A stretch of DNA of 64,000 bases from Methanotrichaceae archaeon. Its GTDB lineage: Archaea > Halobacteriota > Methanosarcinia > Methanotrichales > Methanotrichaceae. The notes beneath the pieces are model-generated. The model ran no database searches and was not told the origin of the DNA. It was given only the letters and a program-made list of their open reading frames with translations. Below are positions 1 through 64,000 of this stretch, piece by piece. Within the stretch, counting starts at the first letter, position 1, and the number at the start of each line of letters is the position of its first letter. The stretch covers positions 123,590-187,589 of the forward strand of contig CAWJYS010000021.1 of NCBI GenBank assembly GCA_963847095.1. The letters run 5' to 3'. The position numbers and the translations under genes are program-made.

Positions 1-216
1 AATCGGCGTTCTCGGGCTCGTACTTAGCTTGTCCAAAGAGGTCGTTTCCTTCTTGATTCATGGCCATGATGACCTGATCATTCTCGATGCCGGTTATGGA
101 CCAGATGTACATTAAGTTCGGGACCGTTGTATTATTTTGGGAGATGTAAATATCTTGACCCAAGGATAAACTAGCAGTGAAAAGGAATATTAAGAGATAT
201 ATAATTCTCTTGTTCA
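1..216 (-). CDS. Partial CDS (N-terminal part) of a secreted protein, running off the window start
   Basis: Minus-strand frame reads MNKRIIYLLIFLFTASLSLGQD..., a signal-peptide-like N-terminus. The rc TTG start at 214-216 has GGAGG 7 nt upstream. Confidence 0.4.
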
Positions 217-369
217 AGCATATGCCTCCATTTTTTGCTGCTATGATCTTCTGCCCTTTCCCCCAGAATTAGCCTATATTTAAGCTATCTCTTTATAAGC
301 CTTTCATATAAGAGATGAAGGTTCCTGGATAACTTAGATAAGCTAGTTGAAACATCAAAGGAGATTGAA

Positions 370-624
370 ATGAATTCTCCCGAGTGCGACCTTAAGGGCC
401 ACGGGCCTTGCGGCGGCCCGATCTGCCAACGTGGCATGAGCCTCAATCACAGGTGCGATGCACATGTGAGGCTTCAGTCATACTGGACCGAGCGTAACCC
501 AGGCAAGAAGCTCATCGATTGGCTCGATGGACTTCTCAATGTGGAACGTGAGGATGTATTGAGGAAAGCTTCGCCCAGAGGCAAGTACTGGCAGGAGGTC
601 AGTGTAGGATCAGCTGAAGAGTAG
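370..624 (+). CDS. Small Cys/His-rich hypothetical protein (84 aa)
   Basis: ORF with a CDLKGHGPCGGPICQRG...HRCDAH cluster. No recognisable family. Confidence 0.3.
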   Translation: MNSPECDLKGHGPCGGPICQRGMSLNHRCDAHVRLQSYWTERNPGKKLIDWLDGLLNVEREDVLRKASPRGKYWQEVSVGSAEE

Positions 625-891
625 AATGATAAGGCCAACTAGGCCAACTACCTGAGCAGTAGCATACTCGTAGTATACTCATACTACAGCTATGAGTTTT
701 GACTGACCTTCAAAGGTTTAATCGGGAAGCATAAAAGGACCGGCGACTTCGTAGTACAAGAAGTAATCTTGTGATATTCAGCATAACTCACTGAGGCCCT
801 TTTTTGAATAAAGCTTTTCCCTCGCCAGATTTTATCTTTATAGAGGTGTGCGATCTCTTGTGTTTTTAAATACCAGTCATTCGTGTCATTC

Positions 892-1624
892 TCATTCTAA
901 ATGCCTGACCGGCCCGTGCCCCGGGTAAATCGTCTTAACATTCAAGGCTCGTATTTTCTGCCAGCTCAGTTCGACCTGGTGCATTGAATCTTCTGCCCAT
1001 GTTGAACCAGGTAAGTCACCTGTAAAAGCTATTCCCTCATCCAGGATCAAGCTAATACTGTCATCTGAATGCCCCGGTGTGTGGATGATTTCACCCTCTA
1101 TGTCTAGACGCAACAGGAACGCTCGGCTGTCTTTGAAGCTGAGATTGAGATTGTCATCAAGAGTAATCTCAAGGAAAGGATTACTTGGTTTCATATACGT
1201 GCGCAACTTTGGAATAAAGGACAGCTGGTTTTCTAAGACAACAAGCTGAATGCCTTTCTGACTTAACTTCCTGTGCCAGGCCAGCATGGTCTGGATGATA
1301 ATGCGTTACCAGCAAATACTTGACGTCCTGCAGCGGGACGCGCTTTCTCTTGAATATATTAAGCAGCTTGGGCAATGTGCCAGGCCATCCAACGTCGATT
1401 AAGAGTCGGGTGGTGTCCTGGCCGATCAGGTAGTAATTCGTTGAGTCGTATCCGACGTTTAGGATATTCATCTTATGGTGCTGGGTAGGATCGATAGTTG
1501 CCACGGGTTCTCCTTTTTCTACCATTATCCTCGTCTCATCGGAGGATACTTCTATATTATAATGTTTCGTGGGACTGGAGAACCAAGTCAAGGGTAATGT
1601 ACCGAATTTCCTGTAAATTGACAA
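892..1624 (-). pseudogene. Metallo-beta-lactamase-fold hydrolase split by a frameshift into two overlapping ORFs (1181-1624 and 892-1287)
   Basis: The N-terminal ORF carries the HYHPDHAG (HxHxDH) motif. The C-terminal ORF carries HTPGHSDDS and PGHGP MBL motifs. The frame changes near 1255-1290. Confidence 0.6.
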
Positions 1625-1801
1625 TAATGAGAAAGGCCCTGTATCCTACCTGGCTTGGGAAACCGGTAGGATAACAGGACTTTCGATTATTGCCAATTTA
1701 CAGAAAATTCGTTACACTGCCCCATGATACGATCGCGAAAAGTAAAACTTTAAATATAAATAGAGTATTCTTGTCCAAAACCTAAACCTTGAGGATTAAA
1801 C

Positions 1802-2908
1802 ATGCCTGTCCGAATAGCCACCTTTAATGTGGAAAACTTGTTCCGACGCCCTAAAGCCATGAATTTTTCCTCATGGTCAGATGGGCAGCCAATCTTAGAT
1901 TCCTATAATAAACTAAATAGCCTGCTGAATAAGGAAACCTACACTGAAGAAGATAAACAAACCATCTTGACTCTCCTAAAAGAAAATGACCTGCTGGCAA
2001 CTAGGCCCAAGAGCCCTTACCTTGAGCTTAGAAAGATTAGGGGACGCCTTTTCCAGATGCATGAGAATAAGCCGCCAGAGATTGTGGCCAACGGTAAAGG
2101 CGATTGGGTCGGGTGGATAGAACTCAAGAAGGAAGCTATTGCAGATCAAGCGATCGAGAATACAGCCAGGGTTATAGCTGAGGTCAATCCCGATATTCTT
2201 GTATTGGTAGAGGTCGAGAACCGATCTACTCTACAACACTTCTATGATCAGGTGCTGGTCCCAAGGTTGGAAACAGACGGTCATGAAAAGTATGCCTATA
2301 ATATGGTCATAGATGGAAACGACACTCGCGATATTGACGTAGGCATCTTAAGCCGCTTCCCGATCGCCCGCATGCGTTCGCATATTACAGATGAAGAAAG
2401 CGGCAAACCGGTATTTAGCCGCGACTGCCCAGAGTATTTCATCTCGCTCGAAGGAGGCAACGAATTGATTGTACTGCCTAACCACTTCTCCAGCAAAGGC
2501 AGCGATTTAGCAGGTAAGCGCCGAAAAGTTCAGGCAAAGAAGGTTAAGGAGATCTACGAAAGGCTCAAGGCAGACCATGAGCATATTGTAATTGCTGGGG
2601 ATATGAACGATCACCCCAATGGAGGCTCGTTAGATATGCTGCTTACAGGCAGCGATCTTAAGGATGCAATGTCTCTGCCTGCGTACGAAGGCTTTCCTGG
2701 AACATATAAACATGCTAATGCCAAAGAAAAGCTGGATTATCTATTGCTTTCGCCCGTCTTGGTTCAGGCTGTCGTTGGTGTGGATGTAAATCGCAGGGGC
2801 TTCTATGCGCCTACGAAATGGAAGTCATTCGAGAATATCACCAAGGAGACTAAGGATCGCTTCCAGGCATCAGATCACCACTGCCTCTGGGCCGACATAG
2901 AGCTTTAG
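1802..2908 (+). CDS. Endonuclease/exonuclease/phosphatase (EEP) family protein
   Basis: Motifs IATFNVENL, LVLVEVEN, GDMNDHPN and C-terminal SDHHCLWADIEL are typical of the DNase I-like EEP fold. Confidence 0.75.
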   Translation: MPVRIATFNVENLFRRPKAMNFSSWSDGQPILDSYNKLNSLLNKETYTEEDKQTILTLLKENDLLATRPKSPYLELRKIRGRLFQMHENKPPEIVANGKGDWVGWIELKKEAIADQAIENTARVIAEVNPDILVLVEVENRSTLQHFYDQVLVPRLETDGHEKYAYNMVIDGNDTRDIDVGILSRFPIARMRSHITDEESGKPVFSRDCPEYFISLEGGNELIVLPNHFSSKGSDLAGKRRKVQAKKVKEIYERLKADHEHIVIAGDMNDHPNGGSLDMLLTGSDLKDAMSLPAYEGFPGTYKHANAKEKLDYLLLSPVLVQAVVGVDVNRRGFYAPTKWKSFENITKETKDRFQASDHHCLWADIEL

Positions 2909-3382
2909 CATAGTAGTCTTTGCTGCATAACTGCATAAACCTGGATACAGGAAAAAGCTGTTATCCTCGTCGTTCTTGTCATCCGATGAACCCTTGTAGG
3001 CTCTTAATGACGGAGATGACAGGGATGACGATGTTTTTTCTATAATGGCCTCATGATAGAGTCAGATCCACCCAACGCCTTTTCAATATCTACTGCATAA
3101 TCTTTATTTTTAATGAATACCACGCAGCTTGCAGCGGGGTGCGCCGTCGCCAGTTTGACTTCCATCAAGCCGATACCGATCGTAACCATCAAGGATTAAC
3201 TTAAAGAAGAAGTAATGCAGAAAACCCGCTTATGCGCTGTGCCTGACTGGAGTGTGGGGCTAATTGAGCCTGTACCTATTCTTATACCTATTATGCCTCA
3301 ACAAGGACAGGGTATATAGAGAAAATCTGGCGAAAGCAATGCCTCTCGTCTGCAATAAATTGAGGAGGTTACCCCTACTACC

Positions 3383-4687
3383 ATGATGCATGCCACCCTC
3401 GACGATTGGATTCGACATGAAGCGATTCCTTTCTCCGTCGATTCGTCCGAAACCTTCAACGCCGCCGTCGACAAGATGATCGCCTCACTTGGTGACTCGG
3501 TGGAGTTGCTTGGCTTTGGAGAAGCACTCCACGGCGGCGAGGACATTCTTATACTCCGCAACCGGCTCTTCCAGCGCCTGGTGGAGGCGCATGGCTACAG
3601 CGCCATTGCCATCGAGAGCAGTTTCCCTCGGGCGCGCGTAGTGAACGAGTACATTGCCGGTCGCGGCCCGGCATCGTATGACGCTCTGCAGGACACTGGA
3701 TTTAGCCACGGCTTTGGCCGGCTCGACGCGAATCGAGAACTCGTAGAGTGGATGAGGGAGTTCAATGCCGATCCAACGCATCGCGTCAAACTCCAGTTCT
3801 ACGGCTTCGATAGTCCGACTGAAATGATTGGCACCGATAGCCCAAGGCAGGTCCTCCATTTTGTTCTCGATTACCTCACCTCGATTGACAGTGCTAGCGG
3901 GGAGGAGCATTGCCAGCGTATCGACCAGCTTCTTGGCCAGGACTCTGATTGGGAGAACCCCGCTGCAGCGATGGACCCAACTAAGTCGATAGGCCAGTCA
4001 CCGGCCGCAACTGCGCTCCGGATTGAGACTGAGGATCTCATTGCAGAACTGGGCGCACGCCGCCCTGAACTGGTGGCCAAAAGCGACGAGAACCGCTATT
4101 TGGAAGCCGTGCAGTACGCAACGGTCGCACGGCAGTTGCTGAACTATCATGCCGCGCTGGCGCTAAAGTTGGACGATGACGCGAAACGGATCGTCAGACT
4201 TCTCGGTATGCGCGATGCGTTGATGGCAGATAATCTGGCGTATATGGTGGCCCGTGAGCGTGGCCGAGGGAAAGTGCTGGCCTTCGCTCACAACAGCCAC
4301 CTTCAGCTTGGGAAGGCACAATGGCAACTTGGCACTTACGTATTAACATGGTGGCCTGCTGGAGCGCAGCTCCAGGAGATGCTCGGCTCACGTTATGCCG
4401 TCATCGGAACGGCCGTGGGCGTTTCTGATGCCAATGGCATCGGCCAGCCAAAAGACGGCACTCTAGAGGCGCGGCTGACTGCCGGCCCAGGGCCCACGCG
4501 GTTCATTCCAACTCACAAAGGCCAAGGGCTTCCAACCTCGGCAATCGCAGCTCTTCCGACTCGCTCGGGCAGTATGAAGAACCCGACCTACTTCGCACTA
4601 ACTCCTCAAAGCTTCACCGATTTCGACTGGCTGGCTGTCCTAGATTCAACGGCATACAACCGCGGTGGGCCGCCGCTGCAACAATAG
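3383..4687 (+). CDS. Erythromycin-esterase-family (Ere-like) protein
   Basis: N-terminal LLGFGEALHGGEDIL...AIAIESSF resembles the LGEATHGT..FAIE core of erythromycin esterases. The gene is GC-rich relative to its flanks. Confidence 0.7.
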   Translation: MMHATLDDWIRHEAIPFSVDSSETFNAAVDKMIASLGDSVELLGFGEALHGGEDILILRNRLFQRLVEAHGYSAIAIESSFPRARVVNEYIAGRGPASYDALQDTGFSHGFGRLDANRELVEWMREFNADPTHRVKLQFYGFDSPTEMIGTDSPRQVLHFVLDYLTSIDSASGEEHCQRIDQLLGQDSDWENPAAAMDPTKSIGQSPAATALRIETEDLIAELGARRPELVAKSDENRYLEAVQYATVARQLLNYHAALALKLDDDAKRIVRLLGMRDALMADNLAYMVARERGRGKVLAFAHNSHLQLGKAQWQLGTYVLTWWPAGAQLQEMLGSRYAVIGTAVGVSDANGIGQPKDGTLEARLTAGPGPTRFIPTHKGQGLPTSAIAALPTRSGSMKNPTYFALTPQSFTDFDWLAVLDSTAYNRGGPPLQQ

Positions 4688-4789
4688 GACGCTAACCCCA
4701 AGCAGTGACTTCCTCCCCACCCTACCCCACCCTAAAGGGTCGGGCTTCCTGATTCATAGAGATGGCTCCTTTGGTTATCCACAAAAGCC

Positions 4790-4832
4790 TTTTGTAGTTT
4801 TTCTCTGTGTCTCTGTGCCTCTGTGGTGAGTT
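4790..4832. repeat. Copy of the dispersed CTCTGTGCCTCTGTGGTG repeat element
   Basis: ctctgtgtctctgtgcctctgtggtgag is identical to 36131-36155. Confidence 0.6.
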
Positions 4833-5036
4833 TAGTTTTGTTTAGTAGATGAAGCGGTGATTTCGAAGATCAGCGTGCCGAACTGTCCTCCTGCATGATG
4901 ACGAAGACATTGCCCTCTGTATCCTGGTAGTTTGCAAATTCCCATTTTTGTATCTTCCATCCAAATACTTCAGAATTCATTTCCTTTTTTGGAATTAAAG
5001 TTAACTTGGGTAGTCTACCTAATTAAATATCTTGCT

Positions 5037-5648
5037 TCATACTCCCGACATTCTCCTAAAAAAGAGCGCCAATAATAACATCGACCCTGTAGCGGTAACG
5101 ATCCACGGCAAACCGAGAAGCAGTAAAGTCGTGGAAAAATCCGGATAAAAATATACAAAGGCAATCAGGGGAGTAATTAAGCCATTAGCCAGGAAAAACC
5201 ATCTGAGCCACTTCTGCAGCCCCTGTTTCGCAAACACTGGGACTGCAAATAAAGTCGCCAAACCCAATGCTACGTATCCCAACGCATCAACAGTCCAGAA
5301 AAGAGAGTGAGGTGTTTGTACAAGAACTGGGTTCGGGGCATCATAAGGAATCACAGCTGCTAATTGAACAACGTAATTCAAAGTGACGTATGTGGCATAC
5401 ATTACGGCAAAGAGAACAGCCGCATGGCTCCAAAACCTCTTCTCGTCTGGTGTCACATAGTGAAGTGCAAGCAACGCGAGCATAAATGGCGTTGCAATAA
5501 AAAGTGAAAATCCATAGATAAGAATCTCATCCCATGGATACCTAACAAGGCCAATAATTTGCAGAATTTGAGCAATAGAGAATCCGGATGCTGCAACAAA
5601 TGCAACAAGCGCTGACCAGAAACCGACTCTATATAATGTTTTGTCCAT
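5037..5648 (-). CDS. Polytopic membrane protein, function unknown
   Basis: 203 aa with about six hydrophobic segments. Confidence 0.55.
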   Translation of the reverse strand: MDKTLYRVGFWSALVAFVAASGFSIAQILQIIGLVRYPWDEILIYGFSLFIATPFMLALLALHYVTPDEKRFWSHAAVLFAVMYATYVTLNYVVQLAAVIPYDAPNPVLVQTPHSLFWTVDALGYVALGLATLFAVPVFAKQGLQKWLRWFFLANGLITPLIAFVYFYPDFSTTLLLLGLPWIVTATGSMLLLALFFRRMSGV

Positions 5649-5765
5649 CTAAATAGCCTCGCTTTTCCATTCTCAAATTCTTTTTAAGTTCATCCTCTAT
5701 AGTCTAACCCTTTTTATAAAGGGGCAGATCCTTTGCAATCACTTACAAAAAATTAGAAATATCAG

Positions 5766-7205
5766 TTATACAAAAGTCCGGATCTCATGCCCATTCTTAT
5801 CCCCTCTTCCAATTCCCTTATATACGAAACCCATATCAATAAATTTATCAGGTTCCACCACATTTCGGCCGTCCACGATGATAGGATTCTTCTGGCCGGT
5901 CAGCCTTTTTATCCAGGCTGGATCGAGCTTGAAATAATCAGAGTGAGCGGTCATTATCGAAACACTATCAGCCCCCCTCACAACCTCCTCTAAATCCCTG
6001 TCAAGTTCCACACCAGGATAACTCAGCACATGCGGATCATGTACGGCGACTTCAGCCCCTGCTTCATGCAAAAGATCTCTGTACAGCTCTGAGGGAGGAT
6101 TTCGTGCATCATCTGAATCGTTGATGAAAGCCCACCCGAGGATTGCGATCTTGGATCCTTCCGGCCTTTTGCCGATGCGTTCAAGCGCACTCACCGTCAG
6201 GTGATACATGTGCTTTGGCATGAAATCGTTCACCTTTCTGGCGAGAACATAGATCGAATCCGCTCCATCCGGATAATCCAGATCGCCACCTCGGATCTTC
6301 ACGCCGCGTTCCAGATGGTATGTGTCCTTTGTTAGACAATGCCCACCAACGCCAGCTCCCGGCCACAAAACGGCTCGTGTTATTCCTTCCCCTTTCAGGC
6401 TGTCAATGCCTGCTCTTACATCGTAGACATTGATGCCCATGGCCTCACAATACAGCGCCAGCTGATTCACGGCCGCAATCTGAAGGTCTCTGAATGTGTT
6501 CTCGGCGGTTTTGGTGACCTCTGCAGCGGTTGCCGTCATCTTGATGATCTTTCCTTTTGTCAGAACTGGGGAGTAAAGTTCAACCGCTCGCTCTGTGCTG
6601 GCGTCGTCGATGCCTCCGACAATCCGGTCATGTTCCCGAATGTTCTTGAGAAGACGCCCCACCATAACCCTTTCCGGCGCATGCGCAAGTGCAAAATCTT
6701 CCCCTGCAATGAGTCCCGACTCCTCCTCGAGGATCTGTCGCGCCATGCCATCAGTGGTTCCTGGTGTGATGGTTGACTCCAGCACTACTAACATTCCTGG
6801 CCGTAAATATTTTCCAGCATTACGGATGCCGGCATTCAGTGCACTGAAATCAGGCTCGAGGTCCTTTGGGCTGGCAAAGGGCGTCTGAATGGCCAATGTC
6901 ACCGCATCCATCTCTGAGATCCTGGAAAAGTCAGATGTACACTCAAACTTCTCAGCATTTACAACCTTCTTAAGCAGCTCTTCAAGTCCCGGCTCATTGC
7001 CTTTCAAGGGGCTTTCTCCTCTATTTAGCATATCAATCTTGTATCCTGATGTACTGGACGCTCGTTGAAACCCCAAAACAAGGTCGAATTCGTCAGCATC
7101 TGCAAACAGGACTGCGGCAGGAATTCCTACATATCCCATGCCCATTACGCCGATCTTCTTAATTGGCCCTCTCTTCGATAATAACGATTGTAGTTTGCCG
7201 GTCAT
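5766..7205 (-). CDS. Nucleotide-sugar dehydrogenase (UDP-glucose/GDP-mannose dehydrogenase family)
   Basis: N-terminal IGVMGMGYVGIPAAV Rossmann motif and catalytic-Cys motif GAGVGGHCLTKD. Confidence 0.85.
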   Translation of the reverse strand: MTGKLQSLLSKRGPIKKIGVMGMGYVGIPAAVLFADADEFDLVLGFQRASSTSGYKIDMLNRGESPLKGNEPGLEELLKKVVNAEKFECTSDFSRISEMDAVTLAIQTPFASPKDLEPDFSALNAGIRNAGKYLRPGMLVVLESTITPGTTDGMARQILEEESGLIAGEDFALAHAPERVMVGRLLKNIREHDRIVGGIDDASTERAVELYSPVLTKGKIIKMTATAAEVTKTAENTFRDLQIAAVNQLALYCEAMGINVYDVRAGIDSLKGEGITRAVLWPGAGVGGHCLTKDTYHLERGVKIRGGDLDYPDGADSIYVLARKVNDFMPKHMYHLTVSALERIGKRPEGSKIAILGWAFINDSDDARNPPSELYRDLLHEAGAEVAVHDPHVLSYPGVELDRDLEEVVRGADSVSIMTAHSDYFKLDPAWIKRLTGQKNPIIVDGRNVVEPDKFIDMGFVYKGIGRGDKNGHEIRTFV

Positions 7206-7378
7206 GATATCATACCTTAGCTTGAAGTCACTCGTAAACTTTTCGCAAGATTAGCTGCGCACTCCATCAATCCTTCACAATATATTCACACAAAGAATTT
7301 AAAATTGACCCTTGATCCGTATCCATTCACATGGAAAACTCAGAAGCATACTGATTTCTCTTTGAGCTTTCAGGCGGC

Positions 7379-7821
7379 CTATTGGATGCATCGGCTCACC
7401 TGCAATGCATCCAGGATCCTGGTTAAAGCTGCAAGCCTACCTTCAAGCTCGTCGGTATTCTCCCATCCCGGGCGCAGACCTTCCGACCATTCGCCATAGC
7501 GATGCATCCTTACCAACAGACCATTCTCATAGAGAATCAACCTGTACTCGCTGAAAAAGCCCAAATCCTTCTCGAGCTGTACTCTCTCTTCGTTGGTCAG
7601 AATGACAATCTCACGGCGGTAGCATTGCTCATAGTCGATACTTAGCATAGGCACCAGGGCGTAACCTTCTCCAGGATCGCTTTCAGGACAGCCGCCTCTC
7701 TATCCAGGGTTTCCTTTTGTAGAGTGGCAATCTTGGCTGCCAGGGGCGGAAGCTCATCCAGTGCCGTGTTCAGTCCTGATAACATGCCTGAAGAGATCGC
7801 TGGATTGGTCACTATCAGCAT
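7379..7821 (-). pseudogene. Decayed copy of the multi-copy unknown gene family (full copy at 15732-16352), with a frameshift and an internal deletion
   Basis: DNA homology to 15732-16300. The N-terminal part reads MLIVTNPAISSGMLSGLNTALDEL...VTPWCLC*, then the frame shifts to MPMLSIDYEQCYRREIVILT...LEGRLAALTRILDALQ. About 40 codons are missing relative to the full copy. Confidence 0.5.
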
Positions 7822-7920
7822 GACGTTTTCAGTTTAGAGATAACTTTATCTGATCTCCATTATAATGATACCAAAGACTTATTAGCTACTAATGCACATA
7901 TTTGTAAAGGTGATATATTT

Positions 7921-8163
7921 ATGGTAGAGTTATCTCCGGATGATATAGATAAGATAGCAAACAAGGTCTTTGCAAAAATCGCTGAATCTATGATAAGAAA
8001 AGAGACTGGCGAGCCAACTCCAACCCCGACGCCAACTTGCCCAGAAGGTATGAAATTTGGATGCCCGAATAATGATGCTTTCGGATGTGATATAGGAGTG
8101 TTTGTGTGCACAGGTAAGGGATTCAAATGCCACCCCAAATATGTGGGATTTGAAAGGATATGA
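7921..8163 (+). CDS. Candidate RiPP precursor peptide (leader, PTPTPTPT linker, 5-Cys core)
   Basis: 80 aa reading MVELSPDDIDKIANKVFAKIAESMIRKETGEPTPTPTPTCPEGMKFGCPNNDAFGCDIGVFVCTGKGFKCHPKYVGFERI. There is no signal peptide, and it sits 81 nt upstream of an rSAM/SPASM gene. Confidence 0.45.
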   Translation: MVELSPDDIDKIANKVFAKIAESMIRKETGEPTPTPTPTCPEGMKFGCPNNDAFGCDIGVFVCTGKGFKCHPKYVGFERI

Positions 8164-8243
8164 AATCCAATATTTATAAGTTGGGCGGAGGCAAAATCCA
8201 GCATTAACTCAAACGCAGATTCATATTCTGATGGTAAGGCATC

Positions 8244-9422
8244 ATGCAAAGAGATATAATAAATGGGATTAGCAGTACTTTATTAGATCCTGATAACTTA
8301 ACCTCTTTCTGCATGAGCTTAAAAGAAGAGTTCAATTATACTCCGGAAGATTGCAGATCCTTCATTTATCAAGTAACTAAACAAATAAATGCAAAGCTAT
8401 TCCCCCCGATTACTGCATTAGAGCTGATAGTAACAGAAGACTGTAACCTAAGATGCGCATATTGCTTTGAGAAAGGTATGATTGGACGCGAGAAGATGTC
8501 TCTCAAAGTAGCTCAGGCAGCGATTGATCTTCTATTTGATTATTCTCAGGAGGAGAAAGACCTTTATATAACCTATTTCGGTGGAGAACCGCTTCTAAAC
8601 TTTCCTTTAATAAAATCTATTACTGAATATGTAGTGAAAAAGGAAGAATTCTCAGGGAAGAAAGTAGAATTCAGCATGACCAGTAATGGGGTTCTCCTCA
8701 ATGAATCAATGGCAGAATACCTTGCAATGCATAAGATAAATGTACTCTTAAGTATCGATGGATCTAAATTATCACATGATCTCTGCAGAGTAGATAAAAA
8801 AGGGCGCGGTACTTTTGAAAGATCAATAAAAGGATTGAAGATACTTAAGAAGTTTCAGCCGTGGATAGGAACAAGAATGACCGTTGTACCTGGTAATGTG
8901 CAAAGATTATACGAAGATGTAGTGGAGCTTCACGATCTAGGCATAAACCAATTTATCATTTGCCATGCCACGGGAATAGAATGGTCTAAAGAGGATATCG
9001 AGTCCTTTAGTTTGCAGATGAGAAAAATAGCGCATTGGTATAGGGAGAAATCCAGCAAAAATCTAAGGATATCTGTGCTAGATGAAGAAGATAGTGGATC
9101 AAGTTTTTTTGGCTGTCACGCTGCCAGAAATAGCATTTCCGTATCTGCAAACGGAGAGATATCTCCCTGTTCGAAGATTCTATCTTTGAATAATAAACGA
9201 TTGATATATAAGTTGGGCGATGTTGAATACGGCCTGATTAATGTTCTCAACAGGGCAGAGTTAATAAGTTGCTCAAAGCTTCGATCTGCTTGTAATGCGC
9301 TTCAGATAGCTGAAAGTTTCAGAGGAGGCTGCTTTGCAGCTAATTATGAGGATAATGGCGACATATTCCAGCCAAGTATTCAGGACCATGTATTCTCATT
9401 ACAATATCGATCTCTGTCATGA
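8244..9422 (+). CDS. Radical SAM enzyme with a C-terminal SPASM-type auxiliary-cluster domain (peptide-modifying maturase family)
   Basis: CNLRCAYC (CxxxCxxC) radical-SAM motif, followed by C-terminal Cys-rich CSKILS...CSKLRSACNALQ...GGCFAA. Confidence 0.85.
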   Translation: MQRDIINGISSTLLDPDNLTSFCMSLKEEFNYTPEDCRSFIYQVTKQINAKLFPPITALELIVTEDCNLRCAYCFEKGMIGREKMSLKVAQAAIDLLFDYSQEEKDLYITYFGGEPLLNFPLIKSITEYVVKKEEFSGKKVEFSMTSNGVLLNESMAEYLAMHKINVLLSIDGSKLSHDLCRVDKKGRGTFERSIKGLKILKKFQPWIGTRMTVVPGNVQRLYEDVVELHDLGINQFIICHATGIEWSKEDIESFSLQMRKIAHWYREKSSKNLRISVLDEEDSGSSFFGCHAARNSISVSANGEISPCSKILSLNNKRLIYKLGDVEYGLINVLNRAELISCSKLRSACNALQIAESFRGGCFAANYEDNGDIFQPSIQDHVFSLQYRSLS

Positions 9423-9454
9423 AGATCATTGCTAACGGTGACTATTCTGGTCAA

Positions 9455-9590
9455 TCCTCAAGGTATATTCCTCCTTTAGCTGGCTATAGCCATATAATCC
9501 AAAATAGCGCAAAGTAATTCACAGCAGAACTTGCCATCATCTTAAGAAGAGATTAAGGTAAAAGTTATTTGTGGAAGTTCCGGTAACTCA
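9455..9590. repeat. Copy 1 of a 135-bp direct repeat (promoter/leader-like)
   Basis: About 80% identical to 9893-10030. Shared core: ggctatagccatataa.ccaaaatagcgcaaagta. Confidence 0.6.
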
Positions 9591-9665
9591 GAACCTTAAG
9601 TAGAACTTTATCAGCCTTGATTAGCTACCAAATGAATTAATACTAGTAGTGTATTTAGCGGTTTT

Positions 9666-9776
9666 ATGGCAAACACACAAACAGATAAGAAGGTCGGTAA
9701 AGGAGAAGAAGAATCTAAAAAGGCCGGAAAAAATACAGGAGATACAACAGAAAAAGTAGTGGTGGTCAAAAGATAA
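9666..9776 (+). CDS. Small Lys-rich ORF (36 aa) downstream of repeat copy 1
   Basis: Reads MANTQTDKKVGKGEEESKKAGKNTGDTTEKVVVVKR. The only support is its position after a repeated upstream module. Confidence 0.2.
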   Translation: MANTQTDKKVGKGEEESKKAGKNTGDTTEKVVVVKR

Positions 9777-9892
9777 TCAGAATTCTTTCCGTTTTTTATA
9801 TTTTAGGACTTACGATTCGCAGAAAACTTCTTATAAATTTCTAATTTGACCTTTACGGCATGGATTTCCTGCTCGGATGGATGATTAGACAT

Positions 9893-10030
9893 GCCTTAAG
9901 GTATATTCACTCCATTAGGCGGCTATAGCCATATAAGCCAAAATAGCGCAAAGTATTTCATAGCTAAGCTTACCACCTTTTCAAAAAGAGATTAAAGCAA
10001 AGATAGTTAGCGGAAGTTCTGGAAATGAAG
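9893..10030. repeat. Copy 2 of the 135-bp direct repeat, immediately upstream of CDS 10038
   Basis: See copy 1. Confidence 0.6.
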
Positions 10031-10037
10031 GGATGAA

Positions 10038-10664
10038 ATGGACCTTAATTTAACAGGTGAACTTTGGGGTATGCCTATTAGTTTTATAGGCCAAATGACG
10101 GAAGAATCATCTATAGAGATTACTGATTGGTTACCTTCATTAATATCAATCGTCGTCGTGATAATAGGCGGTTTCATAACATATTCATCAACGATAAGTA
10201 TAGAAGAAAGAAAACTACAATATGAACTAAAAAAGAAAGCTTATTTTGATGTATTGGATGTAGTTCCTAAAATGGATGAAGTAATGAAATCTTGGGATAT
10301 ATATTGGTCTAATTACAATTCGCTTGATCGTGAAATGGAGAGGTTACAAACTGATAGGCCGAATTATATACAGAAAGACAAAGTTATAGTGGAAAGACTA
10401 AAAGAATCGGCAGATTTATTACAATCATATCAGATAAAAATACTAATTTGCGCTAATGAAGACGTAACCACTAGTTTTGATAAGGTAATGAACATGTTTA
10501 AAGATGAATTAAAGAGGTATGATTCATCTAACGAAGGTAAATATGATACCTTTAGTGACGAGCCTTATGATACCTTTAGCGGTATCCTATTCAAGGAATT
10601 AATACCAGCAATGAGAAATGATTTAATGAAAAGCAAAAAACAATGGTGGAAATTTTGGAAATAA
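10038..10664 (+). CDS. Hypothetical membrane-anchored protein
   Basis: 208 aa with one N-terminal TM segment (LISIVVVIIGGFITY). AT-rich. Confidence 0.5.
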   Translation: MDLNLTGELWGMPISFIGQMTEESSIEITDWLPSLISIVVVIIGGFITYSSTISIEERKLQYELKKKAYFDVLDVVPKMDEVMKSWDIYWSNYNSLDREMERLQTDRPNYIQKDKVIVERLKESADLLQSYQIKILICANEDVTTSFDKVMNMFKDELKRYDSSNEGKYDTFSDEPYDTFSGILFKELIPAMRNDLMKSKKQWWKFWK

Positions 10665-10974
10665 TTTTTATTTTTCTTTCATTCCCAGAGGTCACTCTGT
10701 TAACATGTTCATTCCATAGTTTATGAGAATAACCTCTTCCTGGAGCACACCATCACGATATCCATACCTTTACCAATATAAGGAGATTACAGAATTAGGG
10801 AGGGAGGATAGACCCATAAGGAGGCAAGCTTTTTCCTATCAGATCTACTCCCAATCTCATAATGTGATTTGTTCTAATATATAGATTGTGAGACAATATA
10901 AACGTTTAAATGTCATGTACCAATGATATAGAAGTTATTAAAAGCAAAATGATACAAACAGTTGGACGGGGGAA

Positions 10975-11277
10975 ATGGTCCGATATAGACCTGCTATCAA
11001 GATCGTGCTAAGGATTCTTGAGTGCATAGCTACAAGGCAATCAAGTGGGCGGGCCTTAAAAACTCATATAATCCAATGTGCAAACCTGAAGACCACTTCC
11101 GCTGAAAAGTATCTTGAGATGCTGAGAGAGGCGGGGTATGTCATTGAGAATAGAGAGAACTGGGGGGAGCGTGTGGTCATTGTATATGAGCTGACCCCTT
11201 TAGGGAGAGAGCGGTATAACTGGTTCAATAGGATCAATACCGAGCTTTTCAAGCCAAATGAATGGCTGGATGAGTGA
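10975..11277 (+). CDS. Small winged-helix transcriptional-regulator-like protein
   Basis: 100 aa with an archaeal wHTH-like pattern (TSAEKYLEMLREAGYV...ELTPLGRE). Confidence 0.5.
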   Translation: MVRYRPAIKIVLRILECIATRQSSGRALKTHIIQCANLKTTSAEKYLEMLREAGYVIENRENWGERVVIVYELTPLGRERYNWFNRINTELFKPNEWLDE

Positions 11278-11636
11278 TAATTACGGTCGAGGCCAATAAT
11301 AATCTTACAGATAGCTCTTATGAGCTGGTTGAGAGGATTGAGCGCAAAAGGATGTTGTTGACTGTAATCGTTATCGCTTGTTTTGTTCTTGCACCTATAG
11401 GAATAGGCAAAACTACTCATTCTATCATAGCAACATCTCACGAGAAAGGAGATTGGTCGAATACAAATATAGCTTCCACAGGAATTATTTTTGCAATTTC
11501 GGCTATGCTACTTGCTATGGGTATAAAGAAATATAAGGTGATCAAAGACTTAAAAAGCAAGCTAGCGCAGATGCAACTTTTTGAAGAGACAATCTATAAT
11601 GAGGTGCTAAAGTCAAATATGCGCCAATTGGAGTAG
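11274..11636 (+). CDS. Small membrane protein
   Basis: 120 aa with two hydrophobic segments. Its start overlaps the stop of 10975-11277. Confidence 0.4.
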   Translation: MIITVEANNNLTDSSYELVERIERKRMLLTVIVIACFVLAPIGIGKTTHSIIATSHEKGDWSNTNIASTGIIFAISAMLLAMGIKKYKVIKDLKSKLAQMQLFEETIYNEVLKSNMRQLE

Positions 11637-11686
11637 ACGATTATCAATTATCTGACAACCAAATGAAACCTAAAAACCAATGTCGG

Positions 11687-11740
11687 ATGGGGCCACTGCG
11701 ATTTGAACGCAGGTCACAAGACCCCCAGTCTTGTAGGATA
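11687..11740 (-). repeat. 54-nt perfect duplicate of the 3' part of tRNA-Pro(GGG), from the anticodon stem to the discriminator: att-site-like island boundary
   Basis: Identical to 21295-21348. Identity ends exactly at the tRNA discriminator on one side and inside the D-arm region on the other. Confidence 0.8.
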
Positions 11741-12220
11741 TCATTGAGCTTACGATTTCAATCCAAGGCTTTGTCCATAGAGCGCTTTATTCATATAGAG
11801 AAGATGAAGGCTTCTTAGGCCGCTTTAAAAGGTATGTGAAAGGAGTAGAGCCTTCGAATCTGATGGAGTTGATTTCATCTCGGAGGCTCTTTATTAGCAA
11901 AGAAATGGCACTGGATGATTTGATTCTCCCGAACGAAGCGTGATATGAATTTATCCAGTGCAACAACGGCATTGAGGAGGCTTATGGCTTGCGACCTTCT
12001 GCCTGGGTGAGCTGCCATGGGCAGGAGCTTTGAGAGCGTGAGGATAGGCGCGAAGTATGTCTCGGTCAAATGGCCGAAGGATGGATGATTAGGGGAATAA
12101 TCGGATTCGTAGGCATGGCCCGTGGATCTCATAATACTGTGATTCCTTCCTTCAACGATTACTCCATTATCTTGAGCAGCAAGAAAGGTATTCCAGCTAT
12201 CCGGGAGGTTTGTTATGCAG

Positions 12221-12790
12221 CTATTGCCGTGCCCTTTGTGCTAGATCTTCGGCCCACCGGTGGATCTCTTCCCAGTCCCTAGTATCGATCAATCCAGGGC
12301 TTGTCTCCTTAAAACCTGCTTCCTCAAATTGCTTGATAAGGGGAGCCAGGGTTCGCCGGAAGATAAAACCCATTTTGTTCTTATCCATGACGCCGCCAAA
12401 CAGGCCCAGAGCAATAGGATGCAGGTTATACTTTGATGCCTCGTCTTCTAAATACTGTTTCCTGAAGTTCTGTATATCCTCCATTTTGCCTTCGCGTTCA
12501 TATAGCGATTTTACGGCTGAAGAAACGAAGATGGCAACCTTCTTTTGGGCTAGGTCTTTCTGGAAGCTCTTTAGAAAAGCATCGCTCTCGCCGGTCCATC
12601 TGCCCATCTTTAGGCCGCCACCGACGACGATAAGATCGAACTCCGAGATATCTTTAATCTTCTCTTTTTTAAGGTCGACTACCCTGACGTCGAAGTTGTC
12701 ATGGCGGAGAATCTTGGCAATCTCTTCGGCGGTTCCGGCAGTGGCGCCATAACGGGTAGAGTAGGCAATTAAGGTTTTCGTTTTTCTCAC
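12221..12790 (-). CDS. Flavodoxin
   Basis: N-terminal KTLIAYSTRYGATAGTAEEIA FMN-binding loop, 189 aa. Confidence 0.75.
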   Translation of the reverse strand: MRKTKTLIAYSTRYGATAGTAEEIAKILRHDNFDVRVVDLKKEKIKDISEFDLIVVGGGLKMGRWTGESDAFLKSFQKDLAQKKVAIFVSSAVKSLYEREGKMEDIQNFRKQYLEDEASKYNLHPIALGLFGGVMDKNKMGFIFRRTLAPLIKQFEEAGFKETSPGLIDTRDWEEIHRWAEDLAQRARQ

Positions 12791-13014
12791 ATCCTTGGTA
12801 TAATGAATTGACGCCCATACTATTGCATTTGATATATTAATATGTTATTAACAATTAAAATTACATTGATAAGTTCTTAAAAACGTATTTAATATGCCTT
12901 GAATACTCTGCAGTCCTAGGCTTGGACAGCCTCCTTTATGCAAGCCGTCTCCATTTTGGGGATATAGCTTTCTACAGAATTAACTTTTTTTAGTTTGCGG
13001 TACAATTAACGGTT

Positions 13015-13782
13015 ATGAAATCGTTTATCATACTTTACCTGCTGGTGCTGTCAACGATCACCACTTGCGGGTGCCAGGAACGTGCGGACGATGGTAGCAC
13101 AAATGGCGGGGCTGTCGTTTCATCCAGCGTGGATATCCAGAGCGGGAACAGAACGTACCCCGCCTATCTGGCAGTGCCCGAGGGCGAAGGTACGTGGCCC
13201 GGTATCGTCCTCTTGCATTCGTTCGGCGGCCTCAATGCAGGATATAGAAATCTCACGGATAAGCTTGCATCAGAGGGCTACGTGGTAATCACCCCCGGAT
13301 GGCTGACCTTCGAGAGGCCCTCCGACGCCGTCATGGAAGCGATTGTAAGGGATTCGGTGAAATTCCTCGAGGACAGAGACGACGTGAACGAAGACCTCCT
13401 GGGGCTGACAGGCTTTTGCGCCGGTGGTAGGTACACAATGCTCTTCTTGCCCCAGATAGAGGAGTTCGAATCAGGAGTCGCCTGGTACGGGTTCCCCTAC
13501 AGAGAAAGCACAGTGAACGAGACGGCTCCGGCCGGGTACATAAATGAGCTTGATGACCCGATGCTCATCATCCATGGCACAGCAGACCAGTCGAGCAATG
13601 TGACGGACATCTACAGGTACGCGACAGACCTCGATAAAGCCGAAAAATACTTCGAGATGAAGATCTACCAGGGGGAGCCCCACGATTTCTTGATGACCGA
13701 AGAGGACGAGATCTCAGAGAGCTTCGCGGCCCAGGATGCTTACTGGCAGATGGCGACGTTCTTCAACAGGACTCTGCAATAA
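13015..13782 (+). CDS. Dienelactone-hydrolase-family alpha/beta hydrolase, secreted or lipoprotein
   Basis: Signal peptide ending in a TTCGC lipobox-like site, nucleophile elbow GFCAGG, and C-terminal HGTADQ and His motifs. Confidence 0.7.
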   Translation: MKSFIILYLLVLSTITTCGCQERADDGSTNGGAVVSSSVDIQSGNRTYPAYLAVPEGEGTWPGIVLLHSFGGLNAGYRNLTDKLASEGYVVITPGWLTFERPSDAVMEAIVRDSVKFLEDRDDVNEDLLGLTGFCAGGRYTMLFLPQIEEFESGVAWYGFPYRESTVNETAPAGYINELDDPMLIIHGTADQSSNVTDIYRYATDLDKAEKYFEMKIYQGEPHDFLMTEEDEISESFAAQDAYWQMATFFNRTLQ

Positions 13783-15011
13783 TAGAAGAGCGGAAAGCCA
13801 ATAAGGGCAAAGGAGGTAGGAGGGAAAAGCTCTTATCGGCTTTCGCCGAAGTCTATATAGACAATTGCCGAGATATATAGGTTTCGGCTTGAGTATGTAG
13901 GTAGGAGTCCTCCAGCAAGCAAGTCGAACTCCATTTTTCAGCCTCTCCTATACCTATCAGCCAGCTCCGATCCCTTATCCGCTAGGGGAATCTCATAACA
14001 GATCCTGGGTTTGTCATACCTGGCCAAATGTACAGATCTTTTTTCCAAACGAGGCGCATAATGGTCCACAGATACACACCCGCGAGCGCAGAAGAATCAG
14101 ATCACATTGGAGGCCTTCTCGTAAGGTTGCTTTGTAGACGATATGCCTGTCCTGTCAAGCCCTCGAGCATAACTAATCCATGGCGCACAGGTCTGGAGAC
14201 CGCCAAGGAGATAACAATACCACACAGGCTGTAGTTACTCCAAGGCTTCCTCCAGGCGTAGTGACGGACATTCCTGAAGATCAAACCGTAGAGTTGTATC
14301 CTGGGGTCCCCGCGCCCATTAGCTATCCCATCAGAGCAGTACAGAGCGGGACATATGCAGTCATCTCTCAGATAGCATACGCAGAGAACGGAACCTGGCG
14401 AGAGCTGCTGCTAGAGTCGCCTTTCACAGCCGAGGGAGAGATAGAATCTCCTCTTTTAGAGTAGTTTCAAATGATACCAGGCATCGAAATAACAGACGGC
14501 GGAGTGCCTATGGTTGAAGCTCCTTCCTAGGAAACCTCCTCGGCAAATGATAGTTCGTAATGGCGGAGATTTGCATCTCTATTATCGTGTGCTGAATATG
14601 TCCATTAAATCCGTACGCAGCTATCTACTCATTTAACATCAGTTATCAACACAGCACAATATAAAATGTACAAGGAGGGGTAGCCCTGAGATACCATTAG
14701 AGGTCTACCACATCGTTTATATCGTCGAATGCCGAGTAGGGTATCGGCAAAGTCGAGCAACATCAGTTTCCCTCCCAATTGTGACATCCTCGGCTTTGCC
14801 CTTAATCGCTTTATGTGGATATATTGGACGATAATCGCTTGAATACTCATCGTCCACTTAATTGCAGTTTGATGAGTCGTATGGCCTATATCTGCCATAC
14901 CTTTTTGCATTAATTCTAATTTTCTCTATGGATAATAGTAGGAACTATGAGCCATATGACCAAAAGGGTCACCCTACCCGAGCTTTCATGCAGCCTATTG
15001 AGCGCATCGGC

Positions 15012-15197
15012 TCACTGCAATGCATCCAGAATCTTAGTTAAAGCAGCGAGCCTGCCTTCAAGCTCCTCTTTAAGGATAACTACCGACGGGGCCTCGCCCA
15101 GGACCTTCATCAAGCCCTCTGAAATGGCTGTGAGGCCGAATGCTGTTATTGCTGCCTGAGGCGTAATCTCGTCCTCGTCGGCATTCTCCCAGAGCAT
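15012..15197 (-). pseudogene. C-terminal fragment of the multi-copy unknown gene family
   Basis: ADEDEITPQAAITAFGLTAISEGL...LEGRLAALTKILDALQ matches the C-terminus of 15732-16352. The 3' flank gagcgcatcggctcactgcaatgcatcc is conserved. Confidence 0.45.
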
Positions 15198-15219
15198 TGC
15201 TTAAAATACATCAAAGACG

Positions 15220-15432
15220 TTGTATAAAGAGATGAAGACATTACGTTATAGAATTCAACTCATACGGGAGGATGACGGGAGTTACACAGTGATAGTCCCA
15301 GCCCTGCCTGGCTGCCTGACCTCTGGCGAAACTGTAGAGGAGGCAATAGAGATGGCAAAGGAGGCCATAGAGGGCTACATACAGAGCCTAGCTGCCAGAG
15401 GGTGGAGATCCCAATGGAAGAAGACAGGATAG
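15220..15432 (+). CDS. hicB: HicB-family antitoxin (UPF0150-like)
   Basis: YTVIVPALPGCLTSGETVEEAIEMAKEAIEGYI motif. Sits directly upstream of a HicA-like gene. Confidence 0.7.
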   Translation: MYKEMKTLRYRIQLIREDDGSYTVIVPALPGCLTSGETVEEAIEMAKEAIEGYIQSLAARGWRSQWKKTG

Positions 15433-15447
15433 AGACCACTGTGACTG

Positions 15448-15681
15448 TTGAGGCCAATGCCTAAATTACCTGTCATACCTCCGCAGAAACTGGCCAAAGT
15501 CCTGGAAAAGAAGGGTTTTGTGTTGGACAGGATTAATGGAAGCCATCACATATACATCCACCCCGAAACTAATGCAACCATCGTAATTCCATTCCATAAA
15601 AAGGAGATGAAGAAAGGTCTGCTTCTGGAGGCCTTGAAGCAGGCCGGGATTACAAGGGAAGAATTGATAGATCTTCTGTAA
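15448..15681 (+). CDS. hicA: HicA-family mRNA-interferase toxin
   Basis: KKGFVLDRINGSHHIYIHPETN motif (YcfA/HicA). Confidence 0.7.
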   Translation: MRPMPKLPVIPPQKLAKVLEKKGFVLDRINGSHHIYIHPETNATIVIPFHKKEMKKGLLLEALKQAGITREELIDLL

Positions 15682-15731
15682 TATGTTTCGCTGCTCTCCG
15701 TGCTTTCAGGTTAACTCCTGAGCGCATCGGC

Positions 15732-16352
15732 TCACTGCAATGCATCCAGGATCCTGGTTAAAGCAGCGAGCCTGCCCTCAAGCTCCTCTTTAAGGAGAAC
15801 TATCGACGAGGCATCACTAAGAACCTTTATCAATCCCTCTGAAATAGCCGCGAGGCCGAACGCCGCTATTGCCGCCTGAGGTGTAATCTCATCCTCGTCG
15901 GCGTTCTCCCACCCAGAGCGCAAACCTTCCGACCATTCGCCATAGCGGTGCATCCTTGCCAGCACGCCGTTCTCATAGAGAATCAGCCTGTACTCGCTGA
16001 AAAAGCCAGAACCCTTCTCAAGCTGTACCCGCTCTTCTTGAGTCAGAATGACAACCTCACGGCGGTAATATTGCTCGCAGTCATCGCTGAGCAGCGGCAC
16101 CAGGGGCGTGACCTTCTCCAGGATTGATTTCAGGACAGCCGCCTCTCTATCCAGGGTTTCCTTTCTTAGAATGGCAATCTTGGGGGCTATGGGCTGAAGC
16201 TCATCCAGTGCCGTGTTCAGGCCTGATAACATGCCTGTGGTTACTGGATTGGTCGCTATTAGCACGGCGTTCTCGGAAAGGTTTGGGGCGGACATTAGAT
16301 TGCCACCACCGCTTTGGTTAGGGCGCTTGCAGGAGACGAGGGTGGTATGCAT
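15732..16352 (-). CDS. Full-length member of a three-copy unknown gene family. The true start is possibly the Met at about 16295.
   Basis: 206 aa. It has a decayed paralogue at 7379-7821 and a fragment at 15012-15197. No recognisable domain. Confidence 0.55.
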   Translation of the reverse strand: MHTTLVSCKRPNQSGGGNLMSAPNLSENAVLIATNPVTTGMLSGLNTALDELQPIAPKIAILRKETLDREAAVLKSILEKVTPLVPLLSDDCEQYYRREVVILTQEERVQLEKGSGFFSEYRLILYENGVLARMHRYGEWSEGLRSGWENADEDEITPQAAIAAFGLAAISEGLIKVLSDASSIVLLKEELEGRLAALTRILDALQ

Positions 16353-16399
16353 ACATCCTTCGCTCCCTGGTATACGATCTCAAAAATTGTTCTTCCAAT

Positions 16400-16415
16400 C
16401 ATCTCAACTCACCAA
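16400..16415. repeat. Left arm of a 16-bp perfect inverted repeat flanking the RHH gene
   Basis: catctcaactcaccaa is the reverse complement of 16715-16730. Confidence 0.7.
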
Positions 16416-16512
16416 TGCCCTGATAGGAGAGTAAAATATTTAACTCTTTTGCTTCTTGGGTGGCTTGATGGGATAAAAGGTTTATAGCTAGAGATTTAGA
16501 CACATAAAGAGT

Positions 16513-16695
16513 ATGGAGTCTGAGAAGAAAACACCAACTAAAATGAATATATCGCTATCACCAGAAGTAGCAGCTGCGTTGAGGAAATTCGCCTTTGAGT
16601 CCACAGGGCAAATGAGAGGAGTTTCAGAGGTTGCAGAGAAGGCGATACGCGAATATTTGGAAAAGCATGGTGTTAAGATTAAAGGGCAGGCATAA
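16513..16695 (+). CDS. Ribbon-helix-helix (CopG/Arc-like) DNA-binding protein
   Basis: MNISLSPEVAAALRKFAFESTG...AEKAIREYLEKH is a beta-alpha-alpha RHH pattern. The start is likely the internal Met at 16543. Confidence 0.55.
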   Translation: MESEKKTPTKMNISLSPEVAAALRKFAFESTGQMRGVSEVAEKAIREYLEKHGVKIKGQA

Positions 16696-16714
16696 GCCCG
16701 CCCTGCATCTCTTC

Positions 16715-16730
16715 TTGGTGAGTTGAGATG
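16715..16730. repeat. Right arm of the 16-bp inverted repeat
   Basis: ttggtgagttgagatg. It is preceded by the hairpin gcagg-N11-cctgc at the RHH stop. Confidence 0.7.
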
Positions 16731-16989
16731 CAATAAGATCTCTATTGCTCTTTAAAGATAACTTTATCGATCTTTTCACTGAAAGCCTACAAAACGCCTA
16801 TCTATATGGCGATAAGCCTTATTTATTAGAATCGGGCAAAAACCAGATATAAGCTATTAGTCTTAAAATCCTCTACTTTATAAATATCGATCCATTACAT
16901 TCTCTAATAAATCCCCCTGATCAGTTCGAAATGGAGGCGGACTTAAATACTGTTGCTTAACTACCTATCTACTAACAGGGGTGCAGTCC

Positions 16990-17040
16990 AATAATTAGGC
17001 TTTTTCTGCCCGGAGAACAACATAAACTATATCTAAGTTA
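16990..17040 (+). promoter_or_regulatory. Conserved upstream module A (TTTTCTGCCCGG.GAACAACATAAACTATATCT.AGTTATCGCC)
   Basis: Four near-identical roughly 45-nt modules lie 40-60 nt upstream of four consecutive genes. The core is TATA-like. Confidence 0.55.
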
Positions 17041-17081
17041 TCGCCAATATCATCACCACAAAAAATAAAGGGAACGGGTAA

Positions 17082-17636
17082 TTGGTGAAAGATGAGCTAG
17101 AAATTTTATACAAAAATTTAGATCACATATCTAAAGCATATTTATCAACACAATCAGAAATAATTGCATGGGAAGCTATTTTTGCACTGGTGGTGGGCCA
17201 AATTTTTCTGGCTTTCATACAGCTAAATGATGATCAAAGAACAGGAATGATTGGCTCAGTTGTTATTATATTAGGATCTATTTTTTCACTGATTTGGTTT
17301 GCAGTATTTCCTAAAACTCAGCATTATCAAAGAGATAGGGTTAGAAAACTGAAAAAGTTAGAAGAACGCATTAGACGTATAGATCCAGAATTTTTAGGTT
17401 ATTCACATCCCGACAAAGACGTCGGAAAAATTAAAGCATGGCATATACTTAAAATAATTCCAGTTATATTTTCTATAATTTGGATATTTCTGTCCATAAT
17501 GTACCCTAATAAACAGCATACTACATATATCATAACGCTTGGAATCACAGTTATATGCTTTATAGCGATTTGGATTTTTATTTTGTGTTTATATGAAGAT
17601 TGGATCAAGAAATGGTGGTTACCTTCTCAGGGATAG
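17082..17636 (+). CDS. Polytopic membrane protein
   Basis: 184 aa with four hydrophobic segments. Preceded by module A. Confidence 0.5.
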   Translation: MVKDELEILYKNLDHISKAYLSTQSEIIAWEAIFALVVGQIFLAFIQLNDDQRTGMIGSVVIILGSIFSLIWFAVFPKTQHYQRDRVRKLKKLEERIRRIDPEFLGYSHPDKDVGKIKAWHILKIIPVIFSIIWIFLSIMYPNKQHTTYIITLGITVICFIAIWIFILCLYEDWIKKWWLPSQG

Positions 17637-18027
17637 ATGCAATACATTCAAACGCCGGTCTTAGTAAAGTGTGCATGAAGTTGGATAATAACCAAGATAG
17701 ATCCTAATATCCCTGCAAAGACTGTGATTAAACTTGGAGCATCAAGATTTGCAGGAAATAACTTGAAACTCACCCATGTAAGGAAACATGAACCTAGGAG
17801 CAAACCGCTTATTTTTGCCCATGATCCTTGGTGAATCTGCATTCATCATAAAGGTATTAACCTTAAAGATAAATAGTTTTTGTGAACCTAAAATCCATAT
17901 TTTGACTACATATTGTGATTAAGTATTCTCATTGCACATAGCATTTGTCTTTTTCTGTTGCTTTTGGTAAATGTCCGGAAGAAGAGATAAAAGAAAAGGG
18001 CAATTGGTGGCGGTTCTGGAAATAAGA

Positions 18028-18312
18028 TTAAGGAATAGGGTATTTAAGTCCACCACTCACCACAAAATCAAAGATCATTGCCGGAAGTTTGACATGGGTA
18101 ATTACAATTTTACCGCTGTACACTTTATTACCTGATTTAAAAACACCTTCAGCATCACCGGCATTAATTCCAAATTCGTTTGATTCCGCTCTTCCTCTCC
18201 AGCTATTCATACCAACTTGACTAACACTGTGATATATTTGCCAATCACCAATGGAAATGGATTTTCCATCCATTGTTATATTCCCACCATATCCGGCTAA
18301 GCGTTCGGACAT
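18028..18312 (-). CDS. Hypothetical small protein (94 aa)
   Basis: ORF only. Confidence 0.25.
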   Translation of the reverse strand: MSERLAGYGGNITMDGKSISIGDWQIYHSVSQVGMNSWRGRAESNEFGINAGDAEGVFKSGNKVYSGKIVITHVKLPAMIFDFVVSGGLKYPIP

Positions 18313-18370
18313 ATAATGATAGATTCATGGGTAAATATATAAGGGTTAGGCTCAGGGTGAAACTATTAAC

Positions 18371-18420
18371 GTTTTCTACCGGGTGAACGACGTAAACTAT
18401 ATCTCAGCTACCGCCATCCC
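18371..18420 (+). promoter_or_regulatory. Conserved upstream module B
   Basis: See module A. Followed by GGAGGGAGAAGAGC-TTG-AAA-CTC. Confidence 0.55.
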
Positions 18421-18444
18421 CATCAATAACGGAGGGAGAAGAGC

Positions 18445-18981
18445 TTGAAACTCAAAGAATTTGTAATTTTGATAGCCATGGTTCTAGCGGTGCTATTGAT
18501 AGCTGGATGCGCTTCAAGCGGAAAAAATATAGGACCATATACAGTAACTTTTGATGGTATTGATGAAGAATACAAATACGGCGGTGAAAGTTCTAAGGCA
18601 AAGGAGTTTAAAACAGATTCAGGGGTTTCATATACAGAATATAGTAGGATGTTTTGGAAAGAGAATATGGAAGGAGATATAACAATTGGAGTCAATACTT
18701 ACGCTATCCCGATGTATAATGATAACCAAAATCCAAGAGAAGTTTTAAAAAGTCTTATAGAACCAAATGATAATATAACGATAGAAAATATAGAGATGGA
18801 TGGCAAACCCGGCATTTTGGCAAAAGAAAAGTTTATTTGGGCGGGCGGTGAACCCGGTGCTACATATATGCTATTTTATTGGCTTGATCCAAAAACTAGA
18901 GTTGGAGCTTATTTTATGGAAAGCCCAAAGAATAAATGGGATGATGCAAGCAAAGCAATGATGTCCATCAAGGTATCCTGA
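18445..18981 (+). CDS. Secreted lipoprotein-like protein (TTG start)
   Basis: MKLKEFVILIAMVLAVLLIAGCASS signal peptide with a lipobox Cys. The RBS GGAGG lies 9 nt upstream of TTG. Confidence 0.6.
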   Translation: MKLKEFVILIAMVLAVLLIAGCASSGKNIGPYTVTFDGIDEEYKYGGESSKAKEFKTDSGVSYTEYSRMFWKENMEGDITIGVNTYAIPMYNDNQNPREVLKSLIEPNDNITIENIEMDGKPGILAKEKFIWAGGEPGATYMLFYWLDPKTRVGAYFMESPKNKWDDASKAMMSIKVS

Positions 18982-19035
18982 ATACCCATCCCTTTTTTAG
19001 CCACTTACCTTATTGAAATGCTCATGAAGCTAAGG

Positions 19036-19085
19036 CTTTTCCTACCCGGTGAACAACATAAACTATATCTGAGTTATCGCCATCA
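19036..19085 (+). promoter_or_regulatory. Conserved upstream module C
   Basis: Carries the identical leader GGAGGGAGAAGAGC-TTG-AAA-CTC seen in module B. Confidence 0.55.
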
Positions 19086-19110
19086 CCTTCATCAAAGGAG
19101 GGAGAAGAGC

Positions 19111-19737
19111 TTGAAACTCGTTGAAGCTGGAATAATCGCTATAACACTATTTTGTTTAGCAGGGAATGCATATGGAGTTATGCAAGTCTATGATAGTGAT
19201 TTTGGCAAAATTAAAGTTGATTTGCCCATGGTGCTAATCCCAAAAGATGGGAATACAGGTACTTGGATAGACTTAGTTAAGGAAGGATCAGAAAAGCCTG
19301 TCATCTCTATACGCATGCAAACAACTTATGGGGAAGATTTTAAAAAATACGCAACTTCATCAGGCTTTAAGAGTATACCGATTGAAACAACAACCAATGA
19401 CGGATATAAAATAATTTATTACTCTGACCACAGTGGCACTAATAGTCAATATCAACCTGTATATCATTATACTGCGTTTATTGATTACTTGAAAGATAAG
19501 GGTAAGATAGTGCAAATGTGGACTTATTCAGAAGTAAATGGGAAAGAAGGAGCAGTAGCTAGATTTGATAAAGATCAATTCCTTGAAATATCCAAATCCT
19601 TTGCTGTTATAAGTGAATCAGAAGCGCAAGCTATAGTGGCGGAAACTGCAAAAACAAACCAATCGCCGGGATTTGGATCATTCTTCGCTATTCTGAGCCT
19701 TCTCGGAGCTATTTTTATCATGCAAAAGATAAAGTAG
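19111..19737 (+). CDS. Secreted protein with a PGF-CTERM archaeal sorting signal (TTG start at 19111; the tracked ORF from 19018 is over-extended)
   Basis: N-terminus (M)KLVEAGIIAITLFCLAGNAYG. C-terminus SPGFGSFFAILSLLGAIFIMQKIK, i.e. a PGF motif, TM helix and basic tail. Confidence 0.6.
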   Translation: MKLVEAGIIAITLFCLAGNAYGVMQVYDSDFGKIKVDLPMVLIPKDGNTGTWIDLVKEGSEKPVISIRMQTTYGEDFKKYATSSGFKSIPIETTTNDGYKIIYYSDHSGTNSQYQPVYHYTAFIDYLKDKGKIVQMWTYSEVNGKEGAVARFDKDQFLEISKSFAVISESEAQAIVAETAKTNQSPGFGSFFAILSLLGAIFIMQKIK

Positions 19738-19996
19738 ATATAGATATTTTATTTTTTCCTACTTCTTTATTTTCCCGGTTCCTTAGAGATCATCCATAAT
19801 ACCCCAAATAGAGCTACAAAGACAGCTACCACATTAGGAGCATCAGGAAATAGCCGAAATACCGCCCATGTAAAGAAGATAGATGCTAGAACTAACCCGC
19901 CAATTCTAGCCCATGATTCTTGATGAATGAAGGACATCCATCATTGAAATATTAGTTTCGTAGGTATAAGGGTTTGGCTCAGGGCGTAACTTTTAG

Positions 19997-20045
19997 CCTT
20001 TTCTGCCCGGTGAGCAACGTAAACTATATCTAAGTTACCGCTGTC
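19997..20045 (+). promoter_or_regulatory. Conserved upstream module D
   Basis: See module A. Modules B and D share an additional roughly 30 nt upstream (ggctcagggyg.aac). Confidence 0.55.
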
Positions 20046-20104
20046 ACTACCATCAAAAAAAAGTCAAACCCGGAGGGTAAAATATTTTCTCAAATTTTGG
20101 GGTA

Positions 20105-20773
20105 TTGATACAGAATGCGCAATCATCAAGTGTGCTGATTTGGGTAGCAATTATATCTGCACTATCAGCTATAGCATCAGCTTCAATATCAGCTTATCTA
20201 GTCGGTAAAGTGAATTATGATACAAATAAGAAGTTAGAGCAACAAAGGTTTGAGAACAACAACAGATTAGAAAAAGAGAAAGCTAAAAATCTAAAAATCC
20301 AAAAACAATGGGAAGTATTCAGCAAGTTAAAAGGTATTCAAGCGGCATTACCTCAAGATTATATAAATACATATCAAACTGTTGTAGGAATCGTCAGTCA
20401 ACAAGCTGCATCTAGACTACATTCTGAAGAAGAAAATCAACGACTTCATATTGATGAAGCTAGAAGGTTAATTGATAGATCATACGAAAATAAAAAAACA
20501 TTTGCTAGGAATCGACAAAAATTATATGAAATAATAGGTTTAATTCTGATTTTATTTCCAAATAAACCCGAATTGCATGAAAAGATCAATCCTATATATT
20601 CACAAATAACAGTATTTGAATCCGAATTTAATGAAACTAATCTAATAGAAGAGATTGAAGCCTTAGTTCCACATATTTTTGGCGATCTTAAGAAATGGGT
20701 TGAAACATTTGATCATGAAAAAGTAGAAGAGAATCTTGATAAGATTAAAGAATGGAAAACGGGGAAAGTATGA
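20105..20773 (+). CDS. Membrane-anchored coiled-coil protein
   Basis: N-terminal TM segment (VLIWVAIISALSAIASASISAYLVG), then a charged coiled-coil region. Confidence 0.5.
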   Translation: MIQNAQSSSVLIWVAIISALSAIASASISAYLVGKVNYDTNKKLEQQRFENNNRLEKEKAKNLKIQKQWEVFSKLKGIQAALPQDYINTYQTVVGIVSQQAASRLHSEEENQRLHIDEARRLIDRSYENKKTFARNRQKLYEIIGLILILFPNKPELHEKINPIYSQITVFESEFNETNLIEEIEALVPHIFGDLKKWVETFDHEKVEENLDKIKEWKTGKV

Positions 20774-21295
20774 AAAAGTAAACCAACTAACAGTAGAAAA
20801 CGTATGTCAACAGCTAAAGGATTTACTTAATTATCTTCAAGCAGAAATACATACTTCGGAAGAGGATTCTATACTGATCATTAATTTTTTTCAAAGGTTA
20901 CTCTAAATTTAGGATTTAGGGTTTCCCATCTCCTCTTTTATATAGCCGTGTTTTAAGCATTCTGTTTTGCTTTATTGAAATGCTCATGGGAAGCTGGATA
21001 ATTACCGCGATTGATGCTAATATCCTGGCAAAGACAGTAGCCAATAATAGTATACCTCTATAAGCCCCTTACAAGCCCATAGCGAAGCTTTGCAGATAGC
21101 TTGAAGGGTAAACCTTATTATGTAGATCCATGTGCAATTTTGGGCCTACCATTGCTTCGCGGCATATTTTCAAGCCCTTAGAGTAACAAGACTGGCGACT
21201 GGTATCCAAAAAAGCTTATATCTTAGAAGCCCTATCTCACATTAAAACATGGAGAAAGTGATACAATCAAAATCACTACCAGCAAAATGTTTCCA

Positions 21296-21368
21296 TGGGG
21301 CCACTGCGATTTGAACGCAGGTCACAAGACCCCCAGTCTTGTAGGATACCAGGCTACCCTATGGCCCC
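21296..21368 (-). tRNA. tRNA-Pro (anticodon GGG), no encoded CCA
   Basis: The reverse complement GGGGCCATAGGGTAGCCTGGTATCCTACAAGACTGGGGGTCTTGTGACCTGCGTTCAAATCGCAGTGGCCCCA folds as a cloverleaf: acceptor stem 7 bp, anticodon stem CAAGA/TCTTG with loop CTGGGGG, and T arm CTGCG-TTCAAAT-CGCAG. Confidence 0.85.
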
Positions 21369-21456
21369 TCACAGCGCTACCCTAGGATGTAGAACAGGCA
21401 TATAAGGGTTTCCCATTCATCAAAAATCATAATAATATAAAAAGCTCCGAAGGCAG

Positions 21457-22179
21457 CTAGCCCCCAGATGCACTCATCTCCTTCTTGAAGAACTCGTTCA
21501 TCATTCCGATATACATCTCCTGCGGGAGAAGCGGGCGGCCAACCGCCTTTTGTGTTTCTGCCGACATCTCGCCCTGCGCTACTAGCTGGCGGCCCGCCTC
21601 CCTTGCTGCCTGAAGCACATCGTCCACAGGCGCGCCCATATTTATCATAGGCCTCAGCGCCTCGCCGTGCGGCCTGAGAAGCGCGCCGGCGAAGACCATG
21701 CTCCAGCTGCGACAAAATGCCCTCATCCATACGAGCAGCGGATCGAAGTTGTCCATCTCCCAGTATGCACAGCTGGATACCAGCACCACCTTTTTTGCCT
21801 TTGTCCCTTCGGGGTTGGGCTGATACGTGTGGCCGTCTTTGATCTCCATTAGCGGCTGGCCGAGGGGAAGCATTCTATCGATCACGTTCTTCAAAGGAGC
21901 CGAAATACCGCTATCGTAAACCGGAGACGCATAAACTATAACATCTGCCTCCCTGAACCGAGGATAGAGCTGCTGCATATCGTCTTTTATCGCGCACTCG
22001 CCGGGATGCTTGAGCCAGCAGCCCATATCGCCGTTGCAGGGCTTGACCTCAAGCTCCTGTGTGTAGAACAGCTCCACATCCCCGCCCGCAGATCTGATGC
22101 CCTCCAGGAATGGATTCAGGATTAAAGCAGTGTTGCCTTTGTCCATATGCGGACTGCCGTTGATGGCAAGGACCTTCAT
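21457..22179 (-). CDS. NAD(P)H-dependent FMN-reductase / flavodoxin-like-fold flavoprotein
   Basis: MKVLAINGSPHMDKGNT N-terminus with a Cys cluster CNGDMGCWLKHPGEC. 240 aa, GC-rich. Confidence 0.6.
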   Translation of the reverse strand: MKVLAINGSPHMDKGNTALILNPFLEGIRSAGGDVELFYTQELEVKPCNGDMGCWLKHPGECAIKDDMQQLYPRFREADVIVYASPVYDSGISAPLKNVIDRMLPLGQPLMEIKDGHTYQPNPEGTKAKKVVLVSSCAYWEMDNFDPLLVWMRAFCRSWSMVFAGALLRPHGEALRPMINMGAPVDDVLQAAREAGRQLVAQGEMSAETQKAVGRPLLPQEMYIGMMNEFFKKEMSASGG

Positions 22180-22525
22180 GGTTGTGGGATGGGTCCTTCT
22201 GTCTTACTTAGTTTTCGGTAATTGATTCAGCCTATAGCTAGCAAGGTAGCTGCCTTGATCACTTGCTCATTAGTGAGTTATCATTAACTATGTTACGATT
22301 CGAATTTTCTATACAGATATCAGAATTTTCGATATGCTTGGGCATCACCAAGTATTTATCTTCAAAAAACATAGAAGAAGTGGCGCTTGAGAGATTATCT
22401 CTGGGTTTCATATCGGAAAGGATGGATAGAGATGAGGGGAGCGAGCTTGAAATATTTAGTGATTATATTATTATATGCTGTAACAATGTGTATAGCGGGC
22501 ACGAGCGCCATGAAGATAGATTTGG

Positions 22526-23482
22526 ATGAAAAGGGTGTGCCGAACTGTCGATTACGGCTTTGTATCTAAACAGGGAGATAGTTCGGCTACTAAACAGGAT
22601 GGGTGGACATATGTCGGGAAACAAAGAAACCCCTTAACGGTCTCTACTCAGGGCATGACCTACTATAATCAATATCTGCAGGGCAACGAAAGCTCCAGGG
22701 ATCTTTTTTTGAACTGCTCAGATTGGCTTTTAGATAACGCCGCGAAGCGGGATAACATCCTGGTCTGGGAATACAAATATAGTTGGCCGACTTATAACAA
22801 TACTCCGCCCTTTTTGTCCGGCATGTCACAGGCCGCAGCGATCAAAGTCCTGGCTACGGCCTACAAACTCACCGGCGAAGAAAAATATAAGGACGCCGCC
22901 AAAAAAGGATTAGGGGCTTTCTTCATAGAAGTGAAAAATGGAGGAATAACGTATAAAGATAAAGAAGGCTGGTGGTACGAAGAGTACGCCCAACCTGGCG
23001 CAAAGATCGAACCTAGAGTTTTAAACGGCCACATGTTCGCCCTTATGGACCTCAATGAATATTATAATTTAACCCAGGATGGGCAGGCCAAACAACTCTT
23101 TAATCTTGGGTTAAGCGATCTAAAGGCACGCCTCGAAGATTATGACGCGAGGAACGGGAGCCGCTACGACAGAGTGGGAAATCTGGCCGTCTTCAAATAT
23201 CATGATATCCATGTAGGCCAGCTTCACGCGCTTTATAAGAATACGGGAGATTCTTACTTTAAACTTTACAGAAATCGCTGGGCTCAAAAAGAACTGGTTA
23301 CGCTCCAGAAGGACTTGGAAAAAACTAACAAAGCCATTTCCAAGCTCGAATTGTACCAGTCTGATTTAACCAAGAAGAAAGCAGACGTCGAGACCATGAT
23401 CGCCGAAGAAGAGAACCAAGAGCTAACCCAAACACCCACCCGGCAGAATTCACTCTTTGAATTCATCTCAAAGCTATTTTAA
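22526..23482 (+). CDS. Hypothetical protein, possibly a D-glucuronyl C5-epimerase C-terminal-domain-like fold. The N-terminus is uncertain (see finding).
   Basis: WPTYNNTPPFLSGMSQAAAIKVL and NGHMFALMDL segments. The family assignment is from recollection only. Confidence 0.35.
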   Translation: MKRVCRTVDYGFVSKQGDSSATKQDGWTYVGKQRNPLTVSTQGMTYYNQYLQGNESSRDLFLNCSDWLLDNAAKRDNILVWEYKYSWPTYNNTPPFLSGMSQAAAIKVLATAYKLTGEEKYKDAAKKGLGAFFIEVKNGGITYKDKEGWWYEEYAQPGAKIEPRVLNGHMFALMDLNEYYNLTQDGQAKQLFNLGLSDLKARLEDYDARNGSRYDRVGNLAVFKYHDIHVGQLHALYKNTGDSYFKLYRNRWAQKELVTLQKDLEKTNKAISKLELYQSDLTKKKADVETMIAEEENQELTQTPTRQNSLFEFISKLF

Positions 23483-23689
23483 CCATTTATGAATAGCAGC
23501 ACATGAAGGATATGATGGGGTAACAATGCAGTTGAATTGAGTTCATTGCGGAAACTGCAACATTTAGGGCGTTAATATTAAGCTCTTTGTGCATTTATCT
23601 TGTGATGAACTAATGTTTCTGACAAAGCGTAAGGTACAAAGAGATATCTAATGCGGTTTCCAGCAAAGTTGACCGTAAAATCCTTTGGG

Positions 23690-23846
23690 CGTCCTTTGTG
23701 GGCTTTGTGAGCTTTGTGGTGGTATTTCGTAAGCTTTTGTAGTTAATTACGGACTTAAATCAAACCCCAAAGCTCACAAAGAACTTTTAAGCTTAAGATC
23801 TCTTGACGACCCAAAATGAGGACTACTTAGTTTGGAGGGGCACTAG
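23690..23846. repeat. Dispersed inverted-repeat element of the CACCACAAAGCTCACAAAG family
   Basis: cctttgtgggctttgtgagctttgtggtgg...ccaaagctcacaaag. Homologous to 37538-37688 and 56512-56618. Confidence 0.65.
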
Positions 23847-23929
23847 ATCCCTAGACACAGGTCTATCGCAACTGCTAGTCTTGAAATGATCTGATTGTTT
23901 AGGCCTGATCCGGACATCGCTGTTTTATT

Positions 23930-24193
23930 TCAACGATCTTTCCCCGCAGGTTTCTTCAGGCCCACAGACACCATCCATGCTCCAACTACTACCGTTATCC
24001 CGAATAGAATCAGAGATGGAGCCTCGAGCCCGTGGGGGATGGTGAATAAAACCACGGCACCCATGACGACGCTGCCAAGACCAATGCCTATCACGCTCAA
24101 CCTCGGGTAGATGGGAGTTACGAAAAGGCCCAGGGTTATTAACGCTGCGGCCACGAGAAGAGGAGGCGAGAAAAGTGGGATGGATATTATCAT
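23930..24193 (-). CDS. Small two-TM membrane protein
   Basis: 87 aa, hydrophobic. Confidence 0.4.
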   Translation of the reverse strand: MIISIPLFSPPLLVAAALITLGLFVTPIYPRLSVIGIGLGSVVMGAVVLFTIPHGLEAPSLILFGITVVVGAWMVSVGLKKPAGKDR

Positions 24194-25399
24194 GTTACAA
24201 ACTCGATCTACAGAATACTTATAGTTTCTTCCCGGCGGTTCCCTTCACTGCAGGCAGTGTGCCCTTGACTGGACTGAAGTAGCTTTTTGCCTGGTTCCGA
24301 AACTGAGTTATGCGCGTGAAAGGTATTTATCTTGGGACGAGAGGGACGAATGAAGGATATAGGGCCTGGCCAAATTACAGAAATCTCGTTACACTACCCA
24401 CGACGTATTAAGGAGTATGTGCCTCTTCTCAGTTAAAACAGTGGTCATTATCCAATCGATTAGGCCTGGCATACGGGTTATTTTTTCTTCCAAAGGGGCT
24501 GAGATGGCATATTCGTAGCCTTCACAGCTACGCTTCACAGAATACTTTCGCTCTATCAACGCCTCCTTAATTCCTTCTTCGAATACTGAGACAAGATTCC
24601 CGTTTGAGTCGGGCGAAAGGCCATCAATGATGTGTGCTCTTATGTCTTCTCCTTGCGAATTGCAGGTCCGGATGCAGAGGGTGGCCTGATCATCGGTTAA
24701 GAGGACGAAGAAGTACCTATCGGGATGAGTCAGAATGTCACAACGCAGCTTTTCAAATGTGCATTCAATTCCAATCTTTATCGAAGTAATTCCCCCTTGT
24801 TAAATCATTTTGGTCGAATCCGAGGCGAGCCTTTCGAAGTCATCATCAGGCTTTGCTTTTCAGAGAGAATTTGGTAAGCTTCTTTTAGATTGACTCTGCC
24901 GAAGATTATAATTTAAATTAATCCGTGTCCAATAGTTAAAAATTTTTCGGTCTGTTGGCGGTGATATGATTGTTATATACGGCACTTACATCTCTTACAT
25001 CTTGACGCTACTAAGTTGTAATTAGAATGTATTCGGATCTTCATGCTGAAGATAAGCTCATAATATGCGGTTAAACAATACCCCTATTCTTCTAATATAT
25101 TTTTTATGTATTCTATCAATATATTTCTATAATATATTCTTCTAATATATACTTTTTAACATGCTGTCCAACATTCGGTGACTGCACAACCTCTCCCACT
25201 GTCAGACTAGCTGCAGATGCCAGACCAGCTCAAGCTGCAGGACTTAGTGCGAATCCCCATAAGATCCAGCTATAAATGCTAATTGTAGATGAGGGCGTCT
25301 TTTTTTCATTGTTTTATTTTAACGTAACGTATATCTGCAATATATTATCATTATTTGCCACCGCCCCAAAAATATATAAAAACATATCAATAGATAGTG

Positions 25400-25870
25400 T
25401 TTGTGGGATACTGGGCAGTCGGGTGAACTCCTCTCGCGGCCTAAAGGCCGGAGCTTCCTACTTTTGCTTCCTGATAGGGGATCATCGCCCTCTGGCTCCT
25501 CGCCCGTTTTGCAGGAATTTTCGGGTCGTCCTTCATTCAGTGAAGTTTGGCGTATCCAGGGACTCCAAAGTCAAGCCATTTCCTCACACAAGGGATCACA
25601 GGATAGGCGAATAGACGCTAAGTTCGGGTATTCCCTCCGAACGGTGAAGCCGAAGCCACACCTTGGATAAGAGATGAATGTAATGCCAAATATAGGTAAT
25701 GCACAGAGCGAAAGTAATCAGGGGGAGGGCTCCGCTTTCATCCTGTGGCTGACTTTTTGTCAGCCACTCCCCCGGACTCCGTCCGGGAGACCGCCCTAAA
25801 GGACGGGGACTTCTCGCTCCGCCCTCTCCGTTCCCGCAAGTTAAAAACGAAAGCTGAAAGCTTTATCGAT
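25400..25870. ncRNA. Candidate structured non-coding RNA, class undetermined
   Basis: A GC-rich island of about 470 nt inside a very AT-rich gene desert, with no credible ORF. It contains multiple perfect hairpins, e.g. GTGGCTGAC-TTTTT-GTCAGCCAC and CCGTCC...GGACGG. Confidence 0.25.
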
Positions 25871-26097
25871 CAAGCCTCAATCGAATGCAATCATCAGCAA
25901 AATTAGCGCTGTCAGTACATAAACAGATTTAGATAGATGAATGGATCATATTTTGCTGAGTTATCTAAAAAATTCAACATTATTGAGAGAGAAACAGCAA
26001 TCTATTGACCTATTATTACTAGATCCTTTAACCGCCGACTTAATATATCTTAGGATAGTGATATGATAAGACAGTAACTTTAATAGGAGAGTCACCT

Positions 26098-26856
26098 GTG
26101 TCACAAGGATGCATAAAGATGGCTAAGGCCATTATCTTCTCGCTATTATTCATATCCATGGTTGCAGCTGGCCAGACGAGCGACCAAAAGATCGCTTTTG
26201 AGCCGATAGATCATACTTATATCTACGATGTCAATAATGATGGGAGCGTCAAGTGCACATGGTCAACTACCATCCTCCCCAAAGAGCCGACCATACTTTA
26301 CACCTATTCTTTCCGCGGCGGGGAGACAAAGAACTACCAGGCAGAGGATTCCTTGGGCCAGATGATAGACCCTGACGTTAATGAGGATAACGGCCAGAGA
26401 ACCATCTCATTGCTGTTGGCAGGCTATCCCACGGGTAAGCCCTATCAGTTCAACTTAAGCTTTGACTGGAGCGGCCTCCTCACGAGAAATGGGGATAGAC
26501 ATACACTCTACACCAGCGTGAACGTAGGAGACCCCCAGGCAGCCGGGATAATAGTAATACCGCCCCAGGACTCCAGAATAGGGACCTCAGTTGTAACCAA
26601 GGGAAATAGCAGTGAGCCCTTCCAGAGAGAGATGCTCTCCAACAGGAACGCCTTAGTCTGGCGTAGCGATAATACTGGAAACGATACTGAGATAGTATTC
26701 CGGGCGAACTTCAACTACTACAGCGCCACTATGAGGCTGATGGATAACGTCTCATACATATTAATCGGTCTTACGATAATAATCGTAGCCGCTCTGCTGC
26801 TGGGATACCGGAAGAAGCTGCCGGGGATGGCGTCCAAGATCAAAGAGCGCATATGA
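26098..26856 (+). CDS. Secreted protein with a C-terminal TM anchor
   Basis: Signal peptide MAKAIIFSLLFISMVAAGQT. C-terminal ILIGLTIIIVAALLLGYRKK. First gene of a three-gene overlapping operon. Confidence 0.55.
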   Translation: MSQGCIKMAKAIIFSLLFISMVAAGQTSDQKIAFEPIDHTYIYDVNNDGSVKCTWSTTILPKEPTILYTYSFRGGETKNYQAEDSLGQMIDPDVNEDNGQRTISLLLAGYPTGKPYQFNLSFDWSGLLTRNGDRHTLYTSVNVGDPQAAGIIVIPPQDSRIGTSVVTKGNSSEPFQREMLSNRNALVWRSDNTGNDTEIVFRANFNYYSATMRLMDNVSYILIGLTIIIVAALLLGYRKKLPGMASKIKERI

Positions 26857-28979
26857 ATGAGGCGTCGGGCAGAGATTCCACCATGAGCAGCAATTCCGGG
26901 AAGCCGACACGGGTTAGAGATTTCCTTCCATATCTACCCCTCCTCTTCTTCATCTTCTGGGAATCGGGAATAGTGCACTCATACTTCCAGCTGATGACGC
27001 CCATGTACATCGTGAGCCTGGTCTCTGGTTTATCCCTGCTCATCTTCTTCTCCTGGGGGAGGTTCGAGAAGGCCAGAGTTCTGGGCATCCCCATATTCTT
27101 CATGTTCTTCTTGCTGAGAAACCCAGTTCCTTATATTTTTCTTCTACTGGTAGTAGCATATTATTTTTATAGAAACGAGTACCTGTTGAAGACCATCTTC
27201 ATCCTGATTCCCTTAACCATCGCAGAGGGACTGGGCATCGGGCTGGACATCAGGGTCACCCTCCTCATAACCCTAATATTCTTCCTGATTGCAGCCCGCT
27301 ACAGCTTGGGAGAGGGTTTGAAGGCTAGAGTGAAGCCCATAACCATTGGCGTCCTCTATGCCTCTCTCATCCTCCTACTTATCAGCATATCTCCGCTGGA
27401 TCCCCTTGCCGGAGAAAAAGACAGCAAAATCGCATACGATGGGTTTCATCATAAGCTGGACTCAGCCTTCTTTGAGAACGACACAATAACTCACTCGACA
27501 TTGAGATACTTAAACTCAGTAGGGTACAATGCTACCGTTCTTGAGGAGCCGATCTCTCCAAAATCCCTGAAGGACGTAAGCATACTCATAATAGAAACTC
27601 CTGAGGAGGCTTACACCTCACAGGAGATCGATTATCTTACCGATTTTGTCAACAACGGCGGCGGACTCTTCGTATTGGGGGACCACACCAACATCATGGA
27701 TTGCTATACAACGCTAAACCCCATACTGCATGAGTTCGGCCTTCACCTTAACTTCGACTACAGCATGCTCTGGGAGCCTCATTTCACCAGCCTGGCGAAC
27801 TTCGACAGCACTGAAGAGACGGCCGGAGCTACGCTGAAGGTCAACAGATCCGATGCACTCATATTTTATGCACTAAAATATACTACCTGGGCAGATCTGG
27901 GCGATTGGACCGCGACAAACCATGCCTATATGGGCGATGTAGTACCCCAAGAGAACGAGCAGTACGGCGTCCTTCCCATATGTGCTGCTGTCAATTACGG
28001 CAAGGGACGGGTAGTTGCCATTGCTAACAGCGACTCCATGAGCGGTTCCAACCTGCTTTACAACTACGACTTCATCACGAAGATAATGGGTTACCTCAAC
28101 TACGAGAACAGCTTCTTCAAGAGCATCTGGTTCCAGGCTATTTTGGTCGTTTTAGTAATGCTTGGAATATTCAGGGCACGCCTGGCTGCAATACCGCCTT
28201 TGATCATCTCACTGGCCCTGATCCTGGTGCTGGTCCAGATACAAGCAGCAATCCCTGCAACATCAGAGCCTGCAAACCCGATTGCTCTCGACATCGGACA
28301 TGTGAACATCGAGGGCTACGGGTATCCTCATCAGTATAAGAGCGTCTTCTTCGCCATATTTGCCCAGCACTACGGCTTCAATCCCGTCCTGACAAAAGAG
28401 GTTCCAAGAGACCTGGAAAAGTATAAAGCCTACGTGACAATGGGACCGACCAACTCCTTTAGCCCTGATGAGGTGGAAAGGCTGAGAAGCTACGTCCAGA
28501 ATGGCGGCTCATTAGTGGTGTTTGACGGCTACCATTCCGATACGCCCGCCAATACTTCGAACAATGCTGCAAACTCCCTGGTCAAAGATTTCGGCCTCTA
28601 TCTCAACGGATCGCTACTGGGGGAGATCAGTTATTTCAACTACACAACTTGGGGCTTCAATCTGCCCTATCTGCAGCAGACGAGGATACAGATCACTCCG
28701 CAGAATGACCCTCTGATGGAGGGTATCGGCGGAAATATCACCATGTACTCCGCAGTAGAGGTCCTGGGCGGAACTCCCCTTGCCCTGTATAACAACACGA
28801 CGCCAGTCATGGTGATCCAGAAGCTCGGCAAAGGCAGGATAATTGTTGTAGGGGACCACACGATATTAAGGGAGTTCGTGAGGTACGAGCCTGTCTTCGC
28901 ATATCCGGATCCAAACCTGAAGAAGTTCATCGAAAACCTGTTCGTATCCATTGGAGGGAGGGAAGAGAATGGAATTTGA
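26853..28979 (+). CDS. Large integral membrane protein (708 aa) with extracytoplasmic domains
   Basis: About eight N-terminal TM segments, then soluble regions with recurring GDHT / GGxLxV motifs. Paralogous to the next gene. Confidence 0.65.
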   Translation: MNEASGRDSTMSSNSGKPTRVRDFLPYLPLLFFIFWESGIVHSYFQLMTPMYIVSLVSGLSLLIFFSWGRFEKARVLGIPIFFMFFLLRNPVPYIFLLLVVAYYFYRNEYLLKTIFILIPLTIAEGLGIGLDIRVTLLITLIFFLIAARYSLGEGLKARVKPITIGVLYASLILLLISISPLDPLAGEKDSKIAYDGFHHKLDSAFFENDTITHSTLRYLNSVGYNATVLEEPISPKSLKDVSILIIETPEEAYTSQEIDYLTDFVNNGGGLFVLGDHTNIMDCYTTLNPILHEFGLHLNFDYSMLWEPHFTSLANFDSTEETAGATLKVNRSDALIFYALKYTTWADLGDWTATNHAYMGDVVPQENEQYGVLPICAAVNYGKGRVVAIANSDSMSGSNLLYNYDFITKIMGYLNYENSFFKSIWFQAILVVLVMLGIFRARLAAIPPLIISLALILVLVQIQAAIPATSEPANPIALDIGHVNIEGYGYPHQYKSVFFAIFAQHYGFNPVLTKEVPRDLEKYKAYVTMGPTNSFSPDEVERLRSYVQNGGSLVVFDGYHSDTPANTSNNAANSLVKDFGLYLNGSLLGEISYFNYTTWGFNLPYLQQTRIQITPQNDPLMEGIGGNITMYSAVEVLGGTPLALYNNTTPVMVIQKLGKGRIIVVGDHTILREFVRYEPVFAYPDPNLKKFIENLFVSIGGREENGI

Positions 28980-31059
28980 GTCCAAGGTAACGGGCTTTGC
29001 AACCGGGCTCCTCCTACTTGGGAGCTATATCATGCTGTTCGACCTGTGGGATTATTCCAGCTTCCTGGTAGCCCTCTCCTCCATTCTCCTCCTGCTGGTC
29101 GCCTTCCGCGACCACAACTTTGGGAGAAGCGATATGGTGGGATTTGTTCTGGCCGCACTGGTTTTCCTGTTTTTTTTCATGGACCTGGCCAACAACACCT
29201 TCCTTCCATTGGTGGTAGTTCTGGCTCTTTCCCTGGCCGCAATCAACGCCAGGCCCGAGGCCTTTGTGCCGTCTTTAGCTGGCCTACTGGTATTGCAGTT
29301 CATGAACCCTGCGTTTCTTCTCAAAGGGCTGAACATAATCTTCGTAAGTCTGTCCCCTCTGCTCAAAATACGCTACGAGATAAACGATCTGGGATACATG
29401 GTGCTCTACCATTCCAAGACCCATCTGCCCATACTGGTAGATGACGTGAAGCTTCTCATTCCCTTTTACGCATCTCTGCTGGTGGCGGGCCTGGTTCTGC
29501 TGGTTATTCTTAACGAAGACAGCAAGAATGAAGACAGAAAGACTCAGATAAAGTACGCGCTCCTAATTGCCGCCGTCCCCTTCCTGTTCTCCATCCTTAC
29601 CCTGCAAAACCTGCTTTACGGGCCAGCAACAGCAAGCTTCCTTCCCGATAATCAGTCGGCTCTCGCTTTACCCCTGGCATCTGTTCTTCTGATGTCCATC
29701 TTGATTCCGGGAGCAAGCTTAAGGGGACTTCAGACTGGAGGCCTGAGAGGCCTGGCTGAGAAGAGAATCACTCTGCTCATTCTGGCGGCTTTCTTCTTCC
29801 TAAGCCTATTCTACTACACTCCAATTACTACCAGCTCAGATCCGGTAGTAATAATAGACGAGTCCAACAGCGAATGGGAGCCGACCTGGCCGGACTACGT
29901 TCAAACCTACAAGATAGATCCCGTAAGCGGCACAAACAACTACTTCGGGCTGCTGGGCATTCTCGCCAGCCTTTACGATGTTACTCTCACCGTTGACCGA
30001 CCTGAAAAGCAGCCGGCAGTCAGCTCAGTGAAAGCAGTGCAGATCGGTGATCTATCCCTGGAGACTTTGGAGGAGATCGCTGGCGGCAGAAAGGCTGTGC
30101 TGGTGGTAAAGTGTCTGACCAGCCCGTACAACCAGTCGGAGATAGATGCCATACTGGACTTCACAGCCAAAGGCAACGGTTTAATCCTGATCGGAGAGCA
30201 TACGGACATCTACGGCATGTGCACCTACCTGAATCCAATCTCAGAGCAGATGGGTTACAGGTTTTTGCCGACAGGCGTTCAGGACGTCTACACCGACACA
30301 AGAGGATCGATAACCCAGAAGGGAGAGCTTCCGCCTCTAATGGCTCGCTACATGACCGGCGACCAGGTATGGGAGACTAGCGCCAGCATGGAGAAGCTAT
30401 CGAATGCTAAGCCGCTCTTTGAGGTCATCACAAGGCCGAGCTACTTCGCTCATTACCGCAACGAGACCTCTGCCTTCTTCCTGACGAGAGAGTTCACAGA
30501 GGAGATCAAGCTCAACTCCCAGTTTGCGAGACACCTGGTGCTGGCGGGAACGACTTACGGCGATGGCAGAGTAGTCCTGTTCACCGATTCCACAGACTTC
30601 AATAATGGGATCATCGGCTTTGGAGACCACATGCCGATCTTCCTGGCAATGGTTGAGTATGTCTCTTCGGAGGAGAAGTACAGCAAAGCCTTCATTCCCT
30701 TCTTGCTTCTAATCATGGCCCTGGCAATAGTAATACTCAACAGGAGAAATGCATATAGTGCCCTGGTGGTGCTGTCCATATTGCTTCTCCTCTCATTCAA
30801 TCTCTCCTACCCGCTGGCGCATTACACGACGCAGTTCCCTGAGCTGAAAAGAGAGTCAACGATTGTCATACTAGAAGCCGACCAGCATTACATGGAGGAG
30901 TATCTATCAGGCATGTATGATATGGAGAAGCTGATGGACAAGTACTTCCAGAAGAACCTGACAGCTCTGATCATGGCAAACCCGCCGCAGGAGTGGATCG
31001 GCATCAGCAGCGAAGTGGAGAACCTGAAGGACGCCATCATGGATATAAAGCCCGCCTGA
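28951..31059 (+). CDS. Large integral membrane protein (702 aa), paralogue of 26853-28979
   Basis: Same architecture and motifs (LILIGEHTDI, GFGDHMPIF). Its start overlaps the upstream gene. Confidence 0.65.
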   Translation: MEGGKRMEFESKVTGFATGLLLLGSYIMLFDLWDYSSFLVALSSILLLLVAFRDHNFGRSDMVGFVLAALVFLFFFMDLANNTFLPLVVVLALSLAAINARPEAFVPSLAGLLVLQFMNPAFLLKGLNIIFVSLSPLLKIRYEINDLGYMVLYHSKTHLPILVDDVKLLIPFYASLLVAGLVLLVILNEDSKNEDRKTQIKYALLIAAVPFLFSILTLQNLLYGPATASFLPDNQSALALPLASVLLMSILIPGASLRGLQTGGLRGLAEKRITLLILAAFFFLSLFYYTPITTSSDPVVIIDESNSEWEPTWPDYVQTYKIDPVSGTNNYFGLLGILASLYDVTLTVDRPEKQPAVSSVKAVQIGDLSLETLEEIAGGRKAVLVVKCLTSPYNQSEIDAILDFTAKGNGLILIGEHTDIYGMCTYLNPISEQMGYRFLPTGVQDVYTDTRGSITQKGELPPLMARYMTGDQVWETSASMEKLSNAKPLFEVITRPSYFAHYRNETSAFFLTREFTEEIKLNSQFARHLVLAGTTYGDGRVVLFTDSTDFNNGIIGFGDHMPIFLAMVEYVSSEEKYSKAFIPFLLLIMALAIVILNRRNAYSALVVLSILLLLSFNLSYPLAHYTTQFPELKRESTIVILEADQHYMEEYLSGMYDMEKLMDKYFQKNLTALIMANPPQEWIGISSEVENLKDAIMDIKPA

Positions 31060-31576
31060 GTCCAGCCTGAATTTTTCCAAAAATAATTTTTCGTGAAATG
31101 ACATTTCGCAAAACGTAGTTTTTAGACAGGTATTTCGCATCACATCTCTTGACAGGCATTTTTTGTGAGCCCTTGGGAAAAGAGAGTATTTTTTGATCCT
31201 AGGACGTCAGCGGTATATGGATATTTGTGGTTAGCGGTTGAAGATCGGCTGGAGGGAAAGGCTATTAGAGCATCATCTATCACGTGGAAGGGCTCGGCCA
31301 AAGACGCCTGTCCCGGCCGATGGAGTTGGGAAAAATTGGCCAAGAAAGCGAAGCACAGCGATGCCGTCATGACCGGCATCCTCGTGACCAAGTTTAAGAA
31401 AGTGCTAATTGTGGCATCGATCAGCGACGGATCGGCAGGAGAGTACCAGCAGTTCTAAGTACCACGTGACCCCCCATGAACTGGTAGGTGTATCCATGTC
31501 TGAAAAATATACCTCACGGATCGAATCATCACAGGATCAAATATCTCATAATTAGTTCAAAATTAGAGGAATTAAT

Positions 31577-32425
31577 TTGAGAACAACGATAGGCGGAGAA
31601 ATAGTGGAGTTTAAATTGACCAAGCTATGGCCATTGCTGGTGATTTTTGGAATCGTTATAGTTGTGTTCTTTGGGCCGGTCTATACTATTGATGCAACAG
31701 AACGTGGTGTACTTCTGACCTGGGGAAAAGTCAGTGACAAATCCATCGATCCAGGAATACATTTTCGAATTCCAATCATGCAGAACGTTGAGCGTTTCAA
31801 TGTGAAAACCCAGAAGTATGAAGCAGAGGGGACCGCGGCTTCCAAGGATTTGCAGACGGTTAACACCAAGGTGGCAGTAATTTACCATCTGAGTCCGGAA
31901 AGCGTGCCAAAGATCTATGCAGAACTGGGACAGTTTTACGGTGAGAGCATAATCCAGCCCACCGTGCAAGAAGTGCTGAAGGCAAGCGCTGCCAGATTTA
32001 GTGCAGAACAATTGATCACAAACCGGTCAACAGTGGCCAGCACTATCCAGGATTTGTTATATCAGAGACTTCATCCCTATGGAATTATTGTAGAGTCAAC
32101 CGCAATCACTGACTTTAAGTTCAGCGAATCTTTTACGCAGGCCATCGAAGCAAAGGTGACAGCCTCGCAACAAATGCTCAAGTCGGAAACGGATCTAAAG
32201 CGCATTCAGGTGGAGGCACAACAAAAAGTCACTCAGGCAAAAGCAGAAGCAGACGCATTGAATTTGCAGAAGCAGGCCATTACTCCCGAACTGATTGAAC
32301 TGCGCAAAGTTGAGATGCAAACCAAAGCCGTTGAGAAGTGGGATGGCAAATTGCCCATGTACACTGGTGGAGCTATGCCCTTTGTGGATATAGCATCGAT
32401 AACATCAGCGGCTAAAACAGCGTAG
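31577..32425 (+). CDS. SPFH/band-7 (prohibitin/stomatin-family) membrane protein
   Basis: N-terminal TM segment, then the SPFH core (ERGVLLTWGKV...PGIHFRIPIMQNV...) and a C-terminal coiled coil. Confidence 0.85.
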   Translation: MRTTIGGEIVEFKLTKLWPLLVIFGIVIVVFFGPVYTIDATERGVLLTWGKVSDKSIDPGIHFRIPIMQNVERFNVKTQKYEAEGTAASKDLQTVNTKVAVIYHLSPESVPKIYAELGQFYGESIIQPTVQEVLKASAARFSAEQLITNRSTVASTIQDLLYQRLHPYGIIVESTAITDFKFSESFTQAIEAKVTASQQMLKSETDLKRIQVEAQQKVTQAKAEADALNLQKQAITPELIELRKVEMQTKAVEKWDGKLPMYTGGAMPFVDIASITSAAKTA

Positions 32426-32596
32426 CTGCTTGTTACCACAATCTCTGAAGAAGGCATCGGCAGCCAGAAGGTGGCCCTCCAGCTACTCTAAATAGCTATC
32501 CGCTATGAGAGTGGCCTGAGGGTGGCTATCTGGGATCTCCCCGCATGAATTGTAGTGGGAGCTAAACACATACCATTTTTAATGATATTGGCAGGA

Positions 32597-32935
32597 TTAG
32601 CGCCTATTTTCCACCTTTTCCAGATATAGCCTGCCCGTGAGCGTAGATCTGTAGCCGCCCTCCGCACGCTCAATCACCAGGCCCTTTTCAAGCATTGCGA
32701 GGTGATACTCTGCCTGCTGGGTGTTGAGACCAAACTCTATTTCGATATCCACTCTGGTCCTGATCTCCTGGCCCAGAAATTTGAGGATCTTCCGCCGCAG
32801 CCTGAGCTGCAAGACCTCCAGGGCGAATCTGTGGTCCTCAGCCGTCTCCCACCACCTGGCGTCGGCGGTTGAGATAGTTGAGATATCCGAATGGCCCAGG
32901 CTCAGTTTGGACTTCTCGGCATCTTTCGGCATCAT
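32597..32935 (-). CDS. Winged-helix (ArsR-like) transcriptional regulator
   Basis: 112 aa with ...YHLAMLEKGLVIERAEGGY... wHTH pattern. Confidence 0.5.
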   Translation of the reverse strand: MMPKDAEKSKLSLGHSDISTISTADARWWETAEDHRFALEVLQLRLRRKILKFLGQEIRTRVDIEIEFGLNTQQAEYHLAMLEKGLVIERAEGGYRSTLTGRLYLEKVENRR

Positions 32936-33076
32936 TTATGCCTTTTCTATCATCTTTATTGCGATAGAGATAAGCGAAACGGCGAGTTTCGCGAAAATTT
33001 TAACCAACATGTATATTAACTAGAGTATGCCTTTATAGAAGGCTGCATTGCGTCGATTCAAAGGTACGTGAATTAA

Positions 33077-33280
33077 ATGTTCGAGAGAAAGTACGAAAGC
33101 AGCAGCGGTAGCGATAGTAGAAGCAGCTTTAACCGCGCCCCAAGAGAGACGACAGACGTAACTTGTTCTGAGTGCGGAAAGCAGACTCAAGTCCCATTCA
33201 AGCCGGACGGATCCAGGCCGGTTTACTGCAGCGAGTGCTACCAGAAGCACAGGCCTGCAAGGTCACCCAGAAGATATTAA
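33077..33280 (+). CDS. Small zinc-ribbon protein (CxxC...CxxC), paralogue of 52503-52718
   Basis: TCSECGKQTQVPFKPDGSRPVYCSECYQKHRP. Confidence 0.5.
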   Translation: MFERKYESSSGSDSRSSFNRAPRETTDVTCSECGKQTQVPFKPDGSRPVYCSECYQKHRPARSPRRY

Positions 33281-33579
33281 ACCGATTTGATTATTCACTT
33301 TTTTAACTCCTAGAGACCCAATCGATGAGGAAAAGGAATAGTAGAATTGAACACCTCTGAACCGTGTGGAATTGGACTATCAGTATCAATTCGCTTTCCT
33401 ATCGAAGATTACGAAAAACTACTTGATCTAGTAGGCAGATAGCGGTGACATATTCTACCACGATTGCATGAGAAATATGAAAATATCTGACGAGCGGAGG
33501 GATCTAAATTAAACAATCTATAATTCCAGAGATAAAGAAATTTGACGACATAATCTCGGAGCTGGGGCGCAGAGGGATT

Positions 33580-33837
33580 GTGGTGCTGATGAACCGCCCT
33601 ACACGCTGGGGCTATGTCGTGGACGCTGTCATCCCCTCGGCAAAGGTAGTCATTCTGAAAATACCGGATTTAACCAGGCAAACCAAAGTGGCAATGGTCA
33701 CTTTCCGGGATATGAAAAATAGACTTGAAGGCGATGGATATCAAGTCCTCATAGTGCCTAATAGAAGCATGAACGAGGCGCAAATCAACGCCTTCTGTGA
33801 TCGGGTCTCAATCAAACCTGCCCTTGCTGCTGCCTGA
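33580..33837 (+). CDS. Conserved hypothetical 85-aa protein, paralogue of 53675-53932
   Basis: About 85% identical at the protein level to the second copy. Confidence 0.5.
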   Translation: MVLMNRPTRWGYVVDAVIPSAKVVILKIPDLTRQTKVAMVTFRDMKNRLEGDGYQVLIVPNRSMNEAQINAFCDRVSIKPALAAA

Positions 33838-34501
33838 TTTATTACATATGGCTGGAAATAATCTCTTTGTGTCCCTGTGGTATGGCACTCGGCATCCGGC
33901 AACGGATGTCAGGGTGTCAGGTGGCGCAAGATACGGTGGCCAAGGAGAGTCCTTGCCTTTGTAAATCTCATTTGATGTAATACCCTTATATGGCAGGGAA
34001 TCGATCTTGCTCATACATTCTCTCATGTCCATCTCCGAAGGCGAGGATGAGGCAGGCATAAGTGCTTGAGGCCTTTGATGAATAAAGCATTCCGAAATGA
34101 GGAGCCGATATGACTTGTGATCGTTGTACTAGAGCACCGGTTGGTGCATGCGTGGGCGAGGCGTTTTGTTCCTCCCTCCATCTGTCTGATGAGGACGCCT
34201 GCAGGCTTGCGGCTGATATCTGCCTCTCCTGGTGGCAGAAGAGAGATGAGGATATCGAGATAGATGATATGCTCTGGGAGATGTCTGAGCGGCGGATCGA
34301 TGAGCTGGCAAACGATCCTCAGGTAGCCCGCGCATATCTCGCCGAGAGGAGGATCGATTGATCCGGCTGTATTTTTCTATTAAATGCATAAAAAAACAAA
34401 AAAGTTTCACTTTTGGCACAGAATCCTTTGTCTGAGCTGCAGCTTTATGCTTTGCTTTATATTTCAGGCATTAGCGCAGTCAGTTTCTAGAATCCAGTCG
34501 C

Positions 34502-34891
34502 TTACTTCCTCTCCCGCCAAGATGGAAGTTTGACTTGTAACCCTGGGAAGCCCTTAATCCAGTCGCTCAGGTCTTTTTCGCTTCCTCCCTGTGAGATCAC
34601 CCAGTTCCGGACCTGTTCCATGCGCCAGTTATTGACCGCCTCCATAACCGGTGCCGGATCAAATCCGTGCACCTTGATGTACTCCTCGCGGGTCATCTCG
34701 TGCATATTTCCATCCACGTACAATTTCGTGGCCTGGTCTGCCTTCAGCCTTTCTCCAGTGGGCATATCGGCCGGATTGATGCATACATCCTCGCAGTAAA
34801 CCAATTCTTCATCGCCTTTCGCCCGCTCTATTCGGAAGGGCTTTCCACAGCCAGGACAAACTCCAATCATTTTCGCCACCTCACGCATCAA
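34502..34891 (-). CDS. Hypothetical protein with an N-terminal zinc-ribbon (CPGCG...C..C)
   Basis: 129 aa. Confidence 0.4.
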   Translation of the reverse strand: MMREVAKMIGVCPGCGKPFRIERAKGDEELVYCEDVCINPADMPTGERLKADQATKLYVDGNMHEMTREEYIKVHGFDPAPVMEAVNNWRMEQVRNWVISQGGSEKDLSDWIKGFPGLQVKLPSWRERK

Positions 34892-35131
34892 AATTTTCTC
34901 AAATAGTTTATCTCTTATCTTAGGTTAAATATCTTGCTGCGAACCAGATAACTATGATTAGCTAAGTGGCACTTTAGCGTTCTATAATTTTTCTATATCT
35001 GGAATAGCTATAAATCAGCAAGCTGAATTTCCTTGAGATACTCATTTACATTCAGAAATATTCAGAACGAAGATGCTAAATAATCTAATGTTGAATAAGA
35101 TAGTCTTAATAGAGTTCAATATGAATAAGAG

Positions 35132-35938
35132 GTGGATGGGATGAAAATCGCGAATTTGCCAAGCAGATCTGCCCCAAGAGGGAGAGAGATGCTCTTAAGA
35201 TGCTTATTATTTTGTTTCGCATTATGCCTTCTGACAACCCTTCCGGCTGCAGCACAAGCCGAGAGCCTCACTCCGATTAGCGCAGACCTGGATGGCTATG
35301 CGAATCTCGACTTCTATGTTCCCTCAGAAGTCGCGGTTGAGCATGAATCATTAGCGGAGGCAAATTATACTGAAGGAAGAGAGGTAAAGGCAGTTCTGCT
35401 TATTAACGGGAGCAGAGTGTCTCTGCATCTTCTCTATCCCTGCCAGGCTCCCACATCCCAGCTGGAGCCGGATGCCCTAAAGACTGAAATTAATGCATTC
35501 AATTCGGGGCTAAACCAAACAATCTATAGCCCCACACCACTGAATATTAGCGGACAATCTGCTTTGTGGGGCCAAGTGGGCAGCCAAATCGTTATCGCAT
35601 ATCAACCTTCGATTCAAACCATTGCCCTCGTGCTCATCGACGAGAGCCTGGATGAGAATACATTGGAATACCTCATTGGATCTTTGCAGATAACCGTCAA
35701 CCAGGGCAGTTCTCCGCTGTGGCCTGGTTACTGTCCCGACACTACTGGATCAGAAGCGGCTTCTGCCGAGCCTGCCGAGTCCGTCAATGAGGACATTGCT
35801 GTGGCCAGCAAAATGCTGGAAGACAAGGGACCTGAAGTTGAGGCTGAGCCAACCGTGCCCGAGTCCAGCAAAGATCGCATGTCTTCCGACATCGAGGCTG
35901 CCAAGGAAAAACTAGAAGCGGCAAAGAGGAAATTCTAA
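35132..35938 (+). CDS. Secreted hypothetical protein with an acidic C-terminal tail
   Basis: Signal peptide LLRCLLFCFALCLLTTLPAAAQA. Confidence 0.5.
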   Translation: MDGMKIANLPSRSAPRGREMLLRCLLFCFALCLLTTLPAAAQAESLTPISADLDGYANLDFYVPSEVAVEHESLAEANYTEGREVKAVLLINGSRVSLHLLYPCQAPTSQLEPDALKTEINAFNSGLNQTIYSPTPLNISGQSALWGQVGSQIVIAYQPSIQTIALVLIDESLDENTLEYLIGSLQITVNQGSSPLWPGYCPDTTGSEAASAEPAESVNEDIAVASKMLEDKGPEVEAEPTVPESSKDRMSSDIEAAKEKLEAAKRKF

Positions 35939-36039
35939 GGCTTCTGAAGGCTGCTGAGGCAGTTCTTCAAGCCTTTGATTAATTTTTACTATTGAGGCTA
36001 TCCCAAAAGGCATGCCGCTTACGAGTTTCTTTGCGCCTT

Positions 36040-36155
36040 TGTATCTTCGTGGTGGACACTTACGACTTCACCACAGAGGCACAGAGGGATTTTAATATTA
36101 CTATCCAACGGCTCTCAACTTTTCGTTCTCTGTGTCTCTGTGCCTCTGTGGTGAG
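36040..36155. repeat. Inverted-repeat element of the CACCACAGAGGCACAGAG family
   Basis: 18-bp arms at 36069-36086 and 36137-36153 are perfectly complementary. One arm recurs at 4803-4830. Confidence 0.7.
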
Positions 36156-36377
36156 CGTCATCTAAGCTAACCACTAATTCAAAAAACACAAAGAATTTAT
36201 CGCCAATTACTCCGATTGCAGTTTCGGAGTGAGCTCATCGCCTAAAAGCCTCCCGCTTTAGTGCCCCTGGGCTAATTTTCTCGATCTGCAGGCATGCCAT
36301 TGCATGGGATGTGCATTCATTGGTCCCTTTTGGTTCACTGATAGCATTATATATCGAGGTGATCAATTAGATTCCGG

Positions 36378-37388
36378 ATGAACGCTTCTACCTCTAACTA
36401 CGCCTCGATCGTGATCTCGAGCTGCCTGAAGGTTCGCCCTGGCGAGGACGTCCTCATATTCACAGACAGCCATAAACTCCAGTTCGCCGAAGACCTGGCC
36501 CGCTCCACGAGGGATGCCGGGGGAGCGGTCTCCATCGTCTACATCCCCGACTCGATCAGGCCGGTAGAGAAGATCACCGACCTGCACGCCGTCTCCCTGG
36601 CTGCTGCAGATGTGGTGATCTACGTCCTTGAGACGGAGACCTTGAGGAAGGAGAGCAACGAGATCGACCTGTCCAGGGAGGTGGCCTTCAGGCACCACCT
36701 TATCACCCTGCCATTGCAGTACAAGGGCCGTGTATGCATGATGCCTGGCTTCACAGAGGAGATGCTTGGAGCGGTAATGATAGACTACCAGGCGCTTGAT
36801 AATCGCTGCCGCCGTCTCCAGGAGATCCTGGCCGATAAGACTGTTCGGGTCACCAGCGAACTTGGAACCGATGTCTCGTTCAGCCTCAAAGGCAGGAAGT
36901 TCGTGATAGATAACGGGGATTTATCCAGACCGGGATTGCACGGCAACGTGCCCGCAGGCGAGATCTACACTGCCCCTGTGGAGGATGCCATGGACGGCCG
37001 CCTGGTGATCGACGGCAGTGTCGGAAGCCTGGGGATGGTCGAGCGACCCTTCAGGATCAGGCTTGAGGGCGGCGTGATCAAGGATCTGCAGCCCATCGGG
37101 GGCAAGGGACGGGTCTTCGAGAAGTTTGCAGAGATATGCGAGTTCGACGCACCTGCAACGAAGACTGTAGGGGAGTTCGGCATTGGCCTTAACCCTGGAG
37201 CGAAGATCATTGGGAATATGCTCCTGGACGAGAAGGTCGAGGGGACGGTACATTTCGCCTTCGGGGACTCTTACGGGCTGGGGAGGTCGAGCAGTGAGTT
37301 CCATACTGATCTGCTGATCACGAATCCGTCCATATTCGTTGAGGGCGAGTGCATTATGGATAAAGGGAAATTTGTTCTGGATATCTGA
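36378..37388 (+). CDS. Aminopeptidase-like protein (M29 AmpS/PepS-like, tentative)
   Basis: GNVPAGEIYTAPVE and GTVHFAFGDSYG segments resemble thermophilic metalloaminopeptidase motifs. Confidence 0.45.
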   Translation: MNASTSNYASIVISSCLKVRPGEDVLIFTDSHKLQFAEDLARSTRDAGGAVSIVYIPDSIRPVEKITDLHAVSLAAADVVIYVLETETLRKESNEIDLSREVAFRHHLITLPLQYKGRVCMMPGFTEEMLGAVMIDYQALDNRCRRLQEILADKTVRVTSELGTDVSFSLKGRKFVIDNGDLSRPGLHGNVPAGEIYTAPVEDAMDGRLVIDGSVGSLGMVERPFRIRLEGGVIKDLQPIGGKGRVFEKFAEICEFDAPATKTVGEFGIGLNPGAKIIGNMLLDEKVEGTVHFAFGDSYGLGRSSSEFHTDLLITNPSIFVEGECIMDKGKFVLDI

Positions 37389-37537
37389 TGAGGAGGCCTT
37401 CCCTGCAGGTCGGAGGAGTCCGGCATCCTGTGCGAGCGTTGTGTCAGAGCCATCAGGAACTGCATGCGGTTTGGCTAACATGGCCTGCCGCTCAAGGGCT
37501 CTGGCAACTGGAACGACGGCATGAAGGAAGTCGTTTA

Positions 37538-37688
37538 ATTAAGTCCGTAGTTGACTATAAAAGCTTACGAAATACCACCACAAAGCTCACAAAGAGCACA
37601 AAGGACTCATGAAGAATGTTTGAAGCTTAAGATCTAAGATCTCCTGACGGCTAAAAAATGAGAATATCTTAGTTTGAAGGGTACTAGC
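37538..37688. repeat. Dispersed element of the CACCACAAAGCTCACAAAG family
   Basis: Its first half is the reverse complement of 23690-23760. The second half is colinear with 23790-23846. Confidence 0.65.
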
Positions 37689-37756
37689 AATACCACTACC
37701 GAGAGACATCCTGTTACATCACGGTTATGCAGGCGGGGCGGCACATCAGATTCAGA

Positions 37757-39103
37757 TCAATGTCTTGATGGTCCAACCCTCTCAAAATCGATAAATCCCT
37801 GCTCGACATCTACGGATACAAGTTTAACGCGAATCCTGTCGCCGACATCAACACCCTGGTACCCGTTTTTCAGCATCCCTTCAATGGGAATACTGAGAAG
37901 CCGAACCCATGTGCCTTTCATAGATGCACCCGTAACCATGGCATCAAACTGTTCTCCGATTCTCGATTCAAGGAGAAGCGCAGCTGCGGATTTGCCGACC
38001 TGCCGCTCAACTTTAGTGGCAGCATCCTCTTTTTCGGTGCAATGAGCCGCCAGGTCATCCAGCTCATCCTTGCTGTAAGGCACAGGTATTGCGTCTATTG
38101 CGTCTATTGCGGCTTTCAGCAAACGCTGCGTAATCAGATCAGGGTACCGACGATTTGGAGCGGTGGAATGGGTATAGTCCTTGACGGCTAGGCCGAAGTG
38201 CCCTGTGGGATTTTCCCCCGGGAGTTCTGCAACATATTCACCCGATCCTAAAAGTTTGATAACCGCTAAAGACAGGTCAGGGAATCGAAGTGGGTCGGCT
38301 GCTTTCTCCATCGTTAGAAACATCTCCAGCGCTTTTGAGTCTGGATTTTTAGGAAGCTTGAACGCGTGTTCCGCTGCGATCTCGACGATTCGTTCCCATC
38401 GTTTTGGAACGCGGACCACGCGGCGAATTGATGGAATTCTTCTGGAGGAGAGATACCTGATGGTCACGCCGTTTGCCGAGATCATGAAATCTTCGATAAT
38501 TTCCTTGGCGCGGTTCTTTTCTTCCACTTGCAGATCGAGGATGGAATCACCCTCAAATATCGGTCTTGCCTCAATCGTTTCAAGACAAAGCGCCCCTCGA
38601 AGGTGCCGAAAATTCCTCATGCTTTGTGCCGCTCTGTCCTGCAGGCGCAGATTCTCAGCCAGTCCATTTACGGCTGCAATCGCCGGAGGCACAGATGCAT
38701 TTCCTTCCAGCCATGCGGCAACGCTGTTATAGGCGAGCTGTGCATGATTGCGGACAAGCGCCCGGTAGGCGTCCGAATCCTGAAGCGATCCGTCCGCGCC
38801 AATCACCATCTCAATGACAATGGCCAGACGATCCTCGTTGAGATTCAAGGATGTGAGGTTAGTGGAAAGCTTTTCCGGAAGCATTGGGAAAATCTTGGCG
38901 GCAGTATAAACCGAGGTCGTGTTGTGGCGCGCTTGTTCGTCGATGGCTGATCCCTTTTTAACGAGTGCGTCCACGTCCGCCACGGCGACCATTATCTTTA
39001 CTCTGTCGTCAGGCATCGCTACAGCCACAGTTAGCTGATCCAGGTCGCGAGAGTCGTCATTGTCGATGGAGGCCCAGATGAGATCTCTCAAATCACGCAC
39101 CAT
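37757..39103 (-). CDS. RNB-domain 3'-5' exoribonuclease (RNase II/R family) with a C-terminal S1 domain
   Basis: ASIDNDDSRDLDQLTVA RNB active-site region and an S1-like C-terminus (GDRIRVKLVSVDVEQGFIDF). Confidence 0.8.
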   Translation of the reverse strand: MVRDLRDLIWASIDNDDSRDLDQLTVAVAMPDDRVKIMVAVADVDALVKKGSAIDEQARHNTTSVYTAAKIFPMLPEKLSTNLTSLNLNEDRLAIVIEMVIGADGSLQDSDAYRALVRNHAQLAYNSVAAWLEGNASVPPAIAAVNGLAENLRLQDRAAQSMRNFRHLRGALCLETIEARPIFEGDSILDLQVEEKNRAKEIIEDFMISANGVTIRYLSSRRIPSIRRVVRVPKRWERIVEIAAEHAFKLPKNPDSKALEMFLTMEKAADPLRFPDLSLAVIKLLGSGEYVAELPGENPTGHFGLAVKDYTHSTAPNRRYPDLITQRLLKAAIDAIDAIPVPYSKDELDDLAAHCTEKEDAATKVERQVGKSAAALLLESRIGEQFDAMVTGASMKGTWVRLLSIPIEGMLKNGYQGVDVGDRIRVKLVSVDVEQGFIDFERVGPSRH

Positions 39104-39504
39104 TACACGCCGTCCGTTGTCGCTGGCACTTGAATTTGGTCAAGCTCAGCAAGGGCTTCTGCAGAGAAGTCCGGGAGCAATCCGCGCTCAAGCATTGCCC
39201 TCTTTGCGATGTCCTGTAAGATCGAACGGGCCTGATTATCATTCGTATTCATGGGATGCCTTCCTTTCCATCAATGTAGAGATGCGCTGATATTCATAAT
39301 CATTTGCCAGGCCTGCGCCTGCGGATGAAACCCCCTGGTCTTCACGATCTAGGTAATGGGTAAGAATCACATAGCGAGCCTGTCCTAAAACGCCTCGAAC
39401 TATGGAGATAAGGATAGATGCTTCGAGGCGACTTCACCATTGGCCGCGGCCTCAATCTAAAAATACCATGGGAACTGTAAAGGGCATAAGGCGGTAGTTA
39501 GTAC

Positions 39505-40206
39505 ATGAGTAGAGAAGATGATGGAATCCTCGATCGGCTCGAATCGAAAGAGTCTGATGTTTTTCTTAGAGGCGCTGCCGCGGATGTTGTTTTCCAATGT
39601 GCAAGGTGCGGTCAATGCTGTCAAGGCGAAGGATATACAATTGTCGATGACCAGGACATCAATAGAATAGCGGATGGAATGGGATTAATACCCGAAAATA
39701 TACGCGAGGCATTCACAATTTCGGACCCTGAGAACAGGCCGGGGATGAGGATAATCAAGATGATCGGCCCCAACAATTTGTGTGCTTTCTACGATGCTGA
39801 AAATAAACGCTGCACTATCTATGAGTCCAGACCTACTATTTGTAAAACACACCCAATGATGAATGTCCTTCAAGGATACGGGTTAATGCTCTATACTCAT
39901 TGTCTCGGCGCATCGAACCTGGTAAATACACTTCGTGAGGAGAAGGATAACCCCAGCGTAAAGAAGTATCTTGAGCGTCTCAAGAGGAAGAAAAGGGTTC
40001 TTAAGAGACTCAAAATAAAGCTCTTGATCCACATTCTCCAGCGGCAGGGATCTAAGGAGAAATCAGAGGAAGTTGCACGGCGTTATGGAATTAGGCTTCC
40101 GCTTGATATGAACGATTTCAGAAAGGCGTGTCTGGCATACTTATTGCTCTCTATTGATTTAAACGATCTTGATGGATATAAATATGAAGGGATACAAATA
40201 CAATGA
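39505..40206 (+). CDS. YkgJ-family Zn/Fe-S-binding protein (CxxCxxCC)
   Basis: CARCGQCCQ and CKTHP motifs. Confidence 0.55.
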   Translation: MSREDDGILDRLESKESDVFLRGAAADVVFQCARCGQCCQGEGYTIVDDQDINRIADGMGLIPENIREAFTISDPENRPGMRIIKMIGPNNLCAFYDAENKRCTIYESRPTICKTHPMMNVLQGYGLMLYTHCLGASNLVNTLREEKDNPSVKKYLERLKRKKRVLKRLKIKLLIHILQRQGSKEKSEEVARRYGIRLPLDMNDFRKACLAYLLLSIDLNDLDGYKYEGIQIQ

Positions 40207-40254
40207 GTTCATTGATCATGAAAATGAACTTGTCCGGCCAGATTTCATAAATTT

Positions 40255-41061
40255 TTGAGGTTAATTATGAAAGGTGATAGCTGGAAAATAAGACTCTTCA
40301 ATTGGTCCGATGTTCTTGAATCATATTTAATTACTTCTATCGAAACTGTTTTCCAAGGCTTCTGGTTGGGCCTTTTAGAACGAAAAGATTTTAATATTAT
40401 TACTCAAAAGTATTTCTCATCAACAGGAATGTACCAGGAGGAAGTGCACAATCTATCGGGCTTTTGGGATTGGGAGGAAAAGATTGTAAACAATTTTTTT
40501 AAAGATTGTCAAACAATTTTGGTAGGGGCGGCAGGAGGAGGAAGAGAAATTATAGCCTTATCAAAACGAGGAATGAATGTGGAAGCATTTGAATGCAATA
40601 ATAATCTGGTGCTATATTGCTCGCACTTATTAGAAAAATATGATATTTTGGCAAAGATAGTTCTTTCAGCTCCTGACCATGTTCCTAATGATTTGGGAAT
40701 CTATGACGGACTCATAATAGGTTGGGCGGGATATATGCATATCGTTGGCTACGAAAATCGAGTTCGATTTTTGAAAGAGTGTCATGAACACGTCAAGCCG
40801 AATAGTCCGATATTTCTCTCATTTTGGACAAGGAACGAGTTCTATGTATTTGATTTTTATAGCTCAAGGATAGCAAAGTTCATCCGTTTTCTTCGCAGGA
40901 ATGATGAGCCCATAGAAATTGGAGATACGATAGATTCACCCGGTTACTATCATAGGTTTACAAAAGACGAGATCGAAAAAGAGCTAAAAGAAGCGGGATT
41001 CCTTTTAGTGTTCTATTCTGAATCGGGTGTACCCCATGCTGTAGGAAAAGCATTTGATTAA
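40255..41061 (+). CDS. Class I SAM-dependent methyltransferase-like protein
   Basis: ILVGAAGGGREIIAL glycine-rich motif I. Confidence 0.5.
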   Translation: MRLIMKGDSWKIRLFNWSDVLESYLITSIETVFQGFWLGLLERKDFNIITQKYFSSTGMYQEEVHNLSGFWDWEEKIVNNFFKDCQTILVGAAGGGREIIALSKRGMNVEAFECNNNLVLYCSHLLEKYDILAKIVLSAPDHVPNDLGIYDGLIIGWAGYMHIVGYENRVRFLKECHEHVKPNSPIFLSFWTRNEFYVFDFYSSRIAKFIRFLRRNDEPIEIGDTIDSPGYYHRFTKDEIEKELKEAGFLLVFYSESGVPHAVGKAFD

Positions 41062-41159
41062 AATTGCATGCGGTTAAGTTGGTCGTGGAAAGCATTTTAT
41101 CTTCTAAGCTGTCGATTCTTGCGATTTCTTTCAGTAGCCCCCATTCACAACCAGAATTG

Positions 41160-41290
41160 GCCGAATTTGCTTTTGCAGAATATCCAAAAGTATCTCCCCA
41201 GCCGAGCCTCATCCCTGGAAACAGACCCGAAGATGGCCCTGATGGTCCCAATCCATCTGACAGCGGCAGTGAATCGATCTATGGCTATAA
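41160..41290 (-). pseudogene. Remnant of a minimal-nucleotidyltransferase (MNT) gene N-terminus
   Basis: The minus frame reads ...AIFGSVSRDEARLGRYF... against AVFGSVARDEARPDSDVDIL of the intact MNT at 42234-42620. 30 nt of DNA identity. Confidence 0.4.
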
Positions 41291-41439
41291 TCCGAATCCG
41301 GTGGAGAAAATCGCTTCAAGGAGTAGTCTGTAGAAGTTCGAGGATATCTAACGACGTCTGAAGTCGATTTGGGAAGGTGCGCCGACCCCTTCTAAATTAC
41401 TTTGGGATTGCTCTTCTAGTGGAAGACTCGAACAGCATG

Positions 41440-41545
41440 CTTCCGCGTGCGGGCATGCGGGAGCGTGGCCGCTCGGGCGGGCCCGCCCGGCGCCGGAAGG
41501 CCGGATCTCCCGAGCGGAGCTCGCCTCCCCTGCTCTGCTCACCGC
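41440..41545. other. GC-rich palindromic tract (16-bp perfect palindrome CGGGCGGGCCCGCCCG nested in a longer stem)
   Basis: gccgctcggg...cccgagcgg stem enclosing cgggcgggcccgcccg and ccggaaggccgg. Above 75% GC in an AT-moderate intergenic region. Confidence 0.5.
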
Positions 41546-41677
41546 TGCAAAAAGACGAAGGACCAAGATAGGGAAGATCAAGCCGGATGGTCGTGCCTTA
41601 GGGAAGAGAGGGCGAGGCGTAAGGGAAGATTTCTTTTTAGAGAATATCGGGTACCATTTTAACAGGGTAATCACTGC

Positions 41678-41953
41678 TTACTTTCTCTTGTATATCTCAT
41701 CATGGTGTCTGAGATCGAGCAACTTCACCGTCATATTCTCCTCATCCACTTCGAAAACCAATACAAAGGACTTCTCCAGGTGAACCCTTCTCAGCCCCTT
41801 CAAATCGTATCTTAAAGGCTTAAAGTGCTTGGGGTTATCTAAAATCTCCTCTGTTTTATTCAGCACTGCATCGTAAAGAGACCTGTTCTTCTTGAATAGC
41901 TTCTTCAAATGAGCCTTCAGATCCTCATCGATCAGCAGCCTGTAGCGCGGCAT
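41678..41953 (-). CDS. RelE/ParE-family type II toxin
   Basis: KPLRYDLKGLRRVHLEKSFVLVFEVDEE pattern. Confidence 0.7.
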   Translation of the reverse strand: MPRYRLLIDEDLKAHLKKLFKKNRSLYDAVLNKTEEILDNPKHFKPLRYDLKGLRRVHLEKSFVLVFEVDEENMTVKLLDLRHHDEIYKRK

Positions 41954-41955
41954 CT

Positions 41956-42201
41956 TCAGCTTTCCTCTAATGATCTCTTCAGGCTTTCTAGATCCGAGAA
42001 CTCCTCGAACTTGCCCTCCTGACGAACCTTCTGCAGCTTTTCAACGTATTCATCCTTGACCGTATAAACTGCGTCAGTATAGATATCAATGAGAGTCTCA
42101 AGCATGTCCTCCATCCTATCGACCTTTTCCCTCAGAACCTTCAGATCATTTTGAATGGAGCTTATAGCTGTATTTTCCGCCTCAATCATATCCAAAACCA
42201 C
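41956..42201 (-). CDS. Putative cognate antitoxin (coiled-coil, 81 aa)
   Basis: Immediately upstream of and co-oriented with RelE. Confidence 0.45.
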   Translation of the reverse strand: MVLDMIEAENTAISSIQNDLKVLREKVDRMEDMLETLIDIYTDAVYTVKDEYVEKLQKVRQEGKFEEFSDLESLKRSLEES

Positions 42202-42233
42202 TCCTACTTATTGGGGTTGAATATTAAAGCTTG

Positions 42234-42620
42234 TCATTTATTTGGAGCTTTTTTGAGCCGATGTCTTCCTTGACATATTGGGTCTTGTTCATTAAGAAAT
42301 CTCGCAGTTCTGCTCCGATTTACTCCTGCAAATCCCTGGACATAGAGGGCCTCACTCTCGATCTGTGTCTTGAGCCTGGGCCGGATGGACTTGCGGGTGA
42401 CCAGATCTACAGGACGGCCCAGCAGATCCTCAAGGAAGAATTCGAGATCCATGTACCCGTTGAAGGTGGCTGAACCCTGGAACTCAACCAGGATGTCTAC
42501 ATCGCTATCCGGACGGGCCTCATCCCTGGCAACAGACCCGAAGACTGCCAGAGTTTTCACCCCCATTCGGGTCAGCTCATCTCGATGGACGGCTAGCGTC
42601 TGCAGGATCTCTGATCTCAT
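42234..42620 (-). CDS. Minimal nucleotidyltransferase (MNT) of a HEPN/MNT-type module, with an atypical roughly 30-aa C-terminal extension
   Basis: LAVFGSVARDEARPDSDVDILVEF (GS...DxD) NTase motif. Confidence 0.7.
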   Translation of the reverse strand: MRSEILQTLAVHRDELTRMGVKTLAVFGSVARDEARPDSDVDILVEFQGSATFNGYMDLEFFLEDLLGRPVDLVTRKSIRPRLKTQIESEALYVQGFAGVNRSRTARFLNEQDPICQGRHRLKKAPNK

Positions 42621-42764
42621 CTTGATCCTCTCAAAGATTACTATGGAGATCTTTGATATAAAGGGGTTTTGAAATTCGGAAATGACAAAACATAATAATT
42701 GAGGTAAAAAATATATCCTCAGGTAAAGCTAAATAGGCTTGAACGTCCTTCATTCGAAATTACT

Positions 42765-43787
42765 ATGTACCAAAGTCAAATCCGAGATAGTCAAATAACT
42801 GCTCTAAAGGAAAAGGTAGAAAAGAAAAATTATGGAAAATATTTATATAAAATTAAGTTATTGCGTGTGCGGAATTTTGAAGATCAAGACGTTATCTTTG
42901 AATTCCCAGTAACCGCTCTGATTGGCCCAAATGGCGGTGGGAAAACCACAATCTTGGGTGCAGCTGCTTGTGCTTATAAGGAAATATATCCTAGGCAATT
43001 CTTCGTTAGAAGCGGCAATATCGATGACGGCATGCAAAATTGGAAAATTGAGTACGAGCTTGTTGATAAAGGAATTAATCCTAAGAATAATATCAAAAAA
43101 ACCGCTAGCTTTCATAGTTCTAAGTGGAGTCGTGAGACACTAAGTCGCAGCGTAGCAGTGTTAGGAGTTTCTAGAACGGTTCCAGCAACAGAGAGGCGGG
43201 AACTTAGAAAATACGCTTCAAATGCTTTTACTGTTGATGTTTCAAAGATAACTGAAATAGGAGATGCAATTTCATCTGCCGTAGAAAAGATATTAGGAAA
43301 AGACATCACTGGATATACACATATAATAGTAGATCAACATGGGCGTGTATCGCTATTAGCGGGTGTGACCAACAAAGGTACTCATTATTCTGAATTTCAC
43401 TTTGGAGCGGGAGAATCCAGTATAATACGTATGGTCATGAAAATTGAGTCAATGCCCGATAATTCTTTGATTTTAATAGAAGAAATAGAGAATGGCTTAC
43501 ATCCGGTTGCAACCGTTAGCATGGTAGAATATTTGATAGATGTAGCCGAAAGGAAAAAGATACAAGTTATTTTTACAACTCATTCTGAAGAAGCATTAAA
43601 ACCGCTTCCGTTTCAAGCCGTTTGGGCGGCTATTGACGGAAAGGTAGTGCAAGGAAAGCTGGATATCAGCGCGTTACGTTCTATTAGTGGAGAAATCGAC
43701 GCCAGGCTTGTAATTTTCACTGAAGATCGTTTCCTCAAAAAATTGGGTAGAATCCATGATTCGCGCCTATGGTGGTATTGCCGTTGA
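42765..43787 (+). CDS. ABC-type (AAA_21/AAA_15-like) ATPase, defence-system-like
   Basis: Walker A GPNGGGKTT, signature-like FGAGESS, Walker B LILIEEIENGLHP, H-loop TTHS. AT-rich. Confidence 0.8.
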   Translation: MYQSQIRDSQITALKEKVEKKNYGKYLYKIKLLRVRNFEDQDVIFEFPVTALIGPNGGGKTTILGAAACAYKEIYPRQFFVRSGNIDDGMQNWKIEYELVDKGINPKNNIKKTASFHSSKWSRETLSRSVAVLGVSRTVPATERRELRKYASNAFTVDVSKITEIGDAISSAVEKILGKDITGYTHIIVDQHGRVSLLAGVTNKGTHYSEFHFGAGESSIIRMVMKIESMPDNSLILIEEIENGLHPVATVSMVEYLIDVAERKKIQVIFTTHSEEALKPLPFQAVWAAIDGKVVQGKLDISALRSISGEIDARLVIFTEDRFLKKLGRIHDSRLWWYCR

Positions 43788-43901
43788 TCTAGTAAATGTG
43801 CACGCGATGGAAGGTGATGGTACCGCAGTCAAAGTTAATTTGTATCACAATATCGATCCAAGTGCTAAGGTACTTCTATCTGTTATATTGATGGTGATTC
43901 T

Positions 43902-44270
43902 ATGCAAGAAGAATCTACTAAACATAGGGTATTCCGTCTGCCTGGAGCAATACCAGAGTCTTTCATTTATAGCGAAGTAGTGGATGTTCTATCTGATAAT
44001 TCTGGCATACTTGCAGTTTCTTTGCATAAAAAATATGAAGATGCAGAAAGAGTAAGCACCCTTATCCGAGAAATCAAAATTACTAACAGAGATCCTCATC
44101 TTCTGTATTCACAAGTCGGTAGAGCATTAGGACTTATTCCACCGGAAATTATTATCGGAGGATTCTTAAATGTGTGGTGCACAGCATATCCTGAAAAAGT
44201 AAAGATTCTACTTGGACCGATAATAGATTTATTGCCCAAAGAAGAAACTCAAAGAGAATTGCATGAATGA
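43902..44270 (+). CDS. Hypothetical 122-aa protein, putative partner of the ATPase
   Basis: Co-oriented and 115 nt downstream. No recognisable domain. Confidence 0.4.
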   Translation: MQEESTKHRVFRLPGAIPESFIYSEVVDVLSDNSGILAVSLHKKYEDAERVSTLIREIKITNRDPHLLYSQVGRALGLIPPEIIIGGFLNVWCTAYPEKVKILLGPIIDLLPKEETQRELHE

Positions 44271-44286
44271 TTCAACTCAGAAATAG

Positions 44287-44520
44287 AGAAGTAACCTGGG
44301 GGCAATAGAGCTGCTTATTGATGAACTGGCGGCAAGAGAGGTGGCCTTGCAGCAGGGAGTTCCAATCATCGGGTTTCCCGGCATCTTAATCCGTGCCTGT
44401 CAGCAGGGCATGATGGAGCCGGAAGATGTGAAAAGCGCCTTGGAGGAGTGCCGGAGGCAGGGAACCCATTATTCTCCCAGGCTAATAAATGAGGTATATA
44501 ACAGATTGAAGAGGCCCTGA
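44287..44520 (+). pseudogene. C-terminal remnant of a DUF3368-family (PIN-like toxin) gene, lacking a start
   Basis: ...IGFPGILIRACQQGMMEPEDVKSALEECRRQG... resembles DUF3368 C-termini. The open frame begins directly after a stop. Confidence 0.35.
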
Positions 44521-44521
44521 A

Positions 44522-44789
44522 ATGAAAAAGAAACACGCACCACACGAGCCCAAGGAAGAGGTACTTTCTGCAGCTGATGCCTTTAAGGACGCAGAGCAGT
44601 CTGAAGCCCGCTGGCAGACCTTTGAAAGAGATCAGAAGCTACAGTCGGGTGCTGGTCGAGCTGCCTGAGCCGGCCTTTTCCAAACTGGAGAAGCTAGCCA
44701 GGGCGCGCAGGAGGACCGTCGCCAATCTTGTGGAAGAGGTTATCATCGGCCTGGTGGATGCTCTTACTCCTTCGGAAGAAGAGGCTTAA
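44522..44789 (+). pseudogene. RHH (CopG-like) antitoxin-like gene, apparently frameshifted
   Basis: The start Met frame (MKKKHAPHEPKEEVL...) ends at 44668. The RHH-like part (RVLVELPEPAFSKLEKLARARRRTVANLVEEVI) continues in another frame with no start. Confidence 0.35.
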
Positions 44790-45155
44790 AGAACAGATAG
44801 AAACAAGGTGAATGTAGTCCGATGCCCACTATAAAGTTTGACGATCAGGGCAGAATTCTGCTCCCGGCCGGTATGATCTCCATGGCGTCGGCAAAGGCAT
44901 CGATGGCCAGCAGCTCCCCGCCTCCCCGGCGGATGCATACGCCCGAAGCCTCATGGTCAGCTCTACCTCTAGAGCGCCGCCTCCCCAGAAGCCTGCCGCT
45001 TAAATTACTCTACTTTCCAACTTCTGTCATTTGACTTCAGCCTTGGCAGTATGTACTAAATCGAAGACGATCTATAATCCTCATAAAACTATGTCAGGTG
45101 CATAAGACTTTGCCTATCTCGATTATCAATTTTCGCAGATGATCAGCGTGGATCA

Positions 45156-45260
45156 GAGCAACCTTCTAATACAATTAATCCTCGCCTTAAACACACATGC
45201 TTACCTTTCACGCCTCATGTAAAGGATTAGAGTAACCTTCTAATACAATTAATCCTCACC
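45156..45260. promoter_or_regulatory. Two 32-bp direct repeats upstream of fdhA
   Basis: agagcaaccttctaatacaattaatcctcgcc at 45156-45187 and agagtaaccttctaatacaattaatcctcacc at 45229-45260. Confidence 0.5.
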
Positions 45261-45261
45261 A

Positions 45262-48033
45262 TTGGCCGGCGCGGTTGGGAACATGTTTGAAATCAGACTG
45301 ATCATCGATGATCGAGAGGTAACGGTCCCCGAGGGGACGACCATTCTCGATGCAGCCCGCAAAGCGGGCTCTTATGTGCCGGCACTTTGCCATCACCCGG
45401 ACTTGAAGCCCATAGGCTCCTGCAAGCTGTGCATCGTCTCTGTAAAGGGCCTTGATTACTATCCTACATCCTGCAATACTCTGGCGGAGAATGGAATGGT
45501 GGTACAGACCCGGACAGAAGAGCTGCAGGAGATGAGAAGACACACCCTGGAGATGCTCTTGGCTCTCACCAATCATCCCACCTCCTGCCTTTTTTGCGAG
45601 AGGAGGAACGAATGCACCGACCTGCGCGAGTGCATGAGGAAATTTCCGGTGACCGTGGGCTGCAAGTACTGCCCCAAGGATGGGGAGTGCGAGCTGCAGG
45701 AGGCGGTGCAGTTCGTCGGCCTGGAAAACATCAGATATCAGCTCTCTTTTAGGAATATGCCGGTTTTAAGAGAGCCCTTCTTCGATCGCAATTACAACCT
45801 CTGCATCATGTGCAGCCGCTGCGTGCGAACCTGTCAGGAGGTGCGCGGGGTGGGTGTGCTGTCCAGCAATCCCGATTTTCACCGCATGCACTGGATAGGC
45901 CCCGAGTCTCTGCAGGACTCAGACTGCAAGTTCTGCGGCGCATGTGTGGATGTCTGCCCCACCGGTGCCCTCTACGCCCGGTCTGAGAAATGGGTGCGGC
46001 CAGAGAAGACGGTCGTCACCGTCTGCCCCTACTGTGGCGTTGGCTGCCGATTAGAGCTTAGAGTCAAAGAAGACAGAATTATCTCTACCGCTCCTGACAA
46101 AGAAAGCCCGGTAAATCGGGGGCAGGCATGCATTAAAGGCCGTTTTGGACTGGAAGAGATTGTCCATCATCCCGACCGTTTGACCACTCCCCTGATAAGA
46201 CGCAACGGCAGACTTGAGGAGGCCAGCTGGGAAGAAGCACTCGACCTGGTCGCCAAGAGGTTCACTGAGATTAAAAATAAATACGGTCCTGATTCACTGG
46301 GAGCATTATCCTCTTCCAGGTGCACCAATGAGGAGAACTACCTGGTGCAGAAACTTGCACGGGCAGTGTTTCACACCAACAATGTGGACAACTGCGCGCG
46401 AGTCTGCCATGCCCCATCGGTCACAGGGCTTGCCGCCTGCTTCGGGAGCGGAGCAGCTACCAATTCCTTTGACCAAATTGTTGACGCCGATGTCCTGTTC
46501 GTTATCGGTTCCAATACTACCGAGGCTCATCCGATCGTCAGTCTGAAGATGATCAAGGCAGCTCACAAGGGCGCAAAGATCATCGTGGCTGACCCCCGTA
46601 AGATCGAGCTGGTCGACCTGGCAACAGTATGGCTCAACCTAAAGCCGGGAACTAATATCGCCCTGCTGAATGGAATGATGAATGTCATCCTCAGGGAAGG
46701 GCTGGAAGATAGGGACTTTATTGCCAGGCGTACTGAGGGCTTCGAGGAATTGCGGAAGGTGGTTGAGGAATATCCGCCAGAACGGGCTGCCAAAATAACC
46801 GGAGTTGCGGAGGAAGATATCATTGAGGCAGCCCGACTCTATGCTGAGGCAAAAAAGGCAATGATCATCTATAGCCTGGGAATAACCGAGCATATTACTG
46901 GAACCGCCAATGTAATGTCCTTAGGCAACCTGGCAATGCTTACGGGCAATGTGGGACGCCGGTCGACCGGGGTAATGCCTCTCCGCGGGCAAAATAACGT
47001 GCAGGGGGCCTGCGATATGGGGGCTCTTCCCAATGCTTACGTTGGTTATCAGCCGGTAGCGGACCCGAATATACAGTCCAAATTCGAACAAGCCTGGAAG
47101 GTCAAATTGCCCGCAACTCCTGGTCAGACCTCCACTCAAATGTTAGAGCGTGTTACAGAAGGGGGAATCAGGGGGCTTTATATCCTGGGGGAAGATCCTG
47201 CCCAGACCGACCCTGATACCAATCGGGTCCGTGCTTCACTCAAAGCCCTGGACTTCCTCGTTGTCCAGGAGATATTCCCTACTGAGACGACCAATTATGC
47301 CGACGTTATCCTGCCTGCTGCCAGCTTTGCGGAGTGTGACGGAACCTTTACCAATGGCGAGCGGCGCATTCAACGGGTGCATAAAGCGATACCTGCAATT
47401 TGTGGTCTGGAGAACTGGCAAACAATCTGCCTTATTGCCCAAAAGATGGGCTATCCGATGAACTACAGTCACCCTTCGGAGATTATGGATGAAATTGCCT
47501 CTCTTGCACCGATGTTTGCCGGAATAAGTTTCGCGCGGCTGGGTACCGGGGGGCTGCAGTGGCCCTGTCCGTCTATTGAACATCCGGGCACAGAGACGTT
47601 GCATGTTGAGAAATTCAGCCGGGGCCTCGGAAAATTTAACGCCGTGGAGCACAAATTCCCTACCGAGCAGACTGATCCTGATTATCCTTTGATTCTTACC
47701 ACCGGTAGGAGGAGAGAGCATTACAACTGCGGCTCCATGACCCGGCGCTCCAGTGGAATCATGTAGATATGGCCGGAGGAAGCAATAGAAATAAGCCCTG
47801 CGGATGCAAAAGAGCTTGGGGTTGAGGACGGGGAGATGGTTCTAGTCAGTTCCAGGCGAGGCGTTGTTAGGACAAAAGCAAGAGTTACCGATAAGTCACT
47901 ACGCGGCGTAGCCTTTATGTCCTTCCACTACCAGGATGTTCTTACTAACCTTCTTACCAACGCTGCCCTGGATCCTCAGGCAAAGACGCCGGAGTATAAG
48001 GCATGCGCCATACGCATAGAGAAAATCACTTGA
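45262..48033 (+). pseudogene. fdhA: Formate dehydrogenase alpha subunit (NuoG-like 2Fe-2S and 4Fe-4S N-terminus plus molybdopterin domain; Cys, not Sec, at the active site), interrupted by one in-frame TAG at 47764-47766
   Basis: 2Fe-2S CHHPDLKPIGSCKLC, ferredoxin CxxCxxCxxxCP twice, MopB VCPYCGVGC, active-site CARVCHAPS, and a C-terminal TGRRREHYNCGSMTRRS...VSSRRG...AFMSFHY. Both ORFs (45262-47766 and 47836-48033) are in the same frame, with 23 sense codons between them. Confidence 0.8.
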
Positions 48034-48667
48034 TGAAAGACTAAAGTGACTCTACTCTCCAACTTTCACAATGCTCAGAAGAAAAGAAACCTCGGGGAGA
48101 TGGCTGGACGGATCAGAGCTGAAGCCATCCTCGGCTTAATAGTAGAGGTTCTGGTACTCTTAAATCTGCCAATTCCCGATGAGAGGGGACTTGTTGAAAT
48201 GGTGAAAGCGATGGGACTAAAACTTGGAAAGTAGAGTAAATTACATAGCGCAAAATCATCATAGCTCAGTCCGTTTCGGGCATTCGCCATCTTATGCCAC
48301 ATGTTGCCTGGAAATGGCAACCAGCGGCCTTGGCAACATGTGCCGGAGCTCGTGCAACCCCCTCGTCTACGGTAGTGCCTTATACATAAAGAGATGAGTA
48401 TGTCAGAGGTTAAAATGGTAGAATGTGTTTTTTGCGGCAGCTTGAGTGCTGCGGGACGGTTTGTTGTCCCAGGTAGCTGGATATGTAGTTCGTGTGTAAC
48501 TCTTCTTGAAGAGCCATTAAATTGGGACTCGGTGGGTTGCCGAGCTTAGTGCGTCGCTCTGAAAAATAGTCATACACCCCCGTGTAGGGGGGTCATAATG
48601 ACCCAATGACCCTCACCCTCTCGCAAATACTATCAACATTATGATTATGCAAACGCTATAGCTCCAT

Positions 48668-49006
48668 ATGACAATGTCAACAATAATTGGGCGCGACGGT
48701 CGGCTGCTATGGGACAATTTTCCAGTGGCCTTAAAATATTGGATGATAGAGTGGGACAAACCGGATGGCGGAAAAGAGAGATGGCATGGTAAGGCGATTA
48801 TTTCGCAGACAGACCTTCGTGCTATGATGGAAGAGCGCGCAAAATCCGGCCCCATTCCTGTGAACGAGCCCATTTTCGGAGAGTTTCATAAAGGTAAAAA
48901 GGTCTACAGCGGACAGTTCCTTATTTCCTCATTTCCAGATCCTATTGACTCTAATCCAGTAGTTGATTTCACAGGCACTGGCGAGCTGAAGCTGAAGGAG
49001 CATTGA
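48668..49006 (+). CDS. Hypothetical protein (112 aa)
   Basis: ORF. A remnant of its 3' end recurs at 56627-56703. Confidence 0.4.
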   Translation: MTMSTIIGRDGRLLWDNFPVALKYWMIEWDKPDGGKERWHGKAIISQTDLRAMMEERAKSGPIPVNEPIFGEFHKGKKVYSGQFLISSFPDPIDSNPVVDFTGTGELKLKEH

Positions 49007-49278
49007 ACCCCCAGATCCGAGCCGGTTTTATTTTTTATCCAAAGGTGGTAGGATCTATACCCGTGTCGGTTGGGGACATTATGCGTTAATCCCGCATGAG
49101 AGTCTTATAGGCCGAAAGCAAGAGTGGCAAGTCATTCAGCATTCAGGTATCACCTTTAGAGAAATCTATGAACCTGCCCATCAAGACAGTACCCAAGCCA
49201 GTGGCTGCTTTTCAGATAGATATTAATGGTATAAAGAAAACAAGTAATTAAATTTCAAAAGGATTTAGGTGACGAATA

Positions 49279-49515
49279 TTGTCTACATCTGGAGAGGACG
49301 TTCAAATTCTTGAGGCAAGGATCAAGGAGCTGGTAGAGCGGCTCAGGACATCGGATGAAAGGCTGAAAGCATCCCAAGAACAAAAGCTCAGGATATCTGA
49401 GGAGAAGGTCAAGGTCTTGAATAATAAGATCAAGCAATTGAATAAGCATATCGATGAACTGGAGGGCGAGCTGGATATCTGCCTCCTCACATCAAGGCAG
49501 ATGCCTGTAGAGTGA
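49279..49515 (+). CDS. Small coiled-coil protein
   Basis: Heptad-rich LEARIKELVERLRTSDERLKASQEQKLRISEEKVKVLNNKIKQLNKHIDELEGELD. Confidence 0.35.
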   Translation: MSTSGEDVQILEARIKELVERLRTSDERLKASQEQKLRISEEKVKVLNNKIKQLNKHIDELEGELDICLLTSRQMPVE

Positions 49516-49926
49516 TCTGTAGATGTACGCTTCAGATTTGGATGCCGATAGCCTCGAAATGGTTGCTGTAATGGAATTGGGCCGGAGCGCAAAAGGTCAC
49601 CTCTGCTCACATGCCTCATATGCAGGCGTGTCGGCCGGGCATAGCTCACATGGCAGGAGGGCGAGATGAGTCAGAAGAAGGGCGCTAAGGGGATGCCCAG
49701 CGACGGGCCGGGCAAGCACAATCTCTCAAAGCCGGTGAAGAGCGGTAAAGTGGATTCTGGTTTTGACAAAACGGCACGCAGCAAGAAATACGAGGGACCC
49801 CGAAGGACCAGGACTTGAAAAGGTTATAGCTGGGGGATCATGGGGTTGATGCAAAACTGGCCATGCCATAAAAGAAGCCAGCGGCGACACGGCCCCTCAG
49901 CCGTTCTTAATCCGATCCCATCGACT

Positions 49927-51838
49927 CTAACCCTCAAGATCTCTGAACATCATACGCATTTCATAGACCCCTTCCTCACTTCTCTTCTCCATATCAAATC
50001 CCATATTTTTAAAGAGGTTAAGCATCGGCTTATTCTCAACTAAGACATCCGCAGTAAATCCCAGCAAGCCTCGCCTTCTGGCCAGACGGGTGAGATAAGT
50101 GAGCAGATCGTGGCCTACGCCCATATTTTGATACTCATCCTTTACCACCAGCGCAACCTCGGCGGTATGCATCTTCTCATTTATCTCATATTGCCCAATT
50201 GCGGCGATGGTTTCCTTACGGTCTCCCTCAACAATAGCCAGTATCATCATACTATTAGCATAGTCTACTATCCCGAATTCCTGCAGCCGCTTATGGGGCA
50301 TATCCATTCTTGCAGACATGAACCTTCGGTACATGCTCTCATTGGAAAGAGCATAGAAAAAGTCCTTCATCAAGGGCTCATCTCCGATCTTCACAGGCCT
50401 CAGGAGAATATTAAGCCCACTCCTGGTTGTCCTGAATGTCTCCAAAGCTACTGGATATACCCCTTTCACCCCAGGTATGAACGCCTGATCTTCATAGATG
50501 AGCAAACGCTTCTTGGCCTCAACAATTAGCCACGGCCTGAACTTGGGATGGGCAATAGCAATCAGATCCATGGCACGTTCCCTGATATTTTTGCCGTGGA
50601 GATATGCTATGCCATACTCAGTTACTACGTAGTGGACATCCCCTCGGGTCAGAGTCACTCCCGTACCCTCCTGGAGAGATGGCACTATCCTCGAAATGGT
50701 ATCGTTGACGGCAGTTGAGGGAAGGGCCAGGATGCTCTTTGCCGCCCGGCGCAAGCACGGCTCCTCTCATGAAATCTGCCTGGCCGCCGACGCCGAAGTA
50801 GAATGTCCCGCTCAGTGATTCTGCGGTCGCCTGGCCGGTCAAATCGATCTCCAGAGCGCTGTTGATTGCTGTCATCAACTTATTTTTGGCAATAATCAAA
50901 GGGTTGTTTACATAATCGATGGTCTTGAACTCGATAGTTGGATTCTCATCCAGAAACTCGTAAGTCTCCTTCTTGCCCATGCAATAAGAAGCCACAGTCT
51001 TACCCGTATCGATGGACTTCTTGGTGTTATCCACCACGCCCTTCTTCATCAGATCAACGATGCCGTCGCTCAAGAGCTCAGTATGTACTCCGAGATGCTT
51101 TTTCTCACCCAGGTAGGAGACCACAGCATTGGGTATGATGCCATATCCAACCTGCAGCGTAGATCCATCCTCAATGATCCGGGCAACATACCTGCCTATC
51201 GCCTGGATGATGTCCCCTGGGTCTTCTACCGTATACTCCAGCAATGGTTCATCGTAAGGAATAATGAAATCTACATCTTTTATATTTATGAATCCATCAC
51301 CCTGGGTGCGAGGCATATGGGAGTTTATCTGGGCCACGATCAGCGATGCCTTCTGGGTCGCAGCCTTTACGATATCTACGCTAATCCCCAGGCTCATATA
51401 GCCGTGCTTATCTGGAGGAGATGTCTGGATTAACGCCACGTCTATTGGTATTATCTCCCTTCGGATGAGGCCGGGAACGGCGGAAAGAGATATGGGGGTG
51501 TAGTCTGCTGCGCCTCTGTTGATCGCATTTCTTGTGCCGTCGCTGATGAAGAATGAGTCGATCCGGAAGTTATCACGGAATTTTTCATCTATGTAGGGAG
51601 CAGCGCCCAGGGTCCATACGTGTATTAGCTCGATACCGAAAAAGGCTTTGGGATTGCTGCCAACGAAGTTCACCAGCGCCTGAACCAGATACTGGGGCTC
51701 GCCGCAGCCCGTGCCTATGAAGATCTTATCGCCAGCATGTATATGGCTGAATATCTCTTCTTCCGATGCGAACTTCTCTGGCCAAGCCTCCTTTAGATTC
51801 TCCAAGAAATTGATTCTTTCCATTGTTTTCCCTGCCAT
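49927..51838 (-). pseudogene. Acetyl-CoA hydrolase/transferase-family protein fused to a C-terminal GNAT acetyltransferase domain, split by a +1 frameshift near 50737-50742
   Basis: The N-terminal ORF (50618-51838) ends ...GGQADFMRGAVLAPGGK. The C-terminal ORF (49927-50754) continues ...KSILALPSTAVND..., then a GNAT motif (QNMGVGHDLLTYLTRLARRRG). An extra base in ggcggcaaaGagcatcctg disrupts the GGKSILALPST motif. Confidence 0.7.
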
Positions 51839-52234
51839 TCATTGAGCGGATCGCAGGGCTAAGCGCCTTGAGTCTGTAATCTCAGAGGGATGCATATCTT
51901 TAGGATGCGCACTATCTGCCCAGGGCGACCATGCTTCATTGAATCCAATATGCAAGCTCTCGATACCCTCAAGGCCATAGTATGCAGGATGAGTTACTCT
52001 ATCCGTTAAGAGAAGAAAAAGATGTGCTGCTTTTGAGGAGTTGAGACAATAGTTGTACAAAGCCCCAATGACCGGCTCGGATCTGTTCGTCAACTTAACA
52101 GATATTGGTTTATCTTGATTTTGTATGCAAAATTGGCGGAATGCGTCTAAGCTTCCGTTCTTGTACCAACATGTGATCTTCATTTTATTCCATATGTGAT
52201 AGGATCTATATACCGGTATTGCCTGGGGCTGCAT
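51839..52234 (-). CDS. Hypothetical protein (131 aa), adjacent to and co-oriented with the CoA-transferase gene
   Basis: ORF. Confidence 0.35.
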   Translation of the reverse strand: MQPQAIPVYRSYHIWNKMKITCWYKNGSLDAFRQFCIQNQDKPISVKLTNRSEPVIGALYNYCLNSSKAAHLFLLLTDRVTHPAYYGLEGIESLHIGFNEAWSPWADSAHPKDMHPSEITDSRRLALRSAQ

Positions 52235-52502
52235 TATTTGCTAATTCAACATTGGAGATAAACCAGGTCGCCAGTGAGGCCCAGGTGCAAAGTGAGCCAG
52301 AGGTCTTCTTTCAGTTATTCGCATGATTTCTGATAGTCCCAATGACTCGCACCCGGAGAGTCCCGTGACATTTTGATCAACAGGTATTTAAGGTAAGGAG
52401 GCCATTATAAGGAGGCTGCATTGCGTCGATTCAAAGAGATTTGTTTAGATGTTTTTTGTAGCAGGTTCGATTCTTTGAATCGATTCAAAGGTAGTGAATT
52501 AA

Positions 52503-52718
52503 ATGTTTGAGAGAAAATATGACAATAGCGGTAGCAGCAGCAGCAGAGGCGGCTACAGCAGCGGTCCGAGAGAGATGACAGACGTAACTTGTTCTGAGTG
52601 CGGAAAGCAGACTCAGGTCCCATTCAAGCCGGACGGATCCAGGCCGGTTTACTGCAGCGAGTGCTATCAGAAGCACAGGCCTGCACAAGGTCACCCAGAA
52701 GATATTAAACTGATTTGA
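52503..52718 (+). CDS. Small zinc-ribbon protein, paralogue of 33077-33280
   Basis: TCSECGKQTQVPFKPDGSRPVYCSECYQKHRP is identical in both copies. Confidence 0.5.
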   Translation: MFERKYDNSGSSSSRGGYSSGPREMTDVTCSECGKQTQVPFKPDGSRPVYCSECYQKHRPAQGHPEDIKLI

Positions 52719-53046
52719 TTATTCTTTAATCGATCTGTTTTAACCTGACCGCATCTGAAACTGCGGAACAGACAAATGCTGGGCAATTTCATGCCCTGCA
52801 AATTTTTACTCCTCGCCGTTTTGTGCGGCACTTCGAAAAGCTGTTCTGATATGTGGCCGGCAGACTGGGCCAAGGTGGGGAGATAATGGATAGAATAAAT
52901 GAATAGAGTATCTTAATAATAGTAGGAGATGACGACTTCATGGGTCCCGTATCTGATAGAGGTGGCTTAGGTAGAGGAGTTATGCGCATGATACGGATGC
53001 CCGTCTCCGAAAGATACAATAAAGAGCTGAGGCTTTCAGGGCCTGG

Positions 53047-53508
53047 GTGGAGCAGAGGAAGATGACTGAGCACAAGCAGACCGCAATTCTCGATCCAACA
53101 TCAAACCAAATGATTGAGGTTGACGTTGGAATAGCTCCATTACTTAAAGCCATCTGGGGTTTTGGAATTACGACATGCAATTCCTGCCAGGAAAATAAAC
53201 CTGGCATTACATGGATAGAGTTCCTCCGGGCTGAAGATGCAGAATCATTCTTGACCCGCGTAATATCAGGTCTTGATCCCTTTAATAGTCCTGAAGCAGA
53301 CAACTGGCTATACTCCAGAATAATAGGTCTTAATGGAGGCTGGCAATATAACGCACATCCTCATGATTTTAGAGAATGCATCGATGAGGAAAAAGGAATA
53401 ATAGAATTGAACGCCTCCGAACCATGTGGAATTGCACTATCGATATCGATTCGCTTTCCCATCAGAGATTACGAAAGGCTTCTCGATCTGGTAGGCAGAA
53501 AGCAGTGA
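53047..53508 (+). CDS. Hypothetical 153-aa protein. Only its 3' end survives at the paralogous locus (33310-33440).
   Basis: ORF. The 3' 130 nt are homologous to a non-coding stretch at 33310-33440. Confidence 0.45.
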   Translation: MEQRKMTEHKQTAILDPTSNQMIEVDVGIAPLLKAIWGFGITTCNSCQENKPGITWIEFLRAEDAESFLTRVISGLDPFNSPEADNWLYSRIIGLNGGWQYNAHPHDFRECIDEEKGIIELNASEPCGIALSISIRFPIRDYERLLDLVGRKQ

Positions 53509-53674
53509 AGCGAAGTCGGCATCACGGCTTTATTAAGAATCGGCAAAAATTAATTATGATTTGCATATATTAAATTTGAATTCGATAAATGGAGGAATCT
53601 AAATTAAAAAATCTATAATTCCAGAGATAAAGAAATTTGATGACATAATTTCGGAACTGGGGCGCAGAGAGATT

Positions 53675-53932
53675 GTGGTGCTGATGAATCGCTCTACAAG
53701 GTGGGGCTATGTCGTGGACGCCGTAATCCCTTCGGCAAAGGTAGTCATTCTGAAAATGCCAGACCTGAGCAGGCAGGTTAAGGTGGCAATGAGCATGTTC
53801 CGGGATATGACAGTTAGACTCGAAGGCGACGGATACCGAGTCCTCGTTGTGCCTAATAGAAGCATGAACGAGGAGCAAATAAAAGCCTTCTGTGATCGGG
53901 TCTCAATTGAACCAGCTCTTGCTGCTGCATAA
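53675..53932 (+). CDS. Conserved hypothetical 85-aa protein, paralogue of 33580-33837
   Basis: See paralogue. Confidence 0.5.
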   Translation: MVLMNRSTRWGYVVDAVIPSAKVVILKMPDLSRQVKVAMSMFRDMTVRLEGDGYRVLVVPNRSMNEEQIKAFCDRVSIEPALAAA

Positions 53933-54024
53933 ATGAGCTGGGAATCCATCCAGATATGAAAAGAAATAATTGGCTATTTTTTGAATATAAAATAGCCTCG
54001 CCCGGATTTGTTGCCTTCTATCAA

Positions 54025-55290
54025 CTAGTATCGTCTAACCGGATACGACTTCCGAGGACCAGATTTGTACGTGCTCTCCTGTCTGGAACTTCTCGGTCTC
54101 GGCAAGCCCCTCGATCTGTTCGGAGTCGGCTCTGCAGCCGCGCCCACAGCGTTCTTTGCCCGTTCCGAATGATACTGGTGCTCCATGACCTCTATTTCCA
54201 TCCGCGTTAGCCTCTCGATGCTGCGAAGATAGTTGCGTTCATCAGCTGCACAGAAAGAATATGCTGTGCCCTCTGCTCCTGCGCGCCCCGTACGGCCGAT
54301 GCGATGAACATAGCTCTCAGGCTCGTTAGGCAGGTCGTAATTTATGACATGGGATATGTCTTCGATGTCGATGCCGCGCGCCGCGATATCGGTGGCGACC
54401 AGCACCTGCAATCGGCCTGATTTGAAATCATGCATGGCTTTGGTGCGCTGGCCCTGCGACTTGTTGCCATGAATTGCGTCGGATCTGATGTTGTTCTTGT
54501 TAAGCATAAGCGCGACCTTGTCGGCACGGCGCTTCGTGCGGGCGAACACCAGAACGCGTTTCAGATGTCTCTGCTTGAGAAGCCCCTGCAACAGCGTATA
54601 CTTGTTATCCTGATCCACAAAGAAAACACGCTGTTCGATGCAATCAAGCGTGCTCGCCTGTGGAGCTGCCTCGATATGTACTGCGTCCGTGAGAAGTGTT
54701 TTTGCAAACTCGTTTGTCTGCGGCGACAGCGTGGCCGAGAAGAAAAGCGATTGACGCTTCAGCGGCAGCATCGAGACGATCTTGCGCACATCTTTGATGA
54801 AACCCATGTCGAGCATCCTGTCTATCTCGTCAAGAACGAAGAACTCGACACCCTTCAGCTTTATGTGACCCTGGTTCATCAGGTCGAGCAGCCGGCCGGG
54901 TGTGGCGACGAGAATATCGACGCCTCGAGAAAGAATCTTGACCTGCGGCCCTTGATGGACACCACCGAATATGACTGTGTGCTTGAACCGGAGAAACTGA
55001 CCATATGTTGCAAAGCTCTGACCTATCTGTGCTGCGAGCTCTCTTGTCGGTGCGAGCACAAGTACGCGCGGAACTCCAGGAGTTGGATTCTTGAGCTCTT
55101 CAGACATCCTTTGGAGTATGGGCAGTACGAATGCCGCTGTCTTGCCCGTACCTGTCTGAGCGATGCCCATCAGGTCCTTACCCTTCAACAGATGTGGTAT
55201 GGCCTGCATCTGTATAGGCGTAGGCGTTGTGTATCCTTCTTTGGCTAATGCCCGCGAAAGCGGAGCTATGATATTTAGATTTTCAAATGA
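54025..55290 (-). CDS. DEAD-box ATP-dependent RNA helicase (start taken at MSFENL; the tracked ORF is extended upstream to 55485)
   Basis: Q-motif TPIQ, AQTGTGKT, DEID (DEAD variant), SAT, HRIGRTGRAG, and an Arg/Ser-rich C-terminal tail. Confidence 0.85.
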   Translation of the reverse strand, partial: SFENLNIIAPLSRALAKEGYTTPTPIQMQAIPHLLKGKDLMGIAQTGTGKTAAFVLPILQRMSEELKNPTPGVPRVLVLAPTRELAAQIGQSFATYGQFLRFKHTVIFGGVHQGPQVKILSRGVDILVATPGRLLDLMNQGHIKLKGVEFFVLDEIDRMLDMGFIKDVRKIVSMLPLKRQSLFFSATLSPQTNEFAKTLLTDAVHIEAAPQASTLDCIEQRVFFVDQDNKYTLLQGLLKQRHLKRVLVFARTKRRADKVALMLNKNNIRSDAIHGNKSQGQRTKAMHDFKSGRLQVLVATDIAARGIDIEDISHVINYDLPNEPESYVHRIGRTGRAGAEGTAYSFCAADERNYLRSIERLTRMEIEVMEHQYHSERAKNAVGAAAEPTPNRSRGLPRPRSSRQESTYKSGPRKSYPVRRY

Positions 55291-56212
55291 CATTTTTTTC
55301 CTCTTGTCTTCAAGTATGAGGTTGTACAGGATGTACAGGGCGTACAGGGTAGTCCTGTGCGTAAAACCCGAAACGTTGGGATCGACGCAAGTGACTAACT
55401 CTCTTCGTGAGAGGAACCGCACCCACGGACTGTGGGGGATACCAGTCGAGATCTGACCTCTACTTGAGGCGCAAGCTTCCAGCAAGTCAGATTGATGAAG
55501 TGTTCAGACTCATGTCCGAACTTCTCCGACCCGCGGTAGGAAGGCAGGAAGCCCTACCCCTTCAGGGGCTGGGAGGAAGTCACTTTACTACCTTTGTATC
55601 GATTTCAAAGAACCGATCATGCTACAAAAACATCTCAACAATATTTTTGAATCAATGCAATGGAGCCTTTTATAGAGAGACCATCCAAGATATATATCTG
55701 TCGGTCCAAAAATGCTTGCTCACTGAAATCTCGTAACTACTATGAAAGACCGCAGATCTTCCACCAGCTCATAGTCGAAGCCTGCACGACCCAGGATTCT
55801 CAGAGCCTTGTTCCGTTCGCCAAAGGTCTTGAACTCGACGCGGTAATAGTCATTATCATAGTAATCGTCCAGCTCTTGGAAGAGATTTCTATTATTGCAT
55901 AAGCGCTGTTATTCCCTATTTTTTCCACCCTTTCTTTCCATCAGTTTTTCCATGTGCCCCCTTCTTCCCCACATCCGCTACCCCTTTCTTTGTATCTGCG
56001 CTTCCAGACGCCGCTGTCTTCCCTACATCAGCCGCCGCTTTCTTCGCATCAGCCTTTGTTCTCTTATCTTTTTTATTTTGCATTTTAAATTCTCCATTTA
56101 AACTTATTCTGCGATTCTCTTAATACGATATTTTTAAATAAAAAGCTTTTGGTACCTAAATTTATAAGTATCATAATCTATATATACGTAATGTCTTGTA
56201 AGCTAGGGAGTA

Positions 56213-56368
56213 ATGCCCAAAACTACATTGACCTTATCCGAACCTATAGCCAAAACTCTAAAGGTTTATACTGCAAAAACAAAGAGCAGCCTGCGTGCCC
56301 AAAGTGAAGTTGTAGAGGAAGCGTTAAGAGAGTTCTTTGAGAGGCGCAACGTGAAGATCGAAGTCTAA
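56213..56368 (+). CDS. Small ribbon-helix-helix (CopG-like) protein, 51 aa
   Basis: MPKTTLTLSEPIAKTLKVYTAKTKSSLRAQSEVVEEALREFFERR is a beta-alpha-alpha pattern. Below the ORF-track size cut-off. Confidence 0.4.
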   Translation: MPKTTLTLSEPIAKTLKVYTAKTKSSLRAQSEVVEEALREFFERRNVKIEV

Positions 56369-56511
56369 TTCAAGACAAGCAGTATCCGATCAGGTAAACC
56401 AGAGGTTGATATATCTTTTCGTCAAGTTGAGGCCTTCCTTCGCCAGATTCCCCAGAGAGCTGCTGTGTTGCATAAATCAGGTTCATTTTAAGACTGCAAC
56501 CAGGCATTAAA

Positions 56512-56618
56512 TCCTTTGTGCGTTCTTTGTGAGCTTTGTGATCTTTGTGGTGGATCTCGTTCGTTTGGCTGCTACGAGACAAAACGGAATCCACCACAAA
56601 GGCACAAAGAAACGCACA
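56512..56618. repeat. Dispersed inverted-repeat element of the CACCACAAAG family
   Basis: ctttgtgagctttgtgatctttgtggtggat...atccaccacaaaggcacaaag. Confidence 0.65.
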
Positions 56619-56931
56619 TGACCTGAATGTCACCCATGAGGATGAAAATGGACCTCATCTTTTTGGACGATTTCACAGGCACCGGCGAGATGAAGGAGCA
56701 TTGACACCAGCTCCACACTTGTTCTTTCTCGACCGCATCGTTCTTTCTACCAGAACGTCCTCTCGATTTCTATGCCTCTGAGATGACCATAGAATTGGAA
56801 TAGGGCATCTTTCCCGTCACGGTATTTATTGAAGATCCGGTAAATTTACCATATGTAGATCAATGCGGAATGTCCTGATAATCGACCAAAACTCATTAAA
56901 CAAGTTGGATCATAATAGATAATAGACGAAT

Positions 56932-58374
56932 ATGGCCCACGAGAACACCTCCCCTTGGTTAAGACAGGTGAGAAGAACCCGCCCGGTTATCGCCCTTTCG
57001 GAAGATGCCAATGCAGACGTAGCCATCGTGGGAGGAGGAATCTCCGGAGTGGCGACCTCCTACTTCATTCTCCAAGATACGAACAGAAGTGTAATCCTGA
57101 TGGAAAAATGCAGGGTGGCTCACGGGGCCACGGGCTATAACGGCGGCCAGGCGGTAGCCGCCTTCGAGCGGACCATGCTGGAGCTCTGCAAAAAATTTGG
57201 GGAGGATCTGGTCTCTGAAGGACAGAAGGCAATCAATAGCGCCTGGGGACTACTTTACTCGATAATCGAGGAGACAGGAATCGATGTCGGCCTCCAGGAA
57301 GTCACTGCTTACCTCGCACTCTCTTCCATTGATGATGTCCTGTTCATGCTCAGGGAGAGGCAGCTCTCAGATCGGTTAGGTTTGCCTAAGAGAGACATGC
57401 TGCTGGCAGAAGACGTTGCCGGAGAGGTTCCCGAAGAATACCACTCCCTGTTTAAGATGGTGCACAGGAAGGAACTGGACGAGATGCTCCTGACGCGAGA
57501 TGGCGATTATATCTGCGCTCTTGGGGCGAGAGTGGGGTTGATCAACAGCGCCCTCTTTTGCGAAGAGCTGGTCTCATGGTTGCTGGACCGGTACTCCGGC
57601 AGGTTCAGAGTTTATGAGGATACCTCAGTCCAGAGGATCACGGTAGACAATGGCGTAGGCATTGGCGTACGCAACGACATAGGAAACGACATAGGAAACG
57701 GCGCAGTTCTCATGACGGGCAAAAACGTGGTTAAGGCGAAGCACGCTGTCCTTTGCACCAATGGCTATGACGATCTGGAGATCGAGGGCGTGGACGCCTC
57801 GATAAAGGGGGCCATACACGGCGTTTTAGGGTTCCTGGTCGGGTACATGGATGAAAAGGAGAGGGACCCTGCTGCCGCGGTCTACTTCAGCTCAAGAAAG
57901 TCAGGCCAGGCCGAGGGATACTTCTACCTGGCCAGGCGGAGATATATTGAGGGCCCTAAAAGAGAGCTTACAAGTGTGGGCGGGCCCGACCGTCCCCTCA
58001 GGGAGACAGAAAGGTACAGCTCGGAGGATATCTCGGAGGAAATCCCAGAGGTGGAAGAATATTATTCCAGGATCGAGGAATTCTACAGGATGACTGCCAT
58101 CGATGCGTCCGCAGATACGCAGCGGGACTTCTCCTGGAACGGCCTCATGGGCTATACTTCTAGCGGAGTCAGGGTGATCGGACCGGACCCCACGAACCCT
58201 TCCTTGATCTACAACATGGGCTGCAACGGCATAGGCATACTGCCGTCGATCTACGGTGGCAAGAAGGTAACGCAGGTTATCATGGGAGAGACGTTGGCCC
58301 CATCCATATTCGATCCTGTATCCGCTTCGCTTATGGCAGCTTCGAAACCAATTGTCTCTAAAAAAGGAAAGTGA
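56932..58374 (+). CDS. FAD-dependent oxidoreductase (DAO-like)
   Basis: VAIVGGGISGVATSY dinucleotide-binding motif. Contains an in-frame 12-bp tandem duplication at 57676-57699 (DIGNDIGN). Confidence 0.65.
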   Translation: MAHENTSPWLRQVRRTRPVIALSEDANADVAIVGGGISGVATSYFILQDTNRSVILMEKCRVAHGATGYNGGQAVAAFERTMLELCKKFGEDLVSEGQKAINSAWGLLYSIIEETGIDVGLQEVTAYLALSSIDDVLFMLRERQLSDRLGLPKRDMLLAEDVAGEVPEEYHSLFKMVHRKELDEMLLTRDGDYICALGARVGLINSALFCEELVSWLLDRYSGRFRVYEDTSVQRITVDNGVGIGVRNDIGNDIGNGAVLMTGKNVVKAKHAVLCTNGYDDLEIEGVDASIKGAIHGVLGFLVGYMDEKERDPAAAVYFSSRKSGQAEGYFYLARRRYIEGPKRELTSVGGPDRPLRETERYSSEDISEEIPEVEEYYSRIEEFYRMTAIDASADTQRDFSWNGLMGYTSSGVRVIGPDPTNPSLIYNMGCNGIGILPSIYGGKKVTQVIMGETLAPSIFDPVSASLMAASKPIVSKKGK

Positions 58375-58405
58375 AAATAAAAAAGAAAAAGGGTTAGGTT
58401 AGGAC

Positions 58406-60052
58406 TTACTCGAAGTCCTCTCCGCCCATGCCGCCGGGCATTCCGCCTGGCATGCCGCCTGCACCGCCCGGTCCACCGGACTGGGAGGCAATGACGTCAT
58501 CGATCCTGAGGATCATGACAGCGGCCTCGGCTGCAGACTGGATGGCCTGGGTCTTGACCCTGAGCGGCTCCACAACACCTAAGGACAGCATGTCAACGGG
58601 CTTGCCGGTGTCCATGTCCAGGCCTGCGCTCTTCATGCCCTGCTCGTGCTTGCTTCTTAGCGCCACCAGAGAATCGATCTGGTCAAGGCCCGCATTCTCT
58701 GCCAGGGTCTTGGGTATGATCTCCATGGCATCGGCAAAGGATTCGATAGCCAGCTGCTCACGGCCTCCTACTGTCGAAGCGTACGCCCTGAGCCGGAGAG
58801 CAAGCTCCACCTCGGGAGCGCCGCCTCCGGGAACCAGCATCTGGTCTTCCACAGCGACGCCAACGACCCTCAGTGCGTCCTCCATTGCCCGCTCAAGCTC
58901 ATCGACCACGTGCTCCGTTCCGCCGCGAAGAATGATGGATACGGACTTGGGGTTCTCGCACCCTTCGACGAAGGTCATCTTCTCGTCGCTGACCTTCTTC
59001 TCTTCGACTACGCAGGACTTGCCAAGGTCGTCCTTGGTCAGCTCGTGAATGCTGGTAACGATCCTGCCGCCCGTCGCCCTCGCGAGCTTCTCCATGTCGC
59101 TCTTCTTGACGCGCCTGATGGTGTAGATTCCGGCCTTTGCGAGGAAGTGCTGGGCCAGGTCATCTATGCCCTTCTGGCAGAAGACCACGTTAGCTCCGGT
59201 GGCTACGATGCTGTCGACCATGTCCCTGAGCATGGTCTCCTCCTGGTCCAGGAAAGCCTGGAGCTGGTCTGGGGAGGTGATCTGAATCTTGGCATCGACC
59301 TCTGTCTTCTCGATCTCAATCGCAGCGTTTAAGAGAGCGATCCTGGCATCTGTGACCTTCCTTGGCATGTTGGGGTGCAGCCTGTCCTTATCGATAACCA
59401 CTCCGCTCACAAGCATGGAGTCGCTGATCCCGCCGCCGACCTTCTTCTCCACAGTAATGTTATCGGTATCCACAGTCCCGTCTTCGTCTACCACGGACTT
59501 GATTGCCTCAACCGTCATCACTGCCAGCTCATCCCGGGCGACCTGAGAGCCCTTGCCGGTCATGGCTGTGGTGGCGATCTTACGGAGAAGCTCTTCGTCC
59601 TCCGTGGTGACCTTTGTCGCTATGGACTTCAGGATCTCCATGGACTTGTCAGCCGCTGCCCTGTAGCCTGCAGCTATGACTGTAGGATGGATCTCCTGGT
59701 CCAGCAGCTCCTCGGCCTGCTTGAGAAGCTCTCCCGCGAGCACGACAGCGGTGGTCGTCCCGTCTCCGACCTCCTGGTCCTGGGTCTTGGCAATCTCCAC
59801 CATCATCTTGGCCGCAGGATGCTCGATGTCCATCTCTTTGAGTATGGTTACGCCGTCGTTGGTAATCACAACGTCGCCCATGGTGTCGACAAGCATCTTG
59901 TCCATGCCCTTGGGCCCTAGAGTAGTCCTGACGGCTCCAGCCACTGCCTTGGCCGCCATGATGTTCGATCTCTGCGCATCTCGTCCGGCAGTCCTCTGGC
60001 TGCCTTCCCTGAGAATGAATATGGGTGTTCCACTGAATTGTCCAGCCATCAA
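58406..60052 (-). CDS. ths: Thermosome subunit (group II chaperonin)
   Basis: Conserved along its length ([21 protein letters not shown]) with a C-terminal [13 protein letters not shown] tail. Confidence 0.95.
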
Positions 60053-60796
60053 TACCTCAAATTAACTCAATAATAATGCCATTTAAGCATCTATTCGTTG
60101 TTTGAGCTTCTATATAAAATGTATGCTTGCTCGAGCATAGTTAGTACTATGGTATTATAATCAATCGCCAAAGATTAATTATCAACTCCCGTATATTCCT
60201 GATTTGGAAATTATGATACTCCTCTAGTTCGCGAGTGAGCGATTGGCTAGCCTAAGAAATCGGACATGTTGTTAATGCAATCGATGTATCAATTGCATGG
60301 GTAAAGAAATATCTGAGAACATCCTAGGCTTTTATTCACTTTGTGTCTTAGTTGTTTGTGTCTTCGTGATTTAGCGCGCATTAGTTCACCACTTTTCGTA
60401 CCGGCTTATCGCTAAGCTAAACAGAATTGCAGTTTGGGAATCAGCACAAACCGATTGCCTTTTGTTCGCCGAAGCTTTGGGTATATAGAGACAATAGGGA
60501 AAATACAGATATATACTTTAATAAGACAAGAGATATATTGACCTAATCCCTACACTAGAATGTGAGCGTTGTTTTCTCCTTTGAGGATTGCAGGTCTGAG
60601 GCAGAGCCCAACGCTTATCTAAGGCCTCGCTTCGAAGAGGACGCCCCGAAGAGGATTGATTTTTCAAACCAAATTTCCAAGCACTGCCTTTGTCGGGCTT
60701 TTTTGATGAGTTCTTCAGGAAGATGTTGCACGGAATTTGCCGCCTGCCATCTGGCAGAGTTTTTCAACATGAGGCGAAAATTGGGAGATATAAAAG

Positions 60797-61312
60797 ATGT
60801 CTATTATCATAAGCTCTGAGGGTCTTCGCACCGGCGATAGTCTGATTAGCCACCTGGAGTACTACGAAGCGATCTTTGAGAGAAAGGCACTGGTTACCAG
60901 GGAAGGCGAGTTCAGGAATCGCAAACTCGGCCTGACTGTAGAACTCCTGAAGATAGTAGGCATCCCCGAGAATCTCAAGACAGAGCTGATCTCTGCAGTT
61001 ATTGACGCCTGGAGGATGGAAGCCCCTGAAAAGACGGTTGAGCAGAGGGAAGAAGAGCTGAAGATGCTTCTGCATACCATCAAAGCTGTGAAGAACGCTG
61101 CGAATTGGGCCAGAGAGCACCCAAGCCCAATGATTGGGCAGCAGCTGGATGTGGCTGTCATGTTCTCTCTCCCGCTTATGTCCTCAGATCTCAGGCCTGA
61201 GGAGGTTTCCAAAGTCCACTGCCTGCTCTGCCAGGTTATGGACCATTACGCAGCCATGATAGACGGCTCCATTCTCAATAGACCTGAGAAGGACAGTTCT
61301 GATTCTGCTTGA
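60797..61312 (+). CDS. Hypothetical protein (171 aa)
   Basis: ORF. Confidence 0.4.
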   Translation: MSIIISSEGLRTGDSLISHLEYYEAIFERKALVTREGEFRNRKLGLTVELLKIVGIPENLKTELISAVIDAWRMEAPEKTVEQREEELKMLLHTIKAVKNAANWAREHPSPMIGQQLDVAVMFSLPLMSSDLRPEEVSKVHCLLCQVMDHYAAMIDGSILNRPEKDSSDSA

Positions 61313-61504
61313 TGCGCATGCATCCTGATTCTACCATTTTATCTCGGACCCGTCTCGAAACTGATCTATATAGAATAGCCTGCTGAATTGCACATACATA
61401 TTTTAATGGCCAAAGGAATATAATTTCATGTCTTCAGGGAGAGATCCATAACCCTCGAGGGCAGGCTCTTTTGCCTCAAGAGGAACGAAGGTCTGAGGGC
61501 ATCC

Positions 61505-62308
61505 ATGGCAACGGTAAAGGGCAGAGTAAAGGCCAGGCTGGAAGCTGGCAGCTATCAACGCAAAATCCTGGAGAACCCTGTCCAAAGAGCTAAGATCGTC
61601 CTCAAAGGGGGCACTCCTTATGTTCATATCTATGTAACCTGCAAAGTGCCTGAGAAAGAGGCGGATGATCCCGTGGGAGTAGATCTGGGCGTCAGGAAGC
61701 TTCTGGTGGCATCTAACGGCTTTAAAATAAATGGGGGACTGGTAAAGGCCAGGCAAAGGCATTTTAGGGCTCTCAGGGAATCTCTCAAATCAAAAGGCAC
61801 CTCCTCTGCACGGAGGAGGCTCAAACGGCTACAAAAGAGAGAGAACCGATGGATGAAGAACGTTCTTCATCAGTCCAGCAGGGGCCTGATCGTATCTCTT
61901 GAAGAGGGCAGCTACATTTCCCTGGAGAGGCTCTACGGCACGAAGATCAGGAGTAAGGTGAATAGGAATCGAAAATGTACAAGGAGAGCATACAAGTCCT
62001 CGGCCATGTGCAGGCTCCAGCACATGATAACTTACAAGTGTGAGGAGAGCGGCATTCCTGTGGTGCTGGTCAAACCGGACTTCACATCACAGCGCTGCCC
62101 CAGATGCGGCACCATAGATAGATATAATCGCAGGACGCAGGCGCTCTTTAGATGCGTGAACTGCGGGTATCAGCACAATGCAGACTTCGTGGCATCCATT
62201 AACCTCCGGGAGCTGGCTCGCGGAGGTTGGGCTGCTGTCAGCCAGCCTTATGCGATCCCAACTGTATATGGGGACTGCGAGCCCGTTTTGCAGCATTTTT
62301 TGCACTGA
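61505..62308 (+). mobile_element. tnpB: N-terminally truncated TnpB-like (IS200/IS605 OrfB-family) gene
   Basis: RuvC-I VGVDLGVRKLLVAS, zinc finger CPRCG...CVNCG, RuvC-III NADFVASINL. About 150-200 N-terminal residues are missing. No tnpA nearby. Confidence 0.65.
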
Positions 62309-62610
62309 ATATTTCGGGCAGCTGATCGAAAACAGGATGCTTTAACAGGCAGAGAGGTCAAGATTCAGTGTTCTCTTTTTCTATATAGACTTATATAGAG
62401 AATTTTTGCTACATATTTTATTGAGAATAACTATATGAGTGGATCAGACCGTTCCTAGAAATAGATGAATGACGGGACCAAGGTGTCTATAGTTACGCAT
62501 GCTGTGGCTCTCATTTTATTTTTATTATTAATATCATATTACCTATATCGTGTGGTGGGGATAAAAATTTGACTTCATGTTATTATTAAGTTAATATTAT
62601 CACTTGGGGC

Positions 62611-63624
62611 ATGAGCATGGAAACAAGAAAGGTACAGAGAACTGGCAAGTCCACTTACATCGTTTCTCTCCCTAAGAGCTGGGCGAGCAAGAACAGCATA
62701 GAGAGCGGCTCTATAGTATACCTCTCCCAAAGCGATAATGGAGCCCTAATGCTGCTGACAAATAGAAGAGAAAAAGACCTCAGCATCAAACTGGAGATAG
62801 GCGACAAGGTGGGCGAGCCGCTGATCAGGGACATTGTAGCTTGCTACGTTGCAGGCTACAAGACGGTAGAGATAACCTCCAGCCGCTTATCCGCAGCTCA
62901 GAAGAGAGATCTACACCAGATTGTGAACAAGCTCATAGGCCCTGAGATCCTGGAGGAGACGATAAGCAAAGTGGTCATTCAGGATCTTTTAAGCTCCGAG
63001 GAGCTAGAGGTTGAGAAGGCTCTTCGAAGGATGAGGACCGTCGTCAAGTCCATGATACAGGATGCAATCTCTTCCCTCATCAACTGCAACCAGGAGCTAG
63101 CAGCCGACGTAGTGCGGAGGGACGACGACGTGGACAGGCTGAATCTGCTCGTGTCGCGCCGGTTCACCGAAGTACTCAGGTCGGGAACCATCAAGCAAGA
63201 AGCCCTCAACGCCATAGCTACTTTCAATTACATGCAGGCGGCATCGAACCTGGAGAGGATCGCCGATCATGCTTTGAAGATTGCCAGGATAGTTGATAGC
63301 ACCGGCTGTAAGCTGCCGGAAGGCATAGCTATTGAGATCTCCAGGCTGGAACCTATTTTCGGCGGGCTGATCGATGACTCCGTTCAGGCATTGGTCCACG
63401 GAGATTCCAAAAAGGCCAACGAGCTTATCGATAAGACCAGAGAGGTGCAGAGGTGTTCACAGATGATGGCCAATACCTCCCGTGTTAAGGATAAAGATGA
63501 GATGCTGGTGCGGCTGGTGGTGGCCGGAAGCCTGGAACGCATGCTGGACTACATCATGAACATCGGAGAGCTGACCATCAACCTGCGCAATGCCTCAATA
63601 GGTGCAGAAGAAAATTCTCGCTGA
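62611..63624 (+). CDS. PhoU-domain phosphate-uptake-regulator-like protein with an N-terminal AbrB/SpoVT-type domain
   Basis: N-terminal RKVQRTGKSTYIVSLPKSWA swapped-hairpin motif and PhoU-like helical repeats (DDDVDRLNLLVSRRF...). Confidence 0.75.
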   Translation: MSMETRKVQRTGKSTYIVSLPKSWASKNSIESGSIVYLSQSDNGALMLLTNRREKDLSIKLEIGDKVGEPLIRDIVACYVAGYKTVEITSSRLSAAQKRDLHQIVNKLIGPEILEETISKVVIQDLLSSEELEVEKALRRMRTVVKSMIQDAISSLINCNQELAADVVRRDDDVDRLNLLVSRRFTEVLRSGTIKQEALNAIATFNYMQAASNLERIADHALKIARIVDSTGCKLPEGIAIEISRLEPIFGGLIDDSVQALVHGDSKKANELIDKTREVQRCSQMMANTSRVKDKDEMLVRLVVAGSLERMLDYIMNIGELTINLRNASIGAEENSR

Positions 63625-63831
63625 CCGCAAGCACAGCGATATCCGCCCTCTCCGCACCTGCGAGTTAAAGCTATGAGGCAGAGGAGCAACTGAAGCTATT
63701 GCGTATCAAGCTACATTATACCAGTCATTAATCTATTTTCCTCGTTTATTCTATTTGAGAAATCAATATATTGCTCTAGTTCCAGTAGAATAACCGAAAT
63801 ATAAAGTCAAAACCGATCCGCGGGGTTGAAG

Positions 63832-64000
63832 ATGAGCAGCTTGGATACGAGAAGGGTACAGAAGACCGGCAAATCGACCTTTGTGATATCCCTACCCAAG
63901 AACTGGGCTACTAAGAATGGCATACAGATGGGGACTATCATGTACATCTCCCAGGAAGAGAATGGCGGCCTGGTGCTCTCCGCCCATAAATCCAAGCGGG
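63832..64000 (+). CDS. Second, tandem PhoU-like paralogue (partial, runs off the window end)
   Basis: MSSLDTRRVQKTGKSTFVISLPKNWATKNG is about 60% identical to the N-terminus of 62611-63624. Confidence 0.6.
   Translation, partial: MSSLDTRRVQKTGKSTFVISLPKNWATKNGIQMGTIMYISQEENGGLVLSAHKSKR

Follow-up and report, generated by a model that had tools for sequence, protein, structure and literature searches.

The stretch of DNA analysed here (the window, 64,000 nucleotides in length) carries a gene pair encoding an 80-aa peptide and, on the same strand, a radical SAM enzyme of 392 aa (8244–9422, + strand, by ORF reading). Together with a 36-aa ORF, the pair makes up a low-GC module of ~1.9 kb (7860–9797), the features of which are listed in Table 1. 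A preliminary description of the locus had recognised the 80-aa ORF, in which a hydrophilic N-terminus and a PT linker precede a final stretch of 41 residues with five Cys, and we found the ORF exactly so. The spacing between the two genes, given there as 81 nt, is 80 nt (8164–8243).

Table 1. Features of the module and the evidence on which each was delimited
Feature	Positions	Strand	Basis or remarks
Left module end and putative precursor expression signals	7859–7920	+	L123 DNA similarity starts abruptly; motifs read directly
Precursor peptide gene (80 aa)	7921–8163	+	ORF reading, homologues, dN/dS
Radical SAM enzyme, N-terminal domain (aa 1–52)	8244–8399	+	Predicted three-helix bundle; candidate leader-binding module
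Radical SAM enzyme, radical SAM core (aa 56–290)	8409–9113	+	Pfam PF04055, Fer4_12; SAM-cluster motif C67-x3-C71-x2-C74
Radical SAM enzyme, degenerate SPASM-type C-terminal domain (aa 291–392)	9114–9422	+	Pfam score, Cys tally, CteB alignment
36-aa Lys/Glu-rich ORF MANTQTDKKVGKGEEESKKAGKNTGDTTEKVVVVKR	9666–9776	+	Inside shared module; L123/L124 conservation
Right module end, T-run TTTCCGTTTTTT	9777–9797	+	Directly after 36-aa ORF; L123 similarity stops within a few bases

The translated product of the precursor gene is MVELSPDDIDKIANKVFAKIAESMIRKETGEPTPTPTPTCPEGMKFGCPNNDAFGCDIGVFVCTGKGFKCHPKYVGFERI. Its leader (aa 1–39) consists of the helix motif LSPDDIDKIANKVFAKI and a (PT)4 linker, while its 41-residue core (aa 40–80) holds the five Cys, each with an aromatic residue after it (C40..F46, C48..F54, C56..F61, C63..F68 and C70..Y74). 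Judged from the sequence alone, there is no signal peptide. The Cys/aromatic pattern is more than chance: one ORF of the window has at least four [F/Y/W]-x-C units within 40 aa, whereas shuffling the residues of all ORFs gives an expectation of 0.05. The precursor ORF is also under purifying selection: measured against the close relative L123, its dN/dS is 0.09 for the whole ORF and 0.03 for the core, and climbs to 0.4–0.65 at larger distance with the scaffold retained. The dN/dS of the radical SAM gene is steady at 0.15, and by this comparison the precursor core evolves faster than the enzyme. The exact precursor sequence can be found in public metagenome assemblies, labelled each time as ‘hypothetical protein’, and no family model in NCBIfam or Pfam matched the precursors. 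The CPNND (C-x3-D) segment of the window peptide might be taken for a PapB-type site, a reading we rejected given its lack of conservation even in close relatives, which have CPNGT, CPSQT and CPSGN.

Homology to L123 is limited to the module, the flanks being unrelated in this close relative. At 37.7% GC, against 46.7% for the window as a whole, the module ranks among the lowest 9% of 2-kb segments, in agreement with the AT-richness reported earlier. The cassette looks horizontally acquired. At its left end, a TATA-like AT-rich box ATTATAAT (7859–7866) and a Shine-Dalgarno-like GGTGAT (7909–7914), 6 nt ahead of the ATG, are putative expression signals, and the T-run at its right end could act as an archaeal oligo-T terminator. 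The 36-aa ORF, conserved in L123 and L124 only (92% aa identity), is a possible third gene of the module. It has no family match and, with three synonymous and three non-synonymous substitutions in the alignment, is only a putative coding sequence. No protease or exporter was found near the module, either in the window or in the relatives examined, as had also been stated for the immediate neighbourhood. RNA structure was not significant in the 80-nt spacer, where an attenuator might have been located (z −1.1), or in a 116-nt repeat (z +0.2). Rfam identified only one tRNA, elsewhere in the window, which also encodes an archaeal PGF-CTERM protein.

A search with the window peptide by itself returned just three close homologs, and the wider family was seen by reading the DNA upstream of radical SAM homologs. 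When reference genomes were scanned with the full-length enzyme alignment, SCIFF maturases dominated through the generic CNLxCxYCF and six useful loci were obtained; a metagenome scan with only the family-specific C-terminal half of the enzyme succeeded. The resulting 88 precursors, drawn from archaea and numerous phyla of bacteria, have in common a leader helix, with the consensus (L/M)(S/T)P-E/D-x-hydrophobic-x-x-hydrophobic-A-x-x-hydrophobic, and core units of the form C-x(2-4)-[F/Y]-x-C. At all of the roughly 30 loci inspected for gene context they adjoin orthologous enzymes, and a leader-plus-Cys-core ORF lies beside the radical SAM gene in nearly every locus with enough flank. An exhaustive profile search gave 56 cluster representatives, and all 48 of the short ones share this architecture. 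Three long proteins from that search (P0143, P0144 and P0179) were discarded as low-complexity or repeat artefacts.

The pair is co-located in Methanoperedens, Pelotomaculum, Bacillus toyonensis, Kitasatospora, a cyanobacterium and many soil metagenome contigs. It is therefore a conserved gene pair, and the family presents the general hallmarks of a RiPP cassette, namely a conserved leader, a variable core and adjacency to the enzyme across taxa. The search for homologous short Cys-rich ORFs near related radical SAM genes, suggested in the preliminary description, thus returned conserved and co-located examples from both archaea and bacteria. The conservation of the ORF, its recurrence beside orthologous enzymes and its low dN/dS likewise speak against a chance pairing of the two genes. 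The system had been presented as archaeal; it does occur in archaea but is not specific to them, since the family extends over Acidobacteria, Firmicutes, Actinobacteria and cyanobacteria and is mostly bacterial. The nearest relatives of the window's enzyme belong to Candidatus Methanoperedens (89–92% identity), and its exact sequence was absent from the public protein collection. Together with the PGF-CTERM protein, these relatives suggest a Methanoperedens-like archaeon as the source of the window. Family members are typically annotated as a ‘radical SAM protein’ beside a ‘hypothetical protein’. Plasmid and phage collections contained no family members, the phage matches being SCIFF-like with 27–29% identity. 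A literature search of incomplete coverage, which included archaeal ranthipeptides, Methanoperedens RiPPs and benzylic Phe thioethers, found no description of the family.

The 88 precursors contain 451 core Cys, for which residue spacings were compared with a shuffle null. An aromatic residue precedes the Cys at −2 in 83% of cases (18% expected), and one follows it before the next Cys in 90% (60% expected). The distance from Cys to the downstream aromatic has its mode at +4 (C-x3-F/Y), and in 97% of clusters an aromatic comes after the final Cys. Asp or Glu occupies +4 after 32 of the 451 core Cys (7%), and so the repeated Cys-X3-Asp/Glu pattern of PapB substrates is not a feature of this family.

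The enzyme belongs to the radical SAM superfamily, with a CxxxCxxC motif and a fold like those of CteB and anSME. Pfam PF04055 matches it with 66 bits (cutoff 29.5) and Fer4_12 with 38.6 bits, and the motif, C67-x3-C71-x2-C74 as originally reported, is invariant across family homologs. The N-terminal extension described previously is present and conserved, but comprises ~55 aa rather than ~60. It is retained in homologs aligned over 95–100% of the query, with L13 and N49 invariant, and in the AlphaFold2 model of the enzyme (pLDDT 89.6) aa 1–52 form helices at 2–14, 16–30 and 34–52 with no strands. The extension, suggested earlier as a possible peptide-recognition element, is not recognisable as an RRE, given three predicted helices, no beta-sheet and no PqqD/RRE Pfam match at E<=1 among 30 family members. 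The domain is a candidate leader-binding module.

A SPASM domain is defined by CX9-15GX4C, a gap, CX2CX5CX3C, a further gap and a final C, which ligate two auxiliary [4Fe-4S] clusters. The Pfam SPASM model scores 20.0 bits on the enzyme's C-terminus, just under its gathering threshold of 21.5, and a Cys tally over 121 homologs showed C291-x12-G-x4-C309 and C363 to be invariant, and C343 and C350 to be partly conserved. The middle two Cys of CX2CX5CX3C are present in 1% or fewer of these homologs, with only C350 and C363 kept from the second half of the pattern. The clade of the window also lacks the distal Cys and C-terminal CxxC tail that are present in other family members, such as the bacterial homolog from B. 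toyonensis. The C-terminus had been called Cys-rich and SPASM-like, and it is indeed Cys-bearing and, by its similarity, homologous to SPASM; it is a degenerate version, however, with less than the full set of predicted ligands for two clusters. The invariant C291, C309 and C363 therefore point to a CteB-like three-Cys site for auxiliary cluster I, while the degeneracy of the domain makes a second auxiliary cluster doubtful in the window clade. The Methanoperedens-clade enzyme probably has one auxiliary cluster rather than two.

In the profile-HMM comparison of 8244–9422 with radical SAM/SPASM subfamilies that had been recommended, the PapB ranthipeptide maturase model (NF047865) ranked first at 234.5 bits, spanning model positions 2–330 of 330 and remaining under the cutoff of 340. 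It is the top model for all 30 aligned family members too, the best of these relatives having a similar score (E 1.8e-70). The next-ranked models were nif11, SCIFF, CcpM and QhpD, with scores of 158.3 bits for the SCIFF maturase ScfB/CteB (TIGR03974; cutoff 425) and 153.2 bits for QhpD (TIGR03906; cutoff 453). Lower scores were obtained for the RumMC sactisynthase (102 bits; cutoff 720), anSME (TIGR03942; 93.4 bits; cutoff 349) and the cyclophane synthases YhhB (NF041707; 86 bits), XyeB (TIGR04496; 63 bits) and GrrM (TIGR04261; ~63 bits), the last three with cutoffs of 310–450. As every curated cutoff was missed, the enzyme lies outside the PapB, SCIFF, QhpD and anSME families.

Amongst solved structures, CteB is the closest both by sequence (E 7.7e-36, identity ~25%) and by fold (Foldseek E 1e-23, TM 0.75), other fold matches being anSME (Foldseek E 6.5e-17), SkfB and the triceptide-associated ChlB. 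Four of the six residues in proximity to the CteB active site (residue list from PMC10288494) are identical in the enzyme, namely F75, F112, T146 and S170 at positions 1–4, and they are invariant across the 121 homologs; positions 5 and 6 differ, with S310/K311 in place of H363/Q364. The original assignment of the enzyme as a peptide thioether maturase, rather than a sulfatase or cofactor maturase, fits the PapB and CteB matches, and its similarity in sequence and fold to ranthisynthases may be taken as a lead only towards the ranthipeptide class.

Comparison with characterised systems shows where the family may be distinct. PapA/PapB (freyrasin, Paenibacillus polymyxa) provides the best-scoring, end-to-end model match, and the precursors of both families are multi-Cys with several close, in-line units. 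The C-x3-D spacing of PapB substrates equals the modal C-x3-Ar spacing here, with Cys N-terminal to the presumed acceptor in both (PMC9413430), but the place of Asp/Glu at +4 is taken by an aromatic residue. PapB further differs in having an 86-residue RRE (PMC12715619) as opposed to the predicted 52-residue three-helix domain, and is described as a SPASM enzyme with two auxiliary clusters, whereas the present family lacks two of the four Cys of CX2CX5CX3C. CteA/CteB (thermocellin; 5WGG) and SCIFF/ScfB share with it the minimal pairing of precursor and maturase without a dedicated protease or transporter, and CteB also the three Cys ligands of auxiliary cluster I. In CteB, however, the RRE occupies ~95 residues ahead of the core instead of ~55, and its auxiliary-cluster-II ligands are unconserved in the present family. 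The precursors here show no similarity to SCIFF peptides (no NCBIfam match), and SCIFF systems are essentially clostridial, unlike a family found in archaea and several bacterial phyla. QhpD is a related thioether-forming enzyme that introduces several Cys-to-side-chain cross-links into a small Cys-rich polypeptide, QhpC, which is kept in a protein complex. QhpC has Asp/Glu as acceptors, residues that this family does not conserve, and no qhp dehydrogenase genes were found near the module. Triceptide systems (XyeB, GrrM/OscB, FxsB and YhhB; models at 62–86 bits) likewise process a three-residue unit starting with an aromatic (aromatic-X-X3, compared with [F/Y]-x-C) by means of SPASM-type enzymes, several of which have no classical RRE. 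In the family studied here the third residue is invariantly Cys, and a further aromatic is conserved beyond the last Cys.

Taken together, these observations make it probable, though well short of certain, that the locus is a self-contained RiPP cassette that moves horizontally and belongs to a family, unnamed until now, with a relationship to ranthipeptide systems. The earlier reading of precursor plus radical SAM enzyme as a thioether RiPP architecture accordingly gains from the affinity to PapB and CteB and from the conserved pairing, and neither of the two outcomes listed there as refutations was obtained. The best reading of the sequence data is a new ranthipeptide-like family in which each Cys would be joined to a residue close by, probably an aromatic one. 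The amphipathic leader helix would dock on the short three-helix N-terminal domain of the enzyme, and each core Cys thiolate would bind the open iron of auxiliary cluster I, which, as in CteB, has three conserved Cys ligands. The SAM-derived 5′-deoxyadenosyl radical would then take a hydrogen from a nearby residue, and the resulting carbon radical would couple to the Cys sulfur, giving a product with up to five in-line thioether rings at −2 Da each. The acceptor is most likely the aromatic after every Cys (modal C-x3-F/Y), with the bond at its benzylic beta-carbon. PapB requires a comparable polarity, as its donor Cys lies on the N-terminal side of the acceptor, a spacing of 0–6 residues is tolerated and a transposed motif is left unprocessed (PMC9413430). 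Both the bond type (S–C-alpha, S–C-beta or C–C) and the acceptor are suggested here by sequence statistics alone, and the alternative register Ar-x-C, with the aromatic upstream, could explain 83% of Cys. The degenerate SPASM domain might also mean a chemistry different from that of two-cluster thioether synthases. A more specific combination, in which serial thioethers from Cys-S to the benzylic beta-carbon of Phe/Tyr (C-x(2-5)-Ar), undescribed for radical SAM RiPPs, would be formed with one auxiliary cluster and three-helix leader recognition, is put forward only tentatively. As no protease or exporter is part of the cassette, the product would remain in the cell or use host functions, as with SCIFF. 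Its biological role as a signalling or competition peptide is a default guess.

A sactipeptide system would comprise the same genes and follow the same logic, with the Cys sulfur joined to an alpha-carbon (sactionine), as in the Cys–Phe alpha-carbon links of subtilosin A. Aromatic (Phe) acceptors occur in known sactipeptides, and some single-auxiliary-cluster (twitch) enzymes, such as SkfB, which is among the fold matches of the present enzyme, are sactisynthases. Sactisynthases and ranthisynthases moreover form one SPASM/twitch radical SAM group that is not reliably separable by full-length similarity (PMC10288494). We nevertheless regard this explanation as unlikely, since ranthisynthases (PapB, CteB and QhpD-like) head both the sequence and the fold matches, the sactisynthase models score far lower, the catalytic-site profile at positions 1–4 is that of the ranthisynthase CteB, and the close, in-line Cys–acceptor spacing resembles PapB/NxxcB rather than the classical hairpin topology (PMC10288494).

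The product might instead be no released natural product at all, but a small intracellular protein, modified or even unmodified. It might serve as a cross-linked module for redox or metal binding, or as a subunit or a protein bearing a cofactor, like QhpC matured by QhpD. The missing protease and exporter and the place of QhpD among the stronger matches would suit such a protein, a five-Cys core could bind metal, and the distant relatives L009 and L010 pair the enzyme with long multi-repeat proteins of 220–269 aa. This seems to us rather improbable in view of the leader/core layout, the rapid divergence of the core and the patchy mobile distribution, all typical of RiPPs. No conserved partner genes, such as dehydrogenase subunits, accompany the pair in the loci examined, and Tat signals in some family members (L008 and P0155) imply export of the product. 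This alternative bears on what becomes of the product and does not conflict with the enzymology of the ranthipeptide-like reading.

The exact −2 position of the aromatic reproduces the geometry of triceptide motifs, and YhhB, XyeB and GrrM are among the weaker model matches and ChlB among the fold matches, all of which would accord with a triceptide-like cyclophane system. Such a system is nonetheless distinctly improbable. The cyclophane synthase models score 2–4 times below the thioether-synthase models, the CteB-type open auxiliary-cluster-I site is conserved, and the aromatic after the final Cys would be left without a partner. The residue X3 is essentially always Cys, and therefore suggests sulfur chemistry or cluster ligation and not a generic C–H donor.

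That the enzyme is a sulfatase, cofactor or other non-peptide maturase lying by coincidence next to an unrelated or non-coding 80-aa ORF is scarcely credible, and the conserved pairing effectively refutes it: structural similarity to anSME is detectable and one public homolog record is named ‘anaerobic sulfatase-maturating enzyme’, but the anSME score is far under its cutoff, the flanks contain no sulfatase gene, the pairing and shared motif recur across domains of life, and the ORF is under purifying selection.

Thioether-stapling radical SAM enzymes such as PapB are already in use as peptide macrocyclisation catalysts. If the ranthipeptide-like family is aromatic-directed, it would be a sister family to the Asp/Glu staplers and offer a new robust staple, from Cys to benzylic carbon, made by an enzyme that is compact for engineering (no RRE and possibly one auxiliary cluster). 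Its members occur widely among bacteria of soils and sediments and among the methane-oxidising Methanoperedens archaea. Hardly any RiPP products of archaeal origin have been characterised (PMC12144867), and a two-gene cassette amenable to synthesis and co-expression therefore makes the question directly testable. Should the more specific combination of benzylic thioethers, a single auxiliary cluster and three-helix leader recognition be true, the window copy would provide the first ranthipeptide system from archaea that is amenable to study, borne by a mobile module. The presence and absence of the CxxC tail within one family also provides a natural test of the purpose of the second SPASM cluster.

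The precursor ORF and the radical-SAM (rSAM) gene downstream of it were both found by sequence reading exactly as claimed in the preliminary description, except that the gap between them measures 80 nt rather than 81 nt. A Shine-Dalgarno-like GGTGAT, a good match, lies 6 nt ahead of the precursor ATG, and an AT-rich ATTATAAT box is found ~55 nt upstream of the precursor. The locus is indeed AT-rich, with a GC content of 37.7% in the module (7860-9797) compared with 46.7% in the window. A single ORF of the window reaches such a density of [F/Y/W]-x-C units, where chance would give 0.05. The RiPP interpretation of the gene pair is supported, with the details of the peptide-recognition element (RRE) and of the SPASM domain corrected.

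Features of the gene pair and its surroundings (window coordinates)
Feature	Position	Strand	Remarks
Erythromycin-esterase-family protein	3359-4687	+	In GC-rich patch, 58-60% GC
Precursor ORF	7921-8163	+	80 aa; hydrophilic N-terminus, (PT)4 linker, five Cys in last 41 residues
rSAM ORF	8244-9422	+	392 aa; C67-x3-C71-x2-C74
Direct repeat, 116 nt, 78% identical	9471-9586 and 9910-10025		Brackets 36-aa ORF and right end of module
36-aa Lys/Glu-rich ORF (MANTQTDKKVGKGEEESKKAGKNTGDTTEKVVVVKR)	9666-9776	+	Downstream of rSAM, then T-run; coding status uncertain
Membrane-anchored hypothetical protein, 208 aa	10038-10664		Inside low-GC tract
Sso10a/HTH_45 winged-helix protein	10975-11277		Inside low-GC tract
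Membrane protein, 120 aa	11274-11636		Inside low-GC tract
Flavodoxin gene	12221-12790	-	2.8 kb downstream of rSAM; outside shared module
Archaeal PGF-CTERM sorting-motif protein	18982-19737	+	Fits euryarchaeal host
tRNA gene, single	21296-21368	-	

The top NCBIfam model for the rSAM enzyme is the PapB ranthipeptide maturase (234.5 bits, the whole 330-position model aligning with residues 56-377), a score that falls short of the curated 340-bit cutoff. The nif11, SCIFF, CcpM and QhpD maturase models follow at 153-163 bits and the sulfatase maturase model reaches 93 bits only, the same behaviour being observed in 30/30 aligned relatives. Pfam matches are Radical_SAM and Fer4_12, with SPASM (20.0 bits) just below its threshold of 21.5. 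Among solved structures, the thioether synthase CteB is the closest in sequence (E 7.7e-36) as well as in fold (Foldseek E 1e-23, TM 0.75, from an AlphaFold2 model with a pLDDT of 89.6). Thioether synthases have been sorted by six catalytic-site residues of CteB (PMC10288494). When aligned to CteB, the window enzyme has F75, F112, T146, S170, S310 and K311 at these positions; the first four are the same as in CteB and invariant across 121 homologs, whereas S310 and K311 differ from CteB.

The N-terminal extension, which is kept throughout the family, had been proposed as a peptide-recognition element. It is predicted by AlphaFold2 to form three helices in 52 residues with no beta-sheet, and none of the 30 family members checked has a PqqD/RRE family match. 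The RRE of PapB comprises 86 residues (PMC12715619). Lacking strands and a PqqD match, the extension is not a canonical RRE, but leader binding is still conceivable, and the modelled three-helix bundle may serve this role.

The proposed SPASM-like C-terminus stands in part. C291-x12-G-x4-C309 and C363, all invariant in the 121-sequence alignment, match the three Cys ligands of auxiliary cluster I in CteB, while the middle two Cys of CX2CX5CX3C are missing family-wide, such that the SPASM ligand pattern is only partly present. C350 and C343 are conserved at 93% and 87%, respectively. A Cys-rich C-terminal CxxC tail (e.g., RSACSGCSGH) is additionally found in 57% of the 121 homologs and in none of the Methanoperedens clade, which includes the window enzyme. 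Auxiliary cluster I is inferred to be intact in the family, and the second auxiliary cluster to be rearranged in most bacterial members and probably missing in the Methanoperedens clade. The tail could potentially supply the missing ligands, and the contrast between members with and without it amounts to a natural experiment on what the second SPASM cluster does.

With the window peptide as sole query, just three close homologs were recovered. Reading of the DNA adjoining rSAM homologs revealed a matching ORF almost everywhere, including Methanoperedens contigs (L001, L006/L007, L123), loci of the bacteria Pelotomaculum (L004), Bacillus toyonensis (L005) and Kitasatospora (L125), and ~20 metagenome contigs from soil and sediment. 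The encoded peptides all begin with an amphipathic helix motif, continue with a variable linker and end in a Cys/aromatic core. An exhaustive search of 1.84 billion cluster representatives, using a profile from database members, returned 56 matches, and 48/48 short ones have this leader-linker-core architecture; three long matches were artefacts. Every precursor protein is publicly named 'hypothetical protein', and no NCBIfam or Pfam family covers them. Compared with a 92%-identical relative, the precursor has a dN/dS of 0.09 over its full length and of 0.03 in its core; at larger distance the precursor value rises to 0.4-0.65, with the enzyme steady at 0.15. A core that diverges faster than its enzyme is the usual RiPP pattern. 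Conservation beside rSAM homologs and low dN/dS bear out the claimed Cys-rich ORF and argue that it is a real, conserved precursor.

Several variants of this layout were also observed. In the cyanobacterium Aphanocapsa lilacina (L104), the Cys/aromatic core is downstream of the rSAM gene (~3170-4400), not upstream; the precursor-like C-terminus ends at 6025 and closes a long open frame. Locus L090 has two tandem precursor ORFs (2-256, 372-635) upstream of a single rSAM gene, and five database proteins (P0153, P0154, P0171, P0174, P0191) carry two leader-core units serially in one ORF. A twin-arginine (Tat) signal precedes leader and core in locus L008 (4219-4635; TIGR01409 16.6 bits, cutoff 16.7) and protein P0155, which suggests that in those bacteria the peptide is modified in the cytoplasm and exported afterwards. 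Directly upstream of distant rSAM relatives (36-37% identity), L009 (4152-4814, Sumerlaeia) and L010 (4161-4970, Bacillota) encode 220-269-aa proteins of dozens of (D)F-x-C or GPFQFGC repeats. By these repeats, they are putative protein-sized substrates with the same [F/Y]-x-C-type unit as the short precursors.

Among 451 core Cys of 88 precursors, 83% have Phe/Tyr at exactly -2 (18% in a shuffle null) and for 90% an aromatic comes further downstream ahead of any other Cys (null 60%; modal distance +4). An aromatic follows the final Cys in 97% of Cys clusters and occupies -2 of the first Cys in 65% only. From these frequencies the repeat can be written as C-x(2-4)-[F/Y]-x-(C...), with C-x(2-4)-[F/Y] at its end. 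It differs from the PapB signature, Asp/Glu at +4, which is found at just 7% of core Cys. Because pairing each Cys with its following aromatic leaves almost no residue over, and agrees with the polarity and spacing tolerance of PapB (PMC9413430), these statistics favour thioethers from each Cys to the downstream aromatic. Candidate pairs in the window peptide would be C40-F46, C48-F54, C56-F61, C63-F68 and C70-Y74.

The general class is well known, and the window system would work like ranthipeptide or SCIFF-type cassettes; genome-mining software would probably detect it in generic terms. Since family membership tests placed the system outside PapB, SCIFF, QhpD and anSME and, by enzyme score though not by its aromatic-x-Cys repeat, outside the cyclophane synthases, and neither the family nor its motif was found described in the searchable literature, we rate it, from sequence comparisons, as a new and distinct sister family of PapB. 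It differs in its substrate code, in a cluster-binding domain that is reduced and in a candidate leader-binder that is minimal. Archaeal rSAM RiPP clusters have been predicted but are essentially uncharacterised, according to a 2025 survey (PMC12144867). Being small, clean and open to direct test, the cassette is of interest to RiPP and rSAM specialists.

The limits of the module come from an alignment of the window with L123 (92% identity between the two rSAMs). Similarity at the nucleotide level runs from a sharp edge at ~7860 up to ~9797, with unrelated flanks, and spans the precursor, rSAM, 36-aa ORF and T-run; on this alignment, the stretch is interpreted as a mobile module. The 36-aa ORF is conserved, though solely in the closest relatives (L123, L124), and has no family match. 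L123 keeps a mere 27-nt piece of the first copy of the 116-nt repeat, which has no further copy in the window and no significant RNA fold (z +0.2). Genes flanking rSAM are different in every relative examined and, as had been claimed for the window, include no dedicated protease or exporter in either. The family occurs patchily in archaea and in no fewer than five bacterial phyla, with ~50% identity, and no member was found in catalogued plasmids or phages.

The low-GC tract (~37.6%; 7860-12000) reaches ~2 kb past the shared module, and may be a larger island built from several insertions. The flavodoxin could be a physiological reductant for the rSAM enzyme. In B. toyonensis (L005; 3633-5335 and 10497-12609), the cassette is located next to resolvase/integrase genes, with a Pycsar-like pair (PycTM and cyclase) close by, which suggests that it sits in a mobile or defence island.

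Follow-up and report, generated by a model that had tools for sequence, protein, structure and literature searches.

A probable decayed, integrase-less island between two copies of a tRNA-Pro(GGG) 3' sequence in the Methanothrix lineage

We analysed a 64-kb stretch of DNA from a Methanotrichaceae archaeon (hereafter, the window), in which a 9.6-kb island is bounded by an intact tRNA-Pro(GGG) gene and by a displaced copy of the 3' part of this gene (Table 1). The tRNA is the sole one called in the window and was placed on the minus strand in an initial annotation made by reading the sequence; ARAGORN and Rfam concur, with an Rfam score of 56 bits (gathering score 29). Between the two copies, we recovered the whole gene content that this annotation had listed: a flavodoxin, a dienelactone-hydrolase (DLH) lipoprotein, a HicB/HicA pair, a multi-copy orphan gene, an Arc/RHH-like gene and several membrane or secreted genes.

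Table 1. Features of the tRNA-Pro(GGG) locus, in window coordinates
Feature	Position	Strand	Evidence or remark
Low-GC flank outside the repeat pair	7860-11686		Cys-rich peptide, radical-SAM/SPASM enzyme, 208-aa protein, wHTH plus membrane-protein cassette
att core copy 2 (attR)	11687-11740	same orientation as tRNA	Displaced tRNA-Pro 3' fragment; 54/54 identical
Non-coding arm adjoining attR	11741-12220		No Pfam match in six frames
Flavodoxin (Flavodoxin_5)	12221-12790	-	Pfam E 2.3e-20
DLH lipoprotein	13015-13782	+	Pfam DLH E 1.2e-28
Gene-poor stretch	13783-14977		Syntenic with contig L054: 13772-14000 and 14205-14965, 85-93% identical
3' fragment of multi-copy orphan gene	14978-15191	-	Repeat search
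HicB antitoxin	15220-15432	+	Pfam E 1.6e-12
HicA toxin	15448-15681	+	Pfam E 3e-21
Multi-copy orphan gene, 206 aa	15732-16352	-	Probable start 16295, 187 aa
Small Arc/RHH-like protein	16513-16695	+	PHROG Arc-like repressor, E 6e-4, weak
8xMP membrane protein	17082-17636		
Two small paralogous membrane ORFs	17648-17842 and 19767-19937	-	
178-aa lipoprotein	18445-18981		
PGF-CTERM protein	19018-19737		
222-aa TM/coiled-coil gene	20105-20906		Probably frameshifted; tRNA-proximal
Non-coding arm adjoining tRNA	20907-21294		Position of relatives' integrase gene
att core copy 1 (attL)	21295-21348		tRNA nt 21-73 plus 1 nt; homology to contig L004 ends exactly at 21295
tRNA-Pro(GGG), intact	21296-21368	-	ARAGORN; Rfam RF00005; 3' 53 nt = attL core

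A repeat search of the window revealed a direct repeat with 56 of 57 positions identical (11687-11743 and 21295-21351), and within it a core in which all 54 nucleotides match (11687-11740 and 21295-21348, same orientation). With 3 mismatches allowed, each 27-nt half of the core occurs exactly twice in the window, the chance expectation for such matches being 0.00 (100 shuffles). Neither word-7 blastn nor a mismatch-tolerant search of the 64 kb detected a third, degenerate att copy of the kind that marks a tandem array, and the exact att 53-mer is unmatched in IMG/VR. The exact 54-nt duplication of the tRNA 3' part initially reported at 11687-11740 is thus real and present in only two copies, although its borders had to be corrected: described as running from the anticodon stem to the discriminator, the repeat starts one base past the discriminator (21295) and reaches tRNA position 21, in the D-loop.

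The two halves of the island differ in character. The left 5.3 kb (11741-17000) is compositionally native, with a tetranucleotide r of 0.86 relative to the remaining window sequence, against a background of 0.85 +/- 0.04, and is syntenic with ordinary chromosomal loci of relatives that have a methyltransferase neighbour and no tRNA fragment. Positions 11738-11817 are 91% identical to the DNA downstream of a UbiE-type methyltransferase gene in contig L054, and homology to contigs L054, L055 and L073 begins within 3 nt of the att edge, the upstream neighbour there being the methyltransferase stop codon; the window itself contains no methyltransferase gene in its 64 kb. The DNA on the inner side of attR is contiguous with a methyltransferase gene, with no tRNA fragment, in three relative contigs, an observation that speaks against the explanation we prefer below and that makes a simple history, in which one element inserted, awkward. 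The flavodoxin gene is missing from the syntenic loci of relatives, and copies of the DLH gene lie in at least three other chromosomal contexts there (89-93% identical); no tRNA-Arg fragment closes the DLH-holding variable region of contig L050. A 214-nt direct repeat (14978-15191 and 15698-15911, 85%) flanks HicAB. The orphan gene has two partial extra copies: the 3' fragment at 14978-15191 and a third, frameshifted copy outside the island at 7400-7833.

The right 4.3 kb (17001-21294) looks foreign, with 35.6% GC and a tetranucleotide r of 0.49 against the background of 0.85. An upstream element of ~60 nt is common to four of its genes. Relatives of its surface-protein cassettes sit in integrase-bearing variable islands, and a homologue of the 222-aa gene in contigs L067/L068 is separated by 3.4 kb from a gene for an integrase in the family described below for L004. 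The initial proposal of a single, recent 9.6-kb element is not supported, since the left part is native in composition and syntenic with relatives and only the right part is foreign-looking. Outside attR, the flank at 7860-11686 is itself low in GC and compositionally atypical, so that it cannot be said with confidence which side is 'host' and which is 'element'. This flank is possibly what is left of an earlier island at this tRNA, but it has no distal att copy. Its wHTH/membrane cassette (10775-11655) is multi-copy in Methanothrix; tried as a route to the orthologous flank, the pair was rejected as a multi-copy cassette with unrelated flanks.

We searched for an integrase at several levels. 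Six-frame Pfam analysis of 11600-21400 revealed no recombinase domain, and Pfam detected no recombinase in most of the other window ORFs of at least 110 aa, recognisable housekeeping genes excluded. Across the whole 64-kb window, no integrase was matched by tblastn (best E 0.58) or by a family-specific integrase HMM, which was run with --max over every reading frame of 15 aa or more (best E 3.1). No integrase remnant was detectable in 20907-21294, where relatives carry the integrase gene. In SSV-type elements, attP lies inside the int gene, so that after integration each att copy is crossed by an int(N) or int(C) ORF. We rebuilt the attP junction of the island: the longest frame across it is 54 codons, and neither integrase half was found. 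Modelled by AF2 without an alignment, the orphan protein had a pLDDT of 38, and a 33-sequence alignment was used instead; no recombinase-like fold is predicted for this protein, the sole sizeable cytoplasmic orphan of the island. The island also shows no provirus or plasmid hallmarks (capsid, packaging, replication, partition) with PHROGs and six-frame Pfam, has no match in a plasmid collection or in IMG/VR, and yielded nothing when its proteins were submitted to PADLOC. The absence of a recombinase from the island, first noted by eye, is thus confirmed by far more sensitive methods (six-frame Pfam, tblastn and the family HMM), and the HMM search suggested at that time, extended to short ORFs and SSV-type halves, found no integrase either. 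Loss of the integrase, an unrecognised type and mobilisation in trans had been offered as explanations; loss fits best, an unrecognised type has no support, given the predicted orphan fold and the lack of an SSV-type split gene, and mobilisation in trans is a possibility.

The relatives' contigs show what this tRNA attracts. The nearest, L004, whose FMN reductase is 87% identical to that of the window at the amino-acid level, shares nucleotide homology with the window that runs through the tRNA and stops exactly at 21295, the tRNA 3' end. A 286-aa Xer-like tyrosine integrase (Phage_integrase E 8.5e-28, plus a SAM-like N-domain) starts in L004 61 nt downstream of this point; it scores 156 bits against XerA, under the cut-off of 220. 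At the same place, L002 carries a frameshifted homologue of this integrase (aa 1-142), followed by core genes, and in L003 the 19 nt after the tRNA match the L004 arm, with a score reached in 0 of 2000 shuffles. A full integrase, a remnant and an arm at one site therefore establish tRNA-Pro(GGG) as a real hotspot, a recurrent integration site in the Methanothrix lineage. The tRNA-Pro is 100% identical over 74 nt between the window and L001-L003, and the L001 and L003 contigs stop at its 3' end. The integrase of L067/L068 belongs to the same family (46% identical to that of L004), with no tRNA or att close to the L067 gene. The L004 integrase has no relative in IMG/VR and finds only generic Xer-like matches, at most 31% identical, in phage and plasmid collections. 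At the tRNA-Pro site, relatives have other elements or their contig ends there: their contigs include no empty attB, none joins the tRNA to the 11686-side flank, and none was found with the same attR junction or with the same repeat around a conserved interior. Similarity between the two att flanks of the window and the relatives' tRNA 3' flank is not significant, and the integrase-bearing elements of L004 and L002 have no sequence in common with the island. Because the tRNA is a real hotspot in relatives, attL/attR is the best reading of the repeat pair; the initial annotation had already recognised a geometry that site-specific integration into a tRNA gene produces, and this interpretation thereby gains new and independent support.

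We consider it probable (about 0.6) that the locus is an attL/attR pair produced by a tyrosine integrase at tRNA-Pro(GGG), with a decayed, rearranged, mosaic and non-autonomous interior. A tyrosine integrase would have recombined the attP of an element with the 3' portion of the tRNA-Pro(GGG) gene on the chromosome, restoring the tRNA at one end and leaving the displaced 3' fragment at the other; the inserting elements of this Methanothrix lineage carry a Xer-like tyrosine integrase directly beside the tRNA. The island would since have lost its integrase and whatever replication or virion genes it had, and what remains of it is 5.3 kb of native-type DNA (flavodoxin, DLH, HicAB, orphan) joined to 4.3 kb of surface-protein cassettes low in GC. 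It is the missing integrase together with the mosaic interior that leads us to a decayed, rearranged and non-autonomous att-flanked island. The repeat, the hotspot, the absence of an integrase and the mosaic composition are observed; we infer that an integrase made the 54-nt repeat, that an integrase gene once lay inside the island and was later deleted, and in what order the later rearrangements came. Against this reading stand the failure to find an empty attB or a matching attR junction in the relatives' contigs, the absence of sequence shared with the L004 and L002 elements, and the atypical flank outside attR.

A less likely history, which draws on the same left half, is that ordinary chromosomal DNA became enclosed by the two att copies in a later rearrangement, much of the island never having been mobile. 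An element would have integrated at tRNA-Pro, and a second event (a deletion, a translocation or an off-target recombination) with its end point at the att inner edge, where the microhomology GATA is found at the displaced copy, would then have joined this copy to the methyltransferase-DLH chromosomal region. The homology of L054, L055 and L073 from within 3 nt of the att edge, with the methyltransferase stop codon upstream, argues for such a junction, as do the native composition of 11741-17000 and the recurrence of the DLH gene, about 91% identical, in several chromosomal settings. The direction of change cannot be told, however, and the relatives could be the derived state; in addition, the window has no methyltransferase gene, and the junction lies at the edge of the identity block, unlike the usual strand-exchange position of tyrosine integrases. 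In Thermococcales ('Flipping chromosomes in deep-sea archaea'), chromosomes are reportedly rearranged by integrases at tRNA-related sites, which would be a possible explanation for chromosomal DNA beside an att or tRNA-derived site. Unlike those rearrangements, the repeats here are direct and no inversion is documented, the mechanism being one that we only infer.

It is rather unlikely that the island is an intact non-autonomous element, comparable to the cis-mobilisable elements of bacteria, whose two att sites are retained and which is excised, and possibly also transferred, by the trans-acting integrase of an autonomous L004/L067-family element that lies elsewhere in the genome or arrives at the same tRNA. 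Both att copies are indeed intact and identical, integrases targeting tRNA-Pro(GGG) exist in relatives, and the identity of the tRNA between the window and L001-L003 means that the same integrase could act on it. Yet the available 64 kb contain no integrase and no second copy of the island, half of the cargo looks native, and the island has no arm sequence in common with the integrase-bearing elements, so that arm-type binding sites are unlikely to have been kept. Equally doubtful is the bolder proposal of an archaeal CIME, a satellite of the Methanothrix integrases specific for tRNA-Pro that would still be mobile despite having no integrase of its own and would, with one borrowed in trans, move promoter-sharing surface-protein cassettes and captured chromosomal genes between strains. 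That the island encodes its own unrecognised recombinase, for example the 206-aa orphan, or an SSV-type split integrase is highly improbable: several island ORFs are without family assignment and the orphan gene is multi-copy, but the predicted orphan fold and the 54-codon limit across the rebuilt attP largely refute this idea. We give as little credence to an assembly artefact, or to a chance or segmental duplication unrelated to integration. Relatives' MAG contigs do break at tRNA-Pro; a collapsed or chimeric join at a repeat, however, gives one copy rather than two 9.6 kb apart, the repeat ends 1 nt past the tRNA 3' end, exactly where the L004 homology ends, and its chance expectation is 0.

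Read as a decayed att-flanked island, the locus can be set beside known systems. Archaeal tRNA-integrated elements with a tyrosine integrase are reviewed in 'Archaeal tyrosine recombinases' (PMC8371274). In archaea the standard pattern is a pair of perfect 55-nt repeats, one of them at a tRNA gene, and in ArcVen-P3 of Archaeoglobus veneficus perfect repeats of ~55 nt surround about 9.5 kb at a tRNA gene (PMC4158269). Our locus resembles these classical elements in its archaeal host, in its att direct repeats, one of which lies over the tRNA 3' part, and in having relatives with an integrase-bearing element at the same tRNA; unlike ArcVen-P3-type elements, it has no integrase, replication or virion genes and half of its interior is native-type. 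SSV-type elements with a 'suicidal' integrase are archaeal, lie in a tRNA gene and have no intact integrase gene when integrated (PMC7253208, PMC8371274). The island is like them in these respects and unlike them in having no int(N)/int(C) halves through the att copies and no integrase domain in any frame. In bacteria, CIMEs are cis-mobilisable elements derived from ICEs/IMEs in Streptococcus. The term CIME appears in PMC5704250 and PMC7563491. Like CIMEs, the island has att at both ends, lacks recombination and transfer genes and occupies a site used by autonomous elements, and by analogy an integrase provided in trans might in principle mobilise it; unlike them, it is archaeal, has no sequence relation to an autonomous partner and shows no tandem accretion.

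Methanothrix is among the most important acetoclastic methanogens, and to our knowledge very little is known about its mobile elements. The locus reveals no new mechanism; decayed or rearranged islands are commonplace. Read alongside the contigs of the relatives, it identifies tRNA-Pro(GGG) as a hotspot and points to the Xer-like tyrosine integrase family for which this tRNA is a target, which aids the annotation of Methanothrix genomes and accounts for the MAG contig breaks at tRNA-Pro(GGG). It would also illustrate how such islands decay into integrase-less mosaics carrying toxin-antitoxin and surface-protein genes.

A repeat search of the window recovered a direct repeat with 56 identities over 57 nt (11687-11743 and 21295-21351), within which the two 54-nt att core copies match exactly throughout. 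The copies share one orientation; the partial one lies beyond the 3' end of tRNA-Pro(GGG), the sole tRNA gene in the window. Mapping onto the tRNA sequence showed that the block comprises tRNA positions 21-73 and one base past the discriminator; the exact duplication of the tRNA 3' portion described in the initial annotation is therefore real, with its extent corrected, since the block begins in the D-loop, slightly further 5' than had been stated. Each 27-nt half occurs exactly twice in the 64 kb with up to 3 mismatches allowed (shuffles expect 0.00), and a word-7 search of the window found no third, degenerate copy of the core. Such a geometry is expected when an element integrates within the 3' part of a tRNA gene. 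The zero differences suggest that the fragment is not very old, although they give it no date, since the window and L001-L003 share one tRNA sequence with 100% identity (L-numbers denote relatives' contigs). Usual archaeal att sites are tRNA genes (PMC8371274), and archaeal integrated elements most commonly show perfect repeats of ~55 nt that enclose ~9.5 kb at a tRNA gene (PMC4158269).

Features of the island, its flanks and the rest of the window
Feature	Position	GC (%)	Tetranucleotide r to rest of window	Remark
Left flank, outside repeat	7860-10770	36.3	0.59	atypical
80-aa ORF and radical-SAM/SPASM gene	7921-9422
132-nt direct repeat	9456-9586, 9894-10025			80%
wHTH and membrane-protein pair	10775-11655			just outside attR
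attR core	11687-11740			displaced fragment
Native-like half	11741-17000	47.7	0.86
HicAB with flanking repeats	14978-15911
77-nt element	16914-16990			non-coding
~60-nt upstream elements	16997-17065, 18338-18453, 19033-19119, 19965-20060			four copies
Foreign half	17001-21294	35.6	0.49
tRNA-nearest gene	20105-20906
388-nt segment	20907-21294			non-coding
attL core	21295-21348			at tRNA
tRNA-Pro(GGG)	21296-21368			minus strand; ARAGORN; Rfam 56 bits
FMN reductase	21457-22179			neighbours tRNA
Dispersed 50-70-nt repeat	23678-23758, 37539-37606, 56509-56560
~0.8-kb duplicated segment	33053-33833, 52480-53928			79-88% identity; small ORFs
Defence/TA-like cluster	41681-44267
TnpB-like ORF	61424-62305			OrfB_IS605 and Cas12f1-like TNB domain; sole transposon-related gene found in window

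The att 53-mer has exact matches in three Methanotrichaceae (Methanothrix/Methanosaeta) MAGs, one copy each, always in a full tRNA. Two of the contigs, L001 and L003, which come from independent MAGs, break off no more than 20 nt from the 3' end of tRNA-Pro, as would fit assemblies interrupted by strain-level heterogeneity at the integration site. A metagenome scan with the FMN reductase as query yielded L004, whose reductase protein is 87% identical to that of the window; nucleotide homology spans the reductase and the tRNA and ends at window base 21295, the outer repeat edge. In L004, a 286-aa ORF begins 61 nt past the tRNA; its catalytic domain matches Phage_integrase (E 8.5e-28) and its N-terminal domain is SAM-like. 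The ORF is archaeal XerA-like yet under the XerA model cut-off (156 vs 220 bits), and after it come a multi-wHTH protein and orphan genes. The window has no counterparts of these. At the same position, the MAG contig L002 has a frameshifted homologue of this integrase (residues 1-142), then the core genes RlmE, Alba and phosphoglucomutase, and the 19 nt remaining past the tRNA in L003 match the L004 arm. Integrase, remnant and arm together show that tRNA-Pro(GGG) has been targeted repeatedly in this clade by a family of Xer-like tyrosine integrases, which is the strongest independent support for taking the repeats as attL and attR, in line with the integration initially proposed.

The absence of a recombinase from the island was confirmed. 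We translated 11600-21400 in six frames and ran all stop-to-stop segments of at least 35 aa against Pfam, which matched flavodoxin, DLH (the dienelactone-hydrolase lipoprotein, 13015-13782), HicB, HicA, 8xMP and PGF-CTERM only. The best tblastn hit of the L004 and L002 integrases in the whole window had E 0.58, and a family HMM that we made from four integrases encoded at the relatives' loci, run with filters off on all window frame segments of at least 15 aa, gave a best E of 3.1. Pfam revealed no integrase, resolvase or serine recombinase in most other window ORFs of at least 110 aa, a scan that omitted housekeeping genes recognized by eye (e.g. thermosome, DEAD-box helicase, formate dehydrogenase subunit). 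An SSV-type split integrase was rejected: in the rebuilt circular junction, the longest core-crossing frames of the two strands have only 54 and 50 codons. PHROGs and PADLOC contribute only a weak Arc-like match of a 60-aa gene. The island has att sites at a hotspot, and neither an integrase, hallmark genes nor a split gene was found in it. Elsewhere in the window, the defence/TA-like cluster comprises a ParE-family toxin, an MNT-like nucleotidyltransferase and, ahead of a 133-aa ORF, an AAA_15/AAA_21 ATPase. The dispersed repeat, also present in L055 (2646-2807), carries an internal inverted repeat (23703-23727/23757-23781) and is perhaps MITE-like or regulatory.

A single recent 9.6-kb element, as initially proposed, is not supported, since the interior is a mosaic of two compositionally distinct parts, one native-like and one foreign (background r for 5-kb pieces, 0.85 ± 0.04). 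In the foreign half, small genes for membrane and secreted proteins form an array. Four of these low-GC genes share a ~60-nt upstream element (…CCCGGTGAACAACATAAACTATATCTAAGTTATCGCC…), presumably a common promoter or leader, and the array therefore looks like paralogous cassettes. Homologues of the tRNA-nearest gene are only 48-57% identical, all in Methanothrix; single homologues of 238-264 aa align with both its 222-aa ORF and a 56-aa ORF overlapping it, and a frameshift close to the 3' end of the gene is probable. The L067/L068 homologue is separated by 3.4 kb, with Hypoth_Ymh and SLFN/AlbA genes, from an integrase 46% identical to that of L004; the L069-L072 homologue has ParE, AbiGi and methyltransferase genes around it. 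The 77-nt element is 86-87% conserved in unrelated Methanothrix contigs (L056 1756-1831; L069 116-192; also L070-L072), in which it likewise borders arrays of small orphan genes, and it matches no Rfam family at gathering score. In the low-GC left flank, the 80-aa ORF, Cys-rich in its C-terminal half, lies directly upstream of the radical-SAM/SPASM enzyme (Radical_SAM E 5.8e-18; SPASM E 8.7e-4, just below the Pfam cut-off); together they look like a RiPP precursor-maturase pair, after which comes the 132-nt repeat. The wHTH/membrane pair proved to be a multi-copy cassette whose flanks in other genomes are unrelated, and was hence unusable for finding an empty site.

We infer from the repeat geometry and the hotspot that a tyrosine integrase of the L004/L067 family recombined an element's attP with tRNA-Pro, restoring the tRNA and leaving the displaced 3' fragment. 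The integrase, directly beside the tRNA in relatives, would since have been lost; no remnant is detectable in the non-coding 388 nt at its position. The content has also been reshuffled. Either a host-adapted element carried the native-type block as cargo, or a deletion or translocation with one end at the att edge later placed this block between the two copies. Copies of DLH 89-93% identical occur in several contexts in relatives: synteny with L054 covers 11738-11817, 12906-14000 and 14205-14965, and that with L055 and L073 the DLH region only (~12906 or 12976 to 13781-13996), the flavodoxin region (11818-12905) being absent from these contigs, where an 86-aa gene occupies the place. In L054 and L055, GATATCATTGAG (window 11738-11749) has to its left a UbiE-type methyltransferase stop codon, not a tRNA fragment, so that homology begins within 3 nt of the inner att edge. 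Comparison with these methyltransferase-linked loci shows that an event of this sort did occur, but does not give its direction. The HicAB pair is flanked by a 214-nt direct repeat (85%) corresponding to the 3' end of a multi-copy orphan gene, which suggests that the pair was inserted into tandem copies of that gene or that such copies recombined.

Functionally, the island resembles streptococcal CIMEs, which are likewise att-flanked and lack an integrase. Neither a partner element nor tandem accretion or mobilisation was seen for it, and we consider it improbable that the island is mobilised in trans as an archaeal CIME carrying surface-protein cassettes. We class it as a decayed, integrase-less tRNA island, of a known kind and not a new element type.

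Follow-up and report, generated by a model that had tools for sequence, protein, structure and literature searches.

A candidate promoter block repeated before four membrane- and secreted-protein genes in a tRNA-bounded archaeal island

Four genes for membrane or secreted proteins, situated beside a tRNA-Pro gene in the 64-kb stretch of Methanotrichaceae DNA analysed here (hereafter the window), are each preceded by a copy of the same block, which we consider likely to be a promoter of approximately 60-65 bases, inherited from plasmid-like elements and duplicated or converted within a degraded island (Table 1). Under this hypothesis, each block would be a full archaeal core promoter in itself, with RACRTAAA as the BRE-like element, CTATATCT as the TATA-like element and approximately 20 nt to a start site in CCATCA; approximately 25 nt of upstream sequence would also belong to it. 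The promoter type would be native to the families of genes B and C, which plasmid- or provirus-like elements of Methanothrix-type methanogens carry as cargo, and a backbone-less remnant of such cargo would adjoin tRNA-Pro in this strain. At that location, copies of the promoter would have come to stand before four genes, namely the paralogues B and C and the non-homologous A and D, with gene conversion maintaining the similarity of the copies; the outcome would be four single-gene units that share orientation and promoter and possess their own Shine-Dalgarno (SD) sites. We regard the case as one of ordinary promoter duplication and concerted evolution, and not as a new kind of system.

Table 1. 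Features of the island (positions are those of the window; nt, nucleotides; aa, amino acids)
Feature	Position	Strand	Description
57-nt direct repeat of tRNA-Pro 3' part	11687-11743	-	left end of island
Arc/ribbon-helix-helix-like protein	16513-16695	+	60 aa, just left of array; PHROG 3180 E 6e-4, Pfam RHH only E 0.14
Module A	16997-17065	+	candidate promoter copy with consensus match
Gene A	17082-17636	+	184-aa membrane protein, four hydrophobic segments, Pfam 8xMP E 4.5e-12
s1	17648-17842	-	64 aa, two hydrophobic segments; convergent with gene A; s2 paralogue
Gene 3'-end remnant	17978-18025	+	EEEIKEKGNWWRFWK*, read from sequence
94-aa ORF	18028-18312	-	function not assigned; divergent from gene B; identical product called in L020
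B/D upstream extension, B copy	18338-18371		minus strand reads AACCCTTATATATTT
Module B	18363-18447	+	candidate promoter copy, SD (GGAGGG 18431-18436) and TTG start
Gene B	18445-18981	+	178-aa lipoprotein-like secreted protein; predicted Mog1/PsbP-like fold
Flank after gene B	18982-19030		aligns with 3' flank of s3 remnant (20940-20992)
Module C	19031-19113	+	candidate promoter copy, SD and TTG start; orthologous to L011 upstream region
Gene C	19111-19737	+	208-aa PGF-CTERM protein; predicted Mog1/PsbP-like fold
s2	19767-19937	-	56 aa, two hydrophobic segments; convergent with gene C, divergent from D
B/D upstream extension, D copy	19965-19998		minus strand reads AACCCTTATAC
Module D	19990-20067	+	candidate promoter copy, then A8 run and orphan GGAGGG (20072-20077)
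Gene D	20105-20906	+	N-terminal membrane anchor and long helical part
s3	20991-21044	-	remnant of third s-family gene, C-terminal half only
tRNA-Pro(GGG)	21296-21368	-	right end of island

Extent and conservation of the block

Scanning of the window, the 64 kb of this genome that the search covered, with a 43-nt consensus returned four matches, all on the plus strand (module A 17002-17044 with no mismatch; B 18372-18414, C 19038-19080 and D 19999-20041 with one each), and none is expected by chance, given that 0 of 100 shuffled sequences produced any. A preliminary description had placed a block of approximately 45 nt before four genes, at 16990, 18371, 19036 and 19997; the four sites are borne out by the consensus matches, the exact positions being off by 12, 1, 2 and 2 nt. 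Alignment of the copies extends the conserved stretch to approximately 60-65 nt (from GGCTTTTCT to CGCCATCACCATCA), over which they are 75-85% identical to each other. The 17-nt upstream half occurs in the window at the same four sites only (0.29 occurrences expected) and the copies agree in it no less than in the core (75-85% identity across all four); this equal conservation fits a copy-and-paste origin, and would be compatible with an extra function of the upstream half. A TTC-N8-GAA palindrome considered in this half was dropped, as it is not kept in copy C.

The flanks of the copies differ and the flanking non-coding DNA is unalignable, with the exception of an extension shared by B and D, reported earlier as some 30 nt and measured here as 34 nt, which together with the core forms a 77-nt tract of 84% identity. 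On the minus strand this extension contains AACCCTTATATATTT before gene B (26 nt before the ATG at 18312), which resembles the tRNA-Pro promoter GAAACCCTTATATGCC and is likely a divergent, near-leaderless promoter, and AACCCTTATAC before gene D (28 nt before the ATG at 19937). Modules B and C are 85% identical over 82 nt and have in common 23 identical nt, GGAGGGAGAAGAGCTTGAAACTC (18431-18453 and 19097-19119), in agreement with the ribosome-binding site, TTG start and first three codons previously noted as shared by the two genes.

Features of the candidate promoter

In its sequence, the block has the appearance of an archaeal BRE/TATA promoter. The RACRTAAA and CTATATCT motifs are present in 4 of 4 copies (in module A the TATA-like core is TAAACTATATCT, at 17023-17034), and their shape, in a match made by eye and not with a scored model, is that of the tRNA-Pro promoter and other promoters of the window, to which RTAAACTATATCT is similar. 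The distance between the end of TATATCT and the start codon is 47 nt for A (start at 17082), 40 nt for B (18445), 40 nt for C (19111) and 73 nt for D (20105), which is comparable to host genes in the window. Furthermore, GGAGGG lies 8 nt before the TTG of genes B and C, and a T-run follows genes B, C and D. Genes A-D are probably expressed together.

In Methanolobus psychrophilus, the promoters of which were mapped by dRNA-seq, the BRE/TATA-to-start distance is 19-22 nt, and transcription from archaeal core promoters starts about 19-27 nt downstream of the TATA box (PMC5378194). Start sites positioned from the former distance are predicted to fall in the conserved CCATCA at the 3' edge of the block (for module A at approximately 17052-17058, in CATCAC, and for B, C and D at approximately 18422-18426, 19091-19094 and 20052-20055). 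Two features count against the promoter reading: as a TATA box, CTATATCT is weaker than the common form TTTATATA, and the sequence immediately preceding the predicted start is rich in GC (CGCCATCACC) instead of AT.

Recurrence on plasmid-like elements

The promoter core recurs upstream of gene C and gene B orthologues on plasmid-like contigs from anaerobic digesters (a model built from the four copies matched L011 at E 2.4e-5 and L021 at E 0.017, and L001 and L013 were matched by alignment), for which reason we take the block to be the native promoter of cargo genes and not a free repeat. The TATA-like control region of the preliminary description gains support from the same observation, as the core is kept at the same position before orthologues of two genes elsewhere. 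The module is not obligatory for the B and D families, since a D homologue in L024 and a B homologue in L022/L023 are without it.

The window copies are only 47-62% identical to the orthologous promoters, below their mutual identity, and the 23 nt shared by B and C cross a spacer that is variable between orthologues; both observations argue for duplication or gene conversion within the island. We infer the conversion, which with four copies is statistically inseparable from parallel change.

Unlike the core, the upstream half counts as absent from L011, L001 and L013 (15-40% identity), and shows a faint similarity (45-55%) to the region upstream in L021. These values bear on a possibility that we entertain tentatively and that would add to the promoter reading, namely that a transcription factor binds the stretch of approximately 25 nt that precedes the BRE (TTTTCTRCCCGGTGAAC), or a weak inverted repeat (GGTGAACAAC / GTTATCGCC) that flanks the TATA box, and switches the four genes together (e.g. 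in element induction or envelope stress). The restriction of the upstream half to the four sites of the window, its resemblance to L021 and the presence of an Arc-like repressor gene immediately left of the array would be in line with such an operator; against it stand the lack of the half in the other three loci, a palindrome that is poor and not in every copy (folding term -2.08 kcal/mol, one compensatory pair), and the fact that a tract of duplication or conversion would be equally expected to have sharp edges and both halves conserved alike. Moreover, a related strain without the array (L019) retains the Arc-like gene, which makes the product of this gene at most a weak candidate regulator.

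Searches elsewhere gave no additional copies: exact-pattern scans for the module found no match in species-representative genomes, JGI metagenome contigs or IMG/VR; the C-family alignment, in a protein-guided locus search, gave nothing in genomes, viral or metagenome contigs, and the B-family one nothing in viral contigs; plasmid and phage collections held no match, and a wider profile model, to which the orthologous promoters were added, likewise brought no new copy to light, either in 26 loci or in the window. For this and other reasons we consider it extremely unlikely that the block acts as RNA once transcribed (as a leader, riboswitch or small RNA) or represents a miniature transposable element, either of which a repeated non-coding block of approximately 60 nt beside genes might suggest: copies are lacking from genome, metagenome and viral collections, Rfam finds tRNA only between 14 and 24 kb (E <= 1), the modules show no structure beyond that of shuffled sequence (RNAalifold consensus of 8 pairs, -1.95 kcal/mol, one compensatory pair), the predicted start site is preceded by the greater part of the block, and neither terminal inverted repeats nor target duplications flank the copies.

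Genes behind the candidate promoter copies

The gene descriptions given earlier (a polytopic membrane protein for A, a lipoprotein for B, a PGF-CTERM protein for C, a coiled-coil membrane protein for D) were upheld. Gene A starts at TTG 17082 or GTG 17085 (it was called as 183 aa in L020; ATG 17093 was rejected as out of frame), the signal peptide of the gene B product bears an IAGC lipobox, and gene C matches PGF-CTERM with 20.9 bits (cut-off 18.8). The gene D product carries, judging from its sequence, a single hydrophobic segment at its N-terminus and an extended charged region that looks helical; the reading frame of the gene shifts near 20755-20775, and the last approximately 40 homologue-conserved residues lie in the ORF 20736-20906. 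PADLOC and PHROGs assigned no function to A-D, and the literature on 8xMP and Methanothrix mobile elements yielded nothing usable.

The four genes had been described as otherwise unrelated, which is only partly right: A and D have no mutual similarity (BLASTP), whereas B and C, in spite of showing no detectable sequence homology (BLASTP; hhalign probability 0.5%), share a predicted fold, the predicted structures of both matching solved Mog1/PsbP-like members. We thus consider B and C predicted Mog1/PsbP-like proteins linked by structure only. Given this fold and the occurrence of the same promoter type before their orthologues, the leader shared by B and C is better explained by ancestry and gene conversion than by shuffling, and only A and D would be non-homologous genes that acquired the promoter. 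Alongside the four genes lie members of a small s family: s1 and s2 are 50% identical (E 2e-17), with dN/dS of 0.19 and dS of about 2 (i.e. synonymous sites are saturated), and the s3 remnant was recognised by tblastn (78% over 18 aa) and blastn (82% over 49 nt).

Island setting and decay

The tRNA-bounded island of the preliminary description is confirmed by tRNA-Pro(GGG) and the repeat of its 3' part (21295-21351 matches 11687-11743, 57 nt, 98% identity). Within it, the array (16769-21295) has a GC content of 0.356 (0.467 for the window) and is strain-specific, synteny with L019 stopping at 16768; in a second assembly it is identical across modules A and B. No internal att remnant was found between the low-GC array and the left part of the island, which appears degraded. 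Gene D is frameshifted, s3 truncated and a deletion follows gene B. The gene remnant EEEIKEKGNWWRFWK* resembles both the C-terminus of certain D homologues and the end of the gene that stands before the B orthologues of L021/L022, and the flank after gene B, the T6 run of which is likely a terminator, marks the junction of a deletion by which the 3' flank of an s gene was joined to module C. These junction remnants show that the array was rearranged.

We regard it as unlikely that the module served as a landing pad for cassette exchange, whether integron-like and site-specific or by homologous recombination between promoters of an incoming plasmid and of the island. Such exchange would account for different genes in one orientation with a repeat of approximately 60 nt between them in an integration hotspot, for mosaic junctions and gene remnants, and for the same promoter type on plasmid-like elements with B or C homologues. 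However, no integrase or other recombinase was found in the island (no integrase Pfam match in ORFs scanned between 10 and 23.5 kb; no island match by tblastn with the L024 integrase), the modules form no attC-like hairpin (DNA folding energies -2.2 to -5.5 kcal/mol; z-scores 0.14, 0.65, -0.28 and -0.24), and their identity to plasmid-borne promoters is too low for efficient homologous exchange. The array, moreover, is identical across modules A and B in the second assembly, and recent import of B or C is not visible, as their proteins are only 57-67% identical to their nearest relatives. Similarly, we give little credence to the idea that Methanothrix plasmid-like elements share the module with chromosomal islands as a portable patch of promoter and homology, at which recombination, with no integrase, would let envelope-protein genes be captured, swapped and expressed at once; if true, this would be a promoter-anchored counterpart of the integron. 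The earlier interpretation thus stands as regards control region, island and rearrangement, and is overstated or unsupported as regards the unrelatedness of B and C and a dedicated cassette mechanism, no integrase, attC-like hairpin or terminal repeats having been found.

The decay of the array, the sharp similarity edges and the equal conservation of both halves would also be expected if segmental duplications of fairly recent date had later lost or exchanged their coding parts and left the blocks behind without a function. We consider this quite improbable, since the core is kept at the same position before orthologues in distant elements, each copy is followed, at a spacing expected of a promoter, by an intact start codon and its SD site, the flanking non-coding DNA is unalignable and the synonymous sites of s1/s2 are saturated. 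Nor is the module part of a larger mobile repeat (an alternative raised in the preliminary description).

Significance and comparison with known systems

A promoter duplicated from plasmid-like elements would mean that the cargo genes of such elements bring their own promoter, which is able to spread to unrelated island genes. For uncultured Methanothrix-type methanogens, which are key acetate-using methane producers in digesters and have few genetic tools, it would furthermore supply a promoter that is defined and can be tested, and two families of unannotated archaeal surface proteins are linked to a predicted Mog1/PsbP-like fold.

Archaeal BRE/TATA core promoters (PMC5378194) likewise have an AT-rich octamer after a BRE-like stretch rich in A; the start is predicted here approximately 20 nt downstream, and the spacing of SD site and start codon matches other window genes. 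They differ in that about 15 nt are conserved (approximately 60 nt here), whereas the island holds four near-identical copies within 3 kb, with a non-canonical TATA (CTATATCT) and start sites that are predicted only.

The Mycoplasma vsp, vlp and vsa loci are variable surface lipoprotein gene families with conserved 5' expression regions, and are alike in having a near-identical promoter, leader and first codons before divergent coding bodies, in a surface/secreted gene cluster in which homogenisation within the locus is likely. In contrast, the present array belongs to a mobile-element remnant of an archaeal host, no recombinase, inversion sites or phase-variable tract is shown, only three codons are shared (by B and C only), and A and D are not lipoproteins. 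Integron gene-cassette arrays (archaeal integrons were reported in 2022) are similar in their small, unrelated, same-orientation genes, their repeat of approximately 60 nt and their location in a variable region; here, however, there is no IntI-type integrase, attC hairpin or single common Pc promoter, and each gene would have its own promoter, the repeat being that promoter. Phage T7 has 23-bp near-identical promoters within one genome; although its system, unlike the degraded element described here with its host TBP/TFB-type promoter, has an element-encoded polymerase, the two are alike in that one mobile-element lineage would reuse one promoter, giving co-expression.

Repeated block and its setting

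The array (16769-21295), with a GC content of 0.356 as compared to 0.467 for the window, lies at the tRNA-Pro end of an island bounded by tRNA-Pro(GGG) and a repeat of its 3' 57 nt. In a related strain (L019) identity amounts to 92-94% up to position 16768 and is followed by divergence, while over 16600-18526 a second assembly (L020) differs by five substitutions, all of them outside modules A and B. The cluster names of neighbouring proteins indicate Methanotrichaceae / Methanothrix. No integrase was found within the island, and the segment beside the att repeat (11744-12132, minus strand) likewise contains none, its short ORFs being without Pfam hit (in one of them a GH...T..Y pattern is faintly visible). 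In its left half (flavodoxin, dienelactone hydrolase) the island is unlike mobile DNA in appearance. Left of the array, a HicB/HicA pair (15220-15681) is flanked by a 192-nt direct repeat (15000-15191 and 15720-15911, 88% identity), whose units reproduce the 3' part of a 206-aa gene family that is present in L019 as four copies or fragments.

Coordinates of island boundaries, array genes and consensus matches
Feature	Position	Strand	Remarks
tRNA-Pro(GGG)	21296-21368	minus	island boundary
Repeat of tRNA-Pro 3' 57 nt	11687-11743		other island boundary
Gene A	17082-17636		Pfam 8xMP, E 4.5e-12
Gene B	18445-18981		signal peptide with IAGC lipobox; without Pfam family
Gene C	19111-19737		PGF-CTERM
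Gene D	20105-20773		without Pfam family
Consensus match, module A	17002-17044	+	
Consensus match, module B	18372-18414	+	
Consensus match, module C	19038-19080	+	
Consensus match, module D	19999-20041	+	
s1	17648-17842	minus	
s2	19767-19937	minus	
s3	20991-21044	minus	truncated copy

The preliminary description had reported a block recurring upstream of four genes, and this holds: a 43-nt consensus is matched four times in the window (0-1 mismatches each, all on the plus strand) and in none of 100 shuffled controls. A fifth copy was not found in the 64 kb, profile models included. By alignment the conserved block is longer than the consensus (~60-65 nt, GGCTTTTCT to CGCCATCACCATCA), and self-BLAST recovers pairwise tracts for B/C (82 nt, 85%, covering the SD site, the TTG and two more codons), B/D (77 nt, 84%, beginning 34 nt farther upstream), A/C (50 nt, 92%) and A/D (68 nt, 82%), with 23 identical nt (GGAGGGAGAAGAGCTTGAAACTC) common to B and C. 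The genes behind the block show no similarity by BLASTP (A vs D, B vs C), and the B and C families are unrelated in profile comparison (probability 0.5%). Gene D carries a frameshift near its 3' end (20755-20906), and an ORF in another frame (20736-20906) encodes the ~40 C-terminal residues conserved among D homologues.

A predicted core promoter

In shape the core RACRTAAACTATATCT is like other promoters in the window, and its distances from start codons are similar to theirs. The distance between BRE/TATA elements and mapped start sites is 19-22 nt in Methanolobus (PMC5378194). Applied here, it places the predicted start site in the conserved CCATCA, beyond which the four copies no longer all resemble one another; leaders would then measure ~20 nt (B and C), 27 nt (A) and 53 nt (D). 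The block is unlikely to be an RNA element or a miniature transposon: its secondary structure does not exceed that of shuffled sequence (the consensus fold is weak, with covariation almost nil), it has no match in Rfam and it lacks terminal inverted repeats. On these grounds we take each copy to be a complete core promoter, one native to the cargo families of B and C, and the common TATA-like control region proposed earlier is supported, as a predicted promoter, by sequence and comparative evidence.

The nearest homologues of C (57-67% protein identity) are found on digester contigs that also bear genes for AEP primase, ParA, D5-type helicase, Y1 transposase or restriction-modification, and those of B (58-66%) on similar contigs; the locations of those of D (48-57%) include an integrase-bearing Methanothrix contig. 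The backbone genes of these elements are all absent from the window. Upstream of the C orthologue in contig L011 the sequence (AACATAAAGTATATATTAACTACCGCGATCAACTTCAATAAAGGAGGGA...TTGAAATTC) aligns with module C from its first base (nhmmer E 2.4e-5), L001 and L013 retain CATAAAGTTTATCT and the SD site, and the B orthologue of L021 retains CATAACTATAACTAAGTTAT (E 0.017). The module is absent at the B homologue in L022/L023 and at the operonic D homologue in L024. The retrieved contigs L001-L018, L021 and L022, plasmid- or provirus-like and from anaerobic digesters, share a backbone (HTH_Tnp_1_2, ParA, primase-helicase) and bear a cargo zone for secreted or membrane proteins, among them B or C homologues; they give the impression of a single family of elements associated with Methanothrix.

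The upstream half of the block may be a specific operator, which would not conflict with the promoter reading; this half is missing in the majority of orthologous promoters, and the neighbouring Arc-like gene (16513-16695), which falls within the stretch conserved in L019, is not tied to the array. The Arc-like gene is bracketed by a perfect 16-nt inverted repeat (CATCTCAACTCACCAA, 16400-16415 and 16715-16730; ~0.05 matches expected by chance), both arms of which are kept in L019 (9888-9903 and 10203-10218).

Small genes and junctions of the array

The s family consists of small minus-strand genes with two hydrophobic segments each, convergent with the plus-strand genes (s1 vs s2: 50% identity, dN/dS 0.19, dS about 2). 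The flank downstream of gene B can be aligned with that on the 3' side of s3 as far as the start of module C; an s gene has therefore been lost by deletion after B, where the family survives only as this trace. The extension shared by B and D reads AACCCTTATA on the minus strand, 26-28 nt before ATGs at 18312 and 19937, and is similar to the tRNA-Pro promoter GAAACCCTTATATGCC; it probably acts as a divergent promoter yielding near-leaderless transcripts. T-runs downstream of B, C and D fit separate transcription units. An orphan gene end (17978-18025, ...NWWRFWK*) corresponds to the C-terminus of the gene located ahead of B orthologues in L021/L022, and to that of some D homologues (P0026, P0032) as well, which hints at an ancestral order of a D-like gene followed by B.

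Elsewhere in the window, a C5-epimerase-family gene (22433-22560) has a one-base insertion (ccgaactgtc vs ccgactgtc) relative to Methanotrichaceae HSD58350.1, severing a signal-peptide N-terminus whose start site, GGAGC-N-TTG-AAA, is similar to that of B and C. A second low-GC stretch (8000-12000, 0.38), with a radical-SAM/SPASM gene (8244-9422), is situated immediately left of the att repeat; an AT-rich intergenic tandem repeat (13/26-nt period) occupies 25085-25150, and a 37-nt direct repeat (45150-45186 and 45224-45260, 92% identity, 74-nt spacing) immediately precedes an 835-aa ORF (45262-47766).

Origin of the four copies

The window copies are 75-85% identical among themselves as compared to only 47-62% to orthologous promoters, the SD-to-start spacer (variable among orthologues) is identical in B and C, the block extensions differ according to the pair sharing them, and variable sites support incompatible groupings of the four copies. 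Taken together, these features speak for duplication and gene conversion within the island, and suggest that the promoter was additionally placed before the non-homologous genes A and D. As synonymous sites near the block are saturated, selection may contribute to its likeness, a share that with four copies is inseparable from duplication and conversion. The cassette-style shuffling of unrelated genes envisaged in the preliminary description stands in part, in that the promoter apparently spread to A and D; there is no support for a cassette system of the integron-like or homology-driven sort, since neither a recombinase nor a hairpin nor any trace of recent exchange is seen. We consider that the block, with its predicted promoter role, is a new instance of an already known kind of thing.

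Follow-up and report, generated by a model that had tools for sequence, protein, structure and literature searches.

Two families of short intergenic repeats in a 64,000-nucleotide (64-kb) stretch of DNA from a Methanotrichaceae archaeon, here called the window, probably belong, as miniature members without a gene, to a widespread class of small cassettes which carry the gene for a GxxExxY nuclease. The repeated heptad arrays form the two ends of a family of gene cassettes, gene-less members of which are present in the window. As we picture the cassettes, their ends would be inverted arrays of three to four tandem C-(A/G)-C-N-N-A-G heptads, 1–3 nt apart, with (T)CAC or CCAC caps, and a full-length cassette would hold a single nuclease gene (~130 aa; PF13366, TIGR04256) between the arrays.

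Capped heptad arrays in the window

The initial annotation described a dispersed, intergenic, hairpin-forming repeat, family 2, and this was borne out: five matches of CACCACAAAGCTCACAAAG (≤3 mismatches) are present in the window against 0.01 expected, and the sequence CACAAAG-NN-CACAAAG occurs seven times, again against 0.01 expected. Of the three copies of a 150-bp unit which it proposed, the copies stand but the unit does not, for copy 3 has the array alone; the basic unit is a capped array of heptads of ~30 nt. Membership was assessed with a sequence-only profile, R1, constructed from 62 arrays flanking GxxExxY genes in metagenome contigs, with window sequence excluded, and run on the window with filters off. 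The three family 2 copies are made up, in order, of the following features.

23691–23722, minus strand: copy 1 left arm, a CCAC-capped CACAAAG array, inverted (CCAC-CACAAAG-CT-CACAAAG-CC-CACAAAG-G on the minus strand); R1 match 23692–23721(−), E 6.7e-5
23723–23762, plus strand: copy 1 spacer S, 40 nt, a hairpin loop with an inner CGTAA...TTACG stem; reverse-complemented in copy 2
23763–23781, plus strand: copy 1 short right arm, ACCCCAAAG-CT-CACAAAG, which pairs with the left arm; weak R1 match, E 0.66
23782–23846, plus strand: copy 1 tail T, colinear with copy 2, at the position of the cargo start in full cassettes
37533–37574, plus strand: copy 2 spacer S, reversed, in the orientation opposite to copy 1
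37575–37606, plus strand: copy 2 array, CCAC-capped (CCAC-CACAAAG-CT-CACAAAG-AG-CACAAAG-GA), solo, without a partner arm; R1 match 37576–37605(+), E 1.4e-6
37607–37688, plus strand: copy 2 tail T, ~75% identity to T of copy 1
56511–56555, minus strand: copy 3 left arm, an inverted CCAC-capped CACAAAG array of cap and four heptads; R1 match 56523–56555(−), E 8.6e-6
56556–56588, unstranded: copy 3 loop, 33 nt, with an inner CTCGT...ACGAG stem
56589–56615, plus strand: copy 3 right arm, CCAC-capped (CCAC-CACAAAG-G-CACAAAG-AAAC-GCACA); R1 E 6.7e-5

The other arrays of the window, including those of family 1 (CACAGAG), are these.

4800–4830, minus strand: solo family 1 array, TCAC-CACAGAG-G-CACAGAG-A-CACAGAG; R1 E 1.4e-6
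36026–36056, minus strand: degenerate family 2-like array; R1 E 5.8e-5
36066–36155, unstranded: canonical 90-nt gene-less family 1 element with caps outward, TCACCACAGAGGCACAGAG ... CTCTGTGTCTCTGTGCCTCTGTGGTGA; R1 matches 36066–36087(+), E 3.6e-4, and 36126–36154(−), E 1.3e-6
56758–56787, minus strand: decayed array, 70% identity to the family 1 array (repeat search); possibly the right end of an element starting at 56589
60339–60393, minus strand: decayed array, CTTTGTG-T-CTTAGTT-G-TTTGTG-T-CTTCGTG and then a TTCACCAC cap; R1 E 0.09 and 0.56

Arrays with at least three heptads, sought by regular expression, number five in the window and none in shuffled sequence, and the density of arrays in the window is ~1 per 8 kb. 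The family 1 hairpin at 36066–36155 adjoins the degenerate family 2 array at 36026–36056.

The reported relationship between copies 1 and 2, with an inverted 5' half and a colinear 3' half, is exact by pairwise alignment. The inverted module is 75 nt long (23691–23765 is the reverse complement of 37533–37606), and the colinear module measures ~80 nt (23768–23846 against 37599–37687). Spacer S and tail T are found in copies 1 and 2 only; copy 3 has in common with copy 1 merely the array of ~45–50 nt (23678–23722 against 56509–56553, 91%). Since the spacer sequence GTGGTGGTATTTCGTAAGCT had zero matches in the metagenome scan, S appears to be private to this lineage.

A hairpin had been claimed for each copy. 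This is true of copy 1, whose arms form an inverted repeat of 25 nt (84%) and which folds into a long hairpin (−32.6 kcal/mol, z −3.1), and of copy 3 (−48.6 kcal/mol, z −7.4), but not of copy 2, a single arm with no long hairpin (z +0.86). The canonical family 1 element at 36066–36155 folds at −51.4 kcal/mol (z −5.3). In copies 1 and 3 the caps point inward (…GTGG-loop-CCAC…), while in the canonical cassette they point outward; these two copies may be junctions of two elements. With respect to the window ORFs every copy is intergenic, as described, but the placement next to convergent or divergent gene ends does not hold for copy 3, the neighbours of which (genes 56213–56368+ and 56932–58374+) are co-oriented. 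A thermosome gene (PF00118) lies at 58406–60052 on the minus strand.

R1 gave eight matches in the window (E 1.3e-6 to 3.6e-4), which coincide exactly with the arrays of families 1 and 2; the next-best match (E 0.09) is the decayed array at 60339–60393. Because one profile matches both, families 1 and 2 are one family and the same thing as the cassette ends. The single superfamily proposed in the initial annotation is therefore upheld, but CACAGAG against CACAAAG is not the sole difference, as family 1 has a period of 8 nt and a TCAC cap and family 2 a period of 9 nt and a CCAC cap. The CCAC cap and 9-nt period of family 2 are less common among gene-flanking arrays.

We defined a cassette end as a (T)CAC or CCAC cap followed by at least three tandem C-R-C-N-N-A-G heptads with 1–3 nt spacers, and the window arrays have this structure. 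Inverted pairs are present at 36066–36155, with outward caps, and in copies 1 and 3, with inward caps; copy 2 and 4800–4830 are solo. Searches by tblastn and six-frame profile found neither a PF13366/TIGR04256 gene nor a remnant of one in the 64 kb of the window, nor in a further ~60 kb from other Methanotrichaceae. As there is no nuclease gene between the window arrays, we class the copies as gene-less derivatives and not as full cassettes.

Nuclease cassettes bounded by arrays

The arrays were first linked to a gene in two bacterial contigs. One acidobacterial contig possesses two array-bounded elements of ~280 nt with common internal sequence, and their ORFs (65 and 63 aa) correspond to the C-terminal half of a PF13366 (PDDEXK_3) protein. 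An FCPU426 contig has the full PF13366 gene (135 aa), whose start is immediately preceded by an array and whose stop is immediately followed by an array hairpin. The NCBIfam name for this cargo family is “GxxExxY protein” (TIGR04256). Full genes, C-terminal gene fragments and gene-less hairpins, all with arrays, constitute a deletion series.

The association was also approached from the gene. An alignment of 25 family members was used to collect 80 metagenomic loci encoding a GxxExxY relative, and these were examined for the generalised heptad C[AG]CNNAG, at least two in tandem. Arrays were found within ~200 nt of the GxxExxY gene in 73 of the 80 loci, where background predicts ~4; a plus-strand array lies upstream in 59, a minus-strand array downstream in 56, and both are present in 48. 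Elsewhere in the same 80 loci the array density is 0.12 per kb, and in shuffled sequence it is 0. In the opposite direction the link is sparse: the gene is present in just 2 of ~80 loci selected for their arrays, so most arrays are far from cargo. No other recurrent cargo gene was found between array pairs.

The two arms of a cassette are ~81% identical. The heptad variant tends to agree between the ends of one cassette and to differ among cassettes, and past the first heptad the ends continue for 5–8 nt with a palindrome (TT-N-AC type). Outside the ends of 27 cassettes we found no consistent target-site duplication; the flanks mostly prolong the palindrome. Among the mismatches between the arms of 48 cassettes, read on the sense strand, 63 are of the G.U type and 67 of the A.C type, and these equal counts give no sign of selection on RNA pairing. 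The cassette gene mostly points the same way as the genes beside it, namely in 50 of 61 cases for the upstream neighbour and in 46 of 59 for the downstream one, and median gaps of 95 nt upstream and 87 nt downstream separate it from them. One cassette of Sphingomonas parapaucimobilis lies between the genes fabD and fabG.

The GxxExxY protein comprises ~130 aa, and its AlphaFold2 model has a pLDDT of 91.9. Residues E38, D79, E89, K91, Q103 and Y107 are invariant in the alignment of 25 members, a set which we take to be the motif set of the RecB-family nucleases. It is plausible, from the model and these residues, that this protein is a RecB/Cas4-like PD-(D/E)XK nuclease, a predicted DNA enzyme. 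No solved structure matches it by sequence. Steczkiewicz et al. (PMC3424549) listed PF13366 as a family without a known function that has been transferred between Bacteria and Archaea more than once, and such transfers across domains fit the presence of the arrays in Methanotrichaceae. Of 8,000 candidates scored, more than 7,900 are homologs at E 1e-5, and few unexplained small proteins are as common in environmental bacteria as GxxExxY proteins. Relatives in viruses and plasmids were restricted to one viral contig and eight plasmid or chromid records; viruses and plasmids are not obvious carriers.

Distribution, turnover and alternative explanations

When one genome per species was scanned for exact matches to CCACCACAAAG-N1-2-CACAAAG, at least 110 stretches were returned, with 115 matches listed. 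A third CACNNAG heptad stands in register in 67 of the 115 matches listed (<1 expected). Among these same matches an inverted array follows 54–154 nt downstream in 28 and lies upstream in nine, and 39 lack both a third heptad and a partner array. The chance-like matches are located within ORFs in 22 of 32 cases, while family members occur between ORFs or at their edges (again among the matches listed). Gene-less hairpins of 55–150 nt account for 28 of the 115 pattern matches listed. The genuine matches listed come from Acidobacteriota, Planctomycetota (five of the loci being from one Gemmataceae genome), Chloroflexota, WOR-3, KSB1, FCPU426, Verrucomicrobiota, Bacteroidota, Pseudomonadota, Desulfobacterota and five Methanotrichaceae contigs. 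Five viral sequences matched the pattern, two of which look genuine.

Positions C1, C3, A6 and G7 of the heptad are invariant, and positions 4 and 5 vary (AA, GA, AG, CA, TA and others); a T precedes the cap in 55 of 83 cases among the matches listed. Different heptad variants can sit on the two arms of one hairpin, which argues that each arm is read individually rather than that the stem alone is selected. A resemblance of the motif to DnaA boxes, Chi-like and CRP-like sites was considered and dropped because the host is archaeal and the likeness partial. Apart from common housekeeping families, no protein family recurs among the at least 110 array-bearing loci. Against Rfam at the gathering threshold the window matched only tRNA-Pro, with the hairpins unmatched, and copy 2 was unmatched even at a relaxed threshold; 18 bacterial loci gave, at the gathering threshold, an unrelated cobalamin riboswitch and nothing at the hairpins.

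The arrays differ between strains and between relatives. In four assemblies of Fischerella thermalis, with the same gene at the same locus, the gene is followed by one, two, two or four tandem gene-less hairpin units of 75 nt, and the unit starts with the same sequence as the start of the gene itself. The 5' array in Fischerella is translated as MNHQDSKTPR. Related Methanothrix contigs, with 75–90% nucleotide identity in the RNB and M29 genes, have no arrays beside these two genes. Copy 2 lies entirely inside a gap (37403–37745) which is not homologous to these relatives. No clean empty site for copy 2 could be recognized in the Methanothrix relatives compared, as the genes around RNB and M29 are ordered differently in all of them. 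The RNase R-like protein of the window has a database entry of 100% identity on a 213-kb contig, and its relatives at ~80% identity bear the names Methanothrix or Methanotrichaceae; together with the thermosome gene this marks the window as archaeal and Methanothrix-like.

It is their distribution which suggests that the cassettes are mobile. The arrays are putative DNA-level recognition sites of the nuclease and as such might aid the spread of the cassette; four observations fit this proposal, namely the invariant C1, C3, A6 and G7, the variants that tend to match between ends, the ~81% identity of the arms and the equal mismatch counts. The archaeal hairpins would then be non-autonomous, MITE-like remnants or, alternatively, the empty form of the site. 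The direction can be read either way, that is, the hairpins may be leftovers of cassettes or sites invaded by the gene.

In the window the elements are non-coding, and their effects are likely to be the passive ones of palindromes, namely hairpins or cruciforms in DNA and structures at the 3' ends of transcripts, together with those of homologous sequence dispersed over the window. The arrays are also likely substrates for inversion and rearrangement, in view of the spacer that is flipped between copies 1 and 2 and of the break in synteny which coincides with copy 2. A flipped spacer is the expected product if the inverted arrays of an element like copy 1 recombine with each other. The claim of an invertible module agrees with copy 1, where the spacer lies between inverted arrays, and with its reversal in copy 2, but not with the missing second arm of copy 2. 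Neither a recombinase nor both spacer orientations at one locus were seen, and an invertible module is something which we only infer.

One might instead regard the hairpins as RNA or DNA structures that serve the host (REP-like stabilisers of 3' ends, terminators or protein-binding palindromes), which GxxExxY genes merely use or enter. The strictly intergenic position of the arrays, often just past stop codons, speaks for such structures, as do their scarcity between divergent genes (3 of 42, against ~20% expected, among the matches listed), the strength of the stems (z −3 to −7 in the window; −30 to −80 kcal/mol in bacteria) and the fact that the cargo gene is not adjacent to most arrays. We nevertheless consider this explanation unlikely. 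Copy 2 and 4800–4830 are solo arms without a hairpin, the mismatches are periodic, since the arms of a hairpin often differ in heptad variant, and their numbers (63 versus 67) carry no signal of selection for RNA pairing. Furthermore, the arrays are absent from orthologous intergenic regions of relatives, and the motif is common to Archaea and many bacterial phyla with unrelated machineries of termination and decay.

A quite improbable reading takes the hairpins for classical MITEs, which would have arisen by deletion from an insertion sequence that encodes a transposase (DDE or another type) and has the arrays as its terminal inverted repeats. The arrays do act as terminal inverted repeats of elements of 55–280 nt, and two copies of ~280 nt on one acidobacterial contig have their internal sequence in common. 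However, no transposase adjoins any window array, no non-housekeeping protein family recurs in the at least 110 array loci, no consistent target duplication was found at the ends of the 27 cassettes, and the nuclease gene is the only one consistently bracketed by arrays. According to the initial annotation, its reading would fail if the units proved to be fragments of the terminal repeat of a known IS or of rRNA or tRNA flanks. They are indeed terminal repeats of an element, but of no catalogued IS, and they are not rRNA or tRNA flanks.

That the copies are genes for small structured RNAs is very improbable. Two of the three copies do form stable hairpins, but there is no Rfam match at the gathering or the relaxed threshold, the loops are not conserved between copies, and the mismatches in the arms have no RNA-specific signal.

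We give still less credence to REP or REPIN elements mobilised by a RAYT (an IS200-like Y1 transposase), even though the short dispersed intergenic singlets, the inverted doublets and the cluster of alternating orientation at 36026–36155 are arranged as in REPINs and BIMEs. One array alone is not palindromic and lacks the GTAG/CGTC tag; a Y1 transposase is absent among the window ORFs (Pfam) and is not recurrent in the at least 110 loci. REP sequences are lineage-specific and the heptad motif crosses domains.

Operators of a ribbon-helix-helix (RHH) repressor which binds tandem heptads, as does the omega repressor, are the least credible: a 51-aa RHH gene (56213–56368) with weak omega-repressor/RHH matches (E 8.5e-4, under the Pfam cutoff) adjoins copy 3, and periods of 7–9 bp, direct and inverted, are typical of RHH operators, but copy 3 is downstream of that gene and not at its promoter, the other copies have no RHH neighbour, and across phyla the arrays go with the nuclease gene and not with RHH genes.

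If the copies are, as we think probable, gene-less members of the nuclease cassette class, an anonymous protein family and a set of anonymous intergenic hairpins become one testable system, and in the window both repeat families are explained together and marked as likely substrates for rearrangement. The heptad motif would offer a simple marker for the annotation of thousands of “orphan” hairpins. Such hairpins also lead to surplus ORF calls, since their arrays, when translated, give HKGTK-like tails.

Relationship to known systems

We found no published description of these arrays or of their link to GxxExxY proteins in a search outside which lay most subscription journals and database family notes. 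The CACAAAG motif is not mentioned in the paper on TAACTGA repeats (PMC4679880) or in the RepRanger paper.

Like integron attC cassettes, the GxxExxY cassettes are small, promoter-less-looking and co-oriented, with an imperfect boundary palindrome. Unlike attC, this palindrome is split over the two ends of the cassette, and the integrase, attI, cassette array and RYYYAAC/GTTRRRY core sites of integrons are missing from the window sequences and ORFs. The cyanobacterial STRR sequences and the TAACTGA repeats of Beggiatoaceae and cyanobacteria (PMC4679880) resemble the arrays in being intergenic tandem 7-nt units which are patchily distributed across phyla. They differ in being contiguous direct repeats of other sequences, mostly upstream of start codons; they are not capped inverted arrays and have no link to a cargo gene.

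REPs, REPINs and BIMEs, like the arrays, occur as singlets, hairpin-forming inverted doublets and clusters in intergenic regions, often 3' of genes. The REP unit, however, is an imperfect palindrome of 20–40 bp with a GTAG/CGTC tag, whereas the array is an untagged direct tandem repeat; REPs are lineage-specific and accompanied by a RAYT, and the arrays are conserved across phyla and domains, with no RAYT among the window ORFs. MITEs share more with the window elements, both being short, non-coding and multi-copy, with the terminal inverted repeats of a longer gene-bearing relative and a deletion series. The parent of a MITE encodes a transposase, but the relative of the heptad-array elements encodes a nuclease of 130 aa. 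The arrays are moreover internally periodic, unlike the ends of MITEs, and 27 cassettes show no consistent target-site duplication.

Of the elements described so far, the closest is the intervening sequence (IVS) of 23S rRNA, known for example from Coxiella burnetii and Leptospira; both it and the cassettes are small and selfish, with a single short ORF between terminal inverted repeats that make up a long stem. In Coxiella, GACAGAT heptamers are repeated three to four times in tandem at the 5' end of the IVS, and their number varies among strains (PMC4990558). The IVS and the cassette family have the same architecture, a small ORF enclosed by inverted repeats which contain tandem heptamers, although the window elements lack the ORF. 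The IVS lies in helices of rRNA (23S helix 9, 25 or 45) and is excised by RNase III; the cassettes lie between protein genes, their arms have no RNA-level mismatch signal, and the window contains no rRNA. The cargo also differs, being the S23p four-helix bundle in the IVS and a PD-(D/E)XK nuclease in the GxxExxY cassettes; no four-helix-bundle gene was found in the array and cassette loci examined. Three unrelated free-standing four-helix-bundle genes are flanked by inverted tandem arrays of GGGTTCN. The cassette heptad CRCNNAG is distinct from this sequence and from the GACAGAT of the Coxiella IVS, and the three loci suggest that the heptad-array architecture may be general and the heptads cargo-specific.

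We would suggest, tentatively and as somewhat less than an even prospect, that the arrays and the GxxExxY gene make up an unrecognised class of mobile elements of Bacteria and Archaea. In such a class the sole protein, a minimal Cas4/RecB-like nuclease, would recognise the tandem heptads of its own ends, the hairpins would be non-autonomous or empty-site forms, and the S23p/Avd-like four-helix-bundle genes and the IVSs would be sister cassettes, alike in architecture but with other heptads. This touches the old question of how rRNA intervening sequences spread and, if true, would provide a mechanism for elements the mobility of which has been unexplained since the 1990s.

Heptad arrays and what adjoins them

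Heptad arrays are tandem C-R-C-N-N-A-G motifs with a TCAC or CCAC cap. Beyond the cap, the Methanotrichaceae copies at the comparison loci L006, L019, L030, L038 and L055 share an extra motif of about 30 nt, AACGTC-N6-8-GCCACTGGTTAT. Neither the bacterial copies nor the window's copies of family 2 (CACAAAG arrays) have this motif, and a variant of it follows a family 1 (CACAGAG) array.

36156-36185, variant of the AACGTC-N6-8-GCCACTGGTTAT motif

Some bacteria carry long pure tandem expansions of these heptads, for example (CACAAAGG)8 and (CACAGAGA)10-15; slippage can therefore lengthen the arrays.

L093 1320-1382, 1784-1864 and 3238-3356, expanded pure heptad arrays
L021 7670-7729, expanded pure heptad array

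Copy 3, a family 2 hairpin, lies 140 nt downstream of a small ribbon-helix-helix ORF, the product of which is unlikely to bind the heptads.

56213-56368, + strand, ribbon-helix-helix ORF, 51 aa, weak omega-repressor and VapB-like matches

Other repeats and a TnpB-like gene in the window

A tRNA-Pro(GGG) gene and a partial copy of it lie 9.6 kb apart, separated by low-GC DNA (GC 0.38-0.41).

11687-11743, 3'-part copy of tRNA-Pro(GGG), 57 nt, 98% identity to the gene
21295-21368, intact tRNA-Pro(GGG) gene

This pair resembles the duplicated att sites that flank an integrated element; no integrase gene was found among the ORFs of at least 120 aa. Two further sets of repeats are present. The first consists of paralogous segments of non-coding appearance that include a zinc-ribbon ORF, and in a relative (L114, 3059-3386) the zinc-ribbon-segment module has the RNB gene on one side and a DEAD-box helicase gene on the other. 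The second comprises repeated segments of about 90-130 nt (16968-20052, 60-81% identity), which lie upstream of four small genes, one with an 8xMP match and one with a PGF-CTERM match.

32997-33795 and 52370-53890, paralogous segments, 85-87% identity
33077-33280, zinc-ribbon ORF (CxxC...CxxC), 67 aa, inside these segments
17082, 18445, 19018 and 20105, paralogous small surface-protein-like genes, each with a repeated upstream segment

The window also holds a TnpB/Cas12f-like ORF, probably a truncated IS200/IS605-type accessory gene, which no heptad array adjoins. The arrangement at locus L218 is the same.

61505-62308, + strand, TnpB/Cas12f-like ORF, 267 aa, PF07282 and PF01385

Cassettes of other genomes and the 23S rRNA IVS

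GxxExxY cassettes are PF13366/TIGR04256 nuclease genes flanked by heptad arrays. In Fischerella thermalis the coding start contains the gene's 5' array, and the gene adjoins a gene-less 75-nt hairpin unit whose tandem copy number at a single orthologous locus is 1, 2, 2 and 4 across four assemblies (L203-L206, ~1415-1720). The Sphingomonas parapaucimobilis cassette, with CGCGAAG arrays, lies between fabD and fabG (L220, 480-945), and its annotated ORF reads through the 3' array.

Inverted tandem arrays of another heptad, GGGTTCN/GAACCCN, which differs from that of the GxxExxY cassettes, flank four-helix-bundle genes (PF05635/bAvd-like, "S23p") at L207, L211 and L214, with the same positions relative to the gene at all three.

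L207 660-700 and 1058-1095, GGGTTCN/GAACCCN arrays around the four-helix-bundle gene

The occurrence of four-helix-bundle genes inside inverted heptad arrays suggests a general "heptad-array cassette" architecture common to these cassettes and the 23S rRNA IVS elements.

Follow-up and report, generated by a model that had tools for sequence, protein, structure and literature searches.

The locus and its reading frames

The window, by which is meant the whole stretch of 64,000 nucleotides analysed here, carries three ORFs of interest, all on the forward strand, at 42765-43787 (340 aa), 43756-43980 (74 aa) and 43902-44270 (122 aa). The ORF scan agrees in this respect with the initial annotation, which had also described the region correctly as AT-rich (GC 0.380 for 42693-44281 versus 0.467 for the whole window). 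The 74-aa ORF had been placed in a third frame, but a frame check shows that only two frames are involved: the ORFs starting at 42765 and 43902 share one of them and the 74-aa ORF stands alone in the other. Frame 0 has stops at 43785, 43815, 43836 and 43866, and frame 1 is open between the two large ORFs. Joining frame 0 (to approximately 43733), frame 1 (to approximately 43872) and frame 0 again gives a repaired protein of 501 aa. On the evidence of the sequence, the 340-, 74- and 122-aa ORFs are taken to be consecutive pieces of one gene of approximately 501 codons. A frameshift had indeed been suspected at this position, in a longer second gene; what is found is a +1/-1 pair in the single gene.

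Read along the forward strand, the locus begins with a non-coding stretch (42693-42764) that moves with the gene; it is A/T-rich, contains a TATA-like 'aaaaatatat' and is presumed to hold the promoter and leader. The parts of the gene itself are named here by reference to HEC-04 (Hma-embedded candidate 04), a single-gene defence system whose one protein is a fusion of ABC ATPase and TOPRIM domain (Payne et al., bioRxiv 10.1101/2024.01.29.577857). Codons 1-323 lie in frame 0 at 42765-43733 and, as identified with PADLOC HEC-04 and Pfam, cover the ABC ATPase domain and the first TOPRIM strand. They are followed at 43733-43734 by the first frameshift, where alignment with DNA of the relatives on contigs L001 and L002 reveals one extra C (the window has CGTTTCCTC, the intact relatives CGTTT-CTC), and after which frame 0 runs into a TGA at 43785-43787. 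Codons 324-369 (43735-43872), the middle of the TOPRIM domain as placed by PADLOC HEC-04 324-367, are readable only in frame 1 and lie for the most part inside the 74-aa ORF. The second frameshift, at 43872-43873, is the loss of one C, the window reading GGTA-CTTCT and the relatives, in the DNA alignment, GGTGCCTTCT or GGTTCCTTCT. The 139 nt between the two sites are thus coding in the other frame, and the ancestral reading is back in frame 0 after the second; the DNA alignment with L001 and L002 contains no other indels. Codons 370-501 and the stop (frame 0, 43873-44270) specify the TOPRIM DxD motif and the C-terminal helical region. Within this part only 43902-44270, the 122-aa frame, is an ORF, and in a frame-0 scan the TAA at 43866 is followed by no start codon before the ATG at 43902. 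The right end of the transferred cassette is 44271-44281, the homology to contigs L002 and L003 stopping at 44281.

The ATPase motif set proposed in the initial annotation, and its assignment to the defence-type AAA_21/AAA_15 clade, are borne out. The 340-aa ORF matches Pfam AAA_21 (E 2.2e-16) and AAA_15 (E 3.8e-16), and contains a Walker A motif GPNGGGKT (residues 54-61; the Lys60 codon is at 42942-42944), a signature-like GAGES (residues 214-218, 43404-43418), a Walker B motif LILIEE (residues 235-240, 43467-43484) and an H-loop THS (residues 272-274, 43578-43586). Of the TOPRIM residues, Glu320-Asp321 have their codons at 43722-43727, and the DxD motif, Asp376-Gly377-Asp378, is encoded at 43890-43898. 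Across 40 homologues, K60, E320, D321, D376 and G377 do not vary, and the conservation of D378 is at least 90%. The codons for E320, D376 and D378 are thus all present in the DNA. Those of the DxD motif, however, come after all four frame-0 stops and still precede the ATG at 43902. They therefore belong to no ORF, and the E...DxD set is absent from any expressed ORF as the sequence stands. It follows that the nuclease is not made from the window sequence; the fusion of ABC ATPase and TOPRIM domain is missing, and the longest product has 340 aa. Translation would end at 43787 and would give an ATPase with only the first TOPRIM acidic residues.

Relationship to HEC-04 and predicted fold

The repaired 501-aa protein matches the PADLOC HEC-04 model (PDLC04149) with E 1.7e-214 and 711 bits, its residues 1-493 aligning with positions 1-492 of 494, that is, from end to end. 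The unrepaired pieces fall on successive parts of the same model: the 340-aa ORF on positions 1-326 (E 6.7e-162), the frame-1 piece on positions 324-367 (E 7.1e-10) and the 122-aa ORF on positions 380-492 (E 1.3e-25). The last of these had been regarded as a small partner with no recognisable domain and is instead the C-terminal end of the same protein. The profile search that had been proposed for 43902-44270, against DUF4435, Toprim and other effector families, yields no family in Pfam, and it is the PADLOC HEC-04 model that recognises the ORF. The downstream ORF is conserved together with the ATPase, as had been expected of a module, but as part of one polypeptide and not as a partner.

A search of protein databases with the repaired protein returned 2206 homologues, the best of which are intact proteins of approximately 500 aa with identities of 94%, 89%, 86%, 83% and downwards. 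The 94% relative is a metagenomic protein of 501 aa, and five more proteins of its 90% cluster, found in other metagenomes, are uninterrupted at both indel sites. One scan of the GTDB genome collection produced five distant relatives (50-54% identity), and full-length relatives in a plasmid collection reach at most 57%, those on enterobacterial plasmids being only approximately 24% identical. The ancestral gene encoded a fused ATPase-TOPRIM protein, as is the case in all close relatives. The window therefore holds a disrupted member of HEC-04, not a functional one. The reading we favour, namely that the sequence as given contains a single HEC-04 gene interrupted by two indels, is assigned a probability of roughly 0.85.

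Several published observations on HEC-04 bear on this assignment. Cloned alone in E. coli, a bacterial HEC-04 protects against T4, T5 and other coliphages; defence is lost on substitution of the Walker A lysine (K62A) or of the TOPRIM metal site (E319A/D375A/D377A), and expression induced with IPTG is toxic (10.1101/2024.01.29.577857). In the same work, the TOPRIM domain can be superposed on its counterpart in Burkholderia OLD (BpOLD), and the ATPase, which is of the ABC type, has inserts that differ from those of OLD and GajA (10.1101/2024.01.29.577857). The window protein resembles HEC-04 in its end-to-end match and ABC ATPase-TOPRIM architecture, in the nearly identical positions of its key residues (K60/E320/D376/D378 against the tested K62/E319/D375/D377) and in its occurrence as a single-gene cassette with changing neighbours. 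It differs in that two one-base indels disrupt the reading frame, in its archaeal (Methanothrix-like) host, the tested gene being of bacterial source and assayed in E. coli, and in its position among toxin-antitoxin genes and not within an Hma system.

The fold was considered using the AlphaFold model of the intact 94% relative (P0001), which has a pLDDT of 82. The best Foldseek matches of this model are an OLD nuclease (6p74, E 7e-13, over the full length) and then the Gabija protein GajA (8u7i), although these whole-protein matches are driven mainly by the ATPase part. An N-terminal ABC-type ATPase fold is present, as in the nucleases of the OLD family. For the C-terminal part, the fold search having been made with the whole protein, the model contains a beta-alpha-beta-alpha-beta unit at residues 315-375, a candidate for the TOPRIM fold, with E320 after strand 1 and the DGD after strand 3, and this unit is followed by a helical tail (helices at 397-489). 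Sequence profiles are less informative here. Pfam gives no family for the 74-aa ORF, the 122-aa ORF or the repaired C-terminal 205 aa, the last of which has no match to TOPRIM, OLD-like TOPRIM or DUF4435, and the C-terminal part alone matches PADLOC ATPase-Toprim_I-B weakly (E 0.031). With the intact relative, NCBIfam returns only sub-threshold P-loop matches, and none of the OLD-specific models of Pfam or NCBIfam reaches its cut-off. Searches of the PDB by sequence, both with the single protein and with a 40-sequence profile, recover OLD and PtuA proteins by their N-terminal P-loop region alone, and no solved HEC-04 structure was found among them.

Other ATPase-TOPRIM proteins are more remote. 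From the OLD nucleases and GajA (6p74, 8u7i) the window protein is set apart by a sequence similarity limited to the P-loop region and by the lack of any Pfam match to OLD-like TOPRIM or DUF4435; moreover, the window gene has no helicase partner, such as GajB or the UvrD of class 2 OLD systems. IbfA of the IncI1 plasmids R64 and pUA1135 is a homologue of PADLOC class HEC-04 that exerts an abortive-infection-like block on a P22-like phage (PMC12111858). Like the repaired window protein, it is a single protein of two domains, ATPase and TOPRIM, and it has approximately 520 aa and aborts phage infection (PMC12111858), but it is a distant relative only; enterobacterial plasmid relatives are approximately 24% identical to the window protein. 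A 521-aa AAA family ATPase from an E. coli IncF plasmid, which may not be IbfA, scores 111 bits on HEC-04 as compared with 711 for the window protein. The effector of type I-B retrons is similar in that the ATPase-Toprim_I-B model (PDLC02914) aligns with residues 204-439, through the TOPRIM domain (E 1.8e-17), and AriA, AbiLi and HEC-01A match the ATPase part. The scores of retron I-B, PARIS AriA/AriB, AbiLi/AbiLii and HEC-01A/B are nevertheless far weaker than that of HEC-04. No retron reverse transcriptase or ncRNA is present, and the only Rfam match in the whole window is one tRNA (tRNA-Pro). In the two-gene systems of ATPase plus TOPRIM (PARIS, AbiL, HEC-01) the division is by design, whereas the apparent split in the window is damage. 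The Gabija-, Septu- or PARIS-type system envisaged in the initial annotation thus gives way to the described single-gene HEC-04, of which this is an ordinary and probably dead copy.

As to how an intact member of the family might act, the protein of approximately 500 aa would consist of an N-terminal ABC ATPase (SMC/Rad50-like), a C-terminal TOPRIM nuclease and a helical tail, an architecture of the OLD/GajA type. The ATPase part probably senses some cue of infection and would then permit cleavage of nucleic acid at the TOPRIM metal site; such cleavage would stop phage growth and might carry a cost for the cell. Defence has been shown with a bacterial member in E. coli, and an intact archaeal member may act likewise.

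The cassette and its surroundings

Homology of the DNA to relatives is found only within 42693-44281; it starts at 42693 with L002 and L003 and at 42709 with L001, and beyond its ends the flanks are unrelated to the relatives' contigs. What is shared is therefore a cassette of approximately 1.6 kb, comprising a single gene and approximately 70 nt upstream. In the four contigs of close relatives no conserved partner gene was found 3' of HEC-04, and the flanks differ each time: the intact gene has HicAB and a DDE transposase as neighbours in L002 and a DCD-domain protein and purL in L010, and there is nothing informative beside it in the short contigs L001 and L003. Since the homology is confined to the gene and the 70 nt or so before it, and the neighbours vary, the unit is a single gene without a conserved partner. 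The segment 42693-44281 would then represent one horizontally acquired, AT-rich, single-gene HEC-04 anti-virus cassette. In L010 (2831-5725), the contig of the intact relative P0125, HEC-04 lies directly downstream of a 760-aa DCD_N/DCD/dUTPase protein and a 203-aa unknown. The domain content of this neighbourhood recalls dCTP-deaminase defence genes, and these surroundings may be a defence island.

The description of the neighbourhood in the window as a defence and addiction islet is fair, although only in part supported by matches above Pfam cut-offs. On the reverse strand lie a ParE/RelE-family toxin at 41678-41953 (ParE_toxin, E 6.9e-10), preceded upstream by an 81-aa putative antitoxin at 41956-42201 whose role is deduced from its position, and a 128-aa MNT-type nucleotidyltransferase at 42234-42620 that diverges from the cassette (NTP_transf_2, E 1.4e-18). 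At 128 aa this protein is approximately 30 aa longer than expected for an MNT antitoxin. No HEPN partner gene follows it in the ORF map, and it may be an orphaned antitoxin. The DUF3368 and RHH genes of the proposed islet, which lie on the forward strand on the right-hand side of the cassette, do not reach the Pfam cut-offs. The former is a C-terminal remnant at 44287-44520 (E 2.9e-4 to 3.7e-4) that abuts the right edge of the cassette and appears from its sequence to have been shortened, the N-terminal half being missing. It is the first of a string of small remnants (44287-45034, forward strand) that also includes the weak RHH ORF at 44577-44789 (E 5.7e-4) and an AbrB/MraZ-like ORF at 44822-45034, likewise below the cut-off.

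Further irregularities occur elsewhere in the window. The fdhA-like gene at 45262-48033 (forward), for a formate dehydrogenase alpha subunit, has an in-frame TAG at 47764-47766 where the close relatives P0130 and P0133 have Trp (TGG). Beyond this codon the Molydop_binding C-terminus extends, without a change of frame, to 48033; what is seen is a nonsense mutation or read-through, not a frameshift. The acetyl-CoA hydrolase/transferase gene at 49927-51838 (reverse) consists of two overlapping ORFs separated by a one-base frameshift at a short run around 50735-50745, positions 1-81 of the AcetylCoA_hyd_C profile being in one ORF and positions 77-153 in the other, and its downstream piece ends in a GNAT acetyltransferase domain. 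At 37757-39252 (reverse), an ORF of 448 aa for an RNB/RNase II-type ribonuclease is preceded by a 49-aa ORF, with an overlap in TAATG, an arrangement that may be due to a further frameshift or to a small gene coupled to the larger one. Patches of low GC (0.32-0.39) are found at 8001-11000 and 17001-21000. They hold genes for a radical SAM/SPASM protein (8244-9422), an 8xMP membrane protein (17082-17636) and a PGF-CTERM protein (19018-19737), along with several ORFs without any family, and they may be other acquired islands. The PGF-CTERM protein and the cluster-mates of window proteins, which bear the names Methanothrix sp. or Methanotrichaceae archaeon, point to a Methanothrix-like archaeal host.

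Nature of the two indels and state of the gene

The dN/dS ratio of the repaired gene against intact relatives is 0.08-0.09, and the shifted stretch of 139 nt, read in frame 1 and compared with L001, has 11 synonymous and no non-synonymous differences. This pattern identifies frame 1 as the ancestral reading of the stretch. Together with the low dN/dS, it also implies that the inactivation is very recent and that purifying selection acted on the gene until then.

The most serious alternative is that the indels are errors of sequencing or consensus and that the HEC-04 gene is intact and functional in the organism, which we regard as possible but unlikely. The two indels are of opposite sign, stand 139 nt apart and leave the frame restored, and the lack of non-synonymous changes between them and the dN/dS of approximately 0.09 over the whole gene would equally suit a gene that is intact; the one-base frameshift at a short run in the acetyl-CoA hydrolase gene could, in addition, point to an error-prone assembly. 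Against this, the Logan contig L009 (from a k-mer based assembly of run ERR10755943, 3170 nt) is 100% identical to window positions 41757-44926, with both indels included, although it may stem from reads that also went into the source contig, in which case the two would not be independent samples. Both indels are, moreover, in C or CC contexts and neither is in a long homopolymer, and the TGG-to-TAG substitution in fdhA, being atypical for indel error, argues for true gene decay. Given that the locus is a broken HEC-04 gene, it is thus likely that the indels are real in the organism, and the most likely state of the locus is that of a pseudogene of very recent origin in a Methanothrix-like archaeon.

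The two-gene module of the initial annotation, an ABC ATPase with a separate small effector or partner of unknown fold, is very improbable. It has in its favour that two co-oriented ORFs exist, that split ATPase/TOPRIM systems such as PARIS AriA/AriB and HEC-01A/B are known, and that a GGTGAT, a candidate ribosome-binding site, occurs 6-11 nt before the start codon at 43902. The 122-aa ORF, however, corresponds to the final quarter of the HEC-04 model, all close relatives are encoded as one polypeptide, and the intact relatives of approximately 500 aa cover all three pieces in one chain. In addition, what lies between the two ORFs is coding sequence, in shifted frames, for HEC-04 positions 324-379, and the invariant DxD is lost from both ORFs, whereas the published E/D/D mutant is defence-dead. 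A related idea, to which we likewise attach very little weight, is that the split is real and tolerated, the fused HEC-04 being in the course of fission to a two-part system like PARIS or HEC-01. Were this true, a 340-aa ATPase and a 122-aa helical tail would still be made, without nuclease activity, and might act together, or as a decoy or regulator.

Programmed recoding, by ribosomal +1 and then -1 frameshifting or by transcriptional slippage at the A6 run at 43737-42, has next to no likelihood: the run is 3 nt after the first indel, and a +1 slip of tRNA-Lys there would lead into the ancestral frame with a single Ser-to-Leu change, but the frame would also have to shift by -1 in a separate event at 43872, a site lacking any slippery sequence; six A residues are few for slippage, and the arrangement occurs in no relative. 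A chimeric assembly of two intact alleles was also considered and is ruled out, the relatives being without indels in the region.

If the locus is read as one broken HEC-04 gene, it should be annotated as a disrupted member of a single-gene defence system already described and not as a new ATPase-plus-partner module, and the finding matters little beyond annotation. Cassettes of the HEC-04 type occur in metagenomic contigs at 76-94% protein identity, and those with datable neighbours look archaeal. A very recent loss in this lineage is in keeping with the toxicity of over-expressed HEC-04 and with the rapid turnover of defence genes.
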